Source: an uncultured Candidatus Saccharibacteria bacterium (lineage in GTDB: Bacteria; Patescibacteriota; Minisyncoccia; Phycocordibacterales; JAKAEA01). Taken from it: a stretch of DNA of 64,000 bases. Location of the stretch: contig CAYXSG010000001.1 of NCBI GenBank assembly GCA_964467325.1, positions 8,953-72,952 on the forward strand. The letters are read 5' to 3'. Positions 1 to 64,000 of this stretch are shown one piece after another. Below the pieces are notes generated by a model. The model did not search any database. It saw only the letters and a program-made list of their open reading frames with translations, and was not told the DNA's origin. Made by a program: the position numbers and the translations under genes. Numbering within the stretch: the first letter of the stretch is position 1; each line of letters begins with the position of its first letter.

Positions 1-338
1 AAGTTAATTCATATCTTAGTTGCAATGGTGTTTCAGCCACAAATAATGTAGTCCATTCGCTAAAGAATGTTTCCTTGGAAGATTTTCAGTTGGAAATGAA
101 AAATTCTCTTCCAGAAATTCTAAACAGTTGTTCAGAAACTGTTCAAAATATTGACAATTCTCCATTGCCCGACAAAAATTATACTGTTGATGAAACTTAT
201 GGATTCACAATAAATACAACACCAAATAATTACATCATTCTATTCCTAATTGTTTTTCTAGGCTCTTGTGCAATCCTCCCCGTTATTAGAGAAGGTATCA
301 AATTCTTTAAAAGTGGTTTCTCTTATTTTGGAGAATAA
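1..338 (+). CDS. hypothetical protein, 3' fragment (ORF open to the window edge); AT-rich
   Basis: Frame of the 75..338 ORF has no stop back to position 3; AT-rich codon usage; hydrophobic C-terminal segment. Confidence 0.3.
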   Translation, partial: VNSYLSCNGVSATNNVVHSLKNVSLEDFQLEMKNSLPEILNSCSETVQNIDNSPLPDKNYTVDETYGFTINTTPNNYIILFLIVFLGSCAILPVIREGIKFFKSGFSYFGE

Positions 339-434
339 CTATTCCGAAAATAGGGGTCAGGCACATTTTGTTCGATTAAATTCCAAGATCTGACCGGTTG
401 GGAAGTTTCAGGGACTTTTGTTATAATTCCTTGT

Positions 435-644
435 ATGATTCTCTTTATATTTTTTCTATTTTTAATATATTTCATTCCGACCATCATCGCTTTTTCTAAA
501 GGTAAAAGGAACAAAGGGGCAATATTCGCTTTAAATTTATTTCTCGGACTTACTTTTATAGGTTGGATAATTTCTCTTGTTTGGGCCCTTACTCAGGATG
601 GTATAGTTGTTGTTTCAAAAGAAAACACTATAAATACTAAATAA
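435..644 (+). CDS. Small two-TM membrane protein, superinfection-immunity (Imm, PF14373)-like
   Basis: Motif FIPTIIAFSKGKRNKGAIFALNLFLGLTFIGWIISLVWAL matches the Imm_superinfect family signature; AT-rich locus. Confidence 0.55.
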   Translation: MILFIFFLFLIYFIPTIIAFSKGKRNKGAIFALNLFLGLTFIGWIISLVWALTQDGIVVVSKENTINTK

Positions 645-902
645 ATGGAAAACATACCAAATTTTGAAAATAGAGAAAGAGAAGCGGAGATTGATAAGTT
701 GATTGGTGAACTTGCGGAAAAAGAGGAAATGAATCCGGAAGATGTTTTGTCTGATATTATCACTTTCGCGCCAGTAGAAGGAAATGAAGATCCGAATCTT
801 GAATATTTGGACATGGTGGCGGAAAAGATTGGGATTTCTCATGAGGAGATGCGGGAGTATGCGGTGAAGAAATGGGAGGAAGCACAAAATGAACATGAAT
901 AA
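645..902 (+). CDS. hypothetical acidic protein
   Basis: 85-aa ORF contiguous with the upstream gene; no recognisable domain. Confidence 0.35.
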   Translation: MENIPNFENREREAEIDKLIGELAEKEEMNPEDVLSDIITFAPVEGNEDPNLEYLDMVAEKIGISHEEMREYAVKKWEEAQNEHE

Positions 903-1455
903 AAAAATATTATATTGGGCCATTGGCGGTGTTGTTGGGGTTGTTGTGATTGGGATTTTTCTCGCACAGCCTTTTAGGAAAAATGTTGCGGTGACAGATG
1001 TTGACATGGCTGGCCCAAAGAATGCGACTTATGAAATTGATGGAAAACCTGTCACACTTGTTGACGGTGTGTCTGTCGTTGCTGCAGCGCCCGGCTCGGC
1101 GGCAAAAATCACAACTCAATATTTTGGCAACGAAGTGACGCACGATTTTGACGGCGATGGCCGGCCTGACACGGCGTTCATTCTGACGCAAAACACGGGC
1201 GGCAGCGGCACGTTTTTCTATGTTGTGGCGGCGTTAAACAAACCATCCGGTTTTGTCGGTTCAAAAGGTTTTCTTCTGGGCGACCGAATTGCGCCTCAAA
1301 CAACCGAAATTTCCAGGGATTTAAATAAAAATGTGCTAATCGTAAACTATGCAGACAGGAAAACCGGAGAAAGTTTTGCTGTGATGCCGTCGGTTGGAAA
1401 AAGTGTTTGGCTTTTGCTCAATGTTAAGACTGTGCAATTTGAAGAAATTGATTGA
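889..1455 (+). CDS. hypothetical membrane-anchored (signal-anchor) protein
   Basis: N-terminal TM helix followed by a soluble domain; 14-nt overlap with the upstream ORF. Confidence 0.45.
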   Translation: MNMNKKILYWAIGGVVGVVVIGIFLAQPFRKNVAVTDVDMAGPKNATYEIDGKPVTLVDGVSVVAAAPGSAAKITTQYFGNEVTHDFDGDGRPDTAFILTQNTGGSGTFFYVVAALNKPSGFVGSKGFLLGDRIAPQTTEISRDLNKNVLIVNYADRKTGESFAVMPSVGKSVWLLLNVKTVQFEEID

Positions 1456-1514
1456 GCGCATTTTTATTTTTGCTATAATCATTCGGCGGGAGCTAGCGAT
1501 AATAAAATTCTAAA

Positions 1515-1979
1515 ATGCCTGAACCGAAAATTGGTGTTGATTATGTGGGCGTGACAACGCCGTTTTACTGCCACGACGGAAAGGGAAATTTGCTTTTGCA
1601 TAAACGCAGCAAAGCCTGCCGAGACGAACATGGGCGCTGGGATGCTGGTTCGGGCAAACTTGAACACAATCTTTCCTTGGAAGAAAATGTTTTGCAAGAG
1701 GTTTTAGAAGAATACGGTTGCAAAGGAAAAATTCAAGATAGACTTCCAGCGCATGATATTTTTCGGGAGCAAAATGGCCTCATGACGCATTGGGTGGCGG
1801 TTTCTTTTTTCATCAAGGTCAATCCTAAAGAGGTGAAAAACTGCGAGCCGCACAAGATTGAAGAGCTGGGCTGGTTTACTTTGGATAATTTGCCGGAGCC
1901 GCTTCACACCGGTTTTGCGCAATCTTTAAAAACCTACAAAGCTTATTTTGATAAAAACATAAAAGGGAAAGTTTCATGA
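1515..1979 (+). CDS. NUDIX hydrolase
   Basis: Nudix box-like GKLEHNLSLEENVLQEVLEEYG (Gx5Ex7REUxEExGU pattern). Confidence 0.65.
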   Translation: MPEPKIGVDYVGVTTPFYCHDGKGNLLLHKRSKACRDEHGRWDAGSGKLEHNLSLEENVLQEVLEEYGCKGKIQDRLPAHDIFREQNGLMTHWVAVSFFIKVNPKEVKNCEPHKIEELGWFTLDNLPEPLHTGFAQSLKTYKAYFDKNIKGKVS

Positions 1980-2386
1980 AAATCTTCATCATTTGCAGCA
2001 AAAGGTTTTACGGCAATATTCCGGAAATTCAAAAAGTTTTGGAGAAAAACGGCCACAAAATAACTTTGCCGAATTGCTATGAAGATCCGGCGACGGAAGA
2101 CCGGAAACGCAATCTTGGACGGAAAGCTCACGCAAAATGGAAAGCGGAAATGCTGAATAATAGCGCGAAAGTGATGGGTAAGCAGGACGCCGTACTCGTT
2201 TTAAACTTTGAAAAAGATGGCATGAAAAATTATGTTGGCGGCGCAACGTTTTTGGAAATGTATGATGCGTTCCGACTGGGCAAGAAAATTTTCCTTTACA
2301 ATGACATTCCGGAAGGGATTCTTAAGGACGAAATTGTCGGATTTAACCCTGTGATCATCGGCGGCAATTTGAAAAAAATTAAGTGA
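1976..2386 (+). CDS. nucleoside 2-deoxyribosyltransferase-like (Rossmann) protein
   Basis: Pattern KIFIICS...DAVLVLNFEKDG...VGGATFLEMYDAFRLGKKIFL resembles the Nuc_deoxyri_tr2 family; ATGA overlap with the NUDIX gene. Confidence 0.4.
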   Translation: MKIFIICSKRFYGNIPEIQKVLEKNGHKITLPNCYEDPATEDRKRNLGRKAHAKWKAEMLNNSAKVMGKQDAVLVLNFEKDGMKNYVGGATFLEMYDAFRLGKKIFLYNDIPEGILKDEIVGFNPVIIGGNLKKIK

Positions 2387-2882
2387 GAACTTCTTTCTTC
2401 CAAGAATAGTAAATGGCAAGGGCTGAGCCGACGGAAATGAAAGTGAGACCAGAGTTGTAAATAATTGAGGCAATAAAGGAGGCGTTTTGAAGCTGACCGA
2501 GACTAGATAGAATATAATTCCAATCGTGAATTACGGAATCGCCGCCAAGAAGTTCAAGCTGCATTTTTGCCGCGTCGGCAGCGTAGATGGAAACGTTTAA
2601 AAGATTTTGGCCGACCCAAAGCAGGCAGAGTGCGCCGGAAATTTTTTGATTTTTGCAGAAAAAGTAAATTGAAATCAGGAGCGGCAAAGCAACCTGAAAG
2701 GCGCTGCCGGCCAAGACGTTTACGAACATGCCAAAAACGGAAGAAGGAAAAATGCTGTGCCCGGCCTCATGAAAGATGAGGTTTGCGCTGTCAATTATGG
2801 TGTGCCATTTTGTGTAGGTTTGGACGTAATACCAAAAATAGGCGCACACAACGAGGCTCATCATTACGCGAAAATATTTCAT
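2379..2882 (-). CDS. membrane protein with HExxH motif (putative zincin peptidase, DUF3267-like)
   Basis: Multi-TM protein; FHEAGHSIF HExxH motif embedded in hydrophobic context. Confidence 0.45.
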   Translation of the reverse strand: MKYFRVMMSLVVCAYFWYYVQTYTKWHTIIDSANLIFHEAGHSIFPSSVFGMFVNVLAGSAFQVALPLLISIYFFCKNQKISGALCLLWVGQNLLNVSIYAADAAKMQLELLGGDSVIHDWNYILSSLGQLQNASFIASIIYNSGLTFISVGSALAIYYSWKKEVLT

Positions 2883-3028
2883 CGTTAATATAATTATAGC
2901 AAAAGCTCTTCAGTTTTTCTTTATTTTTATTTTAAAAAGATTTTAACCCCTGTGTGAAAGAATGGCGGAAGAGCCGCGCTATGTGGCGCAGCGAAGGTCT
3001 TTAGTAATTCTCTCGAAAGGAGAATGGT

Positions 3029-3631
3029 ATGAAACGGTTCTGCTTTTTGGCGGCGGTTCTATTTTTCGCGGCAATGTCTGGAGTTCGGCCAGCTTCGGCA
3101 AGCATCATCTGGAGCGACGGCTTTGAGTCGGGGAATTTCTCGGCTTGGAGCGCCACCTCCGGAGGTTGGACGGTGGTCACTTCCACGCTCGCGGCTCATT
3201 CGGGCCTCAAAGGTGCAGACGTGAAAGGCGCGAGTTTGGCAAATGGCGACATGCTTGCTGTTTCGGTTTCTTCTGCGGGCAGCGAAAATTTGCACTGGCA
3301 ATATTGGTTCAAAGTGCGCGATGCGCTTGAATCGGCTGATTCGGTTTTTGCCGAATGGACAGCAAATGGCGCCGACTGGCAAACTTTGACGCAATACACG
3401 AACGTGGCGACGGGCGATTGGCAATTTGCCGATTTCACTTTGCCGATTGGGGCGAACAATAATCCAAACTTAGGATTTCGTTTTCGCGCCACGCTCGGCA
3501 GCGCGACCGACCGAATGAATTTCGACGACGCCGCACTTTCCGGCACGCCGATTGCGGCTGTACCTGAGCCGTCAAGTTTGCTTGGTCTTGGCGTCTCAGC
3601 CTCTTTGCTCTTTTTCCGCCGGCGGAAATAA
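3029..3631 (+). CDS. PEP-CTERM sorting domain secreted protein
   Basis: Signal peptide; C-terminus VPEPSSLLGLGVSASLLFFRRRK (PEP motif + TM + basic tail); RBS AAAGGAG upstream. Confidence 0.7.
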   Translation: MKRFCFLAAVLFFAAMSGVRPASASIIWSDGFESGNFSAWSATSGGWTVVTSTLAAHSGLKGADVKGASLANGDMLAVSVSSAGSENLHWQYWFKVRDALESADSVFAEWTANGADWQTLTQYTNVATGDWQFADFTLPIGANNNPNLGFRFRATLGSATDRMNFDDAALSGTPIAAVPEPSSLLGLGVSASLLFFRRRK

Positions 3632-3654
3632 TTTCGCGATTGTTCTGTGTTATT

Positions 3655-3689
3655 AAGACTTGGTTGGCGCTGCCACCAAGTCTTTTTTT
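3655..3689 (+). terminator. rho-independent terminator
   Basis: AAGACTTGGT-loop-ACCAAGTCTT hairpin followed by TTTTTTT. Confidence 0.6.
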
Positions 3690-3694
3690 ATAAT

Positions 3695-3723
3695 AAAAAA
3701 CTGCCCGACAACAAGTCGGGCAG
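3695..3723 (-). terminator. rho-independent terminator for the minus-strand gene 3767..4150
   Basis: CTGCCCGAC-aacaa-GTCGGGCAG hairpin with a T-run on the minus strand. Confidence 0.55.
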
Positions 3724-3766
3724 CTAGGCAAGATGCTTGGCTTGGCACCTTGCCTAAGCGGGGAAT

Positions 3767-4150
3767 TCAGGCAGCGCGCTTGCGCTTTCGCTCGGGGAAA
3801 ATGCTTTGACCATCGGCAGTTTTGATTCTGTTGATCGCGGCTCGAAGCTGGCGAATCAGCAGTTCCTTCCTGCTCGTCTTGGGATAGATTTTCCGCGCGA
3901 GTGAGTTTGTATCGTCCCTGATCCAAACTTCATACTCAAGACCGCCGTCTTCAATGCTGTTGTGGAAGACGGCGAGGTCCTTCTCCTCACATCGCCAAAC
4001 GTCGATATAACTGCCGTTTGGTTTGGAGCGGACCTGAATGAGTTGTGATGCGTCGAGAGCATTGGCCGCAGCTCGATTTGTACGCAAACCAATCGGTCTG
4101 AGTAGAAGCTGCGGACGGTCACGAAGCGACATTGCTTTGGGCATTTTTGG
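3767..4150 (-). CDS. hypothetical protein
   Basis: Internal Met of the 260-aa ORF preceded by strong SD (AAAGGAGG, 6 nt); the upstream part of the long ORF is low-complexity antisense shadow. Confidence 0.45.
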   Translation of the reverse strand, partial: PKMPKAMSLRDRPQLLLRPIGLRTNRAAANALDASQLIQVRSKPNGSYIDVWRCEEKDLAVFHNSIEDGGLEYEVWIRDDTNSLARKIYPKTSRKELLIRQLRAAINRIKTADGQSIFPERKRKRAA

Positions 4151-4373
4151 TGCCTCCTTTCTTCTGATGGTTAAACTAAACCAAAAACCGGATTTTGGCA
4201 AGAGCAAGCTTTTAGTGTATAGTGCATGGATGGCAAAACGAATGGCGGTAAATACGAAGAATAAAGCGTCGCGGTCCAGAAAAACGAAAAAGCGCCTTGA
4301 AATCAAGCGCGCCATGCTCGCGGCGAAGAAAAAGTGATACAATGTTTGTATTAGCAATAATATAGGAATAATC

Positions 4374-4592
4374 ATGTCAAACGAACTTGAGCATTTGGAG
4401 CAGGAAGAGGAAAAAATAGAAAGAGAGATTGAAGAAGTAAAAAAAGATGAAATGGAAGCAAGAAGTAAAGAAGTAAAACTCGGAGTAGATTTGCAAAAAG
4501 TTAAACAGGAACAGTTTGCACTTAAACAAAGACAATTGGCTGAAGACAAGAGAAAGATGGAAGAAGATCAGAAAAAAAGAAAAGCCGCTTAA
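4374..4592 (+). CDS. K/E-rich coiled-coil small protein (hypothetical)
   Basis: Charged heptad-like repeats; no SD. Confidence 0.3.
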   Translation: MSNELEHLEQEEEKIEREIEEVKKDEMEARSKEVKLGVDLQKVKQEQFALKQRQLAEDKRKMEEDQKKRKAA

Positions 4593-4596
4593 TTTT

Positions 4597-4920
4597 ATGG
4601 AAAACTTTGAAAAAGGTCCGGAACAGATTCCGACAAAAGAAGAGGTGATGGAAGTTATTGGGCGTTTAGTGGAAAATGCTGTAGTTGCTCGTGAATTGTC
4701 TGATGAGCAAGGTTTGTATCTGCTTGAAGCCAGAGTTGAAGGCAAAGAAAAAGGTGAAGTCACGGAATATGGCTATATGAGAAAAGGTCGTTTTCCAAAT
4801 CATAACGAAGCTTCAGAAACTGCAATTAACGTCGTTTATTACCAAGATGAAATGCCTGTGGGCGGAGATAAGGTGGCTGTTTACAATTCTGAAACAGACG
4901 AGTGGGAAGTAGCAAAATAA
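4597..4920 (+). CDS. hypothetical protein
   Basis: Internal Met (MENFEKGPEQ) of the 4516..4920 ORF, after the stop of the upstream ORF. Confidence 0.35.
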   Translation: MENFEKGPEQIPTKEEVMEVIGRLVENAVVARELSDEQGLYLLEARVEGKEKGEVTEYGYMRKGRFPNHNEASETAINVVYYQDEMPVGGDKVAVYNSETDEWEVAK

Positions 4921-4926
4921 TTTTTT

Positions 4927-6027
4927 ATGGTTTTCAGGAGAATTGTCGGCTGGTATGAAAAGTACGAGCGACTCGTGTCGTCCGTTTCGCTCGTGGGCGG
5001 TTTCGTCTTTGACGCGATTTTTCTCAAGCGTGTGGATTTGTTCATTGAAAATTTCTGGATTGTCGTGCATCTTTCCATGGCCGCTGTCGGCATTATTGGG
5101 CTCAATATCGTGGAAAAGCGCCGGACGCAAAGCGCGGAAGGCCAGCAAAGTAAAAGCCGCTGGCATTTCTGGCTCATCATTTGGACGCAGTTTGCCTTCG
5201 GCGGCTTGCTTGCGGCCTTTTTGGTTTTCTATTTTCGCAGCACGACTTTTCTGGTCAACTGGCCATTCATCTTCATTTTGGCTGTAGCTTTTGCCGCCAA
5301 TGAAATTTTCAAGAAGCATTATGTTCGGCTGAGCTTTCAAATCAGCTTGTTTTTTCTTTCGGTTTACGCTTTTGCCATCTTTCTCGTGCCGATTCTCATG
5401 CACCGGATCGGCGCTGACGTGTTCGTTATAAGCGGTGCGGCGAGCCTTTTTGTCCTCGGTTTGTTTTTGGCCGGCTTGCGCTTCATTGCCAGAGAGCGCT
5501 TCGTCCAGAGCCGGAAAATTTTATGGTTTAGCATCGCTGGCATCGTCCTCGTGGTGAACTTTTTATATTTTGCCAACTTGATTCCACCGATTCCGATTTC
5601 GCTCAAAGACGCTGGCATTTATCATTCTGTTTTAAAAAACTCAGCCGGAGGCTACACTGCGACAGAGGAAAATCAAACCTGGCTTGGTATTTTTAAGCAA
5701 TATGAAGACTTTAATGATTTTTCCAACGCGCCGGTTTATGCTTACACCGCAATTTTTTCGCCGACCAATTTCGGCGTCAGCGTCATCCACGATTGGCAAT
5801 ATTATGACGAAACAAAAAAGCAATGGATTTCGGTAAGTAAAATTAGACTGCCGATTGTTGGCGGACGAGACGGCGGCTATCGCACCTACTCCAAAAAGAG
5901 CGGCATTTTTCCTGGTCTTTGGCGTGTGGATGTGAAAACTATAGGCGGCCAGCTCATCGGCCGCTTGAAATTCAACGTCATAGAATCTTCTGCACAGCCT
6001 GCGCTTTCCGAAGTTCGGCTGGAATAG
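4927..6027 (+). CDS. hypothetical polytopic membrane protein with C-terminal extracytoplasmic domain
   Basis: About 6 predicted TM helices followed by a roughly 150-aa soluble domain. Confidence 0.5.
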   Translation: MVFRRIVGWYEKYERLVSSVSLVGGFVFDAIFLKRVDLFIENFWIVVHLSMAAVGIIGLNIVEKRRTQSAEGQQSKSRWHFWLIIWTQFAFGGLLAAFLVFYFRSTTFLVNWPFIFILAVAFAANEIFKKHYVRLSFQISLFFLSVYAFAIFLVPILMHRIGADVFVISGAASLFVLGLFLAGLRFIARERFVQSRKILWFSIAGIVLVVNFLYFANLIPPIPISLKDAGIYHSVLKNSAGGYTATEENQTWLGIFKQYEDFNDFSNAPVYAYTAIFSPTNFGVSVIHDWQYYDETKKQWISVSKIRLPIVGGRDGGYRTYSKKSGIFPGLWRVDVKTIGGQLIGRLKFNVIESSAQPALSEVRLE

Positions 6028-6041
6028 GGTATAATGTTTCC

Positions 6042-7019
6042 ATGATTCAGCCTCAATCTCCAAAGGACAAAGCTTTTATGATTGTCTCGGGAGTGATTGC
6101 TTTTGTAATTATCGGCGGCAGTTTGTATTTTTATTTGTATTCTCAAAAAAAGCAGGACGCGGACAGTGCACTTATCAATTCGCTCAAAGATTCTTTGGAC
6201 GCTTCGTCGCCGCAGCTTCAGCTCCACTCAAGCCTTCTCAAAGCTCAGGCCAATCTCCAAATGCAAACCAATCGCTTGACCGATATGCAAAACGCGCTCA
6301 TTACCCAACAGCAATTTTCTTCGGCAATGAAAAGCGGCTATGACATTGTGGACAGCGCTGTGAAAAAAACTGATGTCATTTCCAAAAAAATCCAAGATGA
6401 AGTGACGACGAAGCGTCAGCAGGTGACTGACGCGCTCAATCTGTGGAAAGATTTGATTGCAAGAACTCCCAAAGATGGCGCCACCGACGAAGTACGTGCT
6501 TTGGCTCAAGCTTATGCTGAAACCGCGCAATCGTATCTGGCCGAACTTCAGGATGTGGTTGATAATCTTACGCCGGAAACTTCTGGTTTGACGCAAAGCC
6601 AGATTGATTCTTACGTAGCGCTGGTGCAAGACGCTTCGCGGTCGGTTGACAGCGTGGTTCAAACTTTGTTGCCGCCCCCGCCGCCAGCAGCACCGCAAAC
6701 CACCGTCGTGGTTGCGGCCGGCAATGATTACGTGCCGCCAGCCCCAATTGTGACGCCGGTGGCGCCGGCGGACGTTGTACACCAGGAGACAGTGGTGGCT
6801 GATGCTCAAAACCAAGTGGAAATTTTGCAGGATCAGATTAATCAAGAGCAACAAGCATCTTCTACCAATCAAAATCCGCCACCACCGCCGGCCGGAAACG
6901 GGCAACAAGACATTTACACCACGCCGTATTCCGACTATTCCACCGCGCAAGGGATTGTCACTCAGCCGGGAGACCCAGAGCTTGTGCCAGGTGCCAACCG
7001 CTACGACAATCCGCAGTAA
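6042..7019 (+). CDS. membrane-anchored coiled-coil / proline-rich protein (hypothetical)
   Basis: Start MIQPQSPKDKAF...; one TM helix; Q-rich coiled coil; PPPPP tracts; TATAAT 8 nt upstream of ATG (leaderless-like). Confidence 0.45.
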   Translation: MIQPQSPKDKAFMIVSGVIAFVIIGGSLYFYLYSQKKQDADSALINSLKDSLDASSPQLQLHSSLLKAQANLQMQTNRLTDMQNALITQQQFSSAMKSGYDIVDSAVKKTDVISKKIQDEVTTKRQQVTDALNLWKDLIARTPKDGATDEVRALAQAYAETAQSYLAELQDVVDNLTPETSGLTQSQIDSYVALVQDASRSVDSVVQTLLPPPPPAAPQTTVVVAAGNDYVPPAPIVTPVAPADVVHQETVVADAQNQVEILQDQINQEQQASSTNQNPPPPPAGNGQQDIYTTPYSDYSTAQGIVTQPGDPELVPGANRYDNPQ

Positions 7020-7051
7020 TTTAAAAATAAAAGGTATAATAAAGTCACGAC

Positions 7052-7477
7052 ATGAAAAATCACCACTGGTACAGAGTTTTGCGAAAGCCGTCGTGGGCGC
7101 CGTCGGAGCGACTGTTTGCGCCGGTGTGGGCTGTGCTCTACCTCCTCATAGCGATTTCTTTCGGTTACGTCGGTTGGCTTTTTTTCAAGCATGAAATTTT
7201 GCCGGCCATCGCTTTCGTTTTCCTTTTAAATCTTGCCTTAAACTTGGCTTTCACGCCGATTCTGTTTGGCTTTCACCATCTCGGTTTAGCTTCGGTTGAT
7301 GTTTTTCTGACATTGGTTACGCTCGCTCTTTGCATGATTCTCATTTATCCTTTTGCCCCGTGGGTGGCACTTGTCAACATTCCATATTTGCTTTGGACCG
7401 CTTTCGCCACTGTCTTGCAGTTTAGAATTACGGCTCTAAACAGGGAAGAGCGACAAGCCGAATTCTCATTCGTATGA
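7052..7477 (+). CDS. tspO: TspO/MBR family (tryptophan-rich sensory protein)
   Basis: N-terminal WYRVLRKPSWAPSERLFAPVWAVLYLLIAISFGYV matches the TspO/MBR signature; 5 TM helices. Confidence 0.65.
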   Translation: MKNHHWYRVLRKPSWAPSERLFAPVWAVLYLLIAISFGYVGWLFFKHEILPAIAFVFLLNLALNLAFTPILFGFHHLGLASVDVFLTLVTLALCMILIYPFAPWVALVNIPYLLWTAFATVLQFRITALNREERQAEFSFV

Positions 7478-8550
7478 GCGACGACATTTTATTCCTGATA
7501 GGGTTTCTTTTTGTGGTGCTTTTGGCTTTCACTTTTTCCCATAGCGGCACGCCGGCTCAAAACGTCGGCATTCTTGGAAATATTTCAAGCAATCCGAGCG
7601 GCTCGGTTTATACTACTTCACCGGTGAGCGTTTCAAAAAATTCCGCACCGACGATTTCCTATTTTTCTCAAAGCGCTGGTCCGGTTGGGATGAGTACCAC
7701 TGTCTATGGCACTGGTTTTCTCAAGAGTAACACTGTGCATTTTGGCGCGACCAATGTTTTCGCCAGTTCCGACGACGGCACCACGCTCGTTTTCAAAGTT
7801 CCTTCTCTCCCAGTGCAAACTTGCGTCGGCAATTCTCAAAACTGCGTGATTCCGGCGCAAAATACCCAAACCAATTTGGGCACGTATCAAGTTTTTGTTT
7901 CAAATACTAACGGTCAGAGCAATAATTTATCTTTTACCATCGGCGATTATGGAACCAATTACGGCTTAAGTCGGCCGCAGATTACCAATGTAGTTGGGCC
8001 GCAGAAACTTTTGCCGAACGATTCTGGAGTGTGGTCGATCACAGTCAGCGTTTCAAATCCGACGACGCTCATCGTGTCGGCCGATTGGGGCGATGCCAAC
8101 GTTTCCAACAATGGCGGGTCGGGCACAAGGCGAATCAGTATTTCAAAAACTCAGACGATCGCTTTGAGCCACTCTTACCACACACTCGGCAGCTACAACA
8201 TAAATTTTAACGTGATTGATGATGATTCTTCTTTGGCCACTTCTTACACGCAGCCGGTGACTGTCGTTTACGCGCCGCCGGTGGATGTTTCGCAACTTAA
8301 GATTTCTTATTTGTCACAAGGCTACGGTCCGGCCGGCACGCAGATTGCTATAATTGGCGGTGGTTTTTCCGCTTCGCCGGTCACCATTCACTTCGGCAGC
8401 ACGGCTTTGCGCGCCACACCGCAAAATTACGGCACCGCGCTCTATTTCAACGTCCCAGCCAATACGCCGGTCGGCTCATATCAAATTTACGTTTCCAACG
8501 ACCTCGGCCAAATCACCGACACAAATTATTTCTCCGTGACGAACCCTTAG
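7474..8550 (+). CDS. secreted/anchored hypothetical protein (beta-rich, possible IPT/TIG-like repeats)
   Basis: N-terminal TM/signal sequence; S/T/N-rich beta-strand composition. Confidence 0.45.
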   Translation: MSDDILFLIGFLFVVLLAFTFSHSGTPAQNVGILGNISSNPSGSVYTTSPVSVSKNSAPTISYFSQSAGPVGMSTTVYGTGFLKSNTVHFGATNVFASSDDGTTLVFKVPSLPVQTCVGNSQNCVIPAQNTQTNLGTYQVFVSNTNGQSNNLSFTIGDYGTNYGLSRPQITNVVGPQKLLPNDSGVWSITVSVSNPTTLIVSADWGDANVSNNGGSGTRRISISKTQTIALSHSYHTLGSYNINFNVIDDDSSLATSYTQPVTVVYAPPVDVSQLKISYLSQGYGPAGTQIAIIGGGFSASPVTIHFGSTALRATPQNYGTALYFNVPANTPVGSYQIYVSNDLGQITDTNYFSVTNP

Positions 8551-8577
8551 TCGTTTGATACAATATTTATAAATCAC

Positions 8578-9213
8578 ATGAAACAATCTCGCCTTGACTC
8601 TCTTTCGGACGGCATTTTCGCAATCATTCTGACGCTCATGACTTTTGAATTCAAGATTCCTTTCATGGCTGGCATGGTCAATGATGAAAAACTTTGGACG
8701 GCGCTCACCACACTCTGGCCGGTTTTCCTCAGCTTCATTTTGAGTTTTGCTTTGCTTTTCACCTACTGGCATGCGCACCACTACATTGTTTCGGTGTACG
8801 CCAAAAGTGTGGACCGCCGACTCACCAGCATCAATGCCATCTTTTTCTTTTTCATTTCGCTCATTCCTTTTTCCACCAGTCTCATCGGCACCTACAGCCA
8901 AACCAAGCTCGCCATCATTATCTACGCCCTAAACGTTTTGGCCATCGGTTTTTCGCTTTTGTGGATGCGCAGCTACGTTTTGACTTCCGGCCACATTGAT
9001 CACGCATTCGTTTTGGTTTCAGAAAAGCGCCGCGGCTTCATTCGAGTAATTGCGCCCATGACTTTCGCTGTCATTGCCATCATTGCTTGCTTTTACAGCA
9101 CATGGTTTGCTTTTCTCCTTCTCACTTTAGCGACGATTTTCAATTTGTTTTCAAGAAGCACGCGTTTCGTAAACTGGCTCATCAAAAAGACGAAAGAGGA
9201 GATTGCCGGCTAG
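8578..9213 (+). CDS. TMEM175/DUF1211 family putative potassium channel
   Basis: N-terminal RLDSLSDGIFAIILTLMTFEFKIP matches the DUF1211 RxxxFSDGxxAIxxTLLxLE signature; 6 TM helices. Confidence 0.65.
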   Translation: MKQSRLDSLSDGIFAIILTLMTFEFKIPFMAGMVNDEKLWTALTTLWPVFLSFILSFALLFTYWHAHHYIVSVYAKSVDRRLTSINAIFFFFISLIPFSTSLIGTYSQTKLAIIIYALNVLAIGFSLLWMRSYVLTSGHIDHAFVLVSEKRRGFIRVIAPMTFAVIAIIACFYSTWFAFLLLTLATIFNLFSRSTRFVNWLIKKTKEEIAG

Positions 9214-9229
9214 CTTTTTAATTGAGAGA

Positions 9230-11554
9230 TTAGACCACTTCGCAGACGCCGGAGGCGCAGGCGAGTTCTTTTTTGAGTTCGGTTTCGTCTACTTTTTCGT
9301 AAGTGATGATTTTTGAGAAATCAATGTGCGCCATTCTTTTCGCAAGCTCTTCGTAGCGCTTTTCGTCGATGGCTTCGTAAGGTGCGAGTTGGTAGACGTG
9401 GTTGTCGCGAGGCAAGAAGGACAGGCCGCCGACGATTTCCCAGTTGGCGTAAACCCAGTTGGCGACTTCAATCCATTCGCTGTCGCCGACGGAAACGGTC
9501 ACAGAAGGATTGTGTTCGGTGTAATTGACTTTTACCAGTTTCCAATATTCAAGTTGTTTAATGGCCGAAACACTGTCTTTGAAAACGGAATTTACTGGCG
9601 CTTTAACAGGAAATTCTAGAACGTAAGTGTTGGCGCTCTCAGCATTCTGACCGACCTCTGGAAAGTACGGCACGCCTTGATCTTTGAGCATCTTGAAGAG
9701 TGCGTCGGTGGCGGAAATGCGGACGCGGCGAATGTAGAAAGCGGAATTGCGAGCGTGCATGCCGCTGGCGCAGTCCACCATTTGCGAAAGGGTGCCGGAC
9801 GGCTTGACGCAGGTGATGGCTGTGGAAGCGCTAATTCCAAATCGCTTTGCGTATGTCTGGTTTACTTTGATGGATTCTTTTTTGAGTTTCAAAAGCGTTT
9901 CGGCATTTTGCACGGCTGGGCAATCCCACTGGCCGGTGATGGATACGCCGAGTAAGCGTTCAGCGTCGCAGTGCTCTTTCCATTCTTTTGAAAGGTAAGG
10001 GAAATGGGTGAGGCTGGATTGATATGTGCCGAGAATCGTGGCGATGCGGATTTTTCGCAAGAGCGACTTTTCCGTGTCGGTGGAACGTGCTACGACTTCC
10101 GAGAGGTTGCAGAATTGTTTTGATTGCAAAATGATTTCGCCGCAAGGGTTCGTGCCGATTGAACCGATGATGTGCTTGCCTGATGCGTCGAAATAGCCTT
10201 TGTAACCTTTCAAATGGTCAATGCGGCGCTTCGGCAGAGTTTGAGCGAGCGAGCCGCGGTTGAAGATGCCTCGTTCGCCGGCATGGCTTTCAATGAGCGC
10301 CATCCATTCTTTCAAAAATTCTTCGTTGGTCGGCTTGGAAGTGTAAACGGCGGAGTTGTTCGCGAGCGAGCGGTGCGGATGAGTGACATAAAATGCACCT
10401 TGCTTTGAGTCGCGAATGTCCATATCGTCCAAATCGGAAAGGGAAATCATCGCGCTTCGGCGTACGCCGCCGGAAACGACGCAATCGCCAATCATGCAGA
10501 TGATGTCGTGCACGTCAATGTTGCGCAGGCGCTTGCCTTGTCGATTCATCATCGTTTCTCGAGTGAAAGAAAGTAGTCGGCGAAGCGGATCGGGACCGGA
10601 AGACTTGCCGCCCATAGTCTTGAGGCGAGTACCAGCGGCGCGCAATTGTGAAAAATCAAATGCGATATCTTTGCCAGCGGCCCAAGTTTTCATACCGAGC
10701 GTGAGTGCATCGGCCCAGCCTTCTTTTGAGTCAGGAATGACGTGCGTCGGTAATTTTTCCCCAGTTTGAGGGAGAATTTGCGGAAATTTTTGAACGTTTT
10801 GGCTTTCCACCGACCAACCAGCGCCGGTGCCGCACATGGAAATGTACATAATCTCTGCCAAATCTTGAAAACTTTCTGGCGCGATGTATGAGCAGTTGTA
10901 AGCGCAAACATTTGTCGCGCGCGCCGCTTTGCCAGAAAATTGCAAAAGGCGCATGGAAGGCATGGCTTCTTGTTTCAAAATGCCCTGACGCACTTCTTCA
11001 TATTCGGCATCCGTGAGTTTCTTGCCGAGATTTTCTTTCATGAAAGTCATGTAGCGGTCAATGGTTTCAATCCAAGTTTCGCGGCGCGATTCATTTTCAA
11101 TCCAGCGAGAATAGCTTCTATAATAGACAAATTCGCCCAAAGGACTGGCAAAATACTTCTTGCTGTCGGTGGCCAGCTTCTTCACATGCTCCGGCACCTC
11201 AATGCCGCGGGCGCGGAGCTTGGCGCGTTCCTCTCGGTACAAGATGAACGCTTTCGAAGTCTTCACATATTCGCTCAAAATGAGTTCGCGCTCCACGCTG
11301 TCCTGAATGCCTTCAACGGTAGGCACAAAATTTTTGTATTTTTTGGAAATTCTCACCAAATCGGCGAACACTTTGTTGGCCACCATGCTCGCTTCCATGT
11401 CGCTGCCTTCGTTCACAGCAATCATGGCTTTGTGGATGGCGTTTGCAATCCGACTTAGGTCAAAAGGCACAATGGAGCCGTCTCGCTTCTGCACTGTTTT
11501 GATAAAATCCGACGGCTTCGTTGATCGCACCTCAGACTTTTTTGTCGTATTCAT
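9230..11554 (-). CDS. nrdJ: adenosylcobalamin-dependent (class II) ribonucleotide reductase with N-terminal ATP-cone
   Basis: ATP-cone (KTVQKRDGSIVPFDLSRI...); catalytic NPCGEI motif; C-terminal CASGVCEV redox cysteine pair; 774 aa. Confidence 0.8.
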   Translation of the reverse strand: MNTTKKSEVRSTKPSDFIKTVQKRDGSIVPFDLSRIANAIHKAMIAVNEGSDMEASMVANKVFADLVRISKKYKNFVPTVEGIQDSVERELILSEYVKTSKAFILYREERAKLRARGIEVPEHVKKLATDSKKYFASPLGEFVYYRSYSRWIENESRRETWIETIDRYMTFMKENLGKKLTDAEYEEVRQGILKQEAMPSMRLLQFSGKAARATNVCAYNCSYIAPESFQDLAEIMYISMCGTGAGWSVESQNVQKFPQILPQTGEKLPTHVIPDSKEGWADALTLGMKTWAAGKDIAFDFSQLRAAGTRLKTMGGKSSGPDPLRRLLSFTRETMMNRQGKRLRNIDVHDIICMIGDCVVSGGVRRSAMISLSDLDDMDIRDSKQGAFYVTHPHRSLANNSAVYTSKPTNEEFLKEWMALIESHAGERGIFNRGSLAQTLPKRRIDHLKGYKGYFDASGKHIIGSIGTNPCGEIILQSKQFCNLSEVVARSTDTEKSLLRKIRIATILGTYQSSLTHFPYLSKEWKEHCDAERLLGVSITGQWDCPAVQNAETLLKLKKESIKVNQTYAKRFGISASTAITCVKPSGTLSQMVDCASGMHARNSAFYIRRVRISATDALFKMLKDQGVPYFPEVGQNAESANTYVLEFPVKAPVNSVFKDSVSAIKQLEYWKLVKVNYTEHNPSVTVSVGDSEWIEVANWVYANWEIVGGLSFLPRDNHVYQLAPYEAIDEKRYEELAKRMAHIDFSKIITYEKVDETELKKELACASGVCEVV

Positions 11555-11686
11555 ACGGAGAAAATAAAAAAATTATTTATTAAAATTAAAATAAAACTGC
11601 TTACGTATTTTACTGCACATGCGACATTGATTGCAAGCGCAAAACTACTTGCGCTTTTAAAAAAAACAAGTCATACTCAGATTCTC

Positions 11687-12223
11687 ATGAAAAATCGTTC
11701 GCAAATCGTGCTCGCCGTCATTTTTATCGTCCTTGGCGTCTCGGTGCGCTTCGCGCCGCACGTTTGGAACTTCGCGCCGGTGGCCGCCATCGCTTTGGCC
11801 GCTTCGGCTTACCTCGGTCTCGCTTATTCCGTAGCGATTATTTTTGCCATCATGATTTTGAGCGATATTTCGCTCGGTTTTTACGAATGGCAAATCATGC
11901 TTGCGGTTTACGCCAGCTTTTTGGCGAGCGCGCTCATCGGTTTGGCGCTTCGGAAAAATAAAACCGTGCTGAAAATCGCGGGTGCTAGCATTGCTTCGTC
12001 CTTGGTTTTCTTTTTTGCAACCAATTTCGCTGTATGGCAATTTTCCGGCATGTATTCTAACACTTTCGCCGGTTTAGAAGCGTGTTTCATCGCCGCGTTG
12101 CCGTTTTTCCGCGGCACGTTCTTCGGTGACCTCTTCTTCTCGGCTTTTTTCTTTACTGTTTTTGAATTTGCACTGCGTTTCGTGTCATCTCAATCTTCCA
12201 AAAAAATTTCTGTTACCTATTGA
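11687..12223 (+). CDS. polytopic membrane protein, possible ECF-type vitamin transporter S-component (divergent to nrdJ)
   Basis: 6 TM helices; WNFAPVAAIAL...G motif reminiscent of ECF S-components; start MKNRSQIVL inside the 11627 ORF. Confidence 0.35.
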   Translation: MKNRSQIVLAVIFIVLGVSVRFAPHVWNFAPVAAIALAASAYLGLAYSVAIIFAIMILSDISLGFYEWQIMLAVYASFLASALIGLALRKNKTVLKIAGASIASSLVFFFATNFAVWQFSGMYSNTFAGLEACFIAALPFFRGTFFGDLFFSAFFFTVFEFALRFVSSQSSKKISVTY

Positions 12224-12315
12224 CTTAAAAACCTATCTATGTTATTGTGGTGTGAGAACGGTCATTTTGACCGCGTAATATAAAGGTTTCTCAACTCTCT
12301 AACAAGGAGCTTCAA

Positions 12316-12984
12316 ATGAAGCGATTGGTTTTGATTGTGGCGATTTTGTTGTTGTCTCGAGTGGCTGATGCTTCGCTGGTTGTCGGTTCCATTTCTGACA
12401 AGCCCGATGAGTTTGGTCATCTGCAGAACATTCTGCAAGTTGACTTTCCGTCTGGCGGATCGGCAACAGCATCCTACTGGATGGATTCGGGAAATCCAGG
12501 ATTTGCCGGCGTTCAAATGAAAACGCCACACTGGATTGATAGTGTGACCAGCGTCATTATGCCGAATGACTTCCCGATAAATTCGGATTCCGACCTTTAC
12601 GATTTCAAGACGGTCATTACTGGTCGTGAAGTGCCTGCATCTGGCTCTGGACTTGGCGCGAGTGTAACGCCGAGTTTGCAAGATGATGCTGCGTTTCTCG
12701 TCGGACGTGTGTCTCTAGAACACTACAATGATGTATACGGCATTCGCGATTATGCGGATAGCCATATATACGTGGCTCCGGACTCTGTCGTCGGCGCTCG
12801 GCTGACTTACGAGGGGGAATTGGGAGCGGACAGACTTGGCTTTGTGATAACTTACGATTTGGTTTTCTCAGCCGATTCGGGGTTTGTTACAGAGCCGGTG
12901 ATGCTCGGAACGGTTCCGGAGCCAACCTCAATGGGAATTATCGGTATCGGCACTATCGGACTTCTTTTCCGCCGCCGACGATAA
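12316..12984 (+). CDS. PEP-CTERM sorting domain secreted protein
   Basis: Signal peptide; C-terminus VPEPTSMGIIGIGTIGLLFRRRR. Confidence 0.7.
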   Translation: MKRLVLIVAILLLSRVADASLVVGSISDKPDEFGHLQNILQVDFPSGGSATASYWMDSGNPGFAGVQMKTPHWIDSVTSVIMPNDFPINSDSDLYDFKTVITGREVPASGSGLGASVTPSLQDDAAFLVGRVSLEHYNDVYGIRDYADSHIYVAPDSVVGARLTYEGELGADRLGFVITYDLVFSADSGFVTEPVMLGTVPEPTSMGIIGIGTIGLLFRRRR

Positions 12985-13049
12985 CTTGCGTTCTTTCTCG
13001 AAAACAGAAATCTCAGGCCTCACTGCATCAGCGGTGAGGCCTTTTCATT

Positions 13050-13967
13050 TTAATTTGAGAATGAAAATGTGGAACTAATCTGATTGAAGAAGTTTAATCC
13101 TCTTTGACTGTCTTCAAAGCTGTTTTCTGGGGTCACCGTAACTATTCTATATTCAAACCCATTGTGTACCAGCACGTTGTAATAAAAGGACTGATTTTGT
13201 CCTTGCACAGCTGTGCCTACTGATAAAAATAAAGCCTTATCGCCACCAACAGTCACATCTTTGATTGTGAGTTGCTTCTGAAGATTCTGGCGTATGGTTT
13301 CAAATGACTCGCCAGCATGAAGAGGTCTAACTGTTACAGCTCCAAGAGTTTTTCCATCCGGACTATATGCCTCTACCGCTTTCACGGTGCCAAAAGTATC
13401 AACTGTGCTGTCGTATGCTTGTTTTGAACCCTCCGGAAAAGTTATTTCAAAGCCGTATTTTTGATCTGTCCAATTCAGACTGGTGGCGGTTTCAATTCCG
13501 TATTTTTGAGATACGATTTGAGAATTAATAACCGTTTTAAAAACCGAAACACTAAAGTAACCAATCACAATGACAGCAATAAGACTCATTAGAAACACCA
13601 ACTGAACCACCAGCTTTAAATATTCACCGCTTAGAAAATTCCGCTTTAAATAGGCTAGAAGAGTTATTCCTGCCAAAATGAGGAAAATTATCAGGGCACC
13701 AATACTAAAATTAAACGGTAAAGACAATAAATCTAGTGCACAAATTAAAACAAACAACGGCAATATCCATTTTTTAATAGTAAACCAGCCATAACCGGCA
13801 ACAATCGTCATGCAGAAAACCCCTAGCGGCAAAATAACAATCCATAAAGGATAGGCTGAACGTATAGAAGGAACAAAAAACCAAATGCAAATTACAAGAG
13901 CAAGAAAAGAAAAAATAAAGTAGATAATACCAAGAAACTTCCAAAATAAACGCAAGGATTTAGGCAT
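13050..13967 (-). CDS. hypothetical membrane protein (N-terminal TM bundle + C-terminal soluble domain)
   Basis: 4-5 TM helices, then a beta-rich domain. Confidence 0.45.
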   Translation of the reverse strand: MPKSLRLFWKFLGIIYFIFSFLALVICIWFFVPSIRSAYPLWIVILPLGVFCMTIVAGYGWFTIKKWILPLFVLICALDLLSLPFNFSIGALIIFLILAGITLLAYLKRNFLSGEYLKLVVQLVFLMSLIAVIVIGYFSVSVFKTVINSQIVSQKYGIETATSLNWTDQKYGFEITFPEGSKQAYDSTVDTFGTVKAVEAYSPDGKTLGAVTVRPLHAGESFETIRQNLQKQLTIKDVTVGGDKALFLSVGTAVQGQNQSFYYNVLVHNGFEYRIVTVTPENSFEDSQRGLNFFNQISSTFSFSN

Positions 13968-14005
13968 GAAATTATGTTAGATGATAATGTTTCTATTATA
14001 CAGCA

Positions 14006-14248
14006 CTAATTGGTAGTATAAAATTCCTTGTCAGCTAAATCAGCACCAAAAGAAATTTCAAAATCTTTAATAATTCCTCTTAAGGTGCCTTTTTTCAGCT
14101 CTTTGTGTAAAGGTATTGTGATGTGGCGACTGTCACCGTCAATTTTAATTCTCACGTGACTGCCGACAGTTCTTAAAACTTCACAGCCGTACTTTTCAAA
14201 AATTCTGACGACTTCTTTACCGGACAAAACCTTGAGCCTGTGCGGCAT
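14006..14248 (-). CDS. hicA: HicA family toxin (mRNA interferase)
   Basis: GKEVVRIFEKYGCEVLRTVGSHVRI...IPLHKELKKGTLRGIIKD matches the HicA/YcfA fold. Confidence 0.75.
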   Translation of the reverse strand: MPHRLKVLSGKEVVRIFEKYGCEVLRTVGSHVRIKIDGDSRHITIPLHKELKKGTLRGIIKDFEISFGADLADKEFYTTN

Positions 14249-14259
14249 GGGATTTTAAT

Positions 14260-14481
14260 TTAAGCAAAGCTTGGAATTTCAAAATTGGCCAAGATGGGCA
14301 AGTTGGTATGGTTTTTTGAGGCAGAAATGCCAAAATGGCAATCAACGGCTTCTCGGATGTTTCGCATAGTTTCGTCAATTGTTTCGCCTTGAGTGTAAAT
14401 GGAAGCGCCAATGGCTTCAGCGTAATAGCCGCCTTCTTCTGCTTCTCGGATGACAAATTGGAGTAAGTTCGGCTTTTTCAT
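14260..14481 (-). CDS. hicB: HicB family antitoxin (UPF0150)
   Basis: FVIREAEEGGYYAEAIG...QGETIDETMRNIREAV typical of the HicB N-domain; 11-nt gap to hicA. Confidence 0.65.
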   Translation of the reverse strand: MKKPNLLQFVIREAEEGGYYAEAIGASIYTQGETIDETMRNIREAVDCHFGISASKNHTNLPILANFEIPSFA

Positions 14482-14526
14482 AACGCAGATATTTTACCAC
14501 TGTTTTATGGCTTATGCAATCGTAAT

Positions 14527-15213
14527 TTACGACGGATCCGGTCGAGCAATATCAAGAGTATAGCCGCGGCCGGGGATGGTGTGAAGAAGCTTTTTCTTAT
14601 TAGCAATGTCGATTTTTCGGCGCAGATTTAAAATGTGCGCTTCAACGGTGTTGGAAAACGGATCGCTGTCGGCGTTCCAAACGTGTTCCATAATCGTGCC
14701 GCGCGAGAGCACAAGGCCGCGGTGGCGCATGAGGTATTCCAGCAAGGCAAATTCTTTGCGGGTCAGGTAAATATTTTTCTTGCAGCGCGTCACCCTTTGC
14801 TTCACGAGATCAAGCTTCAGATCGTCCAGCTCAAACGTGTTTGATTCCAGCGTTTTCGGCCGGCGCATGAGCGCGCGGATTCGGGCTAGCAGTTCTTGGA
14901 AGACGAACGGCTTGGTGAGATAGTCATCGGCACCGGTGTTGAGCAAATCCACTTTTGATTCAAAGGTGGAACGCATGGTGAGCATGATAATTGGTGTGTT
15001 TTTGCCGGCTTTGCGGATTTCGGCGCAAATCGTTTTGCCGTCTTTCTTCGGCAGCATGAAATCCAAGATAATGAGATCATATTCGTTAGTTCTGGCCAAA
15101 TATGAGCCTTTTTCGCCATCGCCAGCAATATCCACACTGAAAGTCTCTTCCTCAAGATTGGTCTTCAGAATTTTTTGAACCTCTTCATCATCTTCAACAG
15201 CGAGAATGCGCAT
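14527..15213 (-). CDS. OmpR/PhoB-family two-component response regulator (orphan, no adjacent kinase)
   Basis: Receiver domain (DD...D...K) plus winged-helix C-terminal (LTRKEFALLEYLMRH..., RGYTL). Confidence 0.85.
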   Translation of the reverse strand: MRILAVEDDEEVQKILKTNLEEETFSVDIAGDGEKGSYLARTNEYDLIILDFMLPKKDGKTICAEIRKAGKNTPIIMLTMRSTFESKVDLLNTGADDYLTKPFVFQELLARIRALMRRPKTLESNTFELDDLKLDLVKQRVTRCKKNIYLTRKEFALLEYLMRHRGLVLSRGTIMEHVWNADSDPFSNTVEAHILNLRRKIDIANKKKLLHTIPGRGYTLDIARPDPS

Positions 15214-15342
15214 ATGAGTGTGAATTAAGGATTAATTGACGCCATTATACATGCGAGAAAAGAAAGTCAAAGGCAAAGTGTGAATTGGTCTTCAGAAAGA
15301 TTTTATCACCCAGATCTTGTGCTATAGTATAATTTAAGCCAA

Positions 15343-15762
15343 ATGATTTCCCGATTCTCTTTCCACATAAAGAAAAAAGCCGATGAAGACGTGAATTTCT
15401 GGATTCTTCTGTCTTTTTTGCCCACTTTCATTCTTTCCAGACTGCTTGTCTATAATATGCCCTGGCTGTTTCTCAACATCAGAGGAGTGCATATCCACCA
15501 TTTCACTTACGGCATTTTCATTCTGGCAGTTTCGGGATTGCTCGCGCAGAACGTTAAAGATTATAAATGGAAAAGTCTCACGGCGTTTTTGTACGGGGCG
15601 GGTTTGGCGTTGGCTTTTGACGAATACGGCATGTGGATTCGCCTGCAAGACAATTACTGGGTTCGTCAGTCATACGACGCGGTGATTATTGTTTTTGCCA
15701 TTCTTGTAAATATTATTTACTTGTCTATTTTCTGGAAAAAGCTGTTCAGTAAAGTGCTTTGA
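15343..15762 (+). CDS. hypothetical small membrane protein
   Basis: 4 TM helices; TATAAT about 10 nt upstream of ATG. Confidence 0.4.
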   Translation: MISRFSFHIKKKADEDVNFWILLSFLPTFILSRLLVYNMPWLFLNIRGVHIHHFTYGIFILAVSGLLAQNVKDYKWKSLTAFLYGAGLALAFDEYGMWIRLQDNYWVRQSYDAVIIVFAILVNIIYLSIFWKKLFSKVL

Positions 15763-15796
15763 TTTTAAGCGGTTTTGCGGTAAGATAGCTTCCAAC

Positions 15797-16435
15797 ATGA
15801 CCCTCGTCAAGAATATGGTGGCTGGAGCGCTAGCTAGCATAATGGTATTTTTTGGCGCGGGCTTTTTTCATTCTGGCAATGGGACGCCGAGTCCAAGCGT
15901 GGCGCCGGCGAGCAAGGTGAAATCGGCGGTGGACAGTCGCAATCCGGACACCGAGCTTGAAACGAAAGTGCCGCCGAAGCAAATTAAAATTAATCCGAAC
16001 GTGCAAATTGTGGTGGCGCTCGACGGCGCTTATGAAGCGGCACTTGAAGCGATTCATGGCAACGCCGATAATTTTTTTGAAAATCCGCGCACTTCGTCGC
16101 CGAGCTTGGTTTTTTCTTCAACTTCCACTTTGGAAATTAGTCTTGAATCCGGCCGAGCGGAAGTGGAGACCAGGCTCATTTCCATGGGCGACTCGATCAA
16201 AACTCTTGGCACAACCAGTTCTTCTGACGATGTTGCTTCGGCGCTGACTGAAGCCAAGCTTGATTTGGGTGAGATTAATCTTTTCATGGACAACCTTTCT
16301 TTTTCTATTAACGCGCTTACGTCAATCCAGTCTGTCCCAACTTCAACTCTCGTGGAATGGAAATCCGGTCTCGCCAAATCTAAAAATAATTTAAATAAAG
16401 CGGTTTCGGCGGTGCTTGCTAGCGAATTAAAATAA
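15797..16435 (+). CDS. hypothetical secreted/anchored protein
   Basis: N-terminal TM/signal, S/T-rich. Confidence 0.4.
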   Translation: MTLVKNMVAGALASIMVFFGAGFFHSGNGTPSPSVAPASKVKSAVDSRNPDTELETKVPPKQIKINPNVQIVVALDGAYEAALEAIHGNADNFFENPRTSSPSLVFSSTSTLEISLESGRAEVETRLISMGDSIKTLGTTSSSDDVASALTEAKLDLGEINLFMDNLSFSINALTSIQSVPTSTLVEWKSGLAKSKNNLNKAVSAVLASELK

Positions 16436-16439
16436 TTTT

Positions 16440-17198
16440 GTGAAAAAAGACACTTCTTGGGGCAGGGTGGCGCAGTGGTACGGCGAGCATGTCTCGGGCG
16501 AAGAAAGCTATCATCAGAAAGTGATTTTGCCGAATTTACTTCGGCTTATGGAGATTAAATCTGACACGAGCGTGCTCGACCTCGCGTGCGGCAGCGGCTT
16601 TTTCACGGAAGAATTTCGGAAAGCCGGCGCGACGGCGCGGGGTTTGGATATTTCGCCCGAGCTCATCGCGCTCGCCAAAAAGCAGTATTCGCTCGGCGCG
16701 CAGTTTGCCGTCGCACCGGCCCACGCTTTTCCGGAAGTGAAAGCCGAAAGTGTTGATTTGGTGACTTTAATTTTGGCGATTCAAAACATTCGCGAAGTCA
16801 AAGAAACGCTCGCCGAATGTTCCCGCGTGCTCAAAAAAACCGGCAAAATGTTCATTGTGATGAATCATCCGGCGTTTCGGATTCCGGGCGGCTCGGCTTG
16901 GGGTTGGGACGAAAAAGCGGGGAAACAATACCGTCGCATTGACCAATACCTTTCCGAAAAAACCGTGCCGATTGCCATGCATCCGGGCGCCAAGCCGGAC
17001 GAAAAAACCGTTTCTTTCCACCGACCACTTCAGTTTTATATGAAGCTGCTGCGCGGCGCCGGCTTTGCCGCGACTCGCATTGAAGAATGGATTTCCCATA
17101 AAGAAAGCGAAAAAGGCCCGCGTCAAAAAGAAGAAGATCGGATGAGAAAAGAAATTCCGTTGTTCATGGCTTTGGAATTTGTTAAAATTAACTCATAA
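16440..17198 (+). CDS. class I SAM-dependent methyltransferase
   Basis: Motif I VLDLACGSGFF; GTG start. Confidence 0.75.
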   Translation: MKKDTSWGRVAQWYGEHVSGEESYHQKVILPNLLRLMEIKSDTSVLDLACGSGFFTEEFRKAGATARGLDISPELIALAKKQYSLGAQFAVAPAHAFPEVKAESVDLVTLILAIQNIREVKETLAECSRVLKKTGKMFIVMNHPAFRIPGGSAWGWDEKAGKQYRRIDQYLSEKTVPIAMHPGAKPDEKTVSFHRPLQFYMKLLRGAGFAATRIEEWISHKESEKGPRQKEEDRMRKEIPLFMALEFVKINS

Positions 17199-17202
17199 AA
17201 TT

Positions 17203-17469
17203 ATGCAACCCCACTTTGTGTGTTCTGAATGTGGTTTTTCTTCCAAGCTCATCAGGACTTGTCAGAACGAGTCTTGCCTAAAACAAGGCGAACCGATGCA
17301 AGAATGCCTTTGCGAAGACGGCCGGCACGCACTCATTCTGAAAAATTCTGCGGGTGAAGATGGCGAAGCAAAAGAAAATTCGGAAAATGGCGAAAATTTT
17401 GATGAAGAATCCGAAACCAAAAATTCTTCAAGCAAATTCATTGATTTGGACAACGAAGAACAGGAGTAG
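17203..17469 (+). CDS. small Cys-rich (zinc-ribbon-like) protein with acidic tail
   Basis: CSECGF...C..C...C.C cysteine pattern, then E/D-rich C-terminus. Confidence 0.3.
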   Translation: MQPHFVCSECGFSSKLIRTCQNESCLKQGEPMQECLCEDGRHALILKNSAGEDGEAKENSENGENFDEESETKNSSSKFIDLDNEEQE

Positions 17470-17474
17470 GAAAA

Positions 17475-18629
17475 TTAAAACCGAGCTTTATAGGTGGCGC
17501 TTACGCCCACCAAAAGACAAAGGGAAGTTAAGATGAAAAGCGTCGTGACTGGCAGCGCTGGCACGATGACGCTGCCAAGAAGTGGGGTAATGATGTAGGC
17601 CGCAGGCACAGAGAGGCGGAAAAGGCCGATGAAGCTCGCGTCTTTGTCGGTAATTCGCCGGAAGAATGCCGCTTCACTTCCAACTTCCACGAAACTAGCG
17701 CCGATGCGGGACAAAAACAGCAGTGCGGCCCACAAAAATACGCTTGGCACTTGCGTGTAAGCCATGCAAAGTAGTGAAGCGCTCATGATTAGGAAACCGG
17801 CCATGATGATATTTTTTTCGTCGTGAAAACGGTTGAAAAGTTTGCCGAGCGGCGCTTCAAACAGCACGAACGGCAAAAGCATTATCGTGTAAATGAGGCC
17901 GATAGATTCCCAGCTTAGGCCGATGGTGTTGTGAAGATACGGCGCCATGAAAATGACCATGAGGACGTAAAAGCATTGGAGCAGGAAATTTAAAAAGAAA
18001 ATCACGGAAAGAAATTTTCGGCCCAAAAACATTTTCACGTTTCGGAAAGATTCCGTTTCGCGGTAGCGCACCGGCTCAACGTTTTTAAATACGTCAAAAA
18101 CCAAAAGCCATAAAATGCCTAGAAATAAAGTTGAAACCAGATAAACGCTGCTGAAAGAAATTTTCTCAATCATGAAGCCAACGGTGAGCGGCGCGAAGAC
18201 GAAAGCGAGATTCATGAAAGTCAGATAGTAAGCGCGAGTTTTTTCTGTGTCTTTCACTGTTACTAAAATGCCTTCTAGGAAAATGTCCAAGCCGAAAAGA
18301 ATCAAGGGCGGTAGCGCTTGGTGGGCGAGAAAAGCGATTTTGATAATTGTTGGATTGTGCGAAAAGGCGAGCGTGAGCAGGGTACCAATTTCCAAAATGA
18401 TTCCCGAAAGCACAAGGCGCCAATTGCCGAAGCGTTTTAGAAATCTGCCACTCACAATCAAACAAAAAGCGGTGATGATGGCGCCGGCCACGTATAAATT
18501 ACTGATAGTTTGGCTATCAAAATACTGTCCGAGAAACGAAGAGTTTATATAAATCGTGAAAGCGTACTGAAGCGAAAGCAAAAGCGCCGCGATATAAATG
18601 AACCGATATCTCGGCTTGTGAAAGTTCAT
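17475..18629 (-). CDS. MFS-type transporter
   Basis: About 12 TM helices, 384 aa, MFS-like topology. Confidence 0.55.
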   Translation of the reverse strand: MNFHKPRYRFIYIAALLLSLQYAFTIYINSSFLGQYFDSQTISNLYVAGAIITAFCLIVSGRFLKRFGNWRLVLSGIILEIGTLLTLAFSHNPTIIKIAFLAHQALPPLILFGLDIFLEGILVTVKDTEKTRAYYLTFMNLAFVFAPLTVGFMIEKISFSSVYLVSTLFLGILWLLVFDVFKNVEPVRYRETESFRNVKMFLGRKFLSVIFFLNFLLQCFYVLMVIFMAPYLHNTIGLSWESIGLIYTIMLLPFVLFEAPLGKLFNRFHDEKNIIMAGFLIMSASLLCMAYTQVPSVFLWAALLFLSRIGASFVEVGSEAAFFRRITDKDASFIGLFRLSVPAAYIITPLLGSVIVPALPVTTLFILTSLCLLVGVSATYKARF

Positions 18630-18686
18630 GCGCCTATTATACCAACCAAAGCGCGAAAGCTGGTGTTGATAAAATAAAGAAATAAA

Positions 18687-19193
18687 TTACTGAGTGATTT
18701 CTGGATGTTCCTGCAAGTATTTGTCTCTTATATACACACCGAGCGTAGGCGCAGTATCTTGCATGCTGCGTTTTGGATTATTGTAGAAAAAAACCTTAAG
18801 AAAGCTCATGTATTCTTTATCGTACAGCACTGAAACGGATTTAATGGCTGCAATTTCGATATCGTATTTCAATTTTGGGTTCTCACTCTCGATGCACTTG
18901 TAAAAATCATCTTTATTTTTTTCAAAGATATTATCAAATCCGATTTTAGTTATGAGATTTTCTCCCTCGGTTGTTAATTTGAGAGGACTGTAAGCCTGCA
19001 ATTCTGAAGGATTGAAGTTCGTATTATTGCGAGTCAAAAAATCACTGACAACCTTCACGTTTGATTTGATTTTATGAGTCGTTATTTTCAAATCATCCAA
19101 AATCTGCAGTTTTCTGCCTATGTAGAGAACTGCACCAAGAATTGTTGCGATGCCTATTGTTGATAAAATATTATAAATCATATTCATAACCAT
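18687..19193 (-). CDS. hypothetical membrane-anchored protein, AT-rich (likely acquired)
   Basis: GC far below flanks; N-terminal TM helix plus soluble domain. Confidence 0.4.
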   Translation of the reverse strand: MVMNMIYNILSTIGIATILGAVLYIGRKLQILDDLKITTHKIKSNVKVVSDFLTRNNTNFNPSELQAYSPLKLTTEGENLITKIGFDNIFEKNKDDFYKCIESENPKLKYDIEIAAIKSVSVLYDKEYMSFLKVFFYNNPKRSMQDTAPTLGVYIRDKYLQEHPEITQ

Positions 19194-19288
19194 TATATAT
19201 TAATCAATAAAAAACACCCGTATTATTGCATAACACAGATAAAATATTTTTAAAGGAAAAATAAAGTATTTCTGAAGATTTTTACTAA

Positions 19289-19318
19289 TAAAAAACCGAA
19301 CGGGGAAATTCCGTTCGG
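19289..19318 (-). terminator. rho-independent terminator
   Basis: CCGAACGG-ggaaatt-CCGTTCGG hairpin with a T-run on the minus strand, downstream of gene 19373..19684. Confidence 0.6.
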
Positions 19319-19372
19319 GGGCAGTGTGAACACTGCATTCACGATAATGCTCTTGGTATTTATGGACAGTAA

Positions 19373-19684
19373 TTAGACTGGGAAGACGGGGAAATCTTCC
19401 GTGATCTGCTCGACTAATGCTTCCAAAAAGGCATTTAGATTTAACCTTGGAACCCCTTGAATTTGCTGGAGTTTTCCCTTCTCGAAGGAAAAAGCCTGGA
19501 GGCACAAAGTACCTTGTGTTCTGCAGGTTTTTGCAAATAACTCCAAGTTGAACTCATGGGCGCGCAAGAATTCCTCGACCTCTTTATCTTGGACCAGCTT
19601 ATATCCACAACCATCACTACCAAAATAAAAGTGCTTTTGAAGTGCGCCTCGAACCGCAAAATAGTTCTTCAAAACTTGATGCAT
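19373..19684 (-). CDS. hypothetical protein
   Basis: 103-aa ORF ending before the terminator hairpin; divergent from dinJ. Confidence 0.4.
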   Translation of the reverse strand: MHQVLKNYFAVRGALQKHFYFGSDGCGYKLVQDKEVEEFLRAHEFNLELFAKTCRTQGTLCLQAFSFEKGKLQQIQGVPRLNLNAFLEALVEQITEDFPVFPV

Positions 19685-19793
19685 AAAAGCTCCTTTCGGT
19701 TGGGGTTTTGTACTGAACTCGGCTTATCCTAGCAGAAGTTTTTTGGAAGACAAGTATGTTGACAATGTCATGACGTTGTAATAGGCTAGGGGC

Positions 19794-20069
19794 ATGAACT
19801 CAACAATCCAAATTCGCATAGACAAAAAAGTGAAAAAAGAAGCCGACAAGACTTTCAAGGACATGGGTCTTGATCTCTCTTCCGGCATCAAGCTCTATTT
19901 ACACCAAGTCATCAAGTCGCGCTCGGTGCCTTTTACCATCCGCACGGCGAACGGTTTTACTCCGGCGCAAGAGGAAAAAATGCTTAAGGAAATAGAACAT
20001 ACCATAAAATATGGCAAAAGTTATAAAACCGTACAAGAAATGCATGACGATATTATAAATTCCAAGTAA
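19794..20069 (+). CDS. dinJ: RelB/DinJ family antitoxin
   Basis: IQIRIDKKVKKEADKTFKDMGLDLSSGIKLYLHQV resembles the DinJ RHH antitoxin. Confidence 0.7.
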   Translation: MNSTIQIRIDKKVKKEADKTFKDMGLDLSSGIKLYLHQVIKSRSVPFTIRTANGFTPAQEEKMLKEIEHTIKYGKSYKTVQEMHDDIINSK

Positions 20070-20072
20070 CAT

Positions 20073-20351
20073 ATGCTGTTAGTCAGACATTCGTCAGCCT
20101 ACAAAAAATCATTTAAAAAACTGTCAAAATCAGGAAAATTTCCCAGAGAAGAACTTGAATCTATTATCACAAAAATACAAAACAGCGAGGTTCTGGAATT
20201 AAAATACCAAGATCATTATTTGTCAGGCCCGCTTTCAGATTGCCGAGAGTGTCATATCAAGTCTGACTTATTACTAGTCTATAAAATAGAAAACAACAAT
20301 CTGGTTTTGCTGCTAGTAAACCTCGGCAGTCATTCCGACTTGTTTGATTAG
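20073..20351 (+). CDS. yafQ: YafQ/RelE family toxin (type II TA mRNA interferase)
   Basis: KYQDHYLSGPLSDCRECHIKSDLLLVYKIENNNLVLLLVNLGSHSDLF matches YafQ; 3 nt after dinJ. Confidence 0.7.
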   Translation: MLLVRHSSAYKKSFKKLSKSGKFPREELESIITKIQNSEVLELKYQDHYLSGPLSDCRECHIKSDLLLVYKIENNNLVLLLVNLGSHSDLFD

Positions 20352-20375
20352 CAAAAGGTGCCTGACCCATTATCT

Positions 20376-22241
20376 CTACACTCCCAAGAGCACGGGAATG
20401 ACAATCGGGCGCTTGGCGGTTTGTTGGAAGAGATATTTGGCCACGGCGTCGGTCACCACTTGCTTGGCGTAGTCAAAGTTGATGGGATTTTGGCCGCGCA
20501 CGGTGTCTTCAATGGTTTTCTTGATGATGTAGCGAGTTTGCTGGAGCAAATCTTGTGATTCGCGCAGGTAAACGAAGCCGCGCGAGATGATGTCGGGCGA
20601 TTTTTTCAATTTGCCGGTGGTGACGTTGATGGATGCGATGATGACGAACATGCCGTCTTGTGCGAGCATTTGTCGGTCGCGAATGACCACTTCCTGAATG
20701 TCGCCGATGGAGAAGCCGTCAACCAAAACTAGACCGGACGGCGATTTTTCTTTAAGCTTCACGATTTTTTCGCCTTTGTTTTGGATTTCAATGATGGAGC
20801 CGTTGTCAGGGACAATCACGTTGGCTTGCGGCATGCCTAAAGATTCAACGAGATCGGCGTGCAGCTTCAAGCGGTAATGGTTGCCGTGAATCGGCATGAA
20901 GAATTTTGGATTGATTTTCTTGAACATCCATTCCAATTCGCCTTTGTTGCCGTGGCCGGAGCCGTGAATGTAAACATCCGAAGTGCGGTAGTGAATAATT
21001 TTTGCGCCTTGGCGGGCAATATTATCTTTGAGTTTTTCCACTGAGCGTTCGTTGCCAGGAATGATGGAAGAAGAAAGAAGCACAGTATCGCGATTATTTA
21101 ACTTTAAGGTTTTGTGAGCGCGATTGCTGATGCGCATGAGCGCCGCAAACTCTTCGCCTTGCGCGCCGGTCGCGAGGATGACGATTTTGTCCGGCGGATA
21201 ATTATCAATGTCAGCGGTGTTGATAATCGTATCTTTTTTGACGTGCAGCATGCCGGCAAGCGTGGCAATTTCAATGTTGACCTTCATGGATCGGCCTTCA
21301 ATTGCCACTTTTTTGCCGAGGTGTTCGCAGACATTGATGATTTTAATCATGCGCTCCATTTGCGACGCGAACGTGCCGATGATTAAACGCCCTTTAATAT
21401 TCTTGATAATTTCCTCAAGATTTTTGTGAACCAAACTTTCCGGCGTGGAAAAGCCCGGATTTTCAATGTTGGTTGAGTCGTTCATCATGAGCAAGACTTT
21501 CATGTCTTGGAACTTTCCGTACTCGCGCTCTTCGTTTTCCGTGAGCTTCATGTCAATGTGGTCGAGCTTCGGATCGCCCGGATTCACAATGTTGCCGTAC
21601 GGCGTTTCAATGATGATGCCCATGGAGTCGGGAATGGTATGCGTGACGGCGAAAAATCTGACGGTCAAAGCGCCGAGGCGGATGTGATCATCTTTTTCCA
21701 CGATTTTAATATCTAAAGGTTCCAAATTTGGAAATTCTTCTTGGCGCTTGCGAATCATGAGCGCGGTCAGGTTGCGCGTGTAAATCGGCGGATTGCCGAT
21801 GCGCGGCATGATGTAGGGAATACCGCCGGTGTGGTCCAAGTGGCCGTGCGTAATGAGCACGGCGCGGATTTTGGATTTGTGTTCTTCAATGTATTTCGTG
21901 TTTGGCAAAATGTAATCAATGCCGGGCGTCGCTTCGTCTTGAAATTGGAAGCCGAGGTCAATGACGATGATGTCGTTGTTGTATTCAATCATCGTGCAGT
22001 TCTGGCCAATTTGCTCCACGCCACCAAGGGGAATGATGCGAATAGTGTCGGGCGCGAGCGGCGGAATTTTGTCCGCCACCTTTTTTTCGCCGACGTGAGC
22101 GCGCGGCGCGCTTGAAGCTCCGCGCGGCCGATCCATCTTGCGAGTGCTAGTTGCGGTGGCGCGCGCCGGAGAGTGGTGCTTATGGACGGCATTTACTCTC
22201 GGCAGCCGGTCCGAATGAAAAACGTTTTTTTCTGAAGACAT
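20376..22241 (-). CDS. rnj: ribonuclease J (beta-CASP metallo-beta-lactamase) with basic low-complexity N-terminal extension
   Basis: LITHGHLDHTGG motif; beta-CASP; C-terminal IHGSGHG...PIHGNHYRL; the true start may be internal (MDRPRG...). Confidence 0.85.
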   Translation of the reverse strand: MSSEKNVFHSDRLPRVNAVHKHHSPARATATSTRKMDRPRGASSAPRAHVGEKKVADKIPPLAPDTIRIIPLGGVEQIGQNCTMIEYNNDIIVIDLGFQFQDEATPGIDYILPNTKYIEEHKSKIRAVLITHGHLDHTGGIPYIMPRIGNPPIYTRNLTALMIRKRQEEFPNLEPLDIKIVEKDDHIRLGALTVRFFAVTHTIPDSMGIIIETPYGNIVNPGDPKLDHIDMKLTENEEREYGKFQDMKVLLMMNDSTNIENPGFSTPESLVHKNLEEIIKNIKGRLIIGTFASQMERMIKIINVCEHLGKKVAIEGRSMKVNIEIATLAGMLHVKKDTIINTADIDNYPPDKIVILATGAQGEEFAALMRISNRAHKTLKLNNRDTVLLSSSIIPGNERSVEKLKDNIARQGAKIIHYRTSDVYIHGSGHGNKGELEWMFKKINPKFFMPIHGNHYRLKLHADLVESLGMPQANVIVPDNGSIIEIQNKGEKIVKLKEKSPSGLVLVDGFSIGDIQEVVIRDRQMLAQDGMFVIIASINVTTGKLKKSPDIISRGFVYLRESQDLLQQTRYIIKKTIEDTVRGQNPINFDYAKQVVTDAVAKYLFQQTAKRPIVIPVLLGV

Positions 22242-22261
22242 ATTATTTGTTAATTTTTAAT

Positions 22262-24007
22262 TTAATTATGAGCGAAAATTTTCCAAAGATGTTCTTTGTT
22301 TATATACCAATCGTAAACGCTGTTGAATCGGTCGCTCGGCGTGGATAAGTTGTCAACGCTCAAGTTCAAGATGTTCGGCGAAACGATATAGATGAAATCC
22401 GGAGCGTAAAGGAAAACTGCTGGCTTGTCGCTGTCCACTTGCGCTGCAAATTTCAAATACTCGGCTTTTCTCGCTTCTTTGTCGCTCAAAGTTCTGATAT
22501 TCTCAAGGCTTTTGTCGGCTTTCGGATTGCTATAAAGCGCAATGTTGAGGCCGGGATCGGCTCGTTGCGACGAATGCCAGAAAGCGTATAAATCAAAATC
22601 TTTGTTCACAATCTGGCCGAACAGCAATGCGTCATATTTTCTCGGGCGGATGATGCTCTGGTTGAGGTAGCCGCCCTCAAACACTTTCACGCTCACATCT
22701 GCGCCGATTTTTCGCCACTGCGTTTTCAAAATGTCGGCGATTTCTTTAAGCTCGGAAGTGTCGCCGGTGGAAATTGAAAAAGCGAGCGTCGTCGTGCCTT
22801 TGTCGGTTTTTTTCTCGCGAATGCCGTCGGAATTTAGATTCCAGCCGGTTTTATCAAGAATCGCATTGGCCTGATTCAGCAAATCTTCTGTGGAAGATGC
22901 AACAGCCGGTTCTTTTTGGGTTGAACTGCCAACGAAGCTTTCTGGCATGGGGCCGGAAAGCTTTGCGGCGAAACCATGGAGAACAGTGCGGATAATGTAA
23001 TCTTTATCCACACTCATGTCAAGCGCTTGCCGAACGGTTTTGTCCGCGAGCGCTGCATTTTGACTTTGATTGAAAAAGACGCCGAACACGCGCGGCAGCA
23101 GCGCGGTGAGAATTTTCGCGCCGCCGTTTTGGAGACTAAGCGCAGTGTCGGCTGAAACACCACTTAGGTTTAAAATCTCGCCAGCGGCATAAGCGTCAGT
23201 CAGCGCTTTTTCGTTGGAATAAAAAGTGAAGACGATGGCGCTGACATGTGGTGCGCCGAACGCAAAATTTTTATTCGCCTCAAGTGTGTAAGAAAGCGGT
23301 ATGCCGTCGCTATTTTTGGCAATGGATTTCAGTTTGTAAGGGCCAGTGCCCACCGGCGAAGTGTTGAGGACGCTTAAAGAAAAAGTGTCGTCGGAAGTGT
23401 TGGTCCAAGCTTTTTCAGACAAAATGCCGACGGTGGTATTTTCCAAAAACGGCGCGTAAGCTTGATGCAAAATAAATTTTACCGTGCGCTCATCCACTTT
23501 TTCCACCGAAACGCCGTCCCAGTTGGCGCGCTTCGGACTTTTGATGCTAGCGGTTTGAATTTTGCCGATGGTAAAAACCACGTCGTCGGCGGTGACCGGC
23601 GAGCCGTCGTGAAAAGTTAGATATGGCTTCAAAGTGAAAGTGTAAACTTTGCCGTCCGGCGAAAGAGTGTAACTTTCCGCGAGGTCGGGCACGATGTCGC
23701 CTTTGGGTGTTTGGCGCATGAGGCCAGAATAGACCAAAGCGGAAATATCTTTATCAGCTTCAGTGACGGCGAGCACCGGATTGATGTATCTAGGCAAGCC
23801 GATTATGCCTTCGGTAATTTTGCCGCCGTCGGCTGGCACTTCCACCATGAATGAATTGTTGACGTGCCAAGCAAGTGACAGCGCCGACAAGCCGAAAATC
23901 GTTAGGAGCGTGAAGAAAACCAGCTTGCCGGTAAGCGAAAGGGAATGGATGGTGGCATTCGCGCGGGCGCGCCACGACGTCTGATTATTGGAAGAGTTTT
24001 GCGTCAA
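22262..24007 (-). CDS. ABC transporter substrate-binding protein, family 5 (peptide/nickel-like), orphan
   Basis: SBP_bac_5-like N-terminal region (LTFHDGSPVTADDVVFTI); signal anchor; no adjacent permease genes. Confidence 0.7.
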   Translation of the reverse strand: MTQNSSNNQTSWRARANATIHSLSLTGKLVFFTLLTIFGLSALSLAWHVNNSFMVEVPADGGKITEGIIGLPRYINPVLAVTEADKDISALVYSGLMRQTPKGDIVPDLAESYTLSPDGKVYTFTLKPYLTFHDGSPVTADDVVFTIGKIQTASIKSPKRANWDGVSVEKVDERTVKFILHQAYAPFLENTTVGILSEKAWTNTSDDTFSLSVLNTSPVGTGPYKLKSIAKNSDGIPLSYTLEANKNFAFGAPHVSAIVFTFYSNEKALTDAYAAGEILNLSGVSADTALSLQNGGAKILTALLPRVFGVFFNQSQNAALADKTVRQALDMSVDKDYIIRTVLHGFAAKLSGPMPESFVGSSTQKEPAVASSTEDLLNQANAILDKTGWNLNSDGIREKKTDKGTTTLAFSISTGDTSELKEIADILKTQWRKIGADVSVKVFEGGYLNQSIIRPRKYDALLFGQIVNKDFDLYAFWHSSQRADPGLNIALYSNPKADKSLENIRTLSDKEARKAEYLKFAAQVDSDKPAVFLYAPDFIYIVSPNILNLSVDNLSTPSDRFNSVYDWYINKEHLWKIFAHN

Positions 24008-24012
24008 GCGAT

Positions 24013-24255
24013 TTACTTAATGATGAGAGCAACAAAAGCGGATGCGGCAAAAAGAATGCCGACAACTATGGTGGCGACGAAAATGTTCCGTTCGGCGCCG
24101 CGGCGAGTGCGCGATGCGTTCTGGTTATCGCTGCCTCCGAAAGAACTGCCGAGGTCGGCGTCTGATTGCTGAACCAAGACAAGGCCAACGAGGATGACCG
24201 ATAGCAAAATCTGGATGTAAGGCAGGATTTGGACGATATTTCTCATGAAGAACAT
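24013..24255 (-). CDS. secG: preprotein translocase subunit SecG
   Basis: 80 aa, two TM helices, VLVQQSDADLGSSFGG...RG motif typical of SecG. Confidence 0.7.
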   Translation of the reverse strand: MFFMRNIVQILPYIQILLSVILVGLVLVQQSDADLGSSFGGSDNQNASRTRRGAERNIFVATIVVGILFAASAFVALIIK

Positions 24256-24282
24256 GCTAGCACAATTCAGGATTTGCGCAAA

Positions 24283-24310
24283 TTGACATTGAAGCTTTTT
24301 GCCCTATAAT
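24283..24310 (+). promoter_or_regulatory. sigma70-like promoter for groES-groEL
   Basis: TTGACA (24283-24288), 16-nt spacer, TATAAT (24305-24310); ATG at 24320 only about 10 nt downstream. Confidence 0.5.
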
Positions 24311-24319
24311 ATCCACACT

Positions 24320-24676
24320 ATGAAAAACGCAAAAAACCAAAAGAAGACAGAAAATAAAGCAGAAAAAACAGCAGAAAAAATGAAAATTATGCCGCTTGGC
24401 GATCGAGTTTTGGTGAAGCCAAAAGGCGAAGATAATGTTGAGAAAACCAAATCAGGTATTTACATTCCGGAAACCGTGGAGAAAGAAAAACCTGAAGAAG
24501 GCACGGTGGTGGCGGTGGGCGCCGGCCGGTTTGAAGATGGCAAAAGAGTGCCGCTCTCGGTCAAAGTGGGCGATACAGTTATGTTTTCCAAATACGGTTA
24601 CGACGAAGTGAAAATTGACGGCGCAGAATATTTTATTTTGAAAGAAGACAGCATTTTGGCAGTCATTAACAGATAA
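24320..24676 (+). CDS. groES: co-chaperonin GroES (possible N-terminal extension; core starts MKIMPLGDRVLV at 24380)
   Basis: MKIMPLGDRVLVKP...GIYIP...GTVVAVG...VKVGDTVMFSKYG canonical GroES. Confidence 0.85.
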   Translation: MKNAKNQKKTENKAEKTAEKMKIMPLGDRVLVKPKGEDNVEKTKSGIYIPETVEKEKPEEGTVVAVGAGRFEDGKRVPLSVKVGDTVMFSKYGYDEVKIDGAEYFILKEDSILAVINR

Positions 24677-24695
24677 TTTCTCTATATAAAATAAA

Positions 24696-26396
24696 ATGGC
24701 AAAAAATATCATTTGGAGCGATGAAGCGAGAATGAAACTCAAGGCGGGCGTGGACAAAGTGGCGAATGCGGTGAAAATCACCGTGGGTCCGCGCGGCCGG
24801 AACGTGGTTTTGGACAAAGGCTACGGCAGTCCAACCATCACAAACGACGGCGTGTCCATTGCGAAAGAAATTTCTCTCAGCGACAAATTTGAAAACATGG
24901 GCGCGGAAATCGTGAAAGAAGTGGCCAGCAAGACCAATGAAATGGCAGGCGACGGCACTACTACTTCGGTTATCCTCATGCAAGCCATTGTTTCCGAAGG
25001 TATGAAGCACACCGCGATGGGCGTAAATGCGATGGCGCTCCGAAACGGCATTGAAAAAGCGGCGAAGCTCGTGGTGGAAAGTTTGAAATCTATTGCCAAG
25101 ACGATTAAAACGAAAGATGAAATTCGACAGGTCGCGACCATTTCCGCCGAGTCGCAGGAAATCGGCACGATTATCGCTGACACAATTGAGAAAGTCGGCA
25201 AAGATGGCGTGGTGACGGTGGAAGAATCGCAACTTTTGGGCATTCAGAGTGACGTGGTGGAAGGTTTGGAATTTGATAAAGGTTACGTTTCGCCTTACAT
25301 GATTACCAATGCCGAGCGGATGGAAGCCGAGTATCGCGACGCGGCTATTCTCATTACCGACAAGAAAATTTCGGCCGTGAAAGAAATTTTGCCGTTGTTG
25401 GAAAAAATCGTGCAGACTGGCAAGAAAGACATTGTGCTCATCGCCGAAGATATTGAAGGCGAAGCGCTTACCACTTTCATTTTAAATAAATTGCGCGGCG
25501 GCTTGAACGTTTTGGCGATCAAAGCGCCGGGCTACGGCGATCGGAAAAAAGAATTGCTCGCCGACATCGCGCTCACGGTGGGCGCGCAGGTGATTACCGA
25601 CGACGTTGGCCTGACTTTTGAAAAAGCCGGCATGGCAGTTCTGGGTCACGCAGCGAGAGTGCTTTCGAACAAAGACCGAACCATTATCGTGGACGGCAAA
25701 GGCAAAAAAGCCGACATTGAAAAGCGCGTGGCTCAGCTGAAAGTTCAGCGCGACTCGGCTGACAGCAAGTTTGATAAAGAAAAGTTGGACGAGCGTATCG
25801 CCAAACTTTCCGGCGGCGTGGCGGTCATCAGAGTTGGCGCGGCGACTGAAACCGAGATGAAATATTTGAAACTCAAGATTGAAGACGCGGTGAATGCGAC
25901 CAAAGCCGCGATTGAAGAAGGGATTGTGGCCGGCGGTGGCGTGGCGTTCATTCAAGCGGGCAAGAAAATTGAGAGTTCAAAAGAAATTACCGGCATGATT
26001 GACGAAGAAGAAATCGGTTTCGGCATCGTGTTCAAAGCTTTGGAAGCGCCGATTCGCCAGATTGCTTTCAATGCTGGCCGAGATGACGACTCGATTGTGA
26101 AGAAAATTAAAAATCCGTACGAAGCGGCCGACAAGAAAAACGATGTGCCCACGGCTGACGCGAAAAAACGAAAAGAAAATTTTGGCTTCAACGCACTCAA
26201 GAACGATTGGGAAGAAGACATGATTAAAGCAGGCATCATTGATCCGGTAAAAGTGGCGCGCTTGGCGCTCCAAAACGCCGCTTCGGCCGCGTCCATCCTT
26301 TTGACCACCGAAGTCGCCGTTGCCGATGAACCAGAAGAAAAGAAACCAGCCAGCATGGGCGGTATGCCAGGCGGTATGGGCGGCATGGATTACTAA
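24696..26396 (+). CDS. groEL: chaperonin GroEL
   Basis: AKNIIWSDEAR...VTVGPRGRNVVLDK...AGDGTTT...C-terminal GGMGGMDY. Confidence 0.95.
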   Translation: MAKNIIWSDEARMKLKAGVDKVANAVKITVGPRGRNVVLDKGYGSPTITNDGVSIAKEISLSDKFENMGAEIVKEVASKTNEMAGDGTTTSVILMQAIVSEGMKHTAMGVNAMALRNGIEKAAKLVVESLKSIAKTIKTKDEIRQVATISAESQEIGTIIADTIEKVGKDGVVTVEESQLLGIQSDVVEGLEFDKGYVSPYMITNAERMEAEYRDAAILITDKKISAVKEILPLLEKIVQTGKKDIVLIAEDIEGEALTTFILNKLRGGLNVLAIKAPGYGDRKKELLADIALTVGAQVITDDVGLTFEKAGMAVLGHAARVLSNKDRTIIVDGKGKKADIEKRVAQLKVQRDSADSKFDKEKLDERIAKLSGGVAVIRVGAATETEMKYLKLKIEDAVNATKAAIEEGIVAGGGVAFIQAGKKIESSKEITGMIDEEEIGFGIVFKALEAPIRQIAFNAGRDDDSIVKKIKNPYEAADKKNDVPTADAKKRKENFGFNALKNDWEEDMIKAGIIDPVKVARLALQNAASAASILLTTEVAVADEPEEKKPASMGGMPGGMGGMDY

Positions 26397-26457
26397 GTTT
26401 GTGTTTTGATTGCGAGTGTAGTAATTTTGTTCCAGAAAGAAAAAGAAAGGAGATAGT

Positions 26458-26830
26458 CGTGAGGAAAAAATGGCCATTTCTCGATTATTATGGAGTCGAA
26501 ACTCCACGAGACTTTGCGGTGAAGTGTGTGGAAACTCTTATCGGCAAAACGCTTCAGCAGCAGCTCCAAGAAAGAAATGTTATTTTTTTGGAGTTTTTCA
26601 GGACGCTTTATTCCGGCAACTTAGCAGCCTGTTTTGACAAGTCTCGTCATGGGTTTTCCGGTGGTTTTGGCATCGTTCTCAGCGTTTACAGTTCATCGGA
26701 AAGCCAATCAATCGCGTTTGCCCATGAACTGGCCCACACGTTCCAGTACGACGTGCAAACCGGAAAGTTGCTTTGTTGCGACAGCATTCACGGAAAAAAA
26801 GACTGGCGGGGTGAAGATTTTGCCGAGTAG
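26458..26830 (+). CDS. small HExxH-motif protein (ImmA/IrrE-like metallopeptidase fragment?), hypothetical
   Basis: RBS AAAGGAG 7 nt before GTG; IAFAHELAHTF motif. Confidence 0.3.
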
Positions 26831-27025
26831 TTTGCTCACCTATGGCTTTCTTACGGGCGACATCGCCATAATCTGGAAGAGCTTTTTATGGTGTATGAAG
26901 AACTGCACCCAGAAATAAACGAAGAATACGTGGTAGATTTTAAATCCCTCTGGCCCGCCTAGGGGGATTTTAATATGTATTTTTAAAACGTGTTATAATA
27001 GCCGCAATCAGTTAATTTAAAATCT

Positions 27026-27574
27026 ATGATGTTTATTATTTTTGCAATTATTGCGGTGCTGGTGGTGTGGTTTGTTGTTATTTACAACGGTTTTGTGACG
27101 CTCTCGGTGAGAGCGAAGGAAGCTTGGTCCGACATCGACATTCAGCTCAAGCGCCGCTACGATCTCATTCCAAACCTTGTGAACACGGTGAAAGGTTACG
27201 CCGCGCATGAGTCTGGCACTTTGGAAAAGGTGACAGCCGCGCGCAATGCGGCGATGGGCGCGCAAAGCATTGAAGAAAAAGCTAAAGCCGAAAATATGCT
27301 CGCTGGCACTTTGAAAAGTTTGTTCGCGGTTTCTGAAGCATATCCGGATTTGAAAGCCAACCAGAATTTTTTGTCGCTCCAAAGCGAACTTTCCGACACG
27401 GAAGATAAAATTCAGGCGGCGCGTCGCTTTTACAACGGCAATGTCCGAGACTTAAACACGAAAGTGGACGCGTTTCCTTCAAATATTTTGGCCAACATGT
27501 TCCATTTTCAAAAAATGGCGTTCTTCGAGCTCGACGACGCGGCGGCGCGCAATCCGGTGGAAGTGAAGTTTTAA
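27026..27574 (+). CDS. lemA: LemA family protein
   Basis: N-terminal TM; NGFVTL...EAWSDIDIQLKRRYDLIPNLV...FYNG typical of LemA. Confidence 0.8.
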   Translation: MMFIIFAIIAVLVVWFVVIYNGFVTLSVRAKEAWSDIDIQLKRRYDLIPNLVNTVKGYAAHESGTLEKVTAARNAAMGAQSIEEKAKAENMLAGTLKSLFAVSEAYPDLKANQNFLSLQSELSDTEDKIQAARRFYNGNVRDLNTKVDAFPSNILANMFHFQKMAFFELDDAAARNPVEVKF

Positions 27575-27608
27575 CCTTATTTTTTAATCATTAATAAATA
27601 TAAATTTT

Positions 27609-27986
27609 ATGGCCGTACTTGAATTTAATCCGGTGTTAGCGCTTAGAAACCACGATGAGTATCAGTCTGGTCGCCGGAAAGTGGAAGAATGTTTTCCAGA
27701 AAGTCCTGAAACCGGAAAAATTTACCCATTTTTAAAACACGGACAGCGGAGTTTTTGGATGAGCGGCGAAGTGCCGGTGGTGGAAACCAACGGCAAGGAA
27801 ATTTCTCGTCCTTTGGGCAGCGTTCAAATTTTAGAGACGACCCAATTTCTTGATAATGGTCAGATAAATACCAGAGGCTTGTACAAGTTCGTTGAAATCT
27901 TTTCCGACAAAGACGTGCACTTTGATGCGTTGGAAAAAATCAATTCTTCTTCTTGGACTTCCAAACTAAAAAATCTGATTTCATAA
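27609..27986 (+). CDS. hypothetical protein
   Basis: 125-aa ORF between lemA and htpX. Confidence 0.35.
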   Translation: MAVLEFNPVLALRNHDEYQSGRRKVEECFPESPETGKIYPFLKHGQRSFWMSGEVPVVETNGKEISRPLGSVQILETTQFLDNGQINTRGLYKFVEIFSDKDVHFDALEKINSSSWTSKLKNLIS

Positions 27987-27993
27987 TCAGTTC

Positions 27994-28875
27994 ATGAATA
28001 TTTACCACGAGCAATCAAAAAATGTTTGGAAAACTTGGGGGCTCATGGCGCTTTTTTGCCTAGTGATTGTCGGCCTTGGCTGGTTTTTCGGAATGGTTTA
28101 CGACAATACCGGCATTCTTATTTTCGCGGTGATTTTCAGCCTGTTCATGAATTTTTTTAGCTATTGGTATTCCGATAAAATTATTCTCGGCCTGCATCAC
28201 GCGCAGCCAATTGTTAAGGAAGACAATCCTGAGCTGTGGAACGCAGTTGAAAATTTGGCCATCACGGCCGGTTTGCCGATGCCGAAAGTTTATATTATTC
28301 CCGACAATGCGCCGAACGCTTTTGCCACCGGCCGCGACAAAAATCACGCGGCAGTCGCCGTCACTTCCGGACTGCTGCAAATCTTAAACCGAAATGAGCT
28401 TGAAGGCGTGATTGCGCACGAGCTTTCCCACATCGGCAACAAAGATATTTTGCTTTCCACGATTGTCGTCGTGCTGGTCGGCTTCGTCAGCCTCTTGTCC
28501 CAAATTTTCATTCGCGGTTCTTTCTTTCGCAGTTCCAAGCGCGATGGCGAAGGCGGGGGAATTTTGGTTTTAATTGGCATCATTCTCGCCATCCTTTCGC
28601 CGATTGCCGTCACGCTCATCCAACTTGCGATTTCCAGAAAAAGAGAATATCTCGCCGACGCTTCCGGCGCGCTCCTGACGCGCTACCCAGAAGGCTTAGC
28701 TTCCGCTTTGCAAAAAATTAGCGCCTATGCGGCGCCTTTGAAAACGGCGAGCGCGACCACTGCGCATCTTTTCATCGCCAATCCTTTCGGCTCGGCCGGC
28801 AAAAAACTTTCCGGCCTTTTTTCCACCCATCCGCCCACCGAAGAGCGCATCAAAATTTTGCGCGGGATGGAATAA
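27994..28875 (+). CDS. htpX: HtpX-like M48 zinc metalloprotease
   Basis: 4 TM helices; HELSHIGNKD HExxH; M48 topology. Confidence 0.85.
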   Translation: MNIYHEQSKNVWKTWGLMALFCLVIVGLGWFFGMVYDNTGILIFAVIFSLFMNFFSYWYSDKIILGLHHAQPIVKEDNPELWNAVENLAITAGLPMPKVYIIPDNAPNAFATGRDKNHAAVAVTSGLLQILNRNELEGVIAHELSHIGNKDILLSTIVVVLVGFVSLLSQIFIRGSFFRSSKRDGEGGGILVLIGIILAILSPIAVTLIQLAISRKREYLADASGALLTRYPEGLASALQKISAYAAPLKTASATTAHLFIANPFGSAGKKLSGLFSTHPPTEERIKILRGME

Positions 28876-28905
28876 GTGGTATAAAACAGCAGTCGGTTTA
28901 ATATT

Positions 28906-28992
28906 GGAGGGTTCGCATAGTGGTCTAGTGCACACGCTTGGAAAGCGTGCGTGGGGCAACCCACCAAGAGTTCGAATCTCTTACCCTCCGCC
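28906..28992 (+). tRNA. tRNA-Ser (anticodon GGA), long variable arm
   Basis: Acceptor GGAGGGT/ACCCTCC; D-arm GCATAGTGGTCTAGTGC; anticodon loop TTGGAAA; T-arm GGTTCGAATCC-like; about 87 nt. Confidence 0.75.
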
Positions 28993-29032
28993 TTCGTTTC
29001 TGAAGAATTTAGTTGTATCATTAAACTCAATA

Positions 29033-30114
29033 TGAAAAACTCACAAAAAGGTTTCGTTGTGCCTTTATTAATAGCGATTATTGCGGTGTTGGTGGTAGGT
29101 GGCGTGGTCTATATTTATTCACAGAAAAAATCTGAGGTTCCTCAGGCTAATCAGCCTTTGGATAATGTACAGACAAATCAAAATCCTCAAAATAATCAAC
29201 AACCCCCTCATATTGATTCAGTTACTCCTTTTGTTGATCCAAATGGAAACACTCAATTTTCTGTTAAAGGCAGCGGGTTTTTGGGTTCAAACCCATATGT
29301 TGATGGACAAAGCGCAACGTACAGTGCAAGTAGTCTAACTGATACAGAAGTTACTTTGCTTTCTGTTAAGCAACTCGCAGTTCCAGGGAATCATTCCGTT
29401 TATTTAACAAATCCTACAACTGGGAAAAGCAATGTTTTTTCTTTTCAGTCTGGAGCGGTAAATTCTAATTCTCATTCGCAAAATAATGTCGCCAAAACTG
29501 TAAGTGTATCCGGTATGTTGCAATATACTGACTCAATTTTTGGGTTTTCGTTTTGGTACCCGGCGACATGGAGTGTTCAAAAAAAAGAAGCATTTGACAC
29601 AAATCCAGAAAAAACATATGAAGGAGGTTCGCTCATTGAGACTATAACAGTATCTCCTCCTCAAGGTTCAAGTTATGGTATTGCTATAGAAGAATTTGTC
29701 TCAGCAGATAAAAGTATTAAAGATAATTCTGTCTGTGGACCAGCAGATGGATGTCCTTCGGCTATACGTTATTATTTCGACAGTAGCATCCACACATGGA
29801 TGAAGGATTCATATTTTGACTATGGCCAATATTCGTCACCGACAAAAACCGCACCAGCCGATGTCTCAGTCAATTCAATGGGCGGACTTCATATACTACG
29901 AGGTAATGCTAGATTTGGTGATAACGTCATAGTACCACTCAGTGCGAAGAACTTTCTGGTTGTACACAATGTAGGCGTAGGAACAAATAGTATAAAATTT
30001 TTGGCGAATACGATTCTTGCTCTTGATCCGGCAGTTGCTACTCCAGTAAGTTCGGCACAGCAAATACAAACTATTCAGGCCGAGGGAAATGAATACGCTT
30101 CTTATAAATGGTAG
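29033..30114 (+). CDS. membrane-anchored secreted hypothetical protein (Q/N-rich linker, beta-rich domain)
   Basis: Start MKNSQKGFVVPLLIAIIAVLVV (signal anchor); the ORF start at 28951 overlaps the tRNA and is rejected. Confidence 0.5.
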
Positions 30115-30118
30115 ACCC

Positions 30119-30754
30119 ATGCAAATCACAAAATATGGTCATTGTTGCTTGCTAGTTGAGATACGAGGTGTGAGGATTTTGACGGATCCGGGGAATTTTT
30201 CGACTGGGCAGAATGAGGTAAAAGAGATTGATTGCGTGGTGATTACGCACGAGCATGCCGATCATTTGCACGTTGAATCCTTGAAAATGGTTTTGAAAAA
30301 TAATCCGAGCGCGACGGTGGTGTGCAACGCTTCGGTTGGAAAAATTCTTGAGAAAGAGGGAATTGGTTTTACGAAAGTTTCCGAAGGTGAGAAGTTTTCT
30401 ATTAAAGGTGTGGAGATTGCGGGCTTCGGCACAAAACACGCGACTATATATAAAGAATTTGGCCAAGTAGAAAACACTGGCTACTTTTTTGACGACAAGC
30501 TGTTTTATCCGGGCGACGCTTTTACCGATCCAAAACGGCCGGTGGATATTTTAGCTTTGCCTGTGGCTGGTTCTTGGATGAAACTTTCCGAAGCGATTGA
30601 ATATGTTTTGACTCTGAAACCAAGAATTGCGTTTCCGGTGCACGATGGCATTCTTCTAAATCCGACTATGATGCACCGAGTGCCGGCTTTGGTTTTTGAA
30701 CAGTCGGGAATAAAATTTGTGCCGCTTGATATTGGCAAAGCTGTTGATTTTTAG
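30119..30754 (+). CDS. MBL-fold metallo-hydrolase
   Basis: MQITKYGHCCLLVE...VVITHEHADHLH metallo-beta-lactamase motifs. Confidence 0.7.
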   Translation: MQITKYGHCCLLVEIRGVRILTDPGNFSTGQNEVKEIDCVVITHEHADHLHVESLKMVLKNNPSATVVCNASVGKILEKEGIGFTKVSEGEKFSIKGVEIAGFGTKHATIYKEFGQVENTGYFFDDKLFYPGDAFTDPKRPVDILALPVAGSWMKLSEAIEYVLTLKPRIAFPVHDGILLNPTMMHRVPALVFEQSGIKFVPLDIGKAVDF

Positions 30755-31542
30755 AACCCGAACATGTGGCCGAAGAATTGGCCGATGCCGCCGAGGAAGC
30801 CGAAGTGGTTTTGCGTGGCTGCACCTGCCGAAGCGGAAGCATTTACGCTGGCTGGTTTGGTTTGATCAAAAACAGTGGAGGCGGTGACGGAATTGCCGTT
30901 CACTGCGCCTTGAACGAGCACCATGTCGCCCACTTTTACGTCCGAAAGCGTCATGGTTTTATTGCCCTCAAGAATTTTGGCGCCTGAGGCATCAACGCTG
31001 TAAGTTACGTTGCTTTTGTTCATAATGGTAATAGTCGAACCGCTCACTGCGCCCACCGCTCCAGCGACAATCGGCTGGCCGTTGCCTTGAACTGTTGGAT
31101 TTTCTTTTTCACCGCGATTTGCGCTGGGCATTTTTGTGTTCATCATCACGCCGTCTCTAATCGTGGTGGCGACGACGTTGGTGCCGGAGATTGTGCCCAT
31201 GATTACCACCGTGTCATTGACCGCAATACTTGAAACGCTGCTGTTCGCATTATTTTTCATCACTTTTGCGTTTGTCGCGTCCACAGAAAAGGTAGTTACA
31301 GGCGTCGTGGTGCTGAAGCCTTGCCGGCCACTAACGGTGACTGTGTTGCTGCTCACCGCGGTAACCGTGCCAACCACGACCGGCCTCATCATTCCTCTTA
31401 AGTTTCCAATCGGGCCGCCGCGCATCGGCCTTGATTGGCTTGACGGCGGAGTGTTTGTGTCGGCATATACCGGAATGCCGGCGCTAAAGGCCGCAATTGT
31501 TGCTAAAACCACACCCAAAGAGACATGTTTTCTAATATTCAT
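30751..31542 (-). CDS. secreted repetitive hypothetical protein
   Basis: Signal peptide; repeated V/S/T-rich beta segments (VSSNTVTVSG...). Confidence 0.45.
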   Translation of the reverse strand: MNIRKHVSLGVVLATIAAFSAGIPVYADTNTPPSSQSRPMRGGPIGNLRGMMRPVVVGTVTAVSSNTVTVSGRQGFSTTTPVTTFSVDATNAKVMKNNANSSVSSIAVNDTVVIMGTISGTNVVATTIRDGVMMNTKMPSANRGEKENPTVQGNGQPIVAGAVGAVSGSTITIMNKSNVTYSVDASGAKILEGNKTMTLSDVKVGDMVLVQGAVNGNSVTASTVFDQTKPASVNASASAGAATQNHFGFLGGIGQFFGHMFGF

Positions 31543-31610
31543 TTTTTTATTTGTTATAATAAGTGTAGGTTTCGTATTCCTACAAGATGACTACGTTGTC
31601 GGAACTATAA

Positions 31611-32012
31611 TTGGTTCACTTTATAACCATGAAAATATCTTCAAACCAAAAAATAAAAAGATTTCTTGAGATTGTCGCTGTCATTATGGCGCTGTTTTTA
31701 GTGACGCTCTTAATTGTTCTTGTAAATAGTAATAAAAACTTCGGCCGTTTTAATAGGTTTACGCTGCTGCATACCAGTGGGCCGGTCACTGCCGACGATG
31801 TGGTTTTCATCCAAACATGGATGACTTTTGATTATGTCAATCACATTTTCAACCTTCCCAAAGAATATTTAATGACGAAACTTTCCGTGAGTAACGGTAG
31901 TTATCCGCGACTGACCATTGAAAAGTACGCTAAAACAAAAGGCCTAAAATCTTCAGTGGTGTTGCTTCAAGTTGAAGACGCGGTGCGGGCGTATTTTGCA
32001 TCCAAACAATGA
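31611..32012 (+). CDS. hypothetical membrane-anchored protein
   Basis: One TM helix. Confidence 0.35.
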   Translation: MVHFITMKISSNQKIKRFLEIVAVIMALFLVTLLIVLVNSNKNFGRFNRFTLLHTSGPVTADDVVFIQTWMTFDYVNHIFNLPKEYLMTKLSVSNGSYPRLTIEKYAKTKGLKSSVVLLQVEDAVRAYFASKQ

Positions 32013-32632
32013 ATGATTTTTTGGGGACACTGCTTTCCTTACTTCTTCTGTATAAATATTTTGCGCTTTTTGCCGTAATTTTTTCTGCCGCGGTAATCGT
32101 GCCGCTGCCGACCAACAGTCTGCTTCTTGCTGCGGGCGCTTTTGCCAGCCAAGGCTATTTCAGTTTCTCAATTTCTTTAATTGTTTCGGTGGTGGCAAAT
32201 ATCGCCGGAGATTCATTTGGTTATTTTCTCGCGCGCAAGTACGGCCGGCTGGCCATCCGCTTTTTGCATGTACGAATGCCATCTTTTGTGGAAAAGCTAG
32301 AACAATATCTGAGAAGTCACACCGGCCTCACGATATTTGTCACGAGATTTTTCGGCTCACTAGACTCAGTTGCCAATATTTTCTCCGGCCTGGTTGGGAT
32401 ATCTTTCAAAAAATTTCTTTTTTACGATTTTCTCGGCAATTTTGTTTCTATTTGTGGTGTTTTATATGCCGGCTATCTTCTTGGTGTTCACTGGCAAGAT
32501 TTTTCAAAATTTTTCGATGTGGGCGAATGGGTTTTGTGTGGCGTCATCATTATTATTTTCGCTGGCTACTTTTTTTGGAGCGCTCGGCGCCGTAAAAGAA
32601 AGCTTCTTGCCAAGCAGCATGAGCGGGAGTAG
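32009..32632 (+). CDS. dedA: DedA/SNARE-associated (VTT domain) membrane protein
   Basis: PLPTNSLLLAAGAFASQG...GDSFGYFLARKYGR typical of DedA. Confidence 0.75.
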   Translation: MNDFLGTLLSLLLLYKYFALFAVIFSAAVIVPLPTNSLLLAAGAFASQGYFSFSISLIVSVVANIAGDSFGYFLARKYGRLAIRFLHVRMPSFVEKLEQYLRSHTGLTIFVTRFFGSLDSVANIFSGLVGISFKKFLFYDFLGNFVSICGVLYAGYLLGVHWQDFSKFFDVGEWVLCGVIIIIFAGYFFWSARRRKRKLLAKQHERE

Positions 32633-32635
32633 GCT

Positions 32636-32902
32636 TTGGGTATGGAAAAAGCCGTTCTCAAAAATTTGCAGACGATTCCGGGTGTGGGAAAAAGCATTGC
32701 CGAAGATTTATATGATTTGGGCTATCGCTCTGTTTCCGAATTGGCCAATTGCGATCCGAACATGATGTACGAAAGATTGTGCATGAAAGCGGGGAAGCAT
32801 TTGGACCGGTGTTTGCTCTACACTTTTCGTTGCGCGGTCTACTTCGCCACAAACGACAAGCATGAAGCGAAAAAATTAAAATGGTGGAATTGGAAAGATT
32901 AA
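32636..32902 (+). CDS. helix-hairpin-helix DNA-binding domain protein
   Basis: LQTIPGVGKSIAEDLYDLGYRSVSEL HhH motif. Confidence 0.45.
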   Translation: MGMEKAVLKNLQTIPGVGKSIAEDLYDLGYRSVSELANCDPNMMYERLCMKAGKHLDRCLLYTFRCAVYFATNDKHEAKKLKWWNWKD

Positions 32903-33348
32903 AATATTTTTTTCTTTGGATTTTTACGGCGCTGGTTCTAGCCGGCTTTTTGTTTTATTTTCTTTCCCAAAATTCTCAAAATAAATCGGCGGCGCAGCTA
33001 AATATAAACGACGAGGTTATCAATCTGGCAATTGCGCGAACGGACGCGGAGCTTGAGCACGGCCTTTCCGGACGCGCAGCGCTTGCGAGCAATGAAGGCA
33101 TGCTTTTTATTTTTCAGGCAGATGGATTCTGGCAATTTTGGATGAAAGACATGAATTTTCCGATTGATATGATTTGGTTGGATTCAAGCGATAAAATTGT
33201 GGGGATTAAAGAAAATGCCACGCCGGATTCTTATCCGCAAACTTTCACCTCGCAGGCGCCGGCGCGCTACGTGCTCGAGTTGCCGGCCGGTTTCGCGAAA
33301 GCGCACGGCTTGATATATAATGAACCCATTAATGTAATTCAAAAATGA
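32881..33348 (+). CDS. DUF192 domain protein
   Basis: GLSGR...MLFIF...FWMKDMNFPIDMIWLD...RYVLELPAG matches DUF192. Confidence 0.65.
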   Translation: MVELERLKYFFLWIFTALVLAGFLFYFLSQNSQNKSAAQLNINDEVINLAIARTDAELEHGLSGRAALASNEGMLFIFQADGFWQFWMKDMNFPIDMIWLDSSDKIVGIKENATPDSYPQTFTSQAPARYVLELPAGFAKAHGLIYNEPINVIQK

Positions 33349-33352
33349 AATT

Positions 33353-34387
33353 ATGAAGAAACTGAAAGTGGCAATCAACGGCGCAGGCAGAATCGGGCGA
33401 GCGTTTTACAAAGTGGCGATGCTGCGTCCTGAGCTTGAAGTGGTGGCGCTCAACGACCTCGGCAGCATCGAAAGTCTTGCTTATCTTTTTAAATATGACA
33501 CAGCGTACGGCCCGAGCGAATTGGACGTTAAAGTGGCGAGCGATAAAAAAAGTCTCACGATCAATGGCAAAACTATCGCTTACGTGAGCGAAAAAGATCC
33601 TGCCAATTTGCCGTGGAAAGAGATGGATATTGATGTGGTGGTGGAATCCACTGGTTTGTTTACTTCGTACGAAAAAGCGCAGGCGCATATCAAAGCGGGT
33701 GCGAAAAAAGTGGTGATTAGCGCGCCGGTTAAAGACGAACCGACGGGCGACATTCGCGGCGGCACCATTTTGATGGGCATCAATGACGACAAGCTTTCCG
33801 TTTGCGACATTTCCTCAAACGCTTCGTGTACGACGAACGCCGGCTCGCCGCTCATGGCGATTTTGCACGAGAAAATCGGCATTGAAAAAGCGTTGCTCAA
33901 CACGGTGCACGCTTACACTGCAAGCCAAGCCATTGTGGACGGTCCTTCAAAAAAAGATTTACGTGAAGGCCGCGCCGCCGCGCAAAATATTGTGCCGAGT
34001 TCCACGGGCGCGGCGATTGCCGTGACTAAAGTTTTGCCCGACCTCGTTGGTAAATTTGACGGCATTTCCATTCGCGTACCGGTCATAGTCGGTTCCATTG
34101 TCGATATCACTTTCATTTCTAAGCGAGCTACTTCTGCCGAGGAAGTGAATTCCATTCTCAAAGCCGCCGCCAAAGAAAAACGCTGGCAAAATATTTTCTC
34201 CGTGACCGAAGAGCCGCTTGTTTCTTCCGACATCATCGGTTCGCGCTTCGCCTCCATTGCTGACCTCGCTTTCACTCGCGTCGCCGACAAAAACCTCGTC
34301 AAAGTTCTGGCGTGGTATGACAACGAGATGGGGTATACGTACACACTTGTTGACCACGTCATTAAAACCGGATTATCAATAAAATAA
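33353..34387 (+). CDS. gap: glyceraldehyde-3-phosphate dehydrogenase (type I)
   Basis: INGAGRIGR NAD-binding; active-site SNASCTTN. Confidence 0.9.
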   Translation: MKKLKVAINGAGRIGRAFYKVAMLRPELEVVALNDLGSIESLAYLFKYDTAYGPSELDVKVASDKKSLTINGKTIAYVSEKDPANLPWKEMDIDVVVESTGLFTSYEKAQAHIKAGAKKVVISAPVKDEPTGDIRGGTILMGINDDKLSVCDISSNASCTTNAGSPLMAILHEKIGIEKALLNTVHAYTASQAIVDGPSKKDLREGRAAAQNIVPSSTGAAIAVTKVLPDLVGKFDGISIRVPVIVGSIVDITFISKRATSAEEVNSILKAAAKEKRWQNIFSVTEEPLVSSDIIGSRFASIADLAFTRVADKNLVKVLAWYDNEMGYTYTLVDHVIKTGLSIK

Positions 34388-34414
34388 ATAAAATTACTAA
34401 ACTAACAAAAATTT

Positions 34415-34720
34415 ATGAATAGATTTTTTTTCATTTCCCTAATCATATTTATGTTGTTGGCTTTTCTTCTTGTCGGAAATACTTATGTAAAAGTTCTACG
34501 CTTTCCCGGTGGTAGTATTTGTAGTGAAGAATCAATGATTATTTGTCTACCCGTTGTTTCCACTCTTATTATATCTCTATTGGTTTCGCTATCCCTTGGT
34601 TTTATTAAAAGATCTAGAAATGTTACCCCTGTAAAACATAACTCCCTAAAATATAACCTATTAATAGTAGTTCTCGTGGTCCTAGCTTTGCAACTATTAT
34701 TTTGGTTGATTATGATATAA
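34415..34720 (+). CDS. small AT-rich membrane protein (hypothetical)
   Basis: 3 TM helices; AT-rich. Confidence 0.35.
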   Translation: MNRFFFISLIIFMLLAFLLVGNTYVKVLRFPGGSICSEESMIICLPVVSTLIISLLVSLSLGFIKRSRNVTPVKHNSLKYNLLIVVLVVLALQLLFWLIMI

Positions 34721-34781
34721 ATGTCTAAAATAAAGGTCAGCACTTTTTAGTTAATTGTTTGGTTTGTGCTAAAATTAGGAG

Positions 34782-35258
34782 GTGAAAATCTACATCGCCT
34801 CTGATCATGCAGGGTTTGAGCTCAAGAAACATTTGATTGGCTATTTTGCCGAGAGCGGCATTATTCTTATAGACAAAGGGCCGTTTGCCTATGTGGCGGG
34901 CGATGATTATCCTGATTGGATTGCTAAGGCGGCAGAAGAGGTGAGTAAAAATCCGAGCGAGGCGCGGGCGATTGTGATTGGACTTTCGGGGGAAGGCGAG
35001 GCACTTGTTGCCAATAAGTTTAAAAATGTGCGCGCTGGCGTTTTTTACACGCCGATTGGAAGCGGCAAGGACGCTTTTGAAATTGTGAAGCTCATGCGCG
35101 AGCACAACGATGCAAATGTGCTCTCGCTTTCCGCAAAATTTTTGAAGAGCGAAGAAGCCGAGCGCGCCACGGATGTTTTTCTGGAAACCGAGTTTAGTGG
35201 CGACGCGCGGCACGAAAGAAGAATTGAGAAAATTACCGATTTAGAACAAGGTCGATAA
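34782..35258 (+). CDS. rpiB: ribose-5-phosphate isomerase B
   Basis: KIYIASDHAGFELKKHL RpiB/LacAB signature; GTG start overlapping AGGAGG. Confidence 0.85.
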   Translation: MKIYIASDHAGFELKKHLIGYFAESGIILIDKGPFAYVAGDDYPDWIAKAAEEVSKNPSEARAIVIGLSGEGEALVANKFKNVRAGVFYTPIGSGKDAFEIVKLMREHNDANVLSLSAKFLKSEEAERATDVFLETEFSGDARHERRIEKITDLEQGR

Positions 35259-35264
35259 ATTTAT

Positions 35265-36074
35265 ATGTTTTCTGAAAAAAGCCTATTTGAAAAAGAGGGT
35301 TTACATTTAGAAAAAGAAAGAGTTTTAACCTACTCAAAACTTTTTTGTCCCCTAGGTTGTAAATACTGTTTTGCCGAAGATTTAGAAGGACGTTCAGGTG
35401 ATAAAGTATCTTATTTATCAGAAGATCAGTTGAATGCCTTAGAAAAAATTCCACCGGAAATTAGCTTGATAATGTTAGGCTGTGATACAGAGTTTTTTCA
35501 ATCAAAAGAAGGTTCATTGGAGATTTTAGAAAGATTATCCCATTCCGATAGAGATATTTCTATTGTAACTAAGATGGATTTAGATTCAGATTTTGTAAAA
35601 TCACTTAAAAATTTTGATGAGGTTTTAAATAAAAATAACAAATCACTTTTTGTTTCTTTTTCTATACCTTGTTTGGATTCTGCAAAAATTTGGGAACCAG
35701 GAGCTCCTGACCCAAACGCAAGAATTGAATCAATGAAAATAGTTCATGATGAAGGTATAAAATCTTTTGTAGCAATAAGACCATTGCTTCCTAGTGTTCC
35801 TGATGATGAATTAGAGAGAATAGTTGATATGACTAAAGGTTATTCGCAAGGTTATTATTCTGGGCCACTATATGTGAAAAATTTAGACCAAGGTTTAGTA
35901 GATACAAATAATCCGGAATTAAAAATTGAATTGGTTCGGCCAGATTGGATGCCTGAAGGTAACGAATTTTATAGAATCCAAAAAGATGGTCAAATGGAAT
36001 TTCTAAGAGACACAATAATTAAAAGCGGAAATATTTTGTTTGAAGGAGCTGCTGATGCCATAGCTCACATTTAA
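35265..36074 (+). CDS. radical SAM domain protein (CX3CX2C), AT-rich, function unknown
   Basis: FCPLGCKYCFA motif at residues 27-36; about 30% GC vs about 50% flanks. Confidence 0.6.
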   Translation: MFSEKSLFEKEGLHLEKERVLTYSKLFCPLGCKYCFAEDLEGRSGDKVSYLSEDQLNALEKIPPEISLIMLGCDTEFFQSKEGSLEILERLSHSDRDISIVTKMDLDSDFVKSLKNFDEVLNKNNKSLFVSFSIPCLDSAKIWEPGAPDPNARIESMKIVHDEGIKSFVAIRPLLPSVPDDELERIVDMTKGYSQGYYSGPLYVKNLDQGLVDTNNPELKIELVRPDWMPEGNEFYRIQKDGQMEFLRDTIIKSGNILFEGAADAIAHI

Positions 36075-36084
36075 GGTAAATAAA

Positions 36085-36600
36085 ATGAAAAACATAGAGT
36101 TAAAAGTCAAAGCACCGAATCTATCAAAAATTAAACCTGTTTTGAAAAAAATTGGTGCAAAATACGTTGAAACTCTTAAACAGGTTGATACCTACTATAA
36201 ATGCAATGAGGGTAGGTTAAAAACAAGGGAAATAAACAATAATAATTTTGAATTGATTTTTTATAGAAGAGAAAACAAAAAAGAATCAAAAATATCTGAT
36301 TATGAGATTCTTAAAATGAGCTATCCTCATAGACAGAAATATAAAAATATTTTAAATGAAATATTTGGGAAGGTCGTTGTGGTTAAAAAAGAGCGGTTGC
36401 TTTGGATTTACAAAAATACAAGAATTCATCTTGATTGCGTAGAAGATTTAGGAAATTTTTTAGAATTGGAAACCATAGTAAGTGATACTTTAAGCAAAGC
36501 CAAAAAAGAATATAAGGAAATTACAGATTATTTAAATATTAGCAATTTTAAAAAAATCGCCAGTTCATACAGCGATTTATTAATCTTAGCAAAACCATGA
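36085..36600 (+). CDS. CYTH/triphosphate-tunnel-metalloenzyme domain protein (CyaB/thiamine-triphosphatase-like), AT-rich
   Basis: IELKVKAPN...QVDTYY...RLKTRE...ELIFYRRE...LELETIV pattern of the CYTH fold; stop overlaps rpe start (ATGA). Confidence 0.55.
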   Translation: MKNIELKVKAPNLSKIKPVLKKIGAKYVETLKQVDTYYKCNEGRLKTREINNNNFELIFYRRENKKESKISDYEILKMSYPHRQKYKNILNEIFGKVVVVKKERLLWIYKNTRIHLDCVEDLGNFLELETIVSDTLSKAKKEYKEITDYLNISNFKKIASSYSDLLILAKP

Positions 36601-37292
36601 TTGAAATTATTCCGGCGATAATGCCGCGCAGTTGGGAAGATTTGGAAGGGGAAGTGGCGCGCGTGGCGCCTTTTGTTGGGAAGGTGCAGATTGACGTCAT
36701 GGATGGCAAGTTTGTGAAAAATAAAAGCTGGCCATACATGAAAGGCCGCGCCGGTGATAAATTTTTTAAGCTTCTTCAAGTGGAAGAAATTGGCTTGCCG
36801 AGCTGGCAGGATGTGGATTTTGAAGCTGATATGATGATTGATAAGCCGGAAGAGGAAATTGAAAAATGGATTGCGGCTGGCATGGCACGGATTATTGTGC
36901 ACGTTGAAAGCACGAAAAAACTGTCAGAAATTATCAAAATTTTTCAATTGCATAACGCACACGAAGTTGGAATTGAGCTTGGACTTGCCTTAAATCCAGA
37001 CACTTCAACAGACCAAATTTTGCCTTTTCTTGAGGATATTCAGTTTGTGCAGTTTATGGGGATTGATCGGATTGGTTTGCAAGGCCAACCTTTTGACGAA
37101 AAAGTTTTGGATAAAATTCGCGAGTTTCACAATGCGCATCCGGAAATGGTGATAAGTGTGGATGGCGGCGTCAATTTTGAAGACGCGCACGCGCTGGTTG
37201 AAGCGGGTGCGCGGCACTTAGTCTCTGGTTCAGCAATTTTAGAAAGTACGGACATTGCCGAAGCTGTGGAAAGATTCAAAAAAATAGTATAA
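36597..37292 (+). CDS. rpe: ribulose-phosphate 3-epimerase
   Basis: IDVMDGKFVKN, VHVEST, LNPDT, ISVDGGV, SGSAI motifs. Confidence 0.75.
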   Translation: MIEIIPAIMPRSWEDLEGEVARVAPFVGKVQIDVMDGKFVKNKSWPYMKGRAGDKFFKLLQVEEIGLPSWQDVDFEADMMIDKPEEEIEKWIAAGMARIIVHVESTKKLSEIIKIFQLHNAHEVGIELGLALNPDTSTDQILPFLEDIQFVQFMGIDRIGLQGQPFDEKVLDKIREFHNAHPEMVISVDGGVNFEDAHALVEAGARHLVSGSAILESTDIAEAVERFKKIV

Positions 37293-37299
37293 TAGGCGA

Positions 37300-38166
37300 G
37301 TGAGTTTGACTGATTTTGAAATTAAAAGTTTGGAGAAAAAAGCCAACGAGATTCGCGTTTCAATAATTGAAATGCTTTTGGAAGCCGGCTCAGGCCACAC
37401 CGCGGGACCTTTGGGCATGGCGGACATTTTCACCGCGCTCTATTTTCACATTTTAAAACACGACGCAACTAATCCTTCTTGGAACGAGCGCGACCGACTC
37501 GTGCTTTCCAATGGCCACATTTGTCCGGTTTTGTACGCCGCGATGGCGCACGCCGGTTATTTTCCAATTAAAGAACTGAAAACTTTGCGCAAATTTGGCT
37601 CGCGCTTGCAAGGCCATCCGCATCGCGATTTTCTGCCGATGTTGGAAACGAGCTCTGGGCCACTTGGCTCCGGCCTTTCGCAAGCGGTTGGCTTGGCGCT
37701 TGCCGATAAAATTGACGACTACAAGCCGGCCGGCCGATTTATTTATTGTTTAATGAGCGACGGCGAGCTCGACGAAGGTCAAAGCTGGGAAGCGGCGCTT
37801 TTGGCGGGAAAAAACAAATTACACAATTTGATTGCGATTATTGACCGCAACAATATTCAGATTGACGGCTTCACCGAAGATGTGATGCCGCTTGAGCCGC
37901 TGCGCGCAAAGTGGGAAGCGTTCGGCTGGCACGTTTTGGAAATTGACGGACACAATTTCAATGAGATTGCTGGCGCGGTAGAGCAAGCGAAAGCGATTTT
38001 TGAAAAGCCGTCCATGATTATTGCGCATACCATTCCTGGCAAAGGCGTGAAAGAATTTGAACGCAAATACGAATGGCACGGCAAACCGCCAAACGCCGCC
38101 GAAGCCGCGATGGCGCTCAAAGAGCTCCGCACTTTAGGCGGCAAAATTAAAAGCGAGCATGAGTAA
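37300..38166 (+). CDS. tktA: transketolase, N-terminal (TPP-binding) subunit
   Basis: GSGHTAGPLGMADIF...SNGH...DGELDEGQSWEA transketolase N-terminal motifs; GTG start. Confidence 0.85.
   Translation: MSLTDFEIKSLEKKANEIRVSIIEMLLEAGSGHTAGPLGMADIFTALYFHILKHDATNPSWNERDRLVLSNGHICPVLYAAMAHAGYFPIKELKTLRKFGSRLQGHPHRDFLPMLETSSGPLGSGLSQAVGLALADKIDDYKPAGRFIYCLMSDGELDEGQSWEAALLAGKNKLHNLIAIIDRNNIQIDGFTEDVMPLEPLRAKWEAFGWHVLEIDGHNFNEIAGAVEQAKAIFEKPSMIIAHTIPGKGVKEFERKYEWHGKPPNAAEAAMALKELRTLGGKIKSEHE
38144..38162 (+). repeat. 19-bp direct repeat, copy 1 (3' end of tktN)
   Basis: aaattaaaagcgagcatga identical to 38804..38822. Confidence 0.7.
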
Positions 38167-38215
38167 CTGTGAATAGATCTTTATAAAGATTTTATCACTG
38201 GTTTGCTAAGCTGGT

Positions 38216-38740
38216 GTGATGAAGGATTATATAAAAGGGCGAGCGGGAGTTTTCATTGATGCTGCCAATATTTTGTATTCACAACAAACTCTTGGCTGGA
38301 AAGTTGATTATAAAAAACTCAAAGACTATTTAATAAACCAATCATTTTCTGCGGTTTTTTATTATTACACTGGAAAAGTTGGTTCACTTGAAAACCAACT
38401 GAAATTTATTAATAAGCTTGAGAATTATGGGTACGTTGTGATAGCAAAAGAAGTTAAGTTCATTAGAACAAAAGATGGCAAACAAATTCCCAAAGGTAAT
38501 CTTGATATTGAGCTTGCGCTAGACGCTTTTAGATTTAAAGATACGTACGATACGTTGCTTCTTTTTTCCGGTGATTCTGATTTCGCTTATCTTCTGGATC
38601 TTTTGAAGGAATACGGTAAGAAAACTTTGGTTTTTTCAACCAGAGGACACATTTCAAAAGAATTGCTAGAAAGAGCAAAGTATATTGATCTTCAAAAACT
38701 AAGAAGCTTTATTGAGCTAAAATTCAAAGAGCCACGCTAG
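38216..38740 (+). CDS. NYN domain (PIN-like) putative ribonuclease, AT-rich insertion
   Basis: VFIDAANILY...GNLDIELALDA...LFSGDSDFAYLLDLLKEYGKKTLVF match the NYN/LabA fold. Confidence 0.7.
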   Translation: MMKDYIKGRAGVFIDAANILYSQQTLGWKVDYKKLKDYLINQSFSAVFYYYTGKVGSLENQLKFINKLENYGYVVIAKEVKFIRTKDGKQIPKGNLDIELALDAFRFKDTYDTLLLFSGDSDFAYLLDLLKEYGKKTLVFSTRGHISKELLERAKYIDLQKLRSFIELKFKEPR

Positions 38741-38803
38741 GTGGCTCTTGAAGTATGACTTAATTAGTATAGCTGGTGTATAATATAAGTCAAGAGTTTT
38801 TGG

Positions 38804-38822
38804 AAATTAAAAGCGAGCATGA
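38804..38822 (+). repeat. 19-bp direct repeat, copy 2
   Basis: aaattaaaagcgagcatga duplicate of the tktN 3' end, 3' of the NYN gene. Confidence 0.7.
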
Positions 38823-38844
38823 ATAATTAATAAATTTAAATAAT

Positions 38845-39174
38845 ATGAATGAAAATAAAAAATGGTATCTTTCAAAAGGAGTTTTGTTCTTTGTTGGGTA
38901 TGTAGTTATAACAATAATATACGGATTTGTAACAGTGAATCAGGAACTAATTAATTCCTTACCATTATCACTTTTAACATTTCCTATGGGTATTTTAGGT
39001 GGTTTTTTGATTTTTGGTTGGCCAGCCATAATTATAACTGCAATAACTGCTCTTTTTATGGAAAGGTTTGTTTCTAAAAACCAAAAATTACCTATTTATA
39101 TTTTTTCATACCTAGTAGCGTTGCCTTTTATTTTCTGTTTCATTTATTATTTGTCGATTCATAATATTCGTTAA
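38845..39174 (+). CDS. small AT-rich membrane protein (hypothetical)
   Basis: 3 TM helices; TAATG overlap with tktC start. Confidence 0.4.
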   Translation: MNENKKWYLSKGVLFFVGYVVITIIYGFVTVNQELINSLPLSLLTFPMGILGGFLIFGWPAIIITAITALFMERFVSKNQKLPIYIFSYLVALPFIFCFIYYLSIHNIR

Positions 39175-40178
39175 TGCTAAATCCTCTTCTAAAACTCAAT
39201 CCTAAAATTTTTGACGAAAGTGTGGAGCAGACGCCGATTCGGCGCGGGTTTGGCGAGGGATTTTTGGCGGCGGGCGAAGCAGATAAAAATGTGGTGGGAC
39301 TGTGCGCCGATTTGACCGAGAGCACCCAGATGCATCTTTTCAAAGAAAAATTTCCGGAGCGGTTTATTGAGGTGGGCGTTGCTGAGCAAAATCTCGCGAG
39401 CGTGGCTTCCGGCTTGGTGGCGGCTGGAAAAATTCCTTTTATTTCTTCTTATGCCATGTTTTCTCCGGGCCGAAATTGGGAGCAGATTCGCACGACCATT
39501 TGCTACAACGACCGGCCGGTGAAAATTGCCGGCTCGCACGCGGGGATTTCCGTGGGACCGGACGGCGGCACGCACCAAGCGCTGGAAGATATCGCGCTTA
39601 CCAGAGTAATTCCGAGAATGGTGGTGATTTCGCCATGCGACGCGGTGGAAGCGCTCAAAGCCACTTTAGCAGCAGCGAAAACCAAAACGCCGGTTTACAT
39701 CCGACTCGCACGCGAAAAAACGCCGATTATGACTTCGGCGCACACGCCTTTTGAAATTGGCAAAGCGGAAATTTTTTTCCAGCCGATTGCCGGCCGTGCT
39801 GAAGTGGGGATTGTGGCGACCGGTGCACTGCTCTACAAAGCGCTGAAAGTGGCGCGCGATTTGGAAAAAGAAAAAATTGGCGTGACGGTTCTAAATCTCT
39901 CAACCATTAAACCTTTAGACGAAAAAGCGTTGCTTCGTCTTGCGGAAGACACGAAGGCAATAGTGACGGTGGAAGAGCATCAAATTGCTGGCGGCATGGG
40001 CTCAGCGGTGGCTGAGTTTCTCGCCAAGCACCGGCCAGTACTGATGGAATTTATTGGCGTGCACGACAAATTTGGCCAATCAGGCAAGCCGGAAGAACTC
40101 ATAGAATTTTACGGCATGGGAGAAAAAGCCATCAAAGAAGCGGTGAAAAAGGTTTTGAAGAGAAAATTACAGAAATAA
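39174..40178 (+). CDS. tktB: transketolase, C-terminal (pyrimidine-binding) subunit
   Basis: RRGFGEGFLAAGEADKNVVGLCADL...ISPCDAVE...HQIAGGMGS transketolase C-terminal motifs. Confidence 0.85.
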   Translation: MLNPLLKLNPKIFDESVEQTPIRRGFGEGFLAAGEADKNVVGLCADLTESTQMHLFKEKFPERFIEVGVAEQNLASVASGLVAAGKIPFISSYAMFSPGRNWEQIRTTICYNDRPVKIAGSHAGISVGPDGGTHQALEDIALTRVIPRMVVISPCDAVEALKATLAAAKTKTPVYIRLAREKTPIMTSAHTPFEIGKAEIFFQPIAGRAEVGIVATGALLYKALKVARDLEKEKIGVTVLNLSTIKPLDEKALLRLAEDTKAIVTVEEHQIAGGMGSAVAEFLAKHRPVLMEFIGVHDKFGQSGKPEELIEFYGMGEKAIKEAVKKVLKRKLQK

Positions 40179-40181
40179 TTT

Positions 40182-40406
40182 ATGAATGAAATTAAAATCG
40201 GCGCGCTTTATAAGCATTACAAAACAGAAAAGCTTTATAAGATTATAGGCATTGCTAAGCATTCGGAAACACTAGAGGATTTGGTAATTTACGAAGCGCA
40301 GTATGAAAATCCCACTTCAAAACTTTGGGCGAGACCGCTTTCAATGTTTCTGGAATCTGTTGAATTCAAAGGCAAAAAACAACCTCGGTTCAATTTGATC
40401 GACTAG
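40182..40406 (+). CDS. DUF1653 domain protein
   Basis: YKHYKTEKLYKIIGIAKHSETLEDLVIYEAQY...WARP matches DUF1653. Confidence 0.6.
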   Translation: MNEIKIGALYKHYKTEKLYKIIGIAKHSETLEDLVIYEAQYENPTSKLWARPLSMFLESVEFKGKKQPRFNLID

Positions 40407-40458
40407 TTTACATTTAACCAATAGTATTGTATTCTATAATAAGTCTCTAGGTCTTTTA

Positions 40459-40809
40459 ATGAAAGGGGTCGTCATGGCCTTTGGAATTGTGGATTGCGAC
40501 GTAGGCGCGCAACTTGATTGCGCGGTTGAGAGAATTCCAACTCGAGAGGAACAATGGAAGGTTGAGTATCCTGCGGGCGGCAAGCGAAAAGCTTTGCTGG
40601 CCCTGGCAAAACAGATTGAGTCCAAGGTGGCGAGAGTGGATTCGCCCAAACTCAATCTCGGGATTGTGGTTGGAATAGAAGCCATCAATACCGGCATCGA
40701 TTTGATTCGGGAATGGCAAACTCGCCATCGTGTCTGCCTCGGAAGGCGCTCATTCCAGTACTTGGTTTTGTTTGCAGCGCAAATCATTGCTTCGAACGAA
40801 GCGAACTGA
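40459..40809 (+). CDS. hypothetical protein
   Basis: ORF ending just before a bidirectional terminator. Confidence 0.3.
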   Translation: MKGVVMAFGIVDCDVGAQLDCAVERIPTREEQWKVEYPAGGKRKALLALAKQIESKVARVDSPKLNLGIVVGIEAINTGIDLIREWQTRHRVCLGRRSFQYLVLFAAQIIASNEAN

Positions 40810-40814
40810 CAAAA

Positions 40815-40849
40815 CCAAAACCCGCACTTGCACAAAGCGCGGGTTTTTT
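40815..40849. terminator. bidirectional rho-independent terminator
   Basis: AAAACCCGC-loop-GCGGGTTTTTT. Confidence 0.6.
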
Positions 40850-40862
40850 CATAAATTTAATC

Positions 40863-41873
40863 TCAGCTAATTTTTTTAATTTTGTAATCTGCTGGCGCGT
40901 TTTGGAGCTTGGCGGAAATTTTTTCATAGGAGAGCAAGCCTTCTTGCGCACCGATGTATTCCACAACTGAGGCAGAATTGATTGGACCCATGATGAGCGC
41001 TTCTTCCAAAGTTTTGCCCATGATAAGCGCGGCGGTGACGGTGGACGAAAAAGCGTCGCCGGCGCCGGTGCGCTCGTAAGCTTCTTGCGGATAGACGGGC
41101 ACGAACCAAAAGTTGGTGCCGTCGTAAGCATAGGCGCCGGCCATGCCGTCGGTGATGACGGCGATTTTCGGCCCGAGTGCGGCAATATTTTTAAGCAAAG
41201 TTTTAATGTCTTTTTCTTGGCTCGCCAAAATTCTTTTCGCTTCCTCCACATTGCAGAAGAAAATTTCGGTCCGCTCATAAATGCCTTTGAGTTCTTTCGT
41301 GCCAAATTTCATCTGATAAGTGCCAGGCTGAAACGCGAGTTTCACTTCCGGATGTTTGGAAAGGTAAGAAAGAATTTCGGTGTGATATTGCAAAGAATTT
41401 TCACCAAGCGAACTTAGATAAACCCATTTCGGCGCGTGTTTGATTTCCGGAAATTTATAAGGATAAGGCTGATGTTTCACCAGAATCGTGCGCTCCACAT
41501 CGTACCAAAGCACGTAATGATAATTGGTTTCCATGTCTTTATGAATCGCAATATGATTGGTTGCCACTTTATTGGCCACGAGCGATTCCAAACATTCTTT
41601 GCCGTTCTGGTCTTCGCCGATGTCGGCAATGAGGCCAACTCGCAGTCCGAGTCGCGCCGCAGACACCGCCGCGTTTGGGCTGTTGCCGACACTTCTTATC
41701 ACTTTCACAAATTCGTAAGGCACTTTGTCGCCGAAAGTCACGCATAATTCTTTTGAAGCATGGTCAACGCTGTCGATGACGTCGGCTTGCTTGAGGCGGA
41801 TAAAAGCGTCGGTGGTAATGTCGCCGATGGCGAGTAAATCCAGTTGTGTATGCATGAAAAAAGTATAACACAT
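40863..41873 (-). CDS. PfkB-family carbohydrate kinase (ribokinase-like)
   Basis: N-terminal LLAIGD...; C-terminal GAGDAFSSTV anion-hole/DTxGAGD motif. Confidence 0.75.
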   Translation of the reverse strand: MCYTFFMHTQLDLLAIGDITTDAFIRLKQADVIDSVDHASKELCVTFGDKVPYEFVKVIRSVGNSPNAAVSAARLGLRVGLIADIGEDQNGKECLESLVANKVATNHIAIHKDMETNYHYVLWYDVERTILVKHQPYPYKFPEIKHAPKWVYLSSLGENSLQYHTEILSYLSKHPEVKLAFQPGTYQMKFGTKELKGIYERTEIFFCNVEEAKRILASQEKDIKTLLKNIAALGPKIAVITDGMAGAYAYDGTNFWFVPVYPQEAYERTGAGDAFSSTVTAALIMGKTLEEALIMGPINSASVVEYIGAQEGLLSYEKISAKLQNAPADYKIKKIS

Positions 41874-41881
41874 CTTTTTAA

Positions 41882-42766
41882 GTGTGTTACAATGAGCTTA
41901 TGAAAACTTTACGCGAATGCATTGCCGACGCCGAATCAAAAAAAATTGCGCTCGGTCACTTCAATATTTCCAACTTAGAAGGTTTGTGGGCGGTGTTTCG
42001 TGCTGCACAGAAGCTCGATTTGCCGGTGGTGATTGGCGTTTCAGAAGGTGAGCGCGATTTTATCGGCGTGCCGCAAGCGGTGGCGCTTGTTAAAAGTATT
42101 CGGGAAGAATTTAATTATCCGATTTTCTTAAACGCCGACCACACTTACTCTTTTGAAAAGGTGAAAGAAGCGGTGGATGCCGGTTTTGACAGCGTGATTT
42201 TCGACGGCGCGCAGCTCAGTTTTGAAGAAAATATCAAACTCACGAAAAAATGCGTGGAATATGCGAAAAAAGTTAATCCGGCAATTTTGGTGGAAGGTGA
42301 GCTTGGCTACATTGGCACTTCTTCCAAACTTCTCGACGCCGTGCCGGAAGGCGTGGTGACTTCTGGTGCTGGTTTAACGAGTCCGGAAGATGCGGCAAAA
42401 TTTGTTAAAGAAACTGGCGTTGACCTTTTTGCGCCGGCGGTGGGCAACGTGCACGGCATGATGAAAGTGGGCCACGATCCGCGGCTAGACATTAAACGCA
42501 TTGCAGAAATCCGAAAAGCGGCCGGCGTGCCTCTGGTTTTGCACGGTGGTTCCGGCACAGTGGACGAAGATTTTACAGCGGCCATTAAAGTCGGCATTGC
42601 CATCGTTCATATTAATACCGAGTTGCGCGTGGCGTTTAAAAAAGCGCTTGAACTTTCGCTTCAGAAAAATCCGGAAGAAATTGCGCCGTACAAGTTTATG
42701 AAAGATTCCCTGAAAGCCATGGAAAAAGCCACTTCCGACCGGCTGTTGCTTTTTTCCGGCAAATAA
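41882..42766 (+). CDS. fba: class II fructose/ketose-bisphosphate aldolase
   Basis: LGHFNISNLE...VVIGVSEGERDF...LNADHTYS...LHGGSG class II aldolase pattern; likely start ATG at 41900. Confidence 0.8.
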   Translation: MCYNELMKTLRECIADAESKKIALGHFNISNLEGLWAVFRAAQKLDLPVVIGVSEGERDFIGVPQAVALVKSIREEFNYPIFLNADHTYSFEKVKEAVDAGFDSVIFDGAQLSFEENIKLTKKCVEYAKKVNPAILVEGELGYIGTSSKLLDAVPEGVVTSGAGLTSPEDAAKFVKETGVDLFAPAVGNVHGMMKVGHDPRLDIKRIAEIRKAAGVPLVLHGGSGTVDEDFTAAIKVGIAIVHINTELRVAFKKALELSLQKNPEEIAPYKFMKDSLKAMEKATSDRLLLFSGK

Positions 42767-42781
42767 GTATACTTTCAATCC

Positions 42782-43486
42782 ATGCAAACAATCCAATTTG
42801 AAACCCGAAATACCAAGCTTTCCGGCGCCGCTCTCAAGAAAGCTGGCAAAATTCTGGCGGTATTTTACGGCCCAAAAGAAAAATCCACGCCGATTACCCT
42901 CAAAGAAATTGAGTTTAAAAAGCTTTGGAAAGAGGCTGGCGAATCTTCCATTGTTGTTCTCAAAAATGCCGGCGAAGAACACGAAGCGCTAATTCAAGAC
43001 GTGGATTTGCACCCAGTTTCCGGTGCCATTCGTCATGCTGATTTTTACGTCGTGGAAAAAGGTAAGAAGCTCAAAGTCGCCATTCCGCTTGAATTCTCTG
43101 GCGTTTCGCCAGCGGTGAAAGATCTCGGCGGCATTCTCGTGAAAGTGCTCCGCGAAATCACCATTGAAGCGTTGCCGAAAGATTTGCCTCACAAAATTGA
43201 AGTAGACATTTCCAAGCTTGCCACGCTCGACGCTAAAATCTTGGCAGGCAGCTTGGCTTTGCCGGCGGGCGTTACCATTGTTACTCATGCCGACGAAGTG
43301 GTGGCGGCCATCGCGGTGGCGAAAGAAGAAGTGGAAGAAGTGACCAAAACTCTTGAAGATATTGAAGTGGTTGGCCAGAAAGGTAAAGAACCAGTTCCCG
43401 GTGAAGAAGGTGCGGCTGCCGCCGGTGCAAAAGCGCCAGCTGCCGACAAAAAAGCCCCAGAAAAGAAGGCGCCTGAGAAGAAATAA
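42782..43486 (+). CDS. rplY: 50S ribosomal protein L25/general stress protein Ctc
   Basis: Ctc-type two-domain L25 (EIEFKKLWKEAGESSIVVL...ADFYVVEKG...) with K/A/P-rich tail. Confidence 0.8.
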   Translation: MQTIQFETRNTKLSGAALKKAGKILAVFYGPKEKSTPITLKEIEFKKLWKEAGESSIVVLKNAGEEHEALIQDVDLHPVSGAIRHADFYVVEKGKKLKVAIPLEFSGVSPAVKDLGGILVKVLREITIEALPKDLPHKIEVDISKLATLDAKILAGSLALPAGVTIVTHADEVVAAIAVAKEEVEEVTKTLEDIEVVGQKGKEPVPGEEGAAAAGAKAPAADKKAPEKKAPEKK

Positions 43487-43504
43487 TTGTAGTATAATAG
43501 GCAC

Positions 43505-44836
43505 GTGTTTAGATATTTTTCTATATCAGCATTGTGCCTTTTTGCGTTTTTAGCCGGTCCGATTTTCGCGTTGGCGCAAACAGCGGATGCGGTGGCGGCG
43601 CGCCAAGCCGCACTTCAGGCCCAGCTTGATCAAGTGCTCAAAGACATTGACGCTCAGCAGCAAATTTTGAGTGCTGAACAGCAAAAAGGCCAAACGCTCC
43701 AAGGCGACATCAACATTTTGAACGCGAAAATCCAGGAAGCCAAACTAAAAATCAAAGCGCGCCAGATTGCGATTGAAGGTTTGGGAAAAGATATCAGCCA
43801 GAAAACCGACACGATAAACACTTTGGCCGGAAAAATCGACGACACGCACGATTCGCTTGCTCAGCTTTTGCGGCAGACGAATCAGATTGACGAATTTACG
43901 CTGCCGGATGTCGTTTTGAGCGATAAAGATCTTTCGGAATTTTTGGTGGATGTGGATGCTTACAATTCCATCAAAGAATCCATTCAGGTTGCGCTCGGCT
44001 ACATTAAGAAAACCAAAGAAGACACCGAAACCGCTCGGCAAACGCTCGACCGCCAGCGCTTAGAAGAAATTGACGCGAAAATTTCCATCCAAACCGAACA
44101 GGCCAACATTCAGAAAGATGAAACGGAAAAAGCTCGGCTCCTCGCGCTTTCAAAAGCTCAGCAGAAAACTTATCAAGCTGATATCGCGCAAAAGCAGGCG
44201 AAAGCGGCGGCCATCAGAAGCGCACTTTTCTCACTCCGAGATACGAGTGCGATTCCGTTCGGCAAAGCGCTTGAGTATGCGACCAATGCTTCAAAATCCA
44301 CTGGCGTTTCACCCGCATTTCTCTTGGCGATTTTGAGTCAGGAATCGGATTTGGGTGAAAATATCGGCACGTGCAACAGGCCGGGCGATCCAGCGTCGAA
44401 AAGTTGGCGGGTAATTATGAAACCGAGTCGCGACCAAACGCCTTATCTTCAAATCACTTCCGAACTCGGTCTCAATCCGGACACGATGCCGCTTTCTTGC
44501 CCGATGTCTGCCAGCAGCTACGGCGGCGCGATGGGTCCGGCGCAATTTATTCCATCCACTTGGCTGCTCTTTAAGCCGCGCGTCGCTTCCTCGCTCGGTA
44601 TTTCCACGCCTAATCCTTGGGAGCCGCGCGATGCGTTCATGGCCTCTTCAATTTACCTCGGCGACCTCGGCGCGGATTCCAACTCTTACAGCGACCAGCG
44701 CAACGCCGCCTGCCGCTACTATTCCGGCCGCGCTTGCGACAGCAAAAAGCCGTCCAATTCCTTCTACGGCAATTCCGTCATGGCCAAGGCGCAAAGCATC
44801 CAGACCAACATGATTGATCCGCTCTCGGGCGTGTAA
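43505..44836 (+). CDS. secreted coiled-coil protein with C-terminal lytic transglycosylase-like (SLT) domain
   Basis: Signal peptide; long Q/K-rich coiled coil; LAILSQESDLG and GAMGPAQFIPSTW SLT motifs. Confidence 0.6.
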   Translation: MFRYFSISALCLFAFLAGPIFALAQTADAVAARQAALQAQLDQVLKDIDAQQQILSAEQQKGQTLQGDINILNAKIQEAKLKIKARQIAIEGLGKDISQKTDTINTLAGKIDDTHDSLAQLLRQTNQIDEFTLPDVVLSDKDLSEFLVDVDAYNSIKESIQVALGYIKKTKEDTETARQTLDRQRLEEIDAKISIQTEQANIQKDETEKARLLALSKAQQKTYQADIAQKQAKAAAIRSALFSLRDTSAIPFGKALEYATNASKSTGVSPAFLLAILSQESDLGENIGTCNRPGDPASKSWRVIMKPSRDQTPYLQITSELGLNPDTMPLSCPMSASSYGGAMGPAQFIPSTWLLFKPRVASSLGISTPNPWEPRDAFMASSIYLGDLGADSNSYSDQRNAACRYYSGRACDSKKPSNSFYGNSVMAKAQSIQTNMIDPLSGV

Positions 44837-44876
44837 ATTTGCGCAAAAGCTGGCGGTCTGATATAGTGTCCGCACC

Positions 44877-45107
44877 ATGAAAGCCGAAATTCATCCAAAA
44901 TACAACGAAAAAGCGACAGTTACTTGCGCATGCGGCAACACTTTTACTGTGGGTTCAACCAAAGATAAACTCACTGTGGAAATCTGCAGCCAGTGCCACC
45001 CTTTTTATACCGGCACGGAAAAAACTCTTGACGCCGCCGGCCGCGTGGAAAAATTCAAGACTCGCGCCACGAAAGCTGCTCCAAAGAAAGCCAAGTCGGC
45101 GAAGTAA
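44877..45107 (+). CDS. rpmE: 50S ribosomal protein L31
   Basis: [11 protein letters not shown]...CACGNTF...[10 protein letters not shown]. Confidence 0.85.
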
Positions 45108-46082
45108 ATGGACATAGAAGTTTTTAAAAAAAATCCCAAGACGGCCTATTTGGCCGAAATGTATTTGAAACTCCAAAAAGAAGAGGAAGCGGTTTTAGCG
45201 ATGTCGAAAGATGATCCAAGAATGGAAGAGTTGGCCAAAACCGAACTCGCCGAACTCAAAGAGCAGAAAGACGCTTTGATGAAGCAGATGTCTGACATTC
45301 TCGCGCCGGAAGAAGACGAAGAGGATGAATTTCCAAATGAAGTGGTGCTTGAAGTGCGTGCGGGCGCGGGCGGAGACGAAGCGTCGCTTTTTGCCGCTGA
45401 ACTTGCCGCCATGTATCAAGGTTATGCACTCAAAAACGGCTGGGCTTGGAGCAAAGTGGACGCATCGGAGAGCGACCTTGGTGGTTATAAAGAAGCCTCT
45501 TTTGAAATTCGTGGTAAAGATGTTTACAAAAAATTGCGCCACGAAACCGGCGTGCACCGCATTCAGCGCATTCCGGCGACCGAAAAAGTGGGGCGCGTGC
45601 ACACGAGCACGGCGTCGGTGGCCATTTTGCCCATCCGTAAAAGCACTAAATTTGAAATCAATCCGGCTGACATTGAAATGGAAACGACGCGCTCCGGCGG
45701 CAAGGGTGGCCAAAACGTGAACAAGGTGGAAACGGCGGTCCGGCTCACGCACAAGCCAACCGGTCTCGTGGTGCGTTCCACCGTGGAGCGCAGTCAAAAC
45801 GCTAACAAAGAAAAAGCCATGGCCATTCTCTCGGCGAAAATTGAGGCGCTCAAAGAGGAAGAGGAAGCGAAAAAATTTGCCAGCGTCCGCAAAGACCAAA
45901 TCGGCACCGGCGACCGCTCGGAAAAAATCCGCACCTACAACATCCTTCAAGACCGCGTCACCGACCATCGTTTGAGGCGCTCTTGGCACAACATTGAAAA
46001 AATCTTCACCGGCAGCATTGACCAAATCATTGAAGCGATGACCGAACCCATTGACCCAAACGCGAAAGAAGAGGTGGAGTGA
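45108..46082 (+). CDS. prfA: peptide chain release factor 1
   Basis: GGQ motif ([21 protein letters not shown]); PAT tripeptide (RIPATE) indicates RF1. Confidence 0.85.
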
Positions 46083-46188
46083 AATACTTGACTTATACGG
46101 GAATATGATGTTATAATCTCAAAAGAGCTGGTATTTCGCCAGCATGTTCCTTTGGTTCTGTGGCCTATACGGCAGAAAGAGGTTCTAT

Positions 46189-46659
46189 ATGAACTTCGTA
46201 AAATTCTGGAAGTTGGTTAAGAAACATCCGTGGTTGCCTCGCATTTTTTGGTTTTTTTGGGAAAAGCTTGATTCTCGTGACGAGGATAGTTTTCTCAATA
46301 ATCCATCGGATGTGGGTGATTCATTGATTCGGATGGTAAGAGAGACGGGTTATATTTCTTTTCGTCCTTGGGGTAAGCTTGATTTGTCTGTCTCATCATC
46401 AACTCATAATAAGGTTATATCGGGGTGCAAGTTGGGTCGCAGTTTCTCCATATTGGTCTTCAGTCATAAGTTTGGCCAATGTGATTTTGTTCGCCGAGAT
46501 GTGTTGGGTAGTGATGTAATGAAGGTTGGTGGGGGTTCCTTGGAAGATTCCCTTACTCGTTTGGAGAGTGATGGCATGATTATTGATGCTATAGTTGTAG
46601 AATCGGATGAGTCTTATACGAAACGTAACTACAACATCTTCCTACCGCCACCACAGTAG
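46189..46659 (+). CDS. hypothetical protein
   Basis: ORF followed by a strong terminator. Confidence 0.3.
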   Translation: MNFVKFWKLVKKHPWLPRIFWFFWEKLDSRDEDSFLNNPSDVGDSLIRMVRETGYISFRPWGKLDLSVSSSTHNKVISGCKLGRSFSILVFSHKFGQCDFVRRDVLGSDVMKVGGGSLEDSLTRLESDGMIIDAIVVESDESYTKRNYNIFLPPPQ

Positions 46660-46688
46660 CCTTTATGTCTCGCTGAATTGGGTTTTCA

Positions 46689-46716
46689 AACCACCGGCCC
46701 GCGCGGTGGTTTTTTC
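46689..46716 (+). terminator. rho-independent terminator
   Basis: AACCACCG-gcccgc-CGGTGGTT + TTTTTT. Confidence 0.65.
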
Positions 46717-46755
46717 TTGCCTTTTTGGGCTAGCCATGATATCTTTGATTCCACT

Positions 46756-47466
46756 ATGCCAGAAGCAAAAACAGCAGTCGCGAATGATGTTGAACGGATG
46801 TTTAAGGCCGGAGCGCACTTCGGATTTTCCAAATCCCGCCGCCATCCTTCAGCTAAGCCTCTTATCTTCGGCGTGAAGAATAAAGTAGAGATTTTTGACT
46901 TGGAAAAGACCAAAACCTACCTTGAAAAGGCCAAAGCGTTCGTAAAAGAGATTGCGGAAAAGGGCGGGATGATGCTTTTTGTCGGCAGCAAGCACGAAGC
47001 GCTGGAAGCGGTGCGCGCCTCGGCGACCTCTTTGAATATGCCGTTTGTAGCCGGCCGATGGATTGGCGGCACCTTTACGAACTTTCCTCAAATCAGAAAG
47101 CGCGTTGAACGCCTTGAGATGCTCACTTCCCAGCGCGAAAAGGGCGAACTCACGAAATACACCAAAAAAGAGCGTTTGCTCATTGACCGGGAAATTGACT
47201 CCTTGAATCGCTTTTTTTCTGGTATAATTCCTATGAAGGAAATGCCAAAGGCGGTTTTCGTGGTTGATTCCAAGCACGAGAAGATTGCGGTGACCGAAGC
47301 TCACAAAGTGAAGATTCCGGTTATCGCCATTGCCGGTTCCGATTGCGATCTTGCTGAAGTTGATTACCCAATTCCGGGCAACGATGCATCGCGCGGCAGC
47401 GTGGCCTTTTTCCTAAGCGAAATCGTGGCGGCCTACAAGCAAGGCGCGAGTGCAAAGAAGAGTTAA
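46756..47466 (+). CDS. rpsB: 30S ribosomal protein S2
   Basis: MLKAGAHFGF...RRHP; GGMMLFVGSK; VIAIAGSDCD canonical S2. Confidence 0.9.
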   Translation: MPEAKTAVANDVERMFKAGAHFGFSKSRRHPSAKPLIFGVKNKVEIFDLEKTKTYLEKAKAFVKEIAEKGGMMLFVGSKHEALEAVRASATSLNMPFVAGRWIGGTFTNFPQIRKRVERLEMLTSQREKGELTKYTKKERLLIDREIDSLNRFFSGIIPMKEMPKAVFVVDSKHEKIAVTEAHKVKIPVIAIAGSDCDLAEVDYPIPGNDASRGSVAFFLSEIVAAYKQGASAKKS

Positions 47467-47472
47467 ATTAAA

Positions 47473-48081
47473 ATGATTACAACTGATCAGATTAAAGATC
47501 TAATAGACACCACTGGCGTGTCGGTGATGCAGTGTAAAAAAGCGTTGGAGGAAGCTGGCGGCGACACCGCGAAAGCGCTTATCATACTGCGAAAAATCAG
47601 CAAAGACGTAGCAACCAAAAAAGCCGACCGAAAGTTTGGTTCCGGCGCCATTCAGTCTTACGTTCACAGTAATGGTTCGGTTGGAGCAATGGTTGAGCTT
47701 TCCTGCGAAACCGATTTCGTGGCGAAAAACGAAGATTTCAAAAATCTGGCGCGCGACATTGCTATGCACATCACCGCAACCAACCCAGAGTTTTTGAAAG
47801 TTGATGACATCGACGCAGCTTCAAAGAAAACCGCGATGGAAGTTTTTGAAAAAGAAGTCGTTGGCCTGTCCGCGAAGGCGGGCAAAAAGCCGGAAGCCAT
47901 CAAAGCGCAAATTCTTGAAGGCAAGCTCAAAGCCTATTTCAAAGACAAAACTCTGCTCGAGCAAGATTTCATCAAGAATCCTGAAATGACGATTGCTGGC
48001 CTTGTAAACTCCGCCATTCAAAAGTTTGGCGAAAAAGTGGAAGTCGCGCGCTTTGTGCGCTTCTCAGTTTTAAGTAAATAA
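47473..48081 (+). CDS. tsf: elongation factor Ts
   Basis: UBA-like N-terminus (IKDLIDTTGVSVMQCKKALEEAGGDTAKA) plus EF-Ts core. Confidence 0.9.
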   Translation: MITTDQIKDLIDTTGVSVMQCKKALEEAGGDTAKALIILRKISKDVATKKADRKFGSGAIQSYVHSNGSVGAMVELSCETDFVAKNEDFKNLARDIAMHITATNPEFLKVDDIDAASKKTAMEVFEKEVVGLSAKAGKKPEAIKAQILEGKLKAYFKDKTLLEQDFIKNPEMTIAGLVNSAIQKFGEKVEVARFVRFSVLSK

Positions 48082-48082
48082 C

Positions 48083-48463
48083 ATGATATTATCATTTTCA
48101 ACATTTATATTATCAGGCTTGAGCATTGGCGTTTTCATGGGCTTGAAGATGCTTCAAGAAAAACTTGGCTTTCTTCTTTTCTGGCCAAACGCTCGTGCAA
48201 AATGCGAAAAGTTTCTTTCACATCTTTTCACCGCTGTGGCCGAATTTTTCCGCAGTTTCAACAAACAAACATTTTATATTGTTCTCCATTATTGCCTAAC
48301 TCACATCCGGACGTTCTTTGTTTATCTTCAGCACAAAATCGACAAGAAATTGGTACATTTGGTAAATCTTATCAAAGGCAAGAAAATGATTGAAACTTCA
48401 AGCCGAGCTTCGCGTTTTCTTTACGACATCAACCATTTCAAAGAGAAGTTCGGAAGGTATTAA
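48083..48463 (+). CDS. hypothetical protein
   Basis: 126-aa ORF directly after tsf. Confidence 0.3.
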   Translation: MILSFSTFILSGLSIGVFMGLKMLQEKLGFLLFWPNARAKCEKFLSHLFTAVAEFFRSFNKQTFYIVLHYCLTHIRTFFVYLQHKIDKKLVHLVNLIKGKKMIETSSRASRFLYDINHFKEKFGRY

Positions 48464-48486
48464 AAGTGTGCTAATATAACTTCTGC

Positions 48487-48561
48487 GCCGCCTTAGCTCA
48501 GTTGGTAGAGCAATAGTTTTGTAAACTATAGGTCCCCGGTTCAAGCCCGGGAGGCGGCTCC
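48487..48561 (+). tRNA. tRNA-Thr (anticodon UGU)
   Basis: Acceptor GCCGCCT/AGGCGGC; D-arm TAGCTCAGTTGGTAGAGCA; anticodon loop TTTGTAA; T-arm CCCGGTTCAAGCCCGGG. Confidence 0.8.
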
Positions 48562-48577
48562 GAGACATTTTTAACCT

Positions 48578-49456
48578 ATGCTAAAGTTGAAAAATAAGAA
48601 TTGGTATTTGGTTTTGGCAGGCATGCTAGTTTTGGTCTTTATATTTTTCATTTTTGCTTTCAGTAAAAAGGAAAATGTAAATCAGACAGTCAATATTATT
48701 TTGTCGCCGCATTATGACGATGCGGTGCTTTCGCTTGGCGGCTTTATCACCAAGAATAAAGCTTCAGAGCCGATAATTGTCGCGACGTTTTTTACCGGCG
48801 CGCCGACAGTTGCAACGTCCACAGCTTGGGACATTGCTTCGGGCTTTAAGGATAGCACCGAAGCCGTGAAGGCTAGGATAGCAGAAAACGCCAGAGCACT
48901 TAATGGAAAAAATATTACGCTGGTTGATTATGGCTACTTAGACAATCAATATAGAAATCAAAGCGATGATTCTGATTTGCTAGCGCAAAATATTTCTAAG
49001 GATATTCAAGCGCTCATCGCGTCGCAAGCTGGGAATGTCAATGTGTACGGGCCGGCCGATTTTGGAAGTGGAATTACGCATCCCGACCACAAATTGCTTC
49101 ACGATGCGTACGTTGATAGCATTGCTTCTTTCCCAAAAACCAATGTCTCATTCTATTTCTACGAAGATTTTCCATACATAGAAAAGTTTAACGCTTCTTC
49201 AACGCATTCAATACAAAATTATCTTGAACAAGAAACCGGCTTTTTGCTCGAACCGACTCCAGTTTTGCTTTCAGACGGACAGCTGGCGGAAAAGGAATCG
49301 CGCATCGGAGCTTATGATTCCCAAATTAAAGCTTTAGACAAAAGTGAAGATGCTTCCGTTTTGGCGCGCGCTCACGATTTTTTCAAAAATCGTTGCGGCA
49401 ACCAAGAATCTATACAGGCGTGTGAGATGACCTACAAAGTTTTCATCGCGCCTTAG
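48578..49456 (+). CDS. PIG-L/LmbE family N-acetylglucosaminyl deacetylase, membrane-anchored
   Basis: SPHYDDAVLSLGG and HPDH motifs. Confidence 0.75.
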   Translation: MLKLKNKNWYLVLAGMLVLVFIFFIFAFSKKENVNQTVNIILSPHYDDAVLSLGGFITKNKASEPIIVATFFTGAPTVATSTAWDIASGFKDSTEAVKARIAENARALNGKNITLVDYGYLDNQYRNQSDDSDLLAQNISKDIQALIASQAGNVNVYGPADFGSGITHPDHKLLHDAYVDSIASFPKTNVSFYFYEDFPYIEKFNASSTHSIQNYLEQETGFLLEPTPVLLSDGQLAEKESRIGAYDSQIKALDKSEDASVLARAHDFFKNRCGNQESIQACEMTYKVFIAP

Positions 49457-50868
49457 TCTTTTCTGATTTTAAATATTGCCAGCTCGCAATTGCTATTTTT
49501 AGCTATGACGTCAAAAACGGCTTCTTCTTTGGCACGCAGCGCGCCCAACAAACTATCTTTGGCGTTTTGGCAAGAAGCTTCACTGGTGGCGCATGATGTT
49601 TGACAAGAATTGTTAACGAAATAATCGGTTTTATTTTCGTAGCGGCCATAAGCACTGAGTCCGTTTTCCCAATTCTCATAAATTTCGTCTAGCTTAACGT
49701 CCGAAAGGCCGACAATCATCGGGTAGTTTGTGACGACGTGAACGCCGGTCTTGTCGTCAAAGAAATGTTCGAATCTTGAAAAATCAGCAAATGAATCGGA
49801 TGTGCCGGAATATATTTTAACCAATGCGAATGACGATGCGGCAAAGTATGCAATTAGAATCACAAGAGCTGCCCTCGTCGGCGTGCCAGAAGGTTTTTTC
49901 TCCGCCGAGTACGCAATAGCATAACCAGCAAGTAGCACGGCGTAAGGAAGAAATGCAATGGCGTAGCGTACTTCTCGGTGATGGTTTTGCGAGAAATAGG
50001 CACCGACGATGACTAGGCAAAACGAAAGCAGGATTGTCGCTCTGTGAAATTTTAGGCGCTTCCAAAAAGGTGTAGCAATGAGAACCAAATAGCCAAAAAT
50101 AATGAACCAATTTTGTCTCAGAAGTTCTTTGGCGTAAAAGAAATAATCTCCGGTGTCTTGTTCGTTTGGAATACTGGCAACGCTTGAAGCAGTTTTGATT
50201 GGAAGAAGTGCGTCGCCGTAGAATATTTTTGAATAAATAAGAAACGGAACGATGAGTACGGACGTGCCAAGAATAAGCAAGCCGGCGCGTTTCATAAATT
50301 CCCGCCACGCTTTCGTTTCACAAGCTTCAACGAATAGGAAGCAGATGATGGGTGCAAAAGTTAAAGCATGTGGAAATCGGAACGTGAAAGCAATTGAAAC
50401 CATGAGGCCGGACCAAAACCAGCGCTTGTTGAGCGCGAACCAGACGGCCAAAAGCGACCAAAAAACCGAAGGAATGTCGGTAATCGGAATGGCGGCAAAG
50501 GAAAAGAAGACCGGCATGGCGGCGAGAATAAGAGCCGCAAAAGCGCCGGCGTATTTTTTCATGGACTCGCCAATCAAATATACGAGACAGAAAACGCCGG
50601 CGCTGAAAATGATTTCGAGAATTTTGCCGCAGAAGTTTGGATCTAAACCGAGTCGCCAAAATCCGCCTTGAATGAGCGGCCAAAGGTAAGGGCGCAACAC
50701 CTCAAACACACCAATGCGACCGTGCGTGTAAACAAACTTGCCAATACCGATGTATATGGACGCGTCCCACCATTCGAGTGCCGGCTGAAAAATGAGCCAA
50801 ACTCTCATGAGGAGTGCGGCGGCAAGTGTGAAAATAAAAATTCTTTTAGGACTTAGTGCTTGTGGCAT
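49453..50868 (-). CDS. GT-C family glycosyltransferase (ArnT/PMT/GT39-like)
   Basis: About 11 TM helices, 471 aa, N-terminal loop with conserved acidic/aromatic motif. Confidence 0.65.
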   Translation of the reverse strand: MPQALSPKRIFIFTLAAALLMRVWLIFQPALEWWDASIYIGIGKFVYTHGRIGVFEVLRPYLWPLIQGGFWRLGLDPNFCGKILEIIFSAGVFCLVYLIGESMKKYAGAFAALILAAMPVFFSFAAIPITDIPSVFWSLLAVWFALNKRWFWSGLMVSIAFTFRFPHALTFAPIICFLFVEACETKAWREFMKRAGLLILGTSVLIVPFLIYSKIFYGDALLPIKTASSVASIPNEQDTGDYFFYAKELLRQNWFIIFGYLVLIATPFWKRLKFHRATILLSFCLVIVGAYFSQNHHREVRYAIAFLPYAVLLAGYAIAYSAEKKPSGTPTRAALVILIAYFAASSFALVKIYSGTSDSFADFSRFEHFFDDKTGVHVVTNYPMIVGLSDVKLDEIYENWENGLSAYGRYENKTDYFVNNSCQTSCATSEASCQNAKDSLLGALRAKEEAVFDVIAKNSNCELAIFKIRKD

Positions 50869-51505
50869 TTTTTTGTTGAATTAATTTTTTTAATGCATCA
50901 AGGGATGTAAAACCTTCGTGCGTTGTTCCGTTCACTATAAGAAACGGCAGTTTTTCTGGCAGCGACTGGATGGAAGTGTAAGCTCTGAGTGCAGAAATAT
51001 CATTTTCATAGTCAAAAGAATAGATGTTGACCTGTGGCTGCGTTTGGCGGATAGCACCAAGCGCATATTCTTCTTGCGCACATTGGCTGCAGGTTGAGTT
51101 CTGTTCGTAAAAATAAATAATGGTTGGAATGGTGATGCCGCACTGCTTGGCGATTTTTTGATTGACTAGGTAATTTTTGATTTGCAAAAGGCCGAAGTAG
51201 CGCTTGAGGCGGAAAATGGTTTGGTCGTTGGCGCTCACTTGTTTTTCCATAAAGTCAATTCGCGCCGAGAGGTCGGACAGTTCGCCGGCCACAGAGTCGG
51301 TATTGATTTTTTCGCAGTCGGACTCTTTGAACAAATCGGTTTTTGTTTCAAGGGCGAAAATGTCGATGGCAATTTTATCCTCGTCATCTTTAATTCTTTC
51401 AGTTTTAGCACTGTTTATGGCGATACTAGCATAGAGTGCGGCGCAAACCACGCAAAGCGTGATTAGAAAAACGATGATGTAAATGTGAAGGGGAATGCGT
51501 TTCAT
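50846..51505 (-). CDS. membrane-anchored thioredoxin/glutaredoxin-like CxxC protein
   Basis: TM anchor; TCSQC CxxC; C-terminal LPFLIVNGTTHEG glutaredoxin-like. Confidence 0.4.
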   Translation of the reverse strand: MKRIPLHIYIIVFLITLCVVCAALYASIAINSAKTERIKDDEDKIAIDIFALETKTDLFKESDCEKINTDSVAGELSDLSARIDFMEKQVSANDQTIFRLKRYFGLLQIKNYLVNQKIAKQCGITIPTIIYFYEQNSTCSQCAQEEYALGAIRQTQPQVNIYSFDYENDISALRAYTSIQSLPEKLPFLIVNGTTHEGFTSLDALKKLIQQKNATSTKS

Positions 51506-51514
51506 TTTATTTTA

Positions 51515-52798
51515 TTATCGCCAACTTTCGGTTCGGGAAAAGATTGTGTTCCAGATTGATTTTAAAACCCAGAGCGGTGAGATAAGCGGATAGAGGATGA
51601 GGTAGGCGAAAATGTGTCTGCCTGGTTTCATCGAACCTTCCACGAGTTTTTGTGCGTTCAGGAGAAGGAAAATGCTCAGGCATAAAACGACGGCGCTTAA
51701 GATGATACTGAGTTTCGCGCTCACGTAAAACCAGCTGAACGTGAAATGAGGAAGCAAGAAGCCGACAGTTTTCCACTGAATGATTTTTCGAAAAAGGAAT
51801 CTCACTGTTCGCCAAGCAATAAAGAAAAGAGTAAAGACCACTGCGATAATAAAAAGCAGAGCGGTGGGCAAGGTGAGAAGCGAAACGTTACCGTAGCGAG
51901 GATTTAAAAACATGCTTTTATAATCGCGGGCGTTTTCGAGGAAGCCGTGCGTCCAGCGTACGCGTTGTTTGTAGAGTTTGGCGAGTGTATTCGGTCCGAC
52001 GGTGTAAACCCAAGCGTGGTGAACGTTGCCGATTTTCATGTGGTTTTTCTGCATGCGAAAAGCCATTTCCATATCTTCAAGGTTGTGCGCTTTTTTAAAC
52101 GTGCCGATACGCTCGAAAACTTCGCGGCGGAAAATTGTAAACGGTCCGGGTGTGACGTGGATGGCACCGAGGAACGATTGCACTTTTTTCGCGAGAATCG
52201 CCAAGTAATATTCGGTGCGTTGGACCAGCTGGACAACCGAGCTCGGATTAAAAATCCGAATGGCCGGCGTAACCGCCATGGTTTCCGGTTCTTCTTCAAA
52301 TCGCTTCATGATTTTTTTGAGTGTCATTGAGTCAACAAATGAATCAGCGTCGAGACAGCCAATGAATTCCGATTGGCTCGCTTCAATGGCGGCGTTGAGC
52401 GCGGTAAACTTACCACCGTTCGGTTTATTGATTGCTTGGATGGATGGATATTTTGCTGCGTAAGATTGGATGATGTTCCAAGTGGCGTCGCTGCTGCCGT
52501 CGTTGACAGCGATCACGCTCAATTTGTCTTTCGGATAATCCAAATTGATGAGCGAATCAAGAGTTTTTCCGACTGTTTTTTCTTCGTTGTAGCAGGGAAC
52601 GATAATGGTCACGGTCGGATAATTTTTCAAATTGGCGCACGTTTCCAGCTTTTCTTTCTTGATTTCTCGCTGGCGGGAATAGAGCATCGTCAATATAAAA
52701 ATCTCCACGTACATCGTGACAAATAGAAAAAAGTACGTGACAATGTCTTGAAATATGGCCATAATTAAGGTCGGAATGTGGCTTTGAGTATAGCTCAA
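51515..52798 (-). CDS. processive family-2 glycosyltransferase (cellulose/chitin/PNAG-synthase-like)
   Basis: VPCYNEE, DAD (GCLDADSF), QRVRW motifs; C-terminal TM helices. Confidence 0.8.
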   Translation of the reverse strand: MSYTQSHIPTLIMAIFQDIVTYFFLFVTMYVEIFILTMLYSRQREIKKEKLETCANLKNYPTVTIIVPCYNEEKTVGKTLDSLINLDYPKDKLSVIAVNDGSSDATWNIIQSYAAKYPSIQAINKPNGGKFTALNAAIEASQSEFIGCLDADSFVDSMTLKKIMKRFEEEPETMAVTPAIRIFNPSSVVQLVQRTEYYLAILAKKVQSFLGAIHVTPGPFTIFRREVFERIGTFKKAHNLEDMEMAFRMQKNHMKIGNVHHAWVYTVGPNTLAKLYKQRVRWTHGFLENARDYKSMFLNPRYGNVSLLTLPTALLFIIAVVFTLFFIAWRTVRFLFRKIIQWKTVGFLLPHFTFSWFYVSAKLSIILSAVVLCLSIFLLLNAQKLVEGSMKPGRHIFAYLILYPLISPLWVLKSIWNTIFSRTESWR

Positions 52799-52865
52799 AT
52801 TGGGCGATTATTCAAGATTTCGCTCTGCCTTTATATTATTTCCATTTTGTTTATAATGAACCTAC

Positions 52866-53558
52866 ATGACTCCAGAAAATGGCCACTTACATCCAATCAC
52901 GCGCGCTATCCGAGAAATCCGGACGATTTTTGCCGAACTCGGTTTTGACATTGCCCTCGGACCGGAACTGGAAACCGAATTTTACAATTTTGACGCGCTC
53001 AATATTCCAGCCGACCATCCGGCGCGCGACATGCAGGACACTTTTTGGATTAAGAGCAGAGAACGAAAAGTTTTACGCACGCAAACTTCGCCGGTGCAGA
53101 TTCGTTATATGCAGTCTCATAAGCCGCCATTTCGGATTATTGTGCCAGGGAAAGTTTTCCGGAATGAAGCAACTGACTCAACACACGAAGCGCAGTTTCA
53201 CCAGATTGAAGGACTTTTGATTGACAAGGAAGTTTCGCTTGCTGAGCTCAAAGGCACTCTCCAATTTTTCTTCAAGAAATTTTTCGGGTCGGATGTGGAA
53301 ATTCGTTTTCGGCCAAGCTTTTTTCCTTTCACCGAGCCATCGGTGGAGGTGGATGTTTTTTTCCGAGGCAAGTGGCTGGAAGTGATGGGCGCAGGCTTGG
53401 TCAACCCTGTGGTTCTAAAATCTGCCGGCCTTGATCCAAAAAAGTGGCGCGGTTTTGCATTCGGCGCTGGTATTGATCGGCTGGTGATGGTCAAACACGG
53501 CATCAGCGACATCAGACATCTTTATTCTGGCGATTTGCGCTTGGTCAATCAATTCTAA
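52866..53558 (+). CDS. pheS: phenylalanine--tRNA ligase alpha subunit (short form)
   Basis: HPARDMQDTFWI, class II aaRS motifs 2/3; 230 aa. Confidence 0.85.
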   Translation: MTPENGHLHPITRAIREIRTIFAELGFDIALGPELETEFYNFDALNIPADHPARDMQDTFWIKSRERKVLRTQTSPVQIRYMQSHKPPFRIIVPGKVFRNEATDSTHEAQFHQIEGLLIDKEVSLAELKGTLQFFFKKFFGSDVEIRFRPSFFPFTEPSVEVDVFFRGKWLEVMGAGLVNPVVLKSAGLDPKKWRGFAFGAGIDRLVMVKHGISDIRHLYSGDLRLVNQF

Positions 53559-53570
53559 ATTTAAATTAAA

Positions 53571-55535
53571 ATGAAAGTTTCTTACAATCTTCTTCAAAGA
53601 TATTTCACGAAAAAATTGCCGCCGCCGGCGAAGGTCGCCGACCTGCTCACTTTTCACGCTTTTGAAATTGAAAGCATGGAAGAAAAAAATGGCGATACGA
53701 TTCTTGACGTAAAAGTGTTGCCGGACCGCGCGCATTACGCACTGTCTCACCGCGGCGTGGCGCGCGAGCTGTCTTTCATTTTAGACGAACATATGGACGG
53801 TCGGAATATTGCTTTGCCGGTCGTGCTCGATAAGCCGTCAAAAATTCTTGAACTCCAAATTGGCGACTCTCGATGCTTGCGCGACAGCGCGATTGTCATT
53901 GAAAATATTAAAAACGGCGCGTCGCCGAAGTGGCTCTCTTCGGTGCTCCAAAATCTCGGCGAGCGTTCCATCAGTCTCATTGTGGACGCAACCAACTACG
54001 TCATGCTCGACATGGGCCAGCCCTTGCACGCTTTTGATTTGGATAAGCTCGCGAAGCAAAATGGCCAAGTGAAAATTGCACTTAAAAAAGCCAAGCAAGG
54101 CCAAACCATTGCGCTTTTGGGCGGTAAAACTGCCACGCTCGACGATGATACTTTGGTTTTTGTCGATGCGAATAATAAAGACGCATTGCTTGATATTGCT
54201 GGTGTGAAAGGCGGGAAACTGGCCGAGATAGACTTGAATACGAAAAATATTGTGATGTTTGCCGCCAATTTTGATCCGTCTTACATTCGCAAAACTGCCA
54301 CGAGGCTTGGCGTTAAGAGTGACGCGTCCAAACGTTCGGAAAATGGCGTGCCGGTTGAACTCACTGTCGATGGCTTGATGCGCGCCACGGACATCATTCT
54401 AAACGAAAGTGCTGAAGCAAAAATTGAAGGCGTTGTAGATTTTTATCCGAAGAAAGCGCATGAAGTGAAAGTCTCTTGTTCGGTTTCAGAAATTAATGCT
54501 TTGCTCGGCGCCAATCTTACCGAAGAAGAATTTGAAAAAATGATTTTGCGGCTCCACATGACTTTTGAGAAAAAAGGCCAAGAGCTCCAAATTGCCGTGC
54601 CGTATTACCGGAAAGATATAAAAACCGTTGAAGATGTGGCGGAAGAGGTGGGACGAATTTATGGCTACGACAAAATCGCGCCGGTTTTGCCGAAAAAATC
54701 GGCGCACGTCATGCCAATAAACGTCGTCGCGTACTGGTCCGAAAAAATTAAAGATTGGCTCGCCGATGAGGGCTACAGCGAAGTTTTTACTTACAGTTTG
54801 GCTGATCAGGGTGAAGTGGAAATCCAAAATCCGCTGGCGGCCGACAAAAATTTTCTGCGGACGAATTTGCGCGAGGGGATTGAGAAAAGTCTCAAAGATA
54901 ATGCGCGCAATGCGCCACTCCTTGGTCTTTCGGAAATCAAAATTTTTGAAATCGGCAATGTGTTTGAAAAAGATATGTATGAGCATTTGAGCTTGAGCTT
55001 CGGCTACTGCGCTTTACCTTCCGCCAAAATGAAAGCTGGAAAAATTAAAGAGGCCAATTGGCAAGCGCTGGAAAATCTGGTGAAAAAGATTCAAACAAAA
55101 ATCGGCGTCGAAATGCAAGGTTTGATGGAAAGCACGGACTCCGGCGCGATTGTGGAGTTTAATTTAACAGCTTTGATAGACAAACTTCCCAAACCGAAAA
55201 TTTGGGACGTGCGCTCCGAATTTTCTCCTATTGCATACAAACCGTTTTCGCAATATCCTTTTGCGCTTCGCGACATTGCCGTGTTCGTGCCTGCCGATGT
55301 TTCCGAGAAAAAAGTTTTGGAAATTATTCTCAAAGAAGCTGGCGCGCTTCTCGTTCGCCACGATCTTTTTGATGTCTTTGAAAAAACTTTTCCCGACGGC
55401 GCCAAGAAAACTTCCTACGCTTTCCGCCTAGTTTTCCAATCCTTTGAGCGCACGCTAACCGACGAAGAAATCAACGCTGTAATGAAAAAAATCACCGACA
55501 CTTTAAACAGTCAGCCAAACTGGCAGGTAAGATAG
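53571..55535 (+). CDS. pheT: phenylalanine--tRNA ligase beta subunit
   Basis: B3/B4, B5 and FDX-ACB-like C-terminal regions; adjacent to pheS. Confidence 0.85.
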   Translation: MKVSYNLLQRYFTKKLPPPAKVADLLTFHAFEIESMEEKNGDTILDVKVLPDRAHYALSHRGVARELSFILDEHMDGRNIALPVVLDKPSKILELQIGDSRCLRDSAIVIENIKNGASPKWLSSVLQNLGERSISLIVDATNYVMLDMGQPLHAFDLDKLAKQNGQVKIALKKAKQGQTIALLGGKTATLDDDTLVFVDANNKDALLDIAGVKGGKLAEIDLNTKNIVMFAANFDPSYIRKTATRLGVKSDASKRSENGVPVELTVDGLMRATDIILNESAEAKIEGVVDFYPKKAHEVKVSCSVSEINALLGANLTEEEFEKMILRLHMTFEKKGQELQIAVPYYRKDIKTVEDVAEEVGRIYGYDKIAPVLPKKSAHVMPINVVAYWSEKIKDWLADEGYSEVFTYSLADQGEVEIQNPLAADKNFLRTNLREGIEKSLKDNARNAPLLGLSEIKIFEIGNVFEKDMYEHLSLSFGYCALPSAKMKAGKIKEANWQALENLVKKIQTKIGVEMQGLMESTDSGAIVEFNLTALIDKLPKPKIWDVRSEFSPIAYKPFSQYPFALRDIAVFVPADVSEKKVLEIILKEAGALLVRHDLFDVFEKTFPDGAKKTSYAFRLVFQSFERTLTDEEINAVMKKITDTLNSQPNWQVR

Positions 55536-55600
55536 CTGGTTCAAATAAGGCAAATTTCACTTGGAAATAGAGCAGTTTTCTGATATAATAAGACCCACAT

Positions 55601-57679
55601 ATGGCAAAAACTGAAGAAAAAAAAGTGAAGAAAAATGGCTACAGTGCTGAGGATATTCAGGTTCTGGAAGGTTTGGAGCCGGTGCGCAAGCGCCCAGGCA
55701 TGTACATCGGCACCACGGGTCCCGACGGCTTGCATCATTTAATCACCGAAATTTTTGACAACTCCCGCGACGAAGCGATGGGTGGCTACGCGAACGACAT
55801 TGAAATTGCTCTTTTGCCAGGAAATATGGTGCGCGTTGTCGACAACGGCCGAGGCATTCCGGTGGATATTCATAAGCAGACGAAAGTTTCCGCGCTGGAA
55901 ACCATCATGACCACCCTTCATGCCGGTGGCAAGTTTGGCGGCGACGGCTACGCGGTGTCCGGCGGTTTGCACGGCGTCGGCGCTTCGGTCGTGAATGCGC
56001 TTTCCGAATTTACAAGTGTTCGAGTGCACCGAGACGGCGGCGAATATTTTCAAGAGTACGCGCGTGGCAAGCGCAAAGCTTTGGTTAAGAAACTCGGCGC
56101 GTCCAAACTTCACGGCACGATCACTTCTTTCATTCCCGACTTGGAAATTTTCAAAGAAATTAGTTTTGATTTCAACCGAGTTGTTACGCATATGCGCCAG
56201 CAAGCCTACCTCGTGAAAGGTTTGCGCATCAGCGTGATTGACGCGCGCGCTTATGCTGGGAAAATTGACGAGGCGTCAGTGTTCTATCTTCGCGAGCTTG
56301 GTCTCGAAGTGCCATCCATGTCTTTTTATTTCGAAGGCGGACTGCTTTCCTTCGTGGCTTTTTACAATCGCGTTTTGAAGCCGATTCACAAAAATATTTT
56401 TTACATTGAAAAGAAAACCAATGAGTACGAATCGGTGGAAGTGGCGCTTCAGTACGTGGACGACATTTCCGCGCGCATCCTGCCTTTCGCCAACAACATT
56501 TTCAACTCCGAAGGTGGCACGCACATCACCGGTTTCAAAACCGCGCTCACTCGCACGCTCAACGCTTACGGCCGCAAGAACGGTTTGATTAAAGAATCGG
56601 AGGACAATTTTACCGGCGAAGACGTTTTGGAAGGTTTGACTGCCGTGATTTCTGTGAAAATTCGCGAAATTCAATTTGAAGGTCAGACAAAAGCCAAACT
56701 CGGCACGGTGGAAGCGCGCGGCATGGTGGAAACGGTTTTCGGTGAAGCCTTTGACGCATTTCTGGAAGAAAATCCCGACGATGCAAAATCTATCATCAAT
56801 AAAGTGGTGCTCGCGCTCAAAGCGCGCAAAGCTGCAAAAGCTGCGAAAGATTCTGTGCTCCGAAAAGGTGCGCTAGAAGGCATGACTTTGCCGGGCAAAC
56901 TCGCCGACTGCGCGAGCGGCACCTCGGCAGAAGAATCTGAGCTGTTCATTGTGGAAGGAGATTCCGCCGGCGGCACGGCAAAAATGGGTCGCGACCGCCG
57001 CACCCAAGCCATCCTGCCTTTGCGCGGTAAAATTCTCAACGTGGAACGCGCGCGCTTGGACAAAATGCTCGGCTCGGAACAAATTAAAAATCTCGTGGTG
57101 GCGCTCGGCACGGCCATTGGCGACACTTTTGACATCAGCAAGCTTCGCTACCATAAAGTGATTATCGCCACCGATGCCGACGTGGACGGTGCGCACATTC
57201 GTACACTCATTCTCACGCTGCTTTACCGATTTTTCCGGCCGCTCATCGACGGCGGTTACATCTACATCGCTCAGCCACCGCTGTTCAAAATTAAGAAAGG
57301 CAAAGAAATTTTCTACGCCTACGACGAAAAAGAAAAAATCAAATTCGCCGGCGATGACGCGCCCACCTTGGAAGAAATCAGCGAAGACCAGGAGCCGAAT
57401 GAAGGCGACGAAAAAGCGGAAGACGAAGATGAAGCATCAGAAAAAGCTGTTAAGAGAGTTCCGAAAATTTCTGTTCAGCGCTACAAAGGTTTGGGCGAAA
57501 TGAACTCCGAAGAGCTTTGGGAAACCACGATGGATCCGAAGCATCGCGTCCTCAAGCGCGTCACTGTTTCCGATGCGCAAGACGCCGACAAAGTCTTTGA
57601 TATCCTAATGGGTACCGACGTTCCCGCCCGAAAATCCTTCATTCAATCCAACGCCAATAAGGCTAATATTGATATTTAA
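55601..57679 (+). CDS. gyrB: DNA gyrase subunit B
   Basis: GHKL ATPase (LHHLITEIFDNSRDEAMGG), TOPRIM (EGDSAGG), C-terminal QRYKGLGEM. Confidence 0.95.
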   Translation: MAKTEEKKVKKNGYSAEDIQVLEGLEPVRKRPGMYIGTTGPDGLHHLITEIFDNSRDEAMGGYANDIEIALLPGNMVRVVDNGRGIPVDIHKQTKVSALETIMTTLHAGGKFGGDGYAVSGGLHGVGASVVNALSEFTSVRVHRDGGEYFQEYARGKRKALVKKLGASKLHGTITSFIPDLEIFKEISFDFNRVVTHMRQQAYLVKGLRISVIDARAYAGKIDEASVFYLRELGLEVPSMSFYFEGGLLSFVAFYNRVLKPIHKNIFYIEKKTNEYESVEVALQYVDDISARILPFANNIFNSEGGTHITGFKTALTRTLNAYGRKNGLIKESEDNFTGEDVLEGLTAVISVKIREIQFEGQTKAKLGTVEARGMVETVFGEAFDAFLEENPDDAKSIINKVVLALKARKAAKAAKDSVLRKGALEGMTLPGKLADCASGTSAEESELFIVEGDSAGGTAKMGRDRRTQAILPLRGKILNVERARLDKMLGSEQIKNLVVALGTAIGDTFDISKLRYHKVIIATDADVDGAHIRTLILTLLYRFFRPLIDGGYIYIAQPPLFKIKKGKEIFYAYDEKEKIKFAGDDAPTLEEISEDQEPNEGDEKAEDEDEASEKAVKRVPKISVQRYKGLGEMNSEELWETTMDPKHRVLKRVTVSDAQDADKVFDILMGTDVPARKSFIQSNANKANIDI

Positions 57680-57684
57680 TTCGT

Positions 57685-58032
57685 ATGGAAAGAGAATATA
57701 AAGGCACAATAGTAGAGGAAAGTTTAGAAGACAATAGAATACTTAATGGTGTTGAAATTGTTGGATTCAGAATATCAAAAAACGAAAACCCGCAAGATAG
57801 ATGGCATCTTTACACTGTAAAAGTATCAAAAGAAGATATTAAGAAAATATCCAAATATATAAAATTGGGTAAGTGGTATATGCACTTTTGGAAAGATAAA
57901 GATGTTTTCGCCGTTTTTAAGAATAAAGTTTTTGGGTTCAAATATGATAACAAATCTACTTGGAAGGATGCGGTTGAATATGGATTATCACTTGGTATCC
58001 CTAAAGAGCAACTTGATTTTGTAATTGAGTAG
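57685..58032 (+). CDS. AT-rich hypothetical protein immediately 3' of gyrB
   Basis: 5-nt gap after gyrB; about 30% GC; no recognisable domain. Confidence 0.4.
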   Translation: MEREYKGTIVEESLEDNRILNGVEIVGFRISKNENPQDRWHLYTVKVSKEDIKKISKYIKLGKWYMHFWKDKDVFAVFKNKVFGFKYDNKSTWKDAVEYGLSLGIPKEQLDFVIE

Positions 58033-58076
58033 GTATAAGATATAACCACGTTCGCCACGACGGTGGCACCGGAGAT

Positions 58077-58260
58077 CCCCCCCAGTTTTCTGGGGGGAAT
58101 CGTTTTATAAAAAATCCGAAATCACCCCCAACTCAGAACCCCTGCGGCTCGCAGACTCGCCACTCCCCTTTATCTAAAGGGGAGATACCGACTTGCTAAC
58201 AAACTCTTATGCAAGTTCTTCTCTCCTCTTTAGACAAAGAGGAGTGGCCTTCTTAGGCCG
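58077..58260. other. hairpin-dense noncoding region (candidate structured ncRNA / operator array)
   Basis: Perfect hairpins CCCCCCAG-tttt-CTGGGGGG (58077-58097), CTCCCCTTTA-tc-TAAAGGGGAG (58163-58184), CTCCTCTTTA-gac-AAAGAGGAG (58223-58244), GGCCT-tctt-AGGCC (58246-58259). Confidence 0.3.
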
Positions 58261-58341
58261 AGGTGTTCTGAATTCTAGATAAAATCTTTCTAAAGCCTTG
58301 TAAACAGTCTGGCTGGTTTGGGCGTGGTAGACTGGGTGAAT

Positions 58342-59991
58342 ATGACTCAAAAGCAAGCGCTGGAGATTTTGAAGATGGGGAAAAATGTGTTTGTGACCGG
58401 CGCGGCGGGCAGCGGCAAGACACATCTGATCAATCAGTACATAAAATATTTGCGGGAGTTTGACGTGGACATCGGCGTGACGGCGTCCACAGGAATTGCG
58501 GCGACGCACATGGGCGGCGTGACGATTCATTCGTGGAGCGGCATGGGCGTGAAGGCCGATTTGTCGGCGTACGACTTGGAAGCGTTGGAAGAAAAATCTT
58601 ATTTATGGAAAAGGTTTGAGCGCGTGAAGGTTTTGATTATTGATGAAGTTTCCATGCTTCATCATTTCCGGTTGGATTTGGTGGACAAAATTTTGCGGAC
58701 GATGAAACGCAATGACGAGCCGTTTGGCGGGATTCAAGTCGTGCTTTGCGGCGACTTTTTCCAACTGCCGCCGGTCGCGCGCGCTGACGAGCCGGAAGCT
58801 AAGTTTGTGTACCGAGCAAAAGCGTGGCGCGAAGCCGGTTTTACAATTTGCTATTTGACGGAGCAGTTTCGCCAGAAAGACGATGCATGCCTTTCCATTT
58901 TAAACGAAATCCGGAGCGGCGAAGTGTCGGACGAAGCGCGTGAGAGTTTGAAAGAAAGATTTAATAAAAAAACTTTGAAGAATGTGGAGCCGACGCGGCT
59001 TTTTACGCACAACGTGGATGTGGATTCGGTGAACTCAAACGAGCTTGGTAAAGTGGAAGCTGAAGAAGCGAGCTACCAAATGGAATCGCGCGGGCGAGAA
59101 ATTTTGGTGGAAGCGCTGAAAAAATCCTGTCTCGCGCCGGAAACTTTGCGTTTGAAAAAAGGTGCTCGTGTGATGTGCGTGAAAAATCATCCGGAGGGCA
59201 TGTATGTGAACGGCACGCTCGGCATTGTCGTTTCCTGTGGCTTCGGCCGAGAATTGATTATTCAAAACGCCGCCGGCCGAAACATCACGATTGAAAAAGC
59301 GTCATGGAAAATTGAGGAAGATGGGAAAGTCAAAGCCGAAATTATTCAATACCCATTACGCTTGGCTTGGGCGATTACGGTGCATAAAAGTCAGGGTATG
59401 AGTTTGGACGCCGTCGAAGTGGATTTGTCCAAGTCATTTGAACCTGGGATGGGTTACGTGGCGCTTTCGCGCGTGCGGACTTTGGACGGTCTCACAATTC
59501 TTGGTATAAACGAAATGGCGCTTGCGGTGCATCCGGAAGTTTTGGAATTTGACGGCGATTTGCGCGCCGCTTCAAAAAAAGCGGAAGGCAATTTGGCTGC
59601 GCTTGAGACAAGAGAGATTGCCGAACAGCAGAAAAAATTCTTGGCGCGCATTCGGCCGCTCGTCAAAGAAAAGAAAATTTCCACTTATGAAAAAACCGCC
59701 ATACTCATTCGCGAACGCAAATCGCTTTCGCAAATGGCTAAAGTGCGGGAAGTGAACACTGAGACGATTCTAAGTCACATTGAAAAAATGCTGGAAGAAG
59801 GCATTTCTTTGGATATTGCCTACTTGCGTCACGATATTTCACCAGCGCATTTTAAAAAAATAGAAGAAGTAATGAAAGACATTCACAAAAAAACCGGCGA
59901 AGTTAAACTTTCGCCGGTGAAATACAAACTCGGCCCAAGCATTTCTTTTGCGGAAATCCGGTTGGTGAGATTGCTTTTAAATTTGAGCTAG
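58342..59991 (+). CDS. Pif1/RecD-like SF1 ATP-dependent DNA helicase
   Basis: Walker A GAAGSGKT, IIDEVSM, GDFFQLPPV, C-terminal VHKSQG motif. Confidence 0.75.
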   Translation: MTQKQALEILKMGKNVFVTGAAGSGKTHLINQYIKYLREFDVDIGVTASTGIAATHMGGVTIHSWSGMGVKADLSAYDLEALEEKSYLWKRFERVKVLIIDEVSMLHHFRLDLVDKILRTMKRNDEPFGGIQVVLCGDFFQLPPVARADEPEAKFVYRAKAWREAGFTICYLTEQFRQKDDACLSILNEIRSGEVSDEARESLKERFNKKTLKNVEPTRLFTHNVDVDSVNSNELGKVEAEEASYQMESRGREILVEALKKSCLAPETLRLKKGARVMCVKNHPEGMYVNGTLGIVVSCGFGRELIIQNAAGRNITIEKASWKIEEDGKVKAEIIQYPLRLAWAITVHKSQGMSLDAVEVDLSKSFEPGMGYVALSRVRTLDGLTILGINEMALAVHPEVLEFDGDLRAASKKAEGNLAALETREIAEQQKKFLARIRPLVKEKKISTYEKTAILIRERKSLSQMAKVREVNTETILSHIEKMLEEGISLDIAYLRHDISPAHFKKIEEVMKDIHKKTGEVKLSPVKYKLGPSISFAEIRLVRLLLNLS

Positions 59992-60710
59992 AAAGAAGTT
60001 GCGTTCAGGATGGGGAAGTAGACGTTTGCGCTGTTGTTGGCCTTTGAATTTTCGGAAATCGTGTTTGAGGGATTCGCGGTGATGGTGCCCACGTGATTTT
60101 GAGTGTTTGTTGGGTTGCGAAAACCGAGGGTGAATTCAATCCTGTCGCCCGGTCGGAGATTTTGCTGAAGCGGAGAATTGTAGAAAGAATCCGTAACGGA
60201 AGGCAAGTTCGCGGAAAATCCCCAAGCGCCTGTGTCGTTCGTGCCGACGTTTCCAATTTGGAATTTCACGGCTGCTTGCTGGTTGGAATAAATGGTATCT
60301 GAAGGAATGAAAATATTATTTTCGTTGAGAAAACCGGTGGCGATGATGCGCACTTCAAGATCAGGCAAGCCATAAGGATTTGAAACGACCGGCGCTATCG
60401 GTTTTGGTTTTGACACAACTGGTGCTGGAGCTGGCTCCACAACCGGCTCTGGATTTGACGCAATAGTTTCTGTGCTAGTTGGCGCTTGAATGAAAATGTC
60501 GGTGCTGGAGCTGGTTGGCGTAGTTTCGATAAGATTGGTTAATTCTCGAGGAATGAAAACCGATGAGATGGTACTCGAAAGCAGGGAAAGCGTTTGCGGC
60601 ACCACTTTGACTGGCAAAATGATGCAAATTATGAGCAGGACGACAAGCCCAATGAGCGTCAGCACTTTCGCCCAAGTTGGCACATCTTGCGGTTCGTTCG
60701 GTTTTTCCAT
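59988..60710 (-). CDS. membrane-anchored S/T/P-rich surface protein (hypothetical)
   Basis: Start MEKPNEPQD; TM anchor then P/T-rich linker and beta-rich domain. Confidence 0.45.
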   Translation of the reverse strand: MEKPNEPQDVPTWAKVLTLIGLVVLLIICIILPVKVVPQTLSLLSSTISSVFIPRELTNLIETTPTSSSTDIFIQAPTSTETIASNPEPVVEPAPAPVVSKPKPIAPVVSNPYGLPDLEVRIIATGFLNENNIFIPSDTIYSNQQAAVKFQIGNVGTNDTGAWGFSANLPSVTDSFYNSPLQQNLRPGDRIEFTLGFRNPTNTQNHVGTITANPSNTISENSKANNSANVYFPILNATSF

Positions 60711-60785
60711 TTGCACAATGATACAACATCCAATTATTAAAGTCAATTTGACTTATTATCCATTAAGTGATATAAGTGTTGCTTC

Positions 60786-61427
60786 ATGGCATTTTTAGAC
60801 ATCGTTTGGAAATACAAATATTTGCTGGCTTTTTACACGGTGGTGATTTCCTTTGGTTCTTTTACCGCACTTTACCTTGTTGGCTTGGTACCGAGCGAGC
60901 TAAAAATGGCAGACGCACCGGCCTACACCATGCTGGCCGCGCCGGCCGAGGTTTTGCCAGTAAATAATAAAGCATCAAAAACTGTAATTGGTCAATTGCC
61001 AAAACGCGTGATAATTTCTAAAATCGGCGTAGATTCTTATGTCAGTAATCCAACTTCGACTGACACGTCTATTTTGAACGAAGCTCTTTTATCGGGCGCA
61101 GTTCGCTATCCCGGCTCCGGCACGCTTGGCCACGGCAATATGTTTCTCTTCGGCCACAGCACCGGCATTCGCATCGTCAACAATCAAGCATACAAGGCGT
61201 TCAATCATCTCAATCAGATGGCGCTTGGCGACACGATTAGCGTGCAATCGTCAGACACGGAATACACCTATTCGGTCACTTCCGTGGCTTTGATTGATAG
61301 CGATGAAAAGCTAGTGGATTTTTCAAAAAATAAAGACATGCTGACGCTTTCTACCTGTGATGTCTTCGGCGAAAAGCAGGAGCGGTATGTCGTTGAAGCC
61401 AAGTTTATAAGTTCTAGAAAACTATAA
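60786..61427 (+). CDS. srt: sortase family transpeptidase
   Basis: N-terminal TM; catalytic His (LFGHSTG), TLSTC (TLxTC) Cys motif, conserved Arg (RYVVEAKF). Confidence 0.75.
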   Translation: MAFLDIVWKYKYLLAFYTVVISFGSFTALYLVGLVPSELKMADAPAYTMLAAPAEVLPVNNKASKTVIGQLPKRVIISKIGVDSYVSNPTSTDTSILNEALLSGAVRYPGSGTLGHGNMFLFGHSTGIRIVNNQAYKAFNHLNQMALGDTISVQSSDTEYTYSVTSVALIDSDEKLVDFSKNKDMLTLSTCDVFGEKQERYVVEAKFISSRKL

Positions 61428-61431
61428 AACC

Positions 61432-64000
61432 ATGACTAAAGTAAAAATATTTTTCATTTTCTTGACGATGATCGTGATTTCCAGCGCTTGGTTTGGCGCT
61501 TCTTTTGTGAACGCTTCGGGCAATGGCACGCTCACAGTTTGTCTCATGTTCACTGATCACGACAACGACATCGTTCACAGTTTCAATAATTCCAATGTGC
61601 CGAATACCAGTTTTAATGTGCCGATTACGGTTCATAACTCCGACGGCACGGTTAAAGTCATTAAAAATGTTTCGGTCAGCACGGCAGATTTTACGCCGAA
61701 CACACGGATTGTTGGCTTGTCGAACGATGCGCAATGCACCACTTACACTTTGCCGATTAGCGATTATTATTACCGCCGCGAAACAATTTCTGGCACGGGT
61801 GCGGACAAATGGGCGCTCGCTACTTACAACGACGAATACAACAGCCGAGTAAAAACCCTAAATGATTTCTACGATTTGGGTACGACCGATGTTGCTGACC
61901 ACACCATTGTGCTTCATGACGATCGGCCGGACCGCCGGCTGGTGGTGCTCAACCGGTTTAACGATTCTTTTGAAATCATTCCGCCACTTACGGCATCTTG
62001 CAGCGCATTGCCCGCCACAGTTTTTCCAAGCAATCCAGTTACTTGGAAAGCTAATGCTGCCGGCGGTGTTGGTGTGTATACATATTCTTGGATTGGCGCT
62101 TTTAGTTCCACTGCTTCCACAACGGTGACTTCTTTTAGCACAACAGGAGTCAAAAATGCCACGGTTAAAGTTACTTCCGGCACGATGACGGCAACGGCCA
62201 ATTGTAATGTTTCCGTGGTCGCTAGACCGGTTTCAACTGGTACTTTGGTTCTAGACAAAACTGTCTTCAATTCTCACGGCGGTACCAAACAACCATCAGA
62301 CTTTTCTTTCTTCATCGGCAACATCCAAGTACCCCTCGGCCAAGCCAACACTTTAACTCCAGGCACTTACACGGTTCATGAAAATAATTTGCCGGGCTAT
62401 GTTGCTGACGGTTGGACAGGTGATTGCACGGCTGATGGTCACGTGACCATTGCGGCTGGCGATGCAAAACACTGCTCGATTATTAACCGAGACGTGGCGC
62501 CGACCGTGACCACGGGCACGGTGACGCTTACGAAATTTGTAATTAATGACAATGGCGGTACCAAACAGCCTTCCGATTTCAGACTTTATGTTGGCACCAC
62601 TTCGGTAACGAGTGGCGTTTCCACAACGTTCTCTGCGGGCACTTACTCGGTTCACGAAGACAATCTATCCGGCTACACGGCTGGCACTTGGATGGGCGAT
62701 TGTACTACAGACGGTCATGTCACAATTGTTGCGGGCCAAAATAAAAATTGTTCAATAACTAACAACGACATTCGTCAAAATCCTCCGCCTCCGCCACCAC
62801 TATCCACCGGCACTCTCACTCTAGACAAAACTGTCTTCAATTCTCACGGCGGTACCAAACAACCATCAGACTTTTCTTTCTTCATCGGCAACATCCAAGT
62901 ACCCCTCGGCCAAGCCAACACTTTAACTCCAGGCACTTACACGGTTCATGAAAATAATTTGCCGGGCTATGTTGCTGACGGTTGGACAGGCGACTGTGCG
63001 GCTGATGGTCACGTGACCATTGCGGCTGGCGATGCGAAACATTGTTCGATTATTAACCGAGATGTGGAGCAAATTCTGCCACCGCCACCAACACCGCCAT
63101 TTTCCATTTCCTGCGCGGTGTTGAACAACCCAACATCGGTTGACCAAAATACTGTTGTGGCTTGGCAGGTTACGTTTGCTTTCCCAACTAGCAATTCCGA
63201 GGCGTATGTCTACAATGCCACGTATGATTGGTCTGGCACGGACGGTCTGACTGGTACAAATCAAACCGTTACCAAATTATATTCCACCCCAGGCACAAAA
63301 AATGCCAGTGTTATAGTTACGTCGCACAATTCTTCCGGCACGGGATACTACACCACTAGCGCCAGCTGTTCCATTCCGGTTAATCCTCCGCCACCACTGC
63401 CGCTTGGCTGCATCGCCATTCATAAAAGTGCTCTTGATTCCAATGGCGTTGCAATTACGCCAGTGCCAACTTTCGGTTTCAAAGTGGACAATGGCGCGGA
63501 ACTTTTCAACGATAACTCTGGCTTGGCCACCGTCTCTGGCTTAAGTGTCGGCACTCACACTGTGACTGAAACTACGAAAGACGGTTGGACCAATACCAAC
63601 ACTACGCCAACCAACGGCTCGGTCTCGGTAGTTGCAGGCAATCAGTGCGCAGATGTTACTTTTGAAAATAAACAAAATGCGCCGGCTGTGGTTCCGGATA
63701 TAATTGCTTCGTGTTCAGCCAATCCTTCCACTGCCAACATCGGCGACACAGTTACGTATTCGGCGAGTGCTTCCGGTGGCAATGGTTCATTCACCTACGC
63801 TTGGAGCGGCGATGAAAATTTGTCCGGTTCAAATAGTTCGGCCAGCGCCTCCTACACAACTGCCGGCACGAAAAGTGCTACCGTGATTGTGTCTTCAGGC
63901 GGCAAAACGGCCACGGCCAATTGTTCTGCTTCAATTGTTGAAGCCACGCCAACCTTAAATGGTTCATGTGCAGCCAATCCATCGGCAGTTAACACGGGCG
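61432..64000 (+). CDS. very large repetitive secreted surface protein (PKD-like and prealbumin/Cna-B-like repeats), 5' partial, runs off the window
   Basis: Uninterrupted frame from ATG 61432 to the window end (over 855 codons); signal peptide; repeated domains with poly-Pro linkers; immediately downstream of the sortase. Confidence 0.7.
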   Translation, partial: MTKVKIFFIFLTMIVISSAWFGASFVNASGNGTLTVCLMFTDHDNDIVHSFNNSNVPNTSFNVPITVHNSDGTVKVIKNVSVSTADFTPNTRIVGLSNDAQCTTYTLPISDYYYRRETISGTGADKWALATYNDEYNSRVKTLNDFYDLGTTDVADHTIVLHDDRPDRRLVVLNRFNDSFEIIPPLTASCSALPATVFPSNPVTWKANAAGGVGVYTYSWIGAFSSTASTTVTSFSTTGVKNATVKVTSGTMTATANCNVSVVARPVSTGTLVLDKTVFNSHGGTKQPSDFSFFIGNIQVPLGQANTLTPGTYTVHENNLPGYVADGWTGDCTADGHVTIAAGDAKHCSIINRDVAPTVTTGTVTLTKFVINDNGGTKQPSDFRLYVGTTSVTSGVSTTFSAGTYSVHEDNLSGYTAGTWMGDCTTDGHVTIVAGQNKNCSITNNDIRQNPPPPPPLSTGTLTLDKTVFNSHGGTKQPSDFSFFIGNIQVPLGQANTLTPGTYTVHENNLPGYVADGWTGDCAADGHVTIAAGDAKHCSIINRDVEQILPPPPTPPFSISCAVLNNPTSVDQNTVVAWQVTFAFPTSNSEAYVYNATYDWSGTDGLTGTNQTVTKLYSTPGTKNASVIVTSHNSSGTGYYTTSASCSIPVNPPPPLPLGCIAIHKSALDSNGVAITPVPTFGFKVDNGAELFNDNSGLATVSGLSVGTHTVTETTKDGWTNTNTTPTNGSVSVVAGNQCADVTFENKQNAPAVVPDIIASCSANPSTANIGDTVTYSASASGGNGSFTYAWSGDENLSGSNSSASASYTTAGTKSATVIVSSGGKTATANCSASIVEATPTLNGSCAANPSAVNTG
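62251..62497 (+). repeat. intragenic direct repeat, copy 1 (170 bp perfect, about 247 bp at roughly 95%)
   Basis: 62251-62420 identical to 62821-62990. Confidence 0.8.
62821..63067 (+). repeat. intragenic direct repeat, copy 2
   Basis: 570-bp period, encodes a duplicated Cna-B-like domain. Confidence 0.8.

Follow-up and report, generated by a model that had tools for sequence, protein, structure and literature searches.

We show that two genes in the 64-kb window (the whole stretch of DNA analysed here) encode Sec-exported proteins ending in a genuine PEP-CTERM sorting domain, on a contig that, judged by its sequence relatives, is of the CPR, Parcubacteria/Minisyncoccia type. CPR/Patescibacteria are obligate epibionts whose surface proteins mediate host attachment, and to our knowledge little has been described of how they sort and anchor such proteins apart from type IV pili and sortase. 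What we add is a further lineage in which a known signal occurs, an unusual host for PEP-CTERM proteins. The finding is modest in that standard annotation pipelines would already label both genes as such; set on a lectin-like module, a conserved tail of this kind would carry an exosortase-type signal into a lineage thought to have no outer membrane, would suggest that surface display has a second route besides sortase, and gives concrete candidate adhesins. The two genes and their features are as follows:

3029..3631, plus strand: gene 1, a 200-aa exported protein with a signal peptide, a single predicted CBM-like β-sandwich and a PEP-CTERM tail
3017..3022, plus strand: Shine-Dalgarno AAGGAG of gene 1, 6 nt upstream of the ATG
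3029..3100, plus strand: signal peptide of protein 1, aa 1-24, ending A-S-A before S (inspection of the translation and AF2 helix)
3101..3550, plus strand: passenger of protein 1, aa 25-174, a predicted CBM-like β-sandwich (sub-threshold CBM_4_9, AF2 model and fold search)
3560..3628, plus strand: PEP-CTERM sorting domain of protein 1, aa 178-200, VPEPSSLLGLGVSASLLFFRRRK (TIGR02595, PF07589 and column entropy)
3699..3725, unstranded: strong hairpin of 11 pairs after gene 1, scored as a minus-strand terminator
12316..12984, plus strand: gene 2, a 222-aa exported orphan protein with a PEP-CTERM tail
12304..12309, plus strand: Shine-Dalgarno AAGGAG of gene 2, 6 nt upstream of the ATG
12220-12248: promoter-like site ahead of gene 2
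12913..12981, plus strand: PEP-CTERM sorting domain of protein 2, aa 200-222, VPEPTSMGIIGIGTIGLLFRRRR (TIGR02595 and PF07589)
13015..13042, plus strand: intrinsic-terminator-like hairpin just after gene 2, 12 pairs, 8 of them G-C, with a T-run

Both open reading frames lie where the preliminary description had placed them (3029-3631 and 12316-12984). By inspection, their N-termini, MKRFCFLAAVLFFAAMSGVRPASA and MKRLVLIVAILLLSRVADA, each followed by S, are of the Sec type, with a K/R n-region, a hydrophobic core and an A-x-A site; in the AF2 model of protein 1, a helix spans residues 2-17 and the first strand starts at residue 25. No transmembrane segment occurs between signal peptide and tail in either protein (inspection, with AF2 for protein 1), and neither is among the ORFs with at least four predicted transmembrane segments. 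The N-terminus is hydrophobic in all homologues of gene 1. P0001 is 185 aa long and P0015 is 200 aa; we favour the 200-aa start for gene 1 over the 185-aa call of NCBI because of the AAGGAG at 3017..3022. The hairpin at 3699..3725 marks the end of the gene 1 transcription unit. Both genes look monocistronic, gene 2 because of the terminator-like hairpin directly 3' of it, and this is the usual habit of PEP-CTERM genes (PMC1569441).

Each tail consists of VPEP, a transmembrane span and, at the very C-terminus, a cluster of Arg residues. The tail of protein 1, AVPEPSSLLGLGVSASLLFFRRRK, scored 27.3 bits on TIGR02595 and 22.3 bits on PF07589, and that of protein 2, TVPEPTSMGIIGIGTIGLLFRRRR, scored 22.4 and 30.8 bits, against cut-offs of 16 bits for TIGR02595 and 20.7 bits for PF07589. 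These scores bear out the preliminary description of two PEP-CTERM-tagged secreted proteins and dispose of the possibility, raised there, of coincidental transmembrane-plus-basic ends that fall below the TIGR02595 threshold. The combination of VPEP, an uncharged span and an Arg-rich end was found in only these two of the 815 stop-to-stop segments of the window. In the family of protein 1 (family 1, 13 members), P179 and P181 are invariant and E180 occurs in 12 of 13 sequences, and the family consensus, [VI]PEP[SAG], is that of canonical PEP-CTERM tails. By column entropy, P-E-P stands at 0.13 bits, the transmembrane span at 2.28 and the folded domain at 1.21. No other element of the family is as conserved as P-E-P, the neighbouring transmembrane residues vary freely, and the tail therefore appears to be a working recognition signal; the pattern is the one to be expected where a partner protein reads the motif. 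The tail is kept in 11 of the 12 homologues of protein 1, and P-E-P is near-invariant even though the CPR orthologues are only 45-60% identical. The tails of the two unrelated passengers are 52% identical to each other, as would be expected if both had co-evolved with a single enzyme (PMC1569441).

HMM statistics can be optimistic for a domain as short and hydrophobic as this one, and gene 1 is the most GC-rich gene of the window (GC 0.551, z = +1.9, the highest of 52 genes analysed), features that would suit chance resemblances or a stretch of diderm origin that is chimeric or a contaminant. We consider such an artefact scarcely credible: both tails pass two curated models, the tail persists across the homologues, CPR-type genes lie on each side of both genes on one contig, the junction between gene 1 and the neighbouring HExxH gene (see below) recurs in an independent ENA assembly (L001), and members of family 1 occur in CPR contexts that include a Staskawiczbacteria MAG and contigs with PilM-type genes.

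The preliminary description had called the genome CPR-like, and this assignment is upheld by its relatives. Protein 1 has a homologue, P0006, in a Candidatus Staskawiczbacteria MAG, and the closest named relatives of the contig are Staskawiczbacteria and Minisyncoccia MAGs. The HExxH gene has relatives that are 64-69% identical, and the named members of its family are all Minisyncoccia, Parcubacteria, Pacebacteria or Zambryskibacteria. Absence of an outer membrane is proposed for the CPR (PMC12102498), and no outer-membrane markers were found among the proteins scanned in the 64-kb window. The earlier premise that PEP-CTERM sorting implies a diderm cell follows the 2006 definition (PMC1569441) and does not hold generally, as exosortase-family enzymes occur in archaea with no outer membrane (PMC11980579) and in a monoderm Firmicute (PMC12854382).

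The passenger of protein 1 is predicted to be a small lectin- or adhesin-like module made of one CBM-type β-sandwich. Its AF2 model (pLDDT 84.6) has its best PDB fold matches in CBM61, CBM16, CBM22, CBM4 and gingipain adhesin domains, with a Foldseek E of about 2e-7 and TM-scores of 0.67-0.74 normalised to the target. A β-sandwich fold is thus common to the passenger, the non-catalytic modules CBM4/9, 16, 22 and 61 and the gingipain domains; however, sequence identity is only 15-21%, the match to CBM_4_9 (PF02018) reaches 20.2 bits, below the gathering score of 25.9, and the passenger stands alone instead of being joined to an enzyme. Two homologues, P0012 and P0013, carry a precomputed PF02018 match. 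The linker from the β-sandwich to the PEP motif is about 4 residues long. Scans for family 1 returned one locus in the genome collection and four in metagenomes, none with an exosortase-like neighbour. Synteny around the family is mostly not conserved, with a pairing of Dus and the PEP-CTERM gene in L006, L002 and L029. A distant member in which CBM and PEP-CTERM are combined in the same way is encoded on a contig resembling that of a PVC-type diderm (judged from one faint SBP_bac_10 match), and protein 1 therefore has the classical architecture.

Among 5.8 billion clustered proteins, a search for relatives of protein 2 found only itself, and remote homology to family 1 was rejected since only the 23-residue tail aligns. 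On this sequence evidence, protein 2 is an orphan specific to its lineage that ends in a similar tail. Composition does not support recent horizontal transfer, as GC3 is ordinary in both PEP-CTERM genes (z = 0.86 and -0.08).

The PEP-CTERM/exosortase (EpsH, XrtA) system was described for diderm bacteria (PMC1569441). Our two proteins share with it a signal peptide, a low-homology passenger, [VI]PEP, a transmembrane span of about 14 residues and a terminal Arg cluster, and glycan-synthesis genes lie on the same contig. They differ in the CPR host, for which absence of an outer membrane has been proposed (PMC12102498), and in their surroundings, as the window showed no EpsH/Xrt gene, no PrsK/R/T regulators and no sigma-54-type context. 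Classical systems have a median of eight PEP-CTERM proteins per genome (PMC1569441), whereas we counted two in the 64-kb window. The literature searched held no link between Patescibacteria and an exosortase or PEP-CTERM proteins of their own.

The enzyme feature that we looked for was a protein with at least eight transmembrane segments and the motifs C-x-G, N-x-x-R and H-x-x-x-G. Gene-like ORFs of the window with at least four predicted transmembrane segments gave no match to PF09721 or to the Xrt/Art NCBIfam models, and the EpsH motif series C-x-G...N-x-x-R...H-x-x-x-G was absent from every ORF of at least 150 aa in 326 kb of loci that include the window. The earlier remark that no exosortase is visible in the window thus stands. 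None was listed beside the homologues in any neighbourhood retrieved. Two membrane proteins considered as cryptic exosortases were rejected: a DUF2914 protein with seven transmembrane segments (4927-6027), which has no HMM match, no EpsH motif series and, as read from the sequence, a cysteine-free transmembrane region, and a protein with five (13050-13967), which has neither an HMM match nor the EpsH motif series. The only EPS-type context in the window is a single cluster:

48578..52798, unstranded: surface-glycan cluster of a PIG-L deacetylase, a PMT_2-type glycosyltransferase, an unknown 219-aa protein and a PgaC-like GT2 synthase

This cluster supplies exopolysaccharide genes of a generic kind, with no link to an exosortase. 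Its GT2 stayed below the cut-offs of two models: TIGR03937, with 198.9 bits, and TIGR03111, the XrtG-associated glycosyltransferase model, with 123 bits against a cut-off of 364.

Our best explanation, to which we give about an even chance, is that the tails are cleaved by an exosortase/archaeosortase-family enzyme encoded outside the window. After export, each protein would be held by its tail helix in the cytoplasmic membrane, which would place P-E-P at the outer face. A cysteine transpeptidase of the exosortase/archaeosortase family would recognise P-E-P and remove the transmembrane and Arg anchor, and the passenger would stay on the cell surface. We infer this central enzyme and did not observe it, the window covering only 64 kb. 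As this lineage is proposed to have no outer membrane, processing would end much as it does with archaeal ArtA or Firmicute XrtG, the protein being kept on the single membrane, the wall or the glycan layer; outer-membrane transit would not be the expected result of processing.

By analogy, the most plausible functional counterpart for a CPR cell would be ArtA/PGF-CTERM of Haloferax volcanii, in which an exosortase-family enzyme cleaves a tripartite signal in a cell with no outer membrane (PMC11980579) and the product stays lipid-anchored on the single membrane (PMC11980579). ArtA differs in its PGF rather than PEP motif and in belonging to another domain of life, and an ArtA homologue was not observed here. 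XrtG/Firmicu-CTERM of Lactiplantibacillus plantarum provides an exosortase-family enzyme in a monoderm that also has sortase substrates, with a link to GT2 (PMC12854382). There, XrtG, its substrate and the glycosyltransferases are adjacent, unlike the arrangement in this window, the signal is Firmicu-CTERM instead of PEP-CTERM, and the window GT2 falls well short on the TIGR03111 model, as given above.

A different reading, which we find doubtful though a real contender to cleavage, is that no cognate enzyme exists and the PEP-CTERM tail is a plain C-terminal membrane anchor. The signal would be a relic, inherited or horizontally acquired from a diderm-type protein, and the CBM-like module would already be displayed on the surface. 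Consistent with this, exosortases were found neither in the window nor near any homologue, and cleavage is unneeded for surface exposure in a cell that, as proposed (PMC12102498), lacks an outer membrane. The same-architecture relative on the PVC-like contig is compatible with transfer from a diderm, and the high GC of gene 1 points the same way, although the ordinary GC3 of both genes gives no sign of a recent transfer. An anchor would not need the motif, however, and P-E-P is near-invariant among the diverged orthologues while the transmembrane residues drift; moreover, the unrelated orphan protein 2 carries the same motif in the same genome. The linker of about 4 residues would also bury the lectin module under the wall unless it were released.

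Should no exosortase be encoded genome-wide, so strongly conserved a P-E-P would call for a recognition enzyme of a new kind, which the present evidence does not require. The gene next to gene 1 nevertheless offers a candidate:

2379..2882, minus strand: HExxH membrane protein of 167 aa, divergent from gene 1, with a 48% identical orthologue beside the family 1 gene in locus L012

Residues H38, E39, G41, H42, D103, G113, G114, H119, D120 and W121 are invariant in the HExxH family, and AF2 predicts a confident helical membrane protein (pLDDT 91.2). It is quite improbable, in our estimate, that this protein cleaves the PEP-CTERM tail as a small intramembrane metalloprotease. The invariant HExGH, D103, GG(D) and HDW form a metalloprotease-like set, the helical membrane model fits, and faint matches to Peptidase_M50B occur in 4 of 53 members (best E 0.007), but no significant Pfam, NCBIfam or PDB sequence match was found. 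In locus L012, the only homologues of the 64-kb window are the HExxH protein (48% identity, E 9e-45) and the family 1 protein; the two genes are adjacent in both places despite a different relative orientation, and the junction recurs in the independent assembly, L001. Tripartite C-terminal signals are known to be served by proteases of unrelated classes (PMC11980579), and rhombosortase/GlyGly-CTERM and the CPBP-type myxosortase/MYXO-CTERM would be analogues of the proposed HExxH/PEP-CTERM pair.

Against this pairing, the HExxH family has at least 281 members compared with 13 for family 1, none of four further independent HExxH contexts has a PEP-CTERM neighbour, the HExxH gene is not adjacent in 5 of 7 distinct family 1 contexts, and gene 2 is not adjacent to it. 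The pairing was seen only in the window and in the otherwise non-syntenic L012. A role as a general dedicated partner was accordingly rejected, the homology search and the four context look-ups having shown that the pairing is not general. It would be a long shot, then, that CPR cells with no outer membrane, and possibly no classical exosortase, process PEP-CTERM tails through the HExxH family. If they did, the family would add a new class to the C-terminal sorting proteases, as rhombosortase and myxosortase did.

The window also encodes a sortase and, immediately downstream, a presumed substrate:

60786..61427, plus strand: sortase with an LTLSTC motif (PF04203 70.3 bits; TIGR01076 43.7 against a cut-off of 39.35)
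61432..63999, plus strand: giant SpaA/PKD-repeat surface protein, of which the N-terminal 856 aa are present before it runs off the window (SpaA_2 69.5 bits, SpaA, PKD_4)

These matches agree with the sortase and giant substrate-like protein noted earlier. The catalytic motif of the sortase is of the TLxTC type, and no class-specific sortase model passed. The preliminary description had also called the coexistence of both sorting systems unusual; it is indeed uncommon, but not without precedent, since XrtG and sortase occur together in Lactiplantibacillus (PMC12854382).

Could the PEP-CTERM tails be divergent sortase signals, handled by the enzyme at 60786-61427? LPXTG domains are the top noise matches of the PEP-CTERM model (PMC1569441), both signal types have a tripartite architecture, and [LV]-P occupies the first two motif positions as in LPXTG; a sortase, moreover, is at hand. 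We judge this very improbable. The Thr-Gly scissile pair of LPXTG-type signals is missing from both proteins (VPEPS and VPEPT), the consensus of family 1 is the canonical [VI]PEP[SAG], LPXTG-anchor models gave no match to either at E <= 10, and 48-57 kb separate the PEP-CTERM genes from the sortase. Relatives of the giant protein (532-4883 aa) have LPxTG-, LAxTG- or VNTG-type tails and never PEP, and we therefore regard the two systems as separate, the sortase-pilin locus at 60.8-64 kb presumably reading signals of the LPxTG type. In Gram-positive sortase/LPXTG pilus loci, which are unrelated to the two PEP-CTERM proteins in signal type, a TLxTC sortase lies directly upstream of a SpaA/Cna-B-type repeat protein, the same arrangement as at 60786-63999.

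The reading frames at 3029-3631 and 12316-12984, proposed in the preliminary description to encode proteins with signal peptides and PEP-CTERM tails, were found at these coordinates, accompanied by the following elements.

3017-3022: AAGGAG Shine-Dalgarno sequence of gene 1, 6 nt 5' of the ATG
3029-3631 (+): gene 1, 200 aa
3699-3725: strong hairpin 3' of gene 1
12220-12248: promoter-like site of gene 2
12304-12309: AAGGAG Shine-Dalgarno sequence of gene 2, 6 nt 5' of the ATG
12316-12984 (+): gene 2, 222 aa
13015-13042: strong hairpin with T-run, gene 2

The N-termini of both proteins resemble Sec signal peptides (MKRFCFLAAVLFFAAMSGVRPASA in protein 1 and MKRLVLIVAILLLSRVADA in protein 2, each followed by S). 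Both tails exceeded the curated thresholds of two independent model libraries: with TIGR02595, the model named in the refuting condition of the preliminary description, protein 1 scored 27.3 and protein 2 22.4 bits (cut-off 16), and with PF07589 they scored 22.3 and 30.8 bits, respectively (cut-off 20.7). Both tails are textbook members of the PEP-CTERM domain family. Of the 815 stop-to-stop segments of the window, those of proteins 1 and 2 are the only ones in which VPEP precedes an uncharged stretch and an end rich in Arg. LPXTG domains are the top noise matches of the PEP-CTERM model, a caution (PMC1569441) that does not apply here; LPXTG-anchor models matched neither protein, even at E ≤ 10. 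The NCBI version of protein 1, P0001, is 185 aa long and begins at an internal Met, thereby dropping the signal peptide; the Shine-Dalgarno site and all homologues favour the 200-aa start. Both genes look monocistronic, in agreement with the single-gene operons habitual for PEP-CTERM genes (PMC1569441).

Neither gene is a clear compositional outlier, with gene 1 at a GC of 0.551 (z = +1.9) and ordinary GC3, and gene 2 at z = +0.9. A chimeric contig is argued against by an independent assembly (L001), in which gene 1 again adjoins its divergent neighbour, which encodes a membrane protein with an HExxH motif. Elsewhere in the window, four low-GC genes (35265-36074, 18687-19193, 13050-13967 and 28951-30114; GC 0.32-0.39 versus a window mean of 0.465, z -1.6 to -3.3, GC3 down to 0.185) may be recent acquisitions.

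Protein 1 and its homologues form a family of 13 clustered sequences among the 5.8 billion searched. In their alignment, P179 and P181 are invariant and E180 is shared by 12 of the 13 sequences; the motif gives way to a hydrophobic span, which varies, and then to an Arg cluster. Column entropy rose from 0.13 bits at P-E-P to 1.21 in the folded domain and 2.28 across the TM span. The main rival reading, in which there is no sorting enzyme and the tail is a mere anchor, is made less likely by this conservation: P-E-P is the best-conserved part of protein 1, as would be predicted if a partner enzyme recognised it and not if the tail served for anchoring alone. The AlphaFold2 model derived from the alignment was confident (pLDDT 84.6) and predicts one β-sandwich, with a signal helix before it and a tail helix after it. 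The closest solved structures (Foldseek E ~2e-7) are adhesin domains of gingipains and the non-catalytic carbohydrate-binding modules CBM61, CBM16, CBM22 and CBM4, and a near-threshold CBM_4_9 match is in line with them; from these matches, we infer that protein 1 is a small lectin- or adhesin-like module. Larger surface proteins also use this module, as seen in a 728-aa protein from another locus (L013:7545-9731), which has two tandem family domains (47% and 41% identity) and no PEP-CTERM tail. Protein 2 is an orphan whose sole match is itself, and it shares with the protein 1 family only a 23-residue tail, 52% identical.

Plausible-gene ORFs with at least four predicted TM segments were scanned against Pfam; for the eight largest membrane proteins, NCBIfam was added. 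They proved to be DUF2914, TspO, TMEM175, DUF6580, MFS, M48, VTT, PMT_2 or GT2 proteins, or had no match; none was an exosortase. The ordered EpsH signature, C-x-G...N-x-x-R...H-x-x-x-G (PMC1569441), occurred in 0 of 558 ORFs of at least 150 aa (326 kb, window and fetched loci), and no exosortase lay beside the homologues in the neighbourhoods examined. The earlier statement that no exosortase is visible in the window thus stands. This absence is established for the window only, which covers little of the genome, and the exosortase is usually encoded at a distance from the scattered PEP-CTERM genes (PMC1569441). A 7-TM protein (4927-6027) encoded between genes 1 and 2 has a C-terminal DUF2914 (53.6 bits) and a TM region free of cysteine. 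Two long ORFs, 5919-7019 (+) and 6228-6950 (-), overlap on opposite strands; the plus-strand ORF seems the likelier gene and would encode a membrane-anchored, coiled-coil-like protein rich in Pro and Gln.

The neighbour of gene 1 was considered as a candidate processing enzyme.

2379-2882 (-): HExxH membrane protein, 167 aa, divergent from gene 1; counterpart at L012:2156-2659

It belongs to a CPR-wide family of ~165-aa proteins for which at least 281 clustered members were counted and Pfam and NCBIfam offer no model. Residues H38, E39, G41, H42, D103, G113, G114, H119, D120 and W121 (HExGH, D103, GG(D) and HDW) are invariant, and the AlphaFold2 model is very confident (pLDDT 91.2), with no specific PDB match; possibly, the family represents a minimal type of membrane metalloprotease. 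Its member beside gene 1 could be a dedicated PEP-CTERM processing protease, comparable to rhombosortase or myxosortase (PMC11980579). The two genes adjoin both in the window and in L012, a locus whose only genes with window homologues are this pair (48% identity for the HExxH protein). However, the HExxH family is ~20 times the size of the protein 1 family, four further independent HExxH contexts have no PEP-CTERM neighbour, and the gene is missing from 5 of 7 distinct contexts of the protein 1 family. The evidence against a dedicated role is stronger than that for it, and we mostly discount it.

One protein 1 homologue sits in a Candidatus Staskawiczbacteria MAG, and other contexts of the family are typical CPR-like gene neighbourhoods. 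All named sources of the HExxH relatives are likewise CPR (Minisyncoccia, Parcubacteria, Pacebacteria or Zambryskibacteria), bearing out the description of the genome as CPR-like. Patescibacteria have been proposed to be without an outer membrane (PMC12102498), and no outer-membrane markers were found among the window proteins scanned; the outer membrane expected of the full PEP-CTERM/exosortase system is probably lacking, and, with no exosortase and two PEP-CTERM genes seen in the window, membership in that system is putative. We favour a model in which an exosortase-family transpeptidase, encoded elsewhere, would cleave both proteins at P-E-P, leaving them on the cell surface. Without an outer membrane, such cleavage would resemble that by archaeal ArtA or Firmicute XrtG (PMC11980579, PMC12854382).

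The window also holds a sortase and a giant surface protein, as first described.

60786-61427: sortase (PF04203, 70.3 bits; TIGR01076 above cut-off; LTLSTC motif)
61432-63999: giant surface protein directly after the sortase, at least 856 aa, running past the window end (SpaA_2, SpaA and PKD domains)

Their coexistence with PEP-CTERM proteins had been called unusual. The lineage is indeed unusual for this known sorting signal, and the literature searched held no report of PEP-CTERM or exosortase for Patescibacteria themselves; a sortase alongside an exosortase-family system, however, has a documented monoderm precedent (PMC12854382). Among 150 representative relatives of the giant protein, a regular expression found a C-terminal uncharged span and basic end in 37, with an LPxTG or LAxTG-type motif in 15 of these, a VNTG variant in several and a PEP motif in none. 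The sortase system thus appears to read Thr-Gly-type signals, separate from the PEP tails. One relative, P0143, ends in ...AAIPEFPTLAALFLALLGGPLAYALLRRRKV, which we take to resemble a PEF-CTERM (archaeosortase-type) tail, so one passenger family may bear different sorting signals across lineages; VNTG in place of LPxTG recurs in several other relatives. Just 5' of the locus lie a PIF1-like helicase (58318-59991) and a CARDB-domain membrane protein (59988-60746). A further cluster concerns surface glycans.

48578-52798: PIG-L family deacetylase, PMT_2-type glycosyltransferase, 219-aa membrane protein and PgaC/IcaA-like GT2 synthase

The GT2 synthase scored 198.9 bits, under the equivalog cut-off, and from the gene content, the polymer made by this CPR bacterium may be PNAG-like.

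Follow-up and report, generated by a model that had tools for sequence, protein, structure and literature searches.

The known proteins closest to the first of the two enzymes considered here are spore photoproduct lyase (SPL or SplB; PDB 4fhc/4k9r) and the uncharacterised, SPL-like COG1533 families PA0069, Rv2578c and 'radical SAM mobile pair protein B'. SPL reverses or processes a base lesion in DNA (5-thyminyl-5,6-dihydrothymine), using an H-atom-donor cysteine that we take to be Cys141 in B. subtilis and Cys140 in G. thermodenitrificans, and we know of no obligate CYTH partner for it. For the second enzyme, the nearest described proteins are the archaeal-type triphosphate-tunnel metalloenzymes (TTMs) SaTTM (Saci_0718), PH1012 and Pfu-838710, proteins of about 170 aa with a DxY water-positioning motif, an ExE metal motif and basic tunnel residues; the class IV adenylate cyclases (CyaB / YpAC-IV) belong to the same CYTH superfamily. 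In concept, prokaryotic viperins that have a nucleotide kinase as partner are the same, a radical-SAM enzyme together with an enzyme that handles nucleotide phosphates. We found no description of a radical-SAM/CYTH pair, of CYTH with SPL, or of COG1533 in Patescibacteria in the searchable literature, as an earlier sequence-only reading of this DNA had supposed when it knew of no such system, and a 2020 eLife paper on conflict systems makes no mention of CYTH or of GT4 in this connection. The module appears to be undescribed.

In the window (the whole stretch of 64,000 nucleotides that was analysed), two co-oriented genes lie between the host genes rpiB (34782..35258, + strand; Pfam LacAB_rpiB, 3.2e-35; GC 0.48) and rpe (36597..37292, + strand; Pfam Ribul_P_3_epim, 2.5e-32; GC 0.44), which form the boundaries of the insertion. 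The first is a radical-SAM gene encoding 269 aa (35265..36074, + strand; Pfam Radical_SAM) of a minimal, SPL-like (COG1533-type) kind, and the second is a CYTH/TTM gene encoding 171 aa (36085..36600, + strand), a predicted phosphohydrolase of an NxExK subfamily. The open reading frames and coordinates of the sequence-only reading were confirmed exactly. Downstream of rpe, tkt is split in two (37300-38166 and 39174-40178). A Shine-Dalgarno-like AAGGT (36073..36077, + strand) read from the sequence lies 7-8 nt 5' of the CYTH start and overlaps the radical-SAM stop codon, and the CYTH TGA (36598-36600) overlaps the rpe ATG (36597-36599) as ATGA (36597..36600, + strand), a predicted translational coupling of CYTH to the host operon at rpe. 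No terminator-like site was found on the + strand between rpiB and rpe, which together with the ATGA agrees with the earlier claim that the pair is co-transcribed with the operon. A search with Rfam for a riboswitch upstream of the pair, in the window and 11 loci, returned tRNAs only, and no direct or inverted repeats bracketing the cassette were found in the window. Since four other, independent assemblies (L001, L002, L003 and L046) reproduce both cassette junctions at 99.99-100%, the cassette is not an assembly chimera.

The base composition of the two genes differs strongly from that of their surroundings. GC is 0.32 in the radical-SAM gene and 0.27 in the CYTH gene against a window median of 0.456, and GC3 is 0.19 and 0.24, respectively, against a median of 0.50 (sd 0.10), with the radical-SAM value the lowest among the 77 open reading frames of the window. 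The cassette is compositionally foreign to the operon, as had been claimed, although the GC content of the genome, put at about 50%, is nearer 46%. The same pattern is observed elsewhere, with the GC of the pair below that of its neighbours in 33 of 34 loci, and stand-alone CYTH genes are likewise AT-rich relative to the host. Because the family is AT-rich relative to its hosts nearly everywhere, AT-richness does not serve as simple proof of recent transfer, and by itself it is evidence neither of defence nor of recent transfer.

The pairing is conserved across genomes with universal synteny, the radical-SAM gene being followed directly by this CYTH gene on the same strand in each of the 37 species-level genomes that leave room for it downstream; with few exceptions these genomes are labelled Patescibacteria. 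Because this gene order recurs at every related locus with room, the pairing is far beyond chance. At 41 of 51 non-redundant loci the radical-SAM stop overlaps the CYTH start, usually by 4 or 14 nt, and the same arrangement is found in independent contexts (L004 and L006). The genes around the pair are otherwise unrelated between loci; no conserved third gene was found beside it, the commonest neighbour being a histidine kinase (7 loci), and RecG is a neighbour in 2 loci. Among 150 representatives there are no radical-SAM-CYTH fusion proteins, fragments aside. Dependence runs one way: the radical-SAM gene needs the CYTH gene, which does not need it in return. The radical-SAM gene is absent from 31 of 68 CYTH loci, some of which keep its relic, and it is decayed in 5 loci, with relics upstream of CYTH in L123 and L088. 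The pair is a real, conserved two-gene module that is patchy in ultra-small Patescibacteria.

The position of the pair is not conserved, because in one relative (L025) it follows GAPDH while rpiB adjoins rpe with nothing between, and this excludes vertical inheritance at a fixed position. The sequence-only reading had allowed for vertical conservation with host-like composition; instead, the position varies and the composition is not that of the host. Integration targeted to tRNA genes was also rejected, a tRNA being the immediate upstream neighbour at just 2 of 38 loci. A serine recombinase is found near the pair in only 4 loci.

The 269-aa protein matches Pfam Radical_SAM (PF04055; 1.4e-9, 38.7 bits, cutoff 29.5) and combines a CX3CX2C motif near the N-terminus with a partial TIM-barrel fold, as in the radical SAM superfamily. 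The putative [4Fe-4S]/SAM cluster motif is C28-x3-C32-x2-C35 (CPLGCKYC; codons at 35346..35369, + strand), read from the sequence and set in the protein as FCPLGCKYCF, and C28, C32, Y34, C35 and F36 are invariant in the 28 family members compared. Apart from these the protein has two cysteines, C73 and C136, which leaves it without a SPASM or twitch cluster, in line with the earlier description of a canonical motif without SPASM cysteines. Cys73 (codon 35481..35483, + strand) stands just after strand beta2 in the motif MLGCDTEF, invariant in the core family, and is a candidate H-atom donor. Profile alignment to 4k9r, of marginal significance (E 0.007; range 0.007-0.03), places it opposite the Cys of the SPL motif 'EAACTSD', with the family Cys and an EP...R motif in register with SPL, and we infer that it is equivalent to the SPL catalytic Cys. 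In SPL a Tyr relay beside the third cluster Cys (CxYCY) serves to regenerate SAM; this motif is not kept in the family, which has CxYCF with only the first Tyr (Y34) retained.

We assign the first gene to a minimal radical-SAM enzyme of a clade that, judged by sequence and fold, is SPL-like. The SPL model TIGR04070 gave no match to the window protein at E <= 0.1 and is matched by one of 59 members of the wider radical-SAM family, at 2e-4. Weak matches to the PA0069 family occur in 52 of these 59, and genes of that family turn up in tblastn at about 28% identity. The NCBIfam scores of the window protein are 8-10 times under the cutoffs of all near families (PA0069, 46.9 bits against 360; Rv2578c, 40.6 against 430; rSAM_mob_pairB, 36.4 against 410), and the nearest named families carry the annotation 'DNA repair photolyase'. 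The core-family profile found nothing among PDB sequences, even at E <= 10, and SPL was reached in that search only by a widened profile (A3), marginally; the closest solved fold is nevertheless SPL. Compared with SPL, the window protein has 13% identity, 269 aa instead of about 340, none of the extra C-terminal elements, an acidic character and an obligate CYTH partner. By sequence it does not cluster with the housekeeping families QueE, NrdG or PFL-AE, and the viperin HMMs (NF038283 and the PADLOC pVip models) gave no qualifying match to it.

The 171-aa protein matches Pfam CYTH (PF01928; 3.1e-15, 56.9 bits, cutoff 23.2), and the top Foldseek matches of its AF2 model (pLDDT 92.7) are PH1012 (2dc4) and SaTTM (7ns9), with TM 0.82 and probability 1.00. 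Domain match and eight-stranded tunnel fold, the latter common to SaTTM, PH1012 and Pfu-838710 (TM 0.80-0.84), both support the CYTH/TTM identity proposed from the sequence. Its structural neighbours are small-molecule triphosphatases, with YpAC-IV at lower rank and Pct1 also among the matches. The CYTH hallmark ExExK occurs as the variant NxExK (N3-I-E5-L-K7; codons at 36091..36105, + strand), with invariant N3, E5 and K7. NxExK occurs in 100 of 100 family members, Asn standing in for the first Glu beside an unaltered second Glu and Lys, and the motif aligns with EIEVK of 2dc4. The predicted metal-binding ExE motif of strand beta8 (E127-L-E129; codons at 36463..36471, + strand) is invariant and aligns with SaTTM E135/E137, and the equally invariant K46xR48 and D35xY37 align with SaTTM R56/R58 and its DxY motif.

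According to Vogt et al. (2021; PMC8233210), hydrolases of this superfamily are recognised by ExE on beta8 with its second Glu, basic xRxR residues and DxY, and cyclases by an HFxxxxExExK extension, ExA in place of ExE and a small residue in place of the central Arg. E127xE129, K46xR48 and D35xY37 agree with the hydrolase pattern, and all three cyclase determinants fail: the protein starts MKNIELK and so has no room for HF, it has ExE and not ExA, and the gatekeeper K46 is basic. By these rules it is a predicted triphosphate hydrolase, not a class IV adenylate cyclase, with no cAMP synthesis expected. It also differs from the archaeal-type TTMs, since its family always has Asn for the first Glu of ExExK and has Lys at the central Arg position of xRxR, the net charge is about +18, and the members are found mainly in Patescibacteria, about half of them coupled to a radical-SAM gene. 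A thiamine triphosphatase was considered and rejected, because the aromatic position of W/YxRxR, whose residue stacks on the thiazolium ring in such enzymes, is the non-aromatic R44 (variable: R, H, K or L).

Clues to the substrate come from relatives of both genes. Distant relatives of the radical-SAM protein are fused to NUDIX domains (P0258, P0274, P0277 and P0352), and others to GT4-conflict glycosyltransferases or to a GFO/IDH/MocA oxidoreductase; in L127 and L128 the radical-SAM-NUDIX fusion gene overlaps, at its start, a gene for a P-loop kinase, and a 2H phosphoesterase is also seen with relatives. The kinase neighbours and NUDIX fusions recall the partners of viperins, but the fused relatives (NUDIX, kinase, glycosyltransferase) are only about 25-30% identical and their substrates may differ. 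Stand-alone CYTH copies occur beside NUDIX genes and in dCMP deaminase-dUTPase-CYTH-ThyA-NTPase_I-T operons, a nucleotide-operon context that is limited to 3-4 of 31 stand-alone CYTH loci and concerns the CYTH gene, not the pair. Because of the NUDIX fusions and the dUTPase/ThyA operons, a nucleotide-type substrate for the pair is likely. The nucleotide-modifying module imagined in the sequence-only reading is, with the overlapping kinase gene as a further pointer, plausible to this extent, whereas its alarmone and antiviral parts are unsupported.

The explanation that we tentatively favour, at somewhat short of even probability, is a conserved patescibacterial module of two translationally coupled enzymes, acquired by this genome, that catalyses consecutive steps on a nucleotide-type small molecule in an accessory role. 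The cassette would have been inserted between rpiB and rpe and be transcribed by the host operon. The radical-SAM enzyme would cleave SAM at its [4Fe-4S] cluster to give a 5'-deoxyadenosyl radical, which would abstract a hydrogen from the substrate, and a lyase- or isomerase-type rearrangement would follow, with Cys73 quenching the product radical. The CYTH enzyme would hydrolyse a triphosphate, either preparing the substrate of the radical enzyme or processing its product, so that both would act on one phosphorylated compound, with a (deoxy)nucleoside triphosphate or something derived from one, perhaps a pyrimidine, as the most likely candidate. The median pI is 5.6 for the radical-SAM family and 9.95 for the CYTH family, the radical-SAM protein of the window has a net charge of -17 and the CYTH protein one of about +18 (pI about 10), a charge complementarity that suggests the two subunits may form a complex. 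The function would be the processing, salvage or modification of the nucleotide pool. Against this explanation, there is no characterised orthologue, the pair's own neighbours are generic housekeeping genes, and catalysis by the CYTH enzyme could be different or weaker with Asn where its motif should begin with Glu. The resemblance to SPL, with its marginal sequence alignment, speaks for a nucleic acid as the substrate no less than for a free nucleotide, and the 5' ends of RNA are further possible targets of NUDIX and TTM enzymes.

A bolder form of the favoured explanation, which we regard as distinctly unlikely, is that an SPL-like enzyme performs radical chemistry not seen before on a free (deoxy)NTP, for example on a pyrimidine base, and that the NxExK hydrolase converts the product to an active or harmless form. 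If true, this would add a new modified nucleotide for salvage, for DNA/RNA modification or for host/phage conflict in ultra-small symbionts. Patescibacteria have tiny genomes and rely on scavenged nucleotides, and the module is tightly coupled, mobile and repeatedly pruned; this makes it a promising place to look for nucleotide chemistry yet to be discovered. It also opens a way into the SPL-like branch of the radical-SAM enzymes (COG1533, 'DNA repair photolyase'), which is large and functionally dark, through a 269-aa protein with a candidate catalytic Cys and an obligate partner whose kind suggests a phosphorylated substrate.

Nucleic-acid repair or modification is unlikely. Here the SPL-like enzyme would act on DNA or RNA to reverse or process a cross-link or base lesion, and the basic CYTH protein would bind the polymer or be an RNA/DNA 5'-triphosphatase. 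The SPL fold with the conserved candidate catalytic Cys, the 'DNA repair photolyase' annotation of the nearest named families, the high pI and charge of the CYTH protein and the RecG neighbours are all consistent with this; TTMs include RNA triphosphatases, of which Pct1 is one, and the NUDIX enzymes, P-loop (AAA_33-type) kinases and 2H phosphoesterase of the relatives are also types of RNA-end-processing enzymes. However, the radical-SAM protein itself is acidic, is about 70 residues under the SPL length without a match to TIGR04070, and has Phe at the position of the SPL relay Tyr, repair genes are not consistent neighbours of the pair, and the CYTH structural neighbours act on small molecules.

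Synthesis of a nucleotide-derived cofactor or metabolite (a pterin, deazapurine, thiamin-like compound or sugar nucleotide), with the triphosphate removed before or after the radical rearrangement, is quite improbable. The partnership of a triphosphate hydrolase with a radical-SAM enzyme, the glycosyltransferase and sugar-type oxidoreductase domains fused to relatives, and the location of the pair in housekeeping operons would suit it, and PhnM/PhnJ, FolE-QueD-QueE and MoaA/MoaC are analogies. As is generally known, PhnM/PhnJ (C-P lyase) and MoaA/MoaC couple a radical-SAM step to the cleavage or cyclisation of a ribose-5'-triphosphate by a partner enzyme, but these protein families are unrelated to the pair and their pathway genes are absent beside it.

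An antiviral role, in which a viperin-like radical-SAM enzyme would produce a nucleotide analogue that terminates chains, to be tuned or detoxified by the CYTH enzyme, is very improbable. It draws on the AT-rich, accessory-like composition and patchy distribution of the pair, the analogy to pVip with nucleotide-processing partners, the 'GT4-conflict' fusions of some distant relatives and a weak match to a phage family (phrog_13321, 7e-11), with tblastn against phages adding two weak matches. The 127 flanking proteins from 36 loci, however, are encoded by housekeeping genes with scattered single PADLOC matches and no defence enrichment, and the only match of the pair itself in PADLOC-DB v2 is DUF1848, below threshold (E 0.004). 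A scan of viral contigs found neither the pair nor relatives, and the matches of a fold search in BFVD were all of a generic radical-SAM kind (TM at most 0.60); the antiviral role suggested in the sequence-only reading is not supported by flanks or viral contigs.

Signalling, with the CYTH protein as a CyaB-type cyclase making cAMP or another cyclic nucleotide that the radical-SAM enzyme modifies to an alarmone, is hardly credible, because the 'class IV adenylate cyclase' label often given to its homologues, the YpAC-IV neighbour and a weak match to TIGR00318 (50.0 bits, under the cutoff of 57.95) are set against hydrolases as the closest structures and the failed cyclase determinants of PMC8233210. 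This corrects a widespread annotation, the CYTH proteins so labelled bearing hydrolase motifs.

The two-gene cassette that the sequence-only reading described between rpiB and rpe was confirmed in its ORFs, Pfam matches and flanks. The radical-SAM gene (35265-36074, + strand) encodes 269 aa (Pfam Radical_SAM, 1.4e-9, over the gathering score) and the CYTH gene (36085-36600, + strand) 171 aa (Pfam CYTH, 3.1e-15). The pair is flanked by rpiB (34782-35258) and rpe (36597-37292), with a split transketolase also nearby; the CYTH stop codon (TGA) shares bases with the rpe ATG, and no terminator-like site was found on the + strand between rpiB, the pair and rpe. Four more independent assemblies (loci L001, L002, L003 and L046) reproduce this sequence across both junctions at 99.99-100% identity, so the arrangement is not a chimera.

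Homologues of each protein number in the hundreds and derive nearly all from Patescibacteria MAGs or metagenomes, the closest homologue of either sharing just 55-60% identity. A scan with one genome per species found 38 radical-SAM loci, and in 37/37 of those where the contig continues a CYTH-family gene lies immediately 3' on the same strand. The pairing is real and conserved and, as far as the literature searched shows, undescribed; the sequence-only reading likewise knew of no such system. When CYTH starts are anchored on the invariant MKNIELK, 41 of the 51 non-redundant loci show a stop-start overlap between the two genes, usually of 4 or 14 nt. No conserved neighbour besides CYTH was found around the scanned loci, the commonest being a histidine kinase (7 loci). 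Labels other than Patescibacteria (Micrarchaeota, Elusimicrobia and a few others) are rare among pair loci and reflect either inter-phylum transfer or mis-binning, the latter perhaps in some of them; contigs so labelled are L026 (Micrarchaeota, a DPANN archaeon), L042 (Elusimicrobia), L036 (Eggerthellaceae), L020 (Acidobacteriaceae) and L011 (Gammaproteobacteria, 29% GC).

The reverse test took the CYTH protein as seed. Of 68 such metagenome loci with room upstream, 37 contain the radical-SAM gene and 31 show no copy of it within 5 kb. In a neighbour-joining tree, CYTH genes with the partner and those without it are intermixed. The radical-SAM gene is decaying in five loci (frameshift, in-frame stop, internal deletion, N-terminal loss, remnant) and has left a 3'-end relic just upstream of CYTH in two CYTH-only loci, although some of these copies are possibly MAG assembly errors; all stand beside an intact CYTH gene (L123, 2251-2364; L088, 514-567; L040, L024, L043, L042, L045). 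This indicates that the radical-SAM partner has been lost recurrently. The dependence is thus one-sided: the radical-SAM gene never occurs without CYTH, whereas CYTH is useful alone.

The radical-SAM cluster motif is C28-x3-C32-x2-C35; besides these the protein has just two cysteines, C73 and C136, and hence no auxiliary cluster. Weak and partial NCBIfam matches (PA0069, Rv2578c and 'radical SAM mobile pair B', scoring about tenfold under cutoffs) all lead to COG1533 proteins resembling spore photoproduct lyase (SPL), and AF2 models the protein with high confidence (pLDDT 90.5). At the sequence level, a widened profile of the family makes only marginal contact with SPL (E 0.007-0.03). That alignment sets the invariant Cys73 (MLGCDTEF) opposite the cysteine of 'EAACTSD' in SPL, a residue that we take to be the H-atom donor Cys140/141, and it also brings the VTK, SIxS and EPxxxxxxxR motifs into register. 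However, the family has Phe where SPL has its second relay tyrosine, and the protein is acidic and some 70 residues shorter than SPL. Judged by these motifs and differences, it is SPL-like in chemistry and yet not an SPL.

The nearest structures to the CYTH protein are the archaeal PH1012, the Sulfolobus triphosphatase SaTTM and Pfu-838710 (TM 0.80-0.84), whereas Yersinia AC-IV ranks lower. According to Vogt et al. 2021 (PMC8233210), three features mark class IV cyclases: HF placed four residues ahead of ExExK, ExA rather than ExE on beta8, and a small residue where xRxR has its central Arg. The CYTH N-terminus reads M-K-N-I-E-L-K and therefore lacks HF; the protein has DxY, an invariant E127xE129 and a basic K46xR48. 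Thiamine triphosphatase was rejected, the marker aromatic residue being absent. From these residues the protein should be a triphosphate hydrolase. The family hallmark NxExK is found in 100/100 members, which are extremely basic (median pI 9.95, about +18).

Clues to the substrate come from fusions and operons. An exhaustive radical-SAM profile search gave 1485 cluster representatives at E <= 1e-3, just 43 of them below 1e-30. Some distant relatives, from an Asgard archaeon and from metagenomes, carry a C-terminal NUDIX domain (L126, 7001-8320, in the Asgard archaeon Promethearchaeum syntrophicum, CP042905.2; L127, 6424-8296; L128, 1566-3438), and two of the loci also have a P-loop kinase gene (AAA_18/AAA_33) that overlaps the fusion gene at its start. 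Other distant relatives are fused to an N-terminal 'GT4-conflict' glycosyltransferase (about 900 aa) or a GFO/IDH/MocA oxidoreductase, and one core-family member that lacks its cluster-binding region is fused to a 2H phosphoesterase (representatives P0332, P0343, P0360 and P0243 for these three fusion types). Stand-alone CYTH genes occur in dCMP deaminase-dUTPase-CYTH-ThyA-NTPase_I-T operons (L081, L086, L092 at 4104-8856, and L068), with two unknown genes between CYTH and thymidylate synthase, which suggests that the NxExK subfamily acts on the (deoxy)nucleotide pool; others adjoin NUDIX genes. Taken together, these fusions and gene neighbourhoods point to a phosphorylated, nucleotide-type substrate, and the partner phosphohydrolase, whether CYTH or NUDIX, would do the same job in all of them. 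The same domains can alternatively be read as acting on RNA 5' ends.

For the module as a whole we infer, at somewhat under even confidence, an accessory, transferable pair whose two enzymes, an SPL-like radical-SAM lyase or isomerase and a tunnel triphosphatase, would carry out successive steps on a nucleotide-type molecule, probably as a complex of an acidic and a basic subunit. The pair would then be a further case of a radical-SAM enzyme coupled to a nucleotide-phosphate-handling enzyme, of relevance to enzymology and to the biology of ultra-small bacteria. Nucleic-acid repair, to be set beside the SPL-like motifs on one side and the differences from SPL on the other, is unlikely. Cofactor or metabolite biosynthesis is less probable still; distant relatives include the glycosyltransferase and oxidoreductase fusions. 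A viperin-like antiviral function, raised earlier by analogy, is quite improbable; the radical-SAM protein has no viperin likeness in sequence or best fold. The accompanying defence proposal lacks support: the pair does not lie in defence islands, the 127 flanking proteins are of housekeeping type (His kinases, SecDF, aminoacyl-tRNA synthetases, cytidylate kinase and similar) with only scattered PADLOC matches, and a viral contig scan found no pair. The alarmone idea is without support, and cyclic-nucleotide signalling, for a CYTH family that has class IV cyclase relatives and hydrolase-type residues, is very improbable.

The pair is AT-rich (GC 0.32 for radical-SAM, 0.27 for CYTH), and none of the 77 window ORFs has a lower GC3 than the radical-SAM gene (0.19; median 0.50, sd 0.10). 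Pair GC lies below that of the neighbours in 33/34 loci (mean -9.6 points, GC3 -14.8), and stand-alone CYTH genes are AT-rich too (-9 points, 20/20 loci), so the bias is partly a property of the family. The deficit in the window is far greater (GC3 about -0.29), and its remaining AT-rich ORFs are orphans, a YafQ toxin gene and a NYN gene bracketed by a direct repeat, which points to a genome taking up AT-rich accessory cassettes. In the relative L025 the pair directly follows GAPDH and rpiB adjoins rpe, so the position in the window is derived. No systematic adjacency of pair loci to tRNAs or recombinases was found, and Rfam gave no riboswitch 5' of the pair in the window or in 11 loci.

The NYN gene (Pfam NYN 3.9e-26; PADLOC 'LabA-like NYN nuclease' 2e-15) lies between the split-transketolase halves, and the 23-nt repeat (22/23 identical; 38144-38166 and 38804-38826, bracketing 38216-38740) copies the tktN 3' end including its stop codon; the arrangement resembles that left by an inserted cassette that duplicated its target. 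Two further small AT-rich ORFs in the same GAPDH-rpiB-rpe-tkt operon (38845-39174, 109 aa; 34415-34720, 101 aa; GC 0.28-0.31) encode hydrophobic sequences that resemble membrane proteins and match no family significantly, and the operon seems to be a hotspot of AT-rich insertions. The YafQ/ParE-type toxin gene (20073-20351; Pfam YafQ_toxin 2.8e-26) directly follows a 91-aa ORF (19794-20069) that may encode its antitoxin. In the region 28906-30114, an AT-rich orphan ORF of 387 aa (GC3 0.28, no Pfam match) comes after a tRNA gene (28906-28990) and may be another element acquired at a tRNA.

Follow-up and report, generated by a model that had tools for sequence, protein, structure and literature searches.

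A 637-nt unit (positions 38167–38803) separates the two halves of the transketolase gene in the window, the whole 64-kb stretch of DNA analysed here, and is probably a horizontally acquired, self-contained mobile cassette. It pairs a NYN-domain nuclease gene with a predicted antisense RNA gene in an arrangement resembling a type I toxin–antitoxin system, and would have been brought in by one-sided recombination. The same two-part cassette, with a similar scar, lies beside many different genes in other CPR bacteria.

The gene for the N-terminal transketolase half, tktN (37300–38166, forward strand; Pfam Transketolase_N, E = 1e-66), and that for the C-terminal half, tktC (39174–40178, forward strand; Pfam Transket_pyr and Transketolase_C), belong to an rpiB–rpe–tktN–tktC operon that is kept in 80 related loci. 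As the preliminary description of this DNA had supposed for split transketolase genes, the two halves are usually adjacent: among 75 loci, the distance between them is at most 150 nt in 44 and at most 60 nt in 42, and the spacer in the closest syntenic relative (L094, tktN 83% identical) is 3 nt. In the window, the interval holds the NYN gene (38219–38740, forward strand, encoding 173 amino acids from an ATG, or 174 from a GTG at 38216; GC 0.33), followed by a 109-amino-acid open reading frame (ORF) with three hydrophobic segments (38845–39174, forward strand), the stop codon of which overlaps the tktC start (TAATG). All four ORFs lie where the preliminary description placed them, and Pfam agrees for tktN, NYN and tktC.

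None of the 74 other Paceibacteria loci has an NYN gene at this site, and only contigs of the same species (L001, L089 and L093) have the arrangement. Because tktN and tktC are mostly adjacent in relatives and NYN at this site is confined to the one species, the sequence comparison identifies the NYN unit as an insertion, as had been proposed. The GC content of the insert is 0.31, against 0.50 in the tkt genes; the block of about 30% GC noticed previously corresponds to values of 0.26–0.35 over 38200–39200, compared with 0.46–0.58 in the tkt genes. An ancestral arrangement with host-like GC, which had been named as the observation that would speak against insertion, is thus not what the relatives display. 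The search for an empty site gave a partial answer, in that L094 has its 3-nt gap, but a precise empty site lacking just the NYN unit (the tktN tail, then TAATTAATAAATTT, the membrane ORF and tktC) was not found; the tktN look-ups retrieved the same species only. The unit begins with a 52-nt left spacer (38167–38218, forward strand) holding an AT-rich imperfect palindrome directly after the tktN stop codon (38169–38198). The fold of this palindrome is not statistically notable (z-score −1.09) and it is not conserved; among the cassettes, no motif upstream of the NYN genes is conserved except an ATGA start context.

The unit is bracketed by a direct repeat of the tktN 3′ end. The 19-mer AAATTAAAAGCGAGCATGA, which encodes the tktN C terminus KSEHE plus stop as first described, has two exact copies in the 64-kb window, at 38144–38162 and 38804–38822, and no third; the chance expectation is 0.05 matches in the window with three mismatches allowed, and the sequence is not a common motif within these 64 kb. 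The repeat can be extended to 23 nt, of which 22 are identical. Copy 1 (38144–38166, forward strand) forms the last 23 nt of the functional tktN, whereas copy 2 (38804–38826, forward strand) is a displaced relic of the tktN 3′ end that reads GAA TAA rather than GAG TAA; both read ..IKSEHE-stop in frame, and the relic is also kept in a second strain (L089). No other gene-end repeat of this kind occurs in the 64 kb, and the exact 19-mer is present in none of 75 orthologous tktN tails. The repeats had been described as exactly bracketing the NYN gene; they do enclose it, but they also enclose a non-coding element at its 3′ end, and they leave the membrane ORF outside. Two shorter matches, the 9-mer AGCTGGTGT that flanks NYN on both sides and the 11-mer TTTTGGAAATT common to tktN at 37934, were set aside as near chance expectation. 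Taken alone, this locus would look the same after a local duplication as after recombination with a very close donor, the copies differing at one synonymous base.

Similar scars recur across the NYN family. Direct repeats of 16–130 nt, spaced 620–790 nt apart, bracket 20 of 68 dereplicated NYN homologues, or 29% compared with 7% of 301 control ORFs (roughly fourfold; Fisher's P = 2e-6, odds ratio 5.6), and about 70% of NYN loci have no detectable flanking repeat. The repeat-positive controls are themselves toxins, namely AbiEii, MazF, a PIN-type toxin–antitoxin pair and a divergent NYN. The repeats correspond to parts of unrelated host genes, in each case the 5′ or 3′ end; these genes include rpiB, pilin-like genes, a PD-(D/E)XK gene and genes for a TPR protein and a PPDK_N protein. 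The other repeat-bounded NYN units that were assessed have unique lengths of about 580–690 nt, with room for one ORF. In L172, L137 and part of L117, the repeats reach beyond the host gene ends and take in cassette-internal sequence from tandem cassettes. A GAATAATATGA repeat around a DUF1653 gene (L016 and L028) was not counted, as it is a common stop/start junction motif. Mismatches between repeat copies fall on codon positions 1, 2 and 3 in 19, 8 and 53 cases, respectively (P = 1e-9), and 20 of the 22 in L165 are synonymous. This third-position bias fits one-sided homologous recombination that brings together a donor and a recipient gene end, one copy coming from the donor, and it speaks against the footprint of a transposase.

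These data bear on an alternative in which a recombinase or transposase acting in trans placed the 637-bp element into the tktN tail, the repeat being an att core or a target-site duplication. Such an origin would agree with the 19 nt of exact identity between the repeats and their precise position at the two edges of the unit, and with the recurrence of the same tktN tail in an unrelated genome (L079), where it is repeated at 27/28 identity around other cargo. However, the unit contains neither a recombinase gene nor terminal inverted repeats, and the duplications across the family vary in sequence and length and involve unrelated target genes; an integrative element would bring an integrase and a constant core, and an insertion sequence or transposon a transposase, terminal inverted repeats and a duplication of fixed length. 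Nor would single-template duplication followed by neutral decay predict that differences between copies cluster at synonymous sites, or that similarity stops at, or a few bases from, the host start or stop codon, as it does in the window and in L006, L042, L120 and L135. We therefore consider this route unlikely, and the att-like duplication by a dedicated recombinase suggested at first does not hold up; the other option offered with it, recombination using the gene end, is the best fit among those early readings.

The second part of the cassette, absent from the preliminary description, is a candidate antisense RNA gene convergent with NYN (38713–38798, reverse strand). It comprises a −35 box (TTGACT, 38793–38788), a 16-nt spacer, a −10 box (TATACT, 38771–38766), a hairpin whose loop contains the NYN stop codon (38749–38727, −15.8 kcal/mol, z = −3.68) and, completing the terminator, a U-rich tail (38726–38717), all on the reverse strand. 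The promoter faces inward with the terminator about 10 nt after it, and each was picked up by an independent scan of the window. Across the family, NYN 3′ ends share the consensus TTGACA-N16-TATACT followed by a covarying hairpin and a U-run that overlap the NYN stop codon. The −35 and −10 boxes are invariant, the spacer between them is variable, and all nine hairpin pairs have compensatory changes. A strict promoter pattern is found at 43 of 69 NYN loci compared with 0.7% of background windows (P = 1e-69), and the element is present at nearly every NYN gene in L095–L174. A covariance model (R1) scores 59.7 bits at the window element; applied to 839 kb of sequence, most of it non-NYN, it has 14 matches, every one of them at the 3′ end of an NYN gene and on the strand opposite to that gene. 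No Rfam family matches the element. As predicted from these features, it should produce a cis-antisense RNA of about 40–45 nt that is fully complementary to the NYN mRNA at its 3′ end. The conserved partner of NYN thus appears to be a small convergent antisense RNA gene and not a protein.

The protein itself is a clear member of the NYN (PIN-like) family. It matches PF01936 at 92.7 bits (cut-off 24.2, E = 3.9e-26), covering 143 of 145 profile positions, and structure 2qip at E = 1.8e-8. Six acidic residues (D14, D96, E98, D102, D119 and D121), invariant in 26 homologues, align to the IDxxN, DxxxxxD and SGDxDF motifs of 2qip. An exact-sequence look-up returned no match, whereas 850 homologues of about 175–180 amino acids were found, mostly in Patescibacteria. 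Viral contigs yielded only distant relatives (29–32% identical) and the PHROGs match is weak, leaving a phage vector unsupported. We know of no established nuclease role for the LabA-like NYN proteins, which form a very large family. In domain, size class and acidic active-site motifs, the cassette protein resembles these proteins (NYN.COG1432, PF01936; 2qip), and it differs from published members in that these have no described link to antisense RNA, mobility or toxin–antitoxin behaviour; a 2017 classification of the PIN superfamily lists NYN.COG1432 as of unknown function, its nuclease activity not having been studied experimentally (PMC5499597). Nor did the library of papers searched contain any description in which NYN is a mobile, homing or type I toxin–antitoxin gene.

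This family background raises the possibility, in our judgement a slim one, that NYN is simply an RNase with a housekeeping or regulatory task in CPR bacteria and lies at this site by chance; the repeat would then be an incidental by-product of rearrangement, and the 3′ element would be a terminator and a promoter without particular significance. Members of the family are found widely and are strongly conserved (57–72% identity across CPR lineages), as one would also expect of a beneficial housekeeping or defence RNase that has merely been moved around, and regulatory roles are known for LabA-like NYN proteins in other settings (PMC5499597). Against this, the genomic position of NYN is not conserved, its GC content is below that of its flanks in 51 of 57 loci, and it forms tandem multi-copy arrays in L137 and L172. 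The excess of gene-end scars over control ORFs also speaks against an incidental origin, as does the covarying inward promoter and terminator, a conserved element exclusive to the NYN gene.

We also considered whether NYN could act on DNA. Some free-standing homing endonuclease genes in phages and fungal mitochondria carry a replacement end for their target gene. By analogy, NYN might be an endonuclease that cuts cassette-free alleles, repair then copying in the cassette together with a replacement gene end. As in such elements, a gene for a nuclease whose active site is intact sits between conserved genes or at their ends, and the duplicated, partly foreign gene ends would match the traces these elements leave. 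Yet NYN proteins that are 45–72% identical lie at entirely different target genes rather than a single conserved one, and NYN is not a known homing fold. Scars of the same kind flank AbiEii, MazF and PIN toxin cassettes, non-nuclease toxins among them, and hence do not depend on NYN chemistry, and homing genes are not known to have a dedicated antisense RNA. NYN domains are, moreover, predicted RNases, and the nuclease activity of NYN.COG1432 lacks experimental study (PMC5499597). Homing of this type seems to us improbable, and we give equally little weight to an autonomous selfish element with relaxed targeting, in which the cassette would be more than a passenger of host recombination: the nuclease would itself trigger, in a homing-like way, the events by which the cassette is copied into gene ends, and the antisense RNA would throttle it.

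The 109-amino-acid ORF downstream does have the three hydrophobic stretches predicted for it earlier, by Kyte–Doolittle analysis, and it has no Pfam, PADLOC or PHROG match. A search of 5.8 billion proteins found one homologue, 98% identical, which belongs to the same species. Because the tktN-tail relic sits between them, NYN and this ORF are best read as separate insertions, the latter a species-restricted, low-GC one that is not part of the NYN unit. The earlier proposal of a two-gene abortive-infection or toxin–antitoxin module, prompted by two adjacent, co-oriented, low-GC ORFs, is therefore very hard to sustain, as the membrane ORF lies outside the repeats, has no homologue beyond the species and would not fit into the other repeat-bounded NYN units, whose length accommodates one gene and whose neighbours are unrelated and differ.

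With a nuclease and an antisense RNA element as its only conserved parts, the cassette can be compared with known systems. In several type I toxin–antitoxin systems (txpA/RatA and bsrG/SR4 of B. subtilis and par of E. faecalis), the antitoxin RNA overlaps the 3′ end of the toxin mRNA or has a convergent terminator in common with it, and SymE/SymR is a type I system with a larger, nuclease-like toxin. The cassette is predicted to share with type I systems a protein gene accompanied by a short, constitutively promoted cis-antisense RNA with an intrinsic terminator and mRNA overlap, and it has a similarly patchy, multi-copy, horizontally mobile distribution. It departs from them in that NYN is a soluble 173-amino-acid enzyme, atypical as a type I toxin, rather than a small hydrophobic, membrane-damaging peptide of fewer than 60 amino acids, and in the very short predicted RNA. 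A type II system would have a conserved adjacent antitoxin gene, whereas each NYN unit holds one ORF and the neighbours vary. The orientation of NYN relative to these neighbours is no different from the background. The suggested check for a defence system returned a match to the NYN domain (PADLOC PDLC01154 ‘NYN’, E = 2e-15, profile positions 150–289 of 310) but no partner genes or system context. We infer that the antisense RNA is expressed and restrains the nuclease, either as a type I-like antitoxin or by simple antisense repression, and that NYN would be toxic; a selfish, toxin–antitoxin-like character is plausible, with the module behaving as a selfish or defence-type accessory gene.

Lacking a recombinase of its own, the cassette probably arrived on DNA of a close relative in which it already lay beside tktN. 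This DNA would have undergone homologous recombination within tktN, its 3′ end serving as anchor, on one side and illegitimate joining on the other. This could have happened by homology-facilitated illegitimate recombination or through one crossover with a circular molecule bearing the gene end, and the recombination route has precedents (PMC5361080 and PMC3240628). In either case, the imported tktN tail would have taken over as the functional end of the gene (copy 1), and the tail already present would have been pushed downstream as the 23-nt relic (copy 2). C-terminal displacement and orphan arrays at Rhs, CDI and T6SS effector loci have been attributed to homology-facilitated illegitimate recombination (PMC5361080). 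As proposed here, a conserved gene segment anchors incoming DNA at those loci, the resident end is displaced downstream as a relic, and serial events generate relic arrays (here in L079 and L137). There, however, the anchor belongs to the toxin, whereas here it is an intact, unrelated housekeeping gene, the relics are only 16–130 nt long and the cargo is a free-standing nuclease with a predicted small RNA. The NYN units also recall integron cassettes, being small, mostly single-gene, promoter-poor and sometimes arrayed, with a conserved structured 3′ element. In contrast to attC, though, this element reads as an opposite-strand sigma-70 promoter and a terminator, no integrase or attI was seen at NYN loci, and the junctions are duplicated host gene ends rather than a GTT core.

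To our knowledge, almost no small RNAs or toxin–antitoxin biology have been characterised in CPR bacteria (Patescibacteria). If the proposed reading is correct, it would give the LabA-like NYN family a testable function, that of a nuclease restrained by a dedicated antisense RNA, and the RNA would be perhaps the first conserved small RNA family defined in CPR bacteria. The pair would be a candidate for a type I-like system in which the toxin is an enzyme. Furthermore, accessory genes would be able to enter the streamlined operons of these bacteria without breaking them, through recombination that uses the end of a conserved neighbour as its anchor and leaves short relics, and such gene-end relics would serve as simple markers of recent gene transfer in metagenome-assembled genomes.

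Between tktN (37300–38166, Transketolase_N) and tktC (39174–40178), the window carries a gene for a 173/174-aa NYN-domain protein (38216/38219–38740; PF01936, E 4e-26) and a 109-aa hydrophobic ORF (38845–39174), and GC content falls from roughly 0.5 in the tkt genes to 0.26–0.35 in the DNA between them. The 19-mer AAATTAAAAGCGAGCATGA is present in two exact copies, one at the tktN 3′ end (38144–38162) and one beyond the NYN gene (38804–38822), compared with a chance expectation from shuffles of 0.05 matches at up to three mismatches. Once the stop codon is included, the match covers 22 of 23 bases (GAG TAA against GAA TAA), and each copy encodes ..IKSEHE-stop. We denote the displaced copy (38804–38826, plus strand) the relic and the segment preceding it (38167–38803) the NYN unit. 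The repeat, ORFs and protein families thus agree with the preliminary description. The 19-mer is not a common intergenic motif: in a scan of the whole 64-kb window, it proved to be the only repeat of its type.

A TktN scan at one genome per species yielded 80 Patescibacteria loci, mostly from Paceibacteria, that share the rpiB–rpe–tktN–tktC operon. The gap between tktN and tktC is ≤60 nt in 42 of the 75 loci having both halves, and none of the 74 foreign loci has an NYN gene between them; the NYN arrangement, with its relic copy intact, is limited to contigs of the window's own species (L001, L089 and L093). At L094, the closest relative on a long contig (TktN 83% identical), synteny extends through DUF1653, PfkB and FBA, the tktN–tktC spacer is 3 nt and there is a single tktN tail. 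The mostly adjacent halves in relatives, the absence of NYN from foreign loci and the low GC make it almost certain that the arrangement is an insertion, as first proposed. No exact empty site lacking just the NYN unit was found among the relatives examined.

The junction between tktN and tktC is a hot spot for insertions. In 31 of 75 Paceibacteria loci, the window's contig included, 200–3900 nt of lower-GC DNA lies between the two genes, carrying small, mostly operon-oriented ORFs whose identity varies by locus in almost every lineage (for example, L026, L031, L010 and L079). In the Niyogibacteria locus L079, relics of the gene end used in the window form an array: the tktN tail (5854–5881) is repeated with 27/28 identity at 7521–7548, beyond two inserted ORFs, and a partial copy follows the first of these (about 6538–6557). 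The tail repeats of the two loci indicate that the tktN 3′ end has been used as a junction at least twice independently. The three tail copies in L079 separate two Pfam-less ORFs and a 706-aa PG_binding protein, with no NYN gene. The window's pentose-phosphate operon contains further low-GC islands (35265–36600, 40182–40406 and 34300–34800), around which no gene-end repeats were seen in the window. A radical-SAM and CYTH gene pair splits rpiB and rpe, usually adjacent in relatives, and a DUF1653 gene follows tktC in the window and lies between tktN and tktC in L016 and L028. At 62226–63070 and 63871–63932, a 275-nt segment recurs at a spacing of 570 nt (93% identity), and more copies, of 47–62 nt, lie nearby; these are probably repeated domains of a large coding region.

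The NYN protein has 850 homologues at E ≤0.001, about 175–180 aa long and at best 72% identical; those with named hosts are nearly all from Patescibacteria (CPR). We collected roughly 100 NYN loci and aligned, for each gene, 350 nt upstream against 350 nt downstream. Direct repeats of 16–130 nt (80–98% identity, 620–790-nt spacing) bracket 20 of 68 non-redundant NYN genes, versus 7% of 301 size-matched ORFs from the same loci (Fisher p 2e-6). In sequence, the repeats are gene ends, 5′ or 3′, and the host genes concerned are unrelated: the rpiB start (L006 and L042), a TPR protein gene (L083), the 3′ end of a PPDK_N protein gene (L165), pilin-like genes (L135 and L137) and a PD-(D/E)XK gene (L117 and L120). 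The repeat-positive control ORFs are themselves selfish-type genes: an AbiEii toxin gene bordered by 40 nt identical to the rpiB start (L069:1218–1889), a MazF toxin gene (L112:952–1398, 57-nt repeat), a DUF433/DUF5615 pair (L083:3694–4374, 165-nt direct repeats) and a divergent NYN (L162). Other toxin-type cassettes (AbiEii, MazF and DUF433/DUF5615) bear the same scar. At 51 of 57 loci, GC is lower in the NYN gene than in the DNA flanking it. NYN genes also form tandem arrays: L137:1550–3624 has three in a row, separated by copies of a 47–67-nt gene-tail motif, and L172:900–3740 has two along with two unassigned ORFs, the antisense-element model R1 (below) matching five times between them. 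These data show that the NYN gene is a cassette that moves among CPR genomes and has settled time and again at gene ends, where relics accompany it. In L006 (3261–3320) and L042 (3237–3295), the displaced 5′ fragment of rpiB that precedes NYN is still an open mini-ORF. Its stop shares bases with the NYN start (GTGA or ATGA), a hint that NYN is translationally coupled to the relic; the start context seen most often in the family is TATGAT.

Mismatches between the copies of a repeat fall at host codon positions 1, 2 and 3 in the numbers 19, 8 and 53 (p 1e-9), a bias that stays significant once the largest case is set aside; at L165, synonymous changes account for 20 of the 22 differences. At several loci, one edge of the similarity lies no more than a base or two from the host start or stop codon. 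Because of this third-position bias and these edges, the copies look like orthologous gene ends of two lineages, one resident and the other apparently brought in with the cassette. Recombination that was homologous on the conserved-neighbour side and illegitimate on the other would leave two such gene-end copies; this process, homology-facilitated illegitimate recombination, is the one proposed to account for the displaced ends of T6SS and Rhs arrays (PMC5361080), whose C-terminal displacement the NYN scar resembles. A circular fragment that bears the gene end would yield them just as well if it entered by one crossover, and single crossovers have been shown to duplicate 109–950 bp of a partial homologous fragment (PMC3240628). 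We favour the exact route only a little beyond even odds. For the window taken alone, the two-lineage reading is thinner than for the family: its copies differ by one synonymous base and the exact 19-mer is absent from all 75 orthologous tktN tails (best 21–22/23), which leaves either a very closely related donor or a duplication made locally. A target-site duplication should leave a non-functional copy to decay at random, and the mismatches are not random. An att site or transposase footprint is disfavoured by the variable repeat length, the diverse targets and the fact that the 637-nt NYN unit has neither a recombinase nor terminal inverted repeats. Of the origin first proposed for the repeat, recombination at the gene end is thus retained and the att or target-site-duplication reading is not.

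The partner of NYN is a conserved element of around 85 nt that follows almost all NYN ORFs. Its sequence on the strand opposite to NYN is TTGACA-N16/17-TATACT followed, about 10 nt on, by a hairpin and U-run, the hairpin overlapping the NYN stop codon and C-terminal codons. The strict promoter pattern occurs at 43 of 69 NYN loci versus 0.7% of 11,194 background windows. In a 30-sequence alignment, both hexamers are invariant whereas the spacer is not, and compensatory changes affect nine of nine hairpin pairs. R1, a covariance model built from this alignment, gave 14 matches in 839 kb of mostly non-NYN loci, all 14 at NYN 3′ ends on the opposite strand and including loci outside the training set; it also matches almost every NYN locus of the metagenome set. 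No Rfam family matches the element. We regard the conserved antisense element as very probably real, and its simplest reading is a putative cis-antisense RNA of about 40–45 nt convergent with NYN.

In the window, R1 matches 38713–38798 (59.7 bits). An independent consensus scan found the minus-strand promoter (TTGACT-16-TATACT, 38793 to 38766, 10/12), whose score is the joint best in the region, and the terminator hairpin (38749 to 38727, tail TGAATTTTAG), which folds at −15.8 kcal/mol (z −3.68). The tied site, on the plus strand (38755–38784, ATGACT-18-TATAAT, 10/12), overlaps the antisense promoter region, faces the relic and membrane ORF and could drive the downstream genes. The family's conserved NYN C terminus (..P....EV-stop) is encoded by the antisense hairpin and leader, with ..EV-stop in the 5′ region of the predicted sRNA; in the window (38729–38762), a TAG in the hairpin loop stops NYN five codons early (KEPR-stop, then in-frame VALEV-stop). 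A weak R1 match on the minus strand at 60897–61000 (19.6 bits, E 0.026), within a 213-aa ORF (60786–61427) and with no NYN gene nearby, is probably due to chance.

The cassette thus comprises one nuclease gene and, dedicated to it, a conserved promoter and terminator in antisense orientation. The preliminary description had instead paired NYN with the membrane protein, wrongly: the relic separates the two, no homologue of the 109-aa ORF was found beyond this species, and the neighbours of other cassettes are unrelated. The membrane ORF seems to have entered this hot spot separately, and before the NYN unit. The selfish, toxin–antitoxin-like nature suggested earlier is supported as a plausible reading. 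The NYN domain is a clear member of PF01936/NYN.COG1432, a group whose function is given as unknown (PMC5499597), and its PIN-like active site is intact; among the papers searched, none described NYN genes as mobile, as homing genes or as controlled by an RNA antitoxin. The sRNA would pair with the 3′ end of the NYN mRNA, limiting its stability or translation, and the nuclease may be harmful if unchecked, although we hold its toxicity only tentatively, at somewhat under even odds. The architecture would work like that of type I toxin–antitoxin systems with 3′ overlap, but NYN is not the small peptide usual for that class. We consider a mobile NYN nuclease–antisense RNA cassette the reasonably probable combined explanation, one in which nuclease and sRNA may jointly serve addiction or defence in the manner of a type I system. 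What is chiefly new here is this NYN–antisense RNA cassette, together with the gene-end scars found across its family.

Follow-up and report, generated by a model that had tools for sequence, protein, structure and literature searches.

A probable terminator and a candidate MITE/REPIN-like quasi-palindromic element upstream of a Pif1-like helicase gene in a CPR genome

The window analysed here is a 64-kb stretch of DNA from a Patescibacteria (CPR) genome, in which the gene order pheS, pheT, gyrB (gyrB at 55601-57679) continues with a co-directional gene for an AT-rich 115-aa protein (57685-58032, + strand) and, after an intergenic region of 309 nt, with a gene for a Pif1-like SF1B helicase (58342-59991, + strand). 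The helicase has a PIF1 domain (Pfam, 1.8e-38) and a C-terminal HTH_40 domain (1.8e-14), and on the 3' side of its gene are a gene for a CARDB protein on the opposite strand and then a sortase gene. The two genes bordering the intergenic region are given as context and lie outside the element described below. The original prediction had called the upstream gene an orphan, a description that no longer holds, as the gene has 246 homologues (60-79% identity) in CPR bacteria, DPANN archaea and Bipolaricaulota. The homologues in five other contexts (L208-L212) are members of closely packed arrays of small accessory genes, where the gaps measure 8-15 nt or, once, an unrelated 122 nt, and no hairpin of the type found in the window follows them in any of the five. 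A tie between the hairpins and the 115-aa gene was therefore ruled out. The minus-strand ORF at 58207-58530, which had been considered implausible, has no Pfam match, in agreement with that judgement.

Orthologues of the helicase are widespread in Parcubacteria, and its best matches in Parcubacteria MAGs have at most 68% amino-acid identity. The nearest relative (71% identity) has an S41 peptidase gene upstream, separated by an intergenic region of 48 nt. Among 70 loci of helicase orthologues, gyrB was found upstream in none, and intergenic sequence similarity to the region of the window was likewise found in none. The exact helicase protein of the window was not located on any contig. Contigs of the same species from other metagenomes, which are 99.9-100% identical to the window, end at 57927, 57937 or 58131, or start at 59782, and none of them covers the element. 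The species is present in the metagenomes ERZ27245389, ERZ27245396, ERZ27245405 and ERZ27245407 (ENA) and 3300028563 (JGI). One of these ends, that at 58131, falls within 2 nt of the first base of the element; its position is suggestive, yet it could simply be due to low coverage.

The intergenic region is rich in hairpins. In 58040-58317 there are seven perfect hairpins with stems of at least 5 bp, compared with 2.4 +/- 1.3 expected from 1000 dinucleotide-preserving shuffles, and three stems of at least 8 bp, compared with 0.05 expected from the same shuffles. Folding, which the original prediction had proposed, gave z-scores of -7.7 (+ strand) and -7.9 (- strand) for the 285-nt intergenic stretch, and 58141-58280 ranked as the second most structured of the 140-nt stretches in the window. 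The hairpin cluster is real and far above chance, and the original prediction had understated it. The four perfect stem-loops that it listed are all in place (58078-58097, 58163-58184, 58223-58244 and 58246-58259), but its inventory missed the hairpins at 58054-58067 and 58142-58154, a central hairpin, a 38-nt inverted repeat and a 14-bp outer stem. The first of these additional features is a small perfect hairpin, GCCAC-GACG-GTGGC, without an assigned strand. The four hairpins had also been treated as equivalents; the first is better read as a terminator, and the others as parts of one composite element of 145 nt.

Hairpin 1 (58074-58101, + strand; inverted repeat I4) has the sequence GATCCCCCCCAG-TTTT-CTGGGGGGAATC followed by GTTTTAT. 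The terminator scan reported its core, CCCCCCAG/CTGGGGGG, at 58078-58097 on the + strand, with eight pairs, of which seven are G-C, a loop of 4 nt and a tail rich in T. An intrinsic (Rho-independent) terminator has a G+C-rich stem-loop and, immediately 3' of it, a T tract; hairpin 1 has this form, with a AATCGTTTTA tail, and the sequence on its 3' side is AATCGTTTTAT. The hairpin is located 42 nt past the stop codon of the co-directional pair of gyrB and the small gene, and is the sole terminator-like site on the + strand in the region. The other terminators of this genome are canonical and have clear T tracts (for example, the back-to-back pair at 3632-3766), whereas a T tract is missing from the hairpins named P1, P2, h_a and h_e of the composite element; h_e was flagged as a terminator on the - strand, with a weak tail. 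This difference led us to read hairpin 1 as the operon terminator and the remaining hairpins as something separate. Judging from its shape and position, hairpin 1 is probably the intrinsic terminator of the gyrB/small-gene operon. The earlier view that the two related palindromes, P1 and P2, are not canonical terminators was correct.

The composite element is quasi-palindromic, occupies 58130-58274 and has no assigned strand. Its outer stem of 14 bp, with 12 of the 14 positions complementary, is formed by the 5' arm AACTCAGAACCCCT (58130-58143; inverted repeat I3), which includes the motif AACCCCT of the family described below, and the 3' arm AGGTGTTCTGAATT (58261-58274), which matches the family motif AGGGGTT with one mismatch. 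The left end module (58135-58186, + strand) consists of the AACCCCT motif, the small hairpin h_a (58142-58154, CTGCG-GCT-CGCAG), which matches the covarying helix of the family, and the 22-nt palindrome P1 (58163-58184, CTCCCCTTT-ATCT-AAAGGGGAG). The right end module (58221-58269, - strand) is an inverted copy of the left one, and consists of AACACCT (one mismatch), the small hairpin h_e (58246-58259, GGCCT-TCTT-AGGCC), which is not complementary to h_a, and the 22-nt palindrome P2 (58223-58244, CTCCTCTTT-AGAC-AAAGAGGAG). The central hairpin, GACTTGC-(14 nt)-GCAAGTT, is located at 58190-58217 and has a 7-bp stem and a 14-nt loop; the core of the element is 38 nt long.

P1 and P2 each have a 9-bp stem and a 4-nt loop. 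As originally described, they are related palindromes whose starts are 60 bp apart, and they differ by one compensated change of a C-G pair to a T-A pair, with the pairing of each hairpin kept. The pattern CTCCYCTTTN4AAAGRGGAG, with up to three mismatches, matched only P1 and P2 (58163 and 58223) in the 64 kb, where 0.06 matches were expected. The longest inverted repeat of the window, with arms of 38 nt (58159-58196 and 58211-58248), 82% complementarity and a gap of 14 nt, makes P1 and P2 the arms of one long hairpin. Two folds of the element are possible. The thermodynamically preferred one, with the minimum energy, is a single long imperfect hairpin (-72 to -79 kcal/mol as RNA); in the other, the outer stem closes a row of five local hairpins (about -54 kcal/mol). 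P1 is flanked by GCCA and ATAC, and P2 by TTCT and TGGC, with no GTAG or CGTC at either palindrome. No direct repeat (target-site duplication) was seen flanking 58130-58274.

The original prediction had proposed a search for further copies of the palindrome. None other exists in the 64-kb window, but a scan of metagenome contigs with the exact palindrome pattern returned at least 120 loci, and the description of the family below is drawn from the matches listed. The pattern was present in 11 viral contigs, in some of which the palindrome is located on the 3' side of a gene. Note that part of the palindrome matches are ordinary terminators or ribosome-binding-site hairpins. A CCCCT/AGGGG motif was found within 40 nt of the palindrome in 61% of the matches listed, compared with 8% of random windows from the same loci. 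The common order in an end module is (T/A)AACCCCTC, a small hairpin with a stem of 3-7 bp, usually TA, and then the palindrome. Complete elements consist of two mutually inverted end modules with a centre of between 38 and about 300 nt; nested insertions occur in some, and the copies also include solo ends and tandem ends. The copies occupy intergenic positions, frequently right next to a stop codon. There are several per contig, in both orientations, and their neighbours are unrelated housekeeping genes; no recurrent protein family was found beside them. A termite-gut subfamily belongs to Dysgonomonadaceae-like genomes, and the adjacent patB has its best named matches in Dysgonamonadaceae (75%) and Proteiniphilum (66-68%). 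Dysgonomonadaceae-type copies have GGTA directly before the palindrome, and neither GTAG nor CGTC. Many family copies end with TAACCCC...GGGGTTA, in which a TA duplication is indistinguishable from the inverted repeat.

Neither the element of the window nor a family copy had a match in the plasmid database, and the sequence strings of the element had no meaningful match in the literature, where the papers on REP and MITE elements contained no matching sequence. One locus (L179) gave the first impression of a composite element, which was dropped on inspection, and no convincing long-range pair of end motifs around a coding region was found.

We aligned 17 end modules, with the window excluded, for an analysis of covariation. 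The three alignable pairs of the small helix all showed changes on both sides (pair counts: CG 8/GC 7; CG 7/UA 4/GC 3/GU 1; CG 11/GC 5/AU 1), and its covariation score was reached by none of 500 shuffles and collapsed in slid controls. Paired cells made up 98% of the helix, a percentage inflated by the choice of modules, which were picked after seeing that they had room for a hairpin (21 of 25 candidates had the hairpin). The left and right small hairpins in copies L161 and L128a, as well as h_a and h_e in the window, are locally palindromic and not complementary to each other, from which we conclude that the local hairpins are maintained and not only the long fold-back. The structure of the end module is conserved in the family, not its sequence alone.

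The covariance model R1 was built from the same 17 end modules, again without the window. When the 64 kb were searched with R1, exactly two significant full-length matches were found, inverted to each other: the left match at 58135-58186 (+ strand; 41.8 bits, E 8e-9) and the right match at 58221-58269 (- strand; 34.5 bits, E 6e-7), with the next-best match in the window at 11.6 bits. P1 alone scored 24.7 bits and P2 alone 17.1 bits; about 17 bits per end thus come from the small hairpin and the outer motif, neither of which had been used in the original palindrome search. The central hairpin also has the geometry seen in the Dysgonomonadaceae-type copies L081 and L128a: it starts 5 nt past P1, and its stem of 7 bp encloses a loop of 14 nt. 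The element of the window is a member of the family; its overall identity to the Dysgonomonadaceae-type copies is about 60%, a value dominated by the search motif, and indicates a divergent member. No copy was found with R1 in about 630 kb of other related CPR DNA. The small hairpin covaries across the family, and the element is missing at all 70 orthologous helicase loci.

The family behaves as inserted DNA. At the locus L128, with the gene order topoisomerase-IV-like gene, DUF3316, patB, a 135-nt element is present in each of the two intergenic regions, whereas the same intergenic regions in the syntenic L216 and L217 are 52 and 6 nt long and contain no R1 match (the proteins of L128 have 78%, 68% and 75% amino-acid identity to those of L216/L217). 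The opposition of filled and empty sites establishes that the Dysgonomonadaceae copies are insertions relative to the syntenic genome. A further locus, L218, has a different palindrome of about 90 nt at the second intergenic site. As for a mobilising enzyme, one family-bearing contig (L157) encodes an IS200/IS605 Y1_Tnp protein (tnpA) and a TnpB-like ORF near the copy; the co-occurrence is a single case and anecdotal, and the hairpin beside this tnpA is not a P-type palindrome. No match to IS200 TnpA was found in the 64-kb window by tblastn, and no transposase linked to the family was found among the neighbouring proteins. The window contains one copy, and for this genome the element is a candidate repeat.

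On balance, we consider that the region probably comprises a terminator (58074-58101) and one copy of a non-coding, MITE/REPIN-like, quasi-palindromic interspersed repeat (58130-58274). This is the miniature palindromic repeat element that the original prediction had offered as one of its alternatives, and it is the one favoured by the recurrence of the end module, the R1 matches and the insertion polymorphism. In its architecture, a short central hairpin lies between two end modules that are inverted to each other, and the outer stem closes the whole; each module consists of the AACCCCT(C) motif, a small variable hairpin and a palindrome with a 9-bp stem and a 4-nt loop, CTCCYCTTT-N4-AAAGRGGAG. 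The copy in the window may have arrived by transposition or horizontal transfer rather than evolved in place, and horizontal acquisition is possible because the related CPR DNA does not contain the family. A transposase supplied in trans would recognise the ends in their folded, single-stranded form, much as in REP/RAYT or IS200/IS605 systems, a proposal based on the small hairpin, whose sequence varies with its pairing intact. Here the element would have no dedicated regulatory role, and at most it may be a passive structure, of RNA or DNA, that spaces the helicase gene from the terminator.

An alternative in which the element is a structured RNA, such as a small RNA gene, a 5' leader or a 3' stabiliser (for example, an RNase barrier or a device for translational control of the helicase), seems to us unlikely. 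The very stable folds of both strands are consistent with it, as are the position of the element about 70 nt upstream of the helicase start codon, with no sigma-70-like promoter predicted in the intergenic region between them and with a poor fit of promoter candidates picked by hand, and the location of the palindrome 3' of a gene in part of the viral contigs. A function at the RNA level would equally account for the covariation of the small hairpin in the family. However, the Rfam scan that had been proposed found nothing in the region at threshold, its only hits at threshold being two tRNAs in the whole window and tRNAs in 20 family loci. Moreover, family copies have no preferred orientation to the neighbouring genes (in a set of 17 copies from one subfamily, those with co-directional neighbours are 5 in sense and 4 in antisense orientation), the element is missing from orthologous helicase loci, two-fold symmetry is not needed for an RNA, and the insertion polymorphism fits mobility of DNA. 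These results argue against the small structured RNA of the original prediction.

Alternatively, the cluster may consist of terminators or RNA-stability hairpins that arose locally, with the likeness to the family a matter of convergence on C4/G4-rich hairpins, although we regard this as quite improbable. Hairpin 1 is indeed terminator-like, long and strong terminator hairpins are frequent in the intergenic regions of Parcubacteria, and similarity of the palindromes is guaranteed by the search motif itself. Yet the four hairpins P1, P2, h_a and h_e differ from the terminators of the genome in having no T tract, the outer motif and the small hairpin contribute their bits beyond the palindrome at both ends, and the central hairpin has the geometry of the family copies.

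We consider it very unlikely that P1 and P2 are paired operators through which a dimeric protein, perhaps by way of the helicase's own HTH_40 domain, controls the helicase promoter, as the original prediction had proposed for a regulator of the helicase. The appeal of this explanation is that the helicase, itself an HTH_40 protein, is encoded downstream of two perfect 22-bp palindromes that share a consensus and are spaced 60 bp apart. Nevertheless, neither a comparable palindrome nor an R1 match was found at any of the 70 orthologous helicase loci (0/70), and the same palindrome with its flanking modules occurs in Bacteroidales and other genomes beside unrelated genes. The change between P1 and P2 affects both half-sites and keeps the hairpin pairing, which is unexpected for protein contacts, and five further hairpins and the outer stem would be left unexplained. 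The spacing of 60 bp corresponds to about 5.7 helical turns, which means that P1 and P2 would not lie on the same face of the helix. An integron-type attC site after a mobile gene cassette (the AT-rich small gene) is hardly credible: the small gene is AT-rich and spread widely across phyla, and an imperfect palindrome of attC-like length with ends ...AAC / GTT... does follow it, but these ends (TCAGAAC / GTTCTGA) agree with RYYYAAC / GTTRRRY only in AAC and GTT, the gene and the element are 98 nt apart with a terminator hairpin between them, the gaps of 8-15 nt in the arrays of the small-gene homologues are too short for attC sites, and no second site was found in the 64-kb window.

The reading as a terminator and an interspersed repeat has practical consequences. 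For annotation of the region we advise the labels terminator and repeat element rather than operator or small RNA, and we propose no new regulatory mechanism for the Pif1-like helicase or gyrB at this locus. The most likely explanation of the locus is an ordinary one, and the remaining interest is in the family: one end module, with a hairpin kept by compensatory change, is common to Dysgonomonadaceae (Bacteroidales), several environmental genomes and the genome of the window, and R1 is a concrete means to survey genomes for it. A bolder proposal, which we put forward tentatively and with considerable doubt, is that the end module (AACCCCTC, the covarying mini-hairpin and CTCCCCTTT-N4-AAAGGGGAG) defines an undescribed cross-phylum family, extending from Bacteroidota to Patescibacteria and some viral contigs, whose folded single strand would be recognised by a putative transposase in a REP/RAYT-like manner without the GTAG/CGTC tag, or which would have a conserved function at the RNA level; the copy in the window would then be a rare trace of entry into a reduced CPR genome. 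If one enzyme family recognises the module, the REP/RAYT idea of miniature mobile DNA recognised through a hairpin would extend past the GTAG/CGTC classes, and the window would exemplify such DNA in a CPR genome, with about 630 kb of related CPR DNA free of it.

Among known systems, the best Rfam match of the region at a permissive threshold was the wcaG RNA motif (RF01761, - strand), which resembles the element in having two hairpins and then a GUGGCGAG-like tail, but the score was 26.5 bits against a gathering score of 42, and the hairpin sequences and the context are unrelated. The sub-threshold matches to wcaG and to microRNA precursors were dismissed as generic similarity of long hairpins. 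The elements of the IS200/IS605 family and their derivatives, whose subterminal hairpins are recognised by Y1 HUH transposases as single-stranded DNA, share with the family described here end hairpins that keep structure and not sequence, but their ends are asymmetric, the left differing from the right, and are not inverted copies. Like the family, MITEs are small (130-200 nt) and non-coding and have a variable core bounded by inverted, structured ends, and the element of the window has such terminal inverted repeats (the R1 ends) around its 38-nt non-coding core; family copies also show nested insertions, solo and tandem ends, multiple copies per contig, and a filled versus an empty site. The general definition of a MITE would fit, except that neither a target-site duplication nor a parent insertion sequence with ends like these is visible, and the family ends keep hairpin pairing by compensatory change, which inverted repeats recognised as duplex do not need.

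The closest described kind is that of the REP, REPIN and BIME elements, with which the element shares a short palindromic unit, an inverted doublet with a spacer, alternative folds, an intergenic location and occurrence in either orientation. REP dimers have been described as inverted doublets of short palindromes with a spacer of 20-100 bp, in which a stem-loop may be present; the two units can be heterodimers with unlike stems and loops, the doublet can fold into separate hairpins or into one large stem-loop, and at times it is part of a longer palindrome (PMC3733652, PMC3116915). The 22-nt palindromes of the window agree with the unit length of 20-40 bp for REP/REPIN elements, their 9-bp stem and 4-nt loop are within the range of CGTC-type REPs, and the two inverted units with their spacer are able to form one long hairpin. 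REPs are defined by a tag, GTAG or CGTC, that is unpaired and located at one end of the palindrome (PMC3733652), whereas the element of the window has no such tag beside its palindromes, and each of its ends has in addition a conserved motif (AACCCCTC) and a further small hairpin, which covaries. REPs and REPINs number tens to hundreds per genome and go with a single-copy RAYT (Y1 transposase) gene that REPs flank; in the 64-kb window the element is present in one copy and no RAYT gene was seen. The family spans Bacteroidota and a Patescibacteria genome. On account of the missing tag and of the extra motif and second hairpin at each end, we filed the element as a new family of interspersed palindromic (REPIN/MITE-like) elements and not as a REP.

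The small gene at 57685-58032 (+), which lies 3' of gyrB, was described as an orphan in the original prediction, but searches recovered 246 homologues with 60-79% identity, and the gene thus belongs to a strongly conserved family. The proteins of this family are 113-118 amino acids long and, judging from source names, their hosts are Patescibacteria, DPANN archaea and Bipolaricaulota. The genes are usually found in tight same-strand arrays with small accessory genes (NUDIX, glyoxalase, GrpB and methyltransferases). The protein had no match in Pfam or NCBIfam; its AlphaFold model was confident (pLDDT 90.8), and a Foldseek search of the PDB with this model gave no match at E < 0.05.

Three contigs of the same species from independent assemblies, 99.9-100% identical to the window, all end within the small gene or shortly 3' of it (57927, 57937 and 58131), the last of these ends being 2 nt inside the 145-nt quasi-palindromic repeat at 58130-58274 (the palindromic element). 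None of these contigs spans 58132-59781. Strain variation at this site could explain the coincidence of the ends, as could low coverage across the AT-rich gene. Between the small gene and the palindromic element, the sequence contains a direct repeat, GAGATCCCCCCCA at 58072-58084 and GAAATCACCCCCA at 58118-58130, the first copy of which forms the 5' arm of the probable terminator hairpin (58074-58101). The second directly precedes the palindromic element. With this arrangement, the G-rich 3' arm of the hairpin (58090-58101) would in principle have two alternative pairing partners.

Elsewhere in the window, the top-ranking stretch for structure was 3632-3766, where convergent genes are separated by canonical terminators, arranged back-to-back and bearing T and A tracts, and by a third hairpin at 3725-3756. 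Secondary alignments of two other contigs (L074 and L075) point to an internal repeat, about 248 bp long and about 96% identical, at 62250-62497 and 62820-63067, 3' of the sortase gene. Very stable long hairpins, unrelated to the palindromic element, were also found 5' of the orthologues of the window's Pif1-like helicase (58342-59991, +) in four Parcubacteria loci (L005, L006, L041 and L048), including perfect stems of 17 bp and 21 bp in L005 and a hairpin arm of about 20 bp in L006. In this group, intergenic regions rich in hairpins seem to be frequent.

The metagenomic elements that carry the 22-nt P palindrome (CTCCYCTTT-N4-AAAGRGGAG) in inverted end modules are here called the family. The intergenic region between DUF3316 and patB, compared among syntenic Dysgonomonadaceae-type contigs, contains a family element in L128, only 6 nt in L217, and in L218 (866-980) a palindrome of about 90 nt with perfect arms (GGAACACGAAGACGCTAAGTTGCTAAG...) that is distinct from the family; this site has therefore been the target of two unrelated hairpin elements. 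In the centre of two family elements (L114, about 3045-3110; L152, about 5960-6025) sits a separate long hairpin, GTCATTTCGAC...GTCGAAATGAC, suggesting that a different small palindromic element inserts into members of the family. In six related, mostly viral contigs (L079, L192, L197, L199, L201 and L206), a single P palindrome lies about 50 nt 3' of a conserved 397-aa gene and has the outer motif CCCCACC / GGTGGGG; viral genomes therefore also contain the family or its motif.

One further contig (L157) bears both a family copy (17-53) and an IS200/IS605-type tnpA (3110-3538; Pfam Y1_Tnp, 2e-43). The hairpin just 5' of this tnpA, CCCCTAGC-TTTA-GCTATGGGG, is C4/G4-rich but is not a P palindrome, and the ORF 3' of tnpA looked, from its N-terminal translation, like a putative TnpB-like gene.
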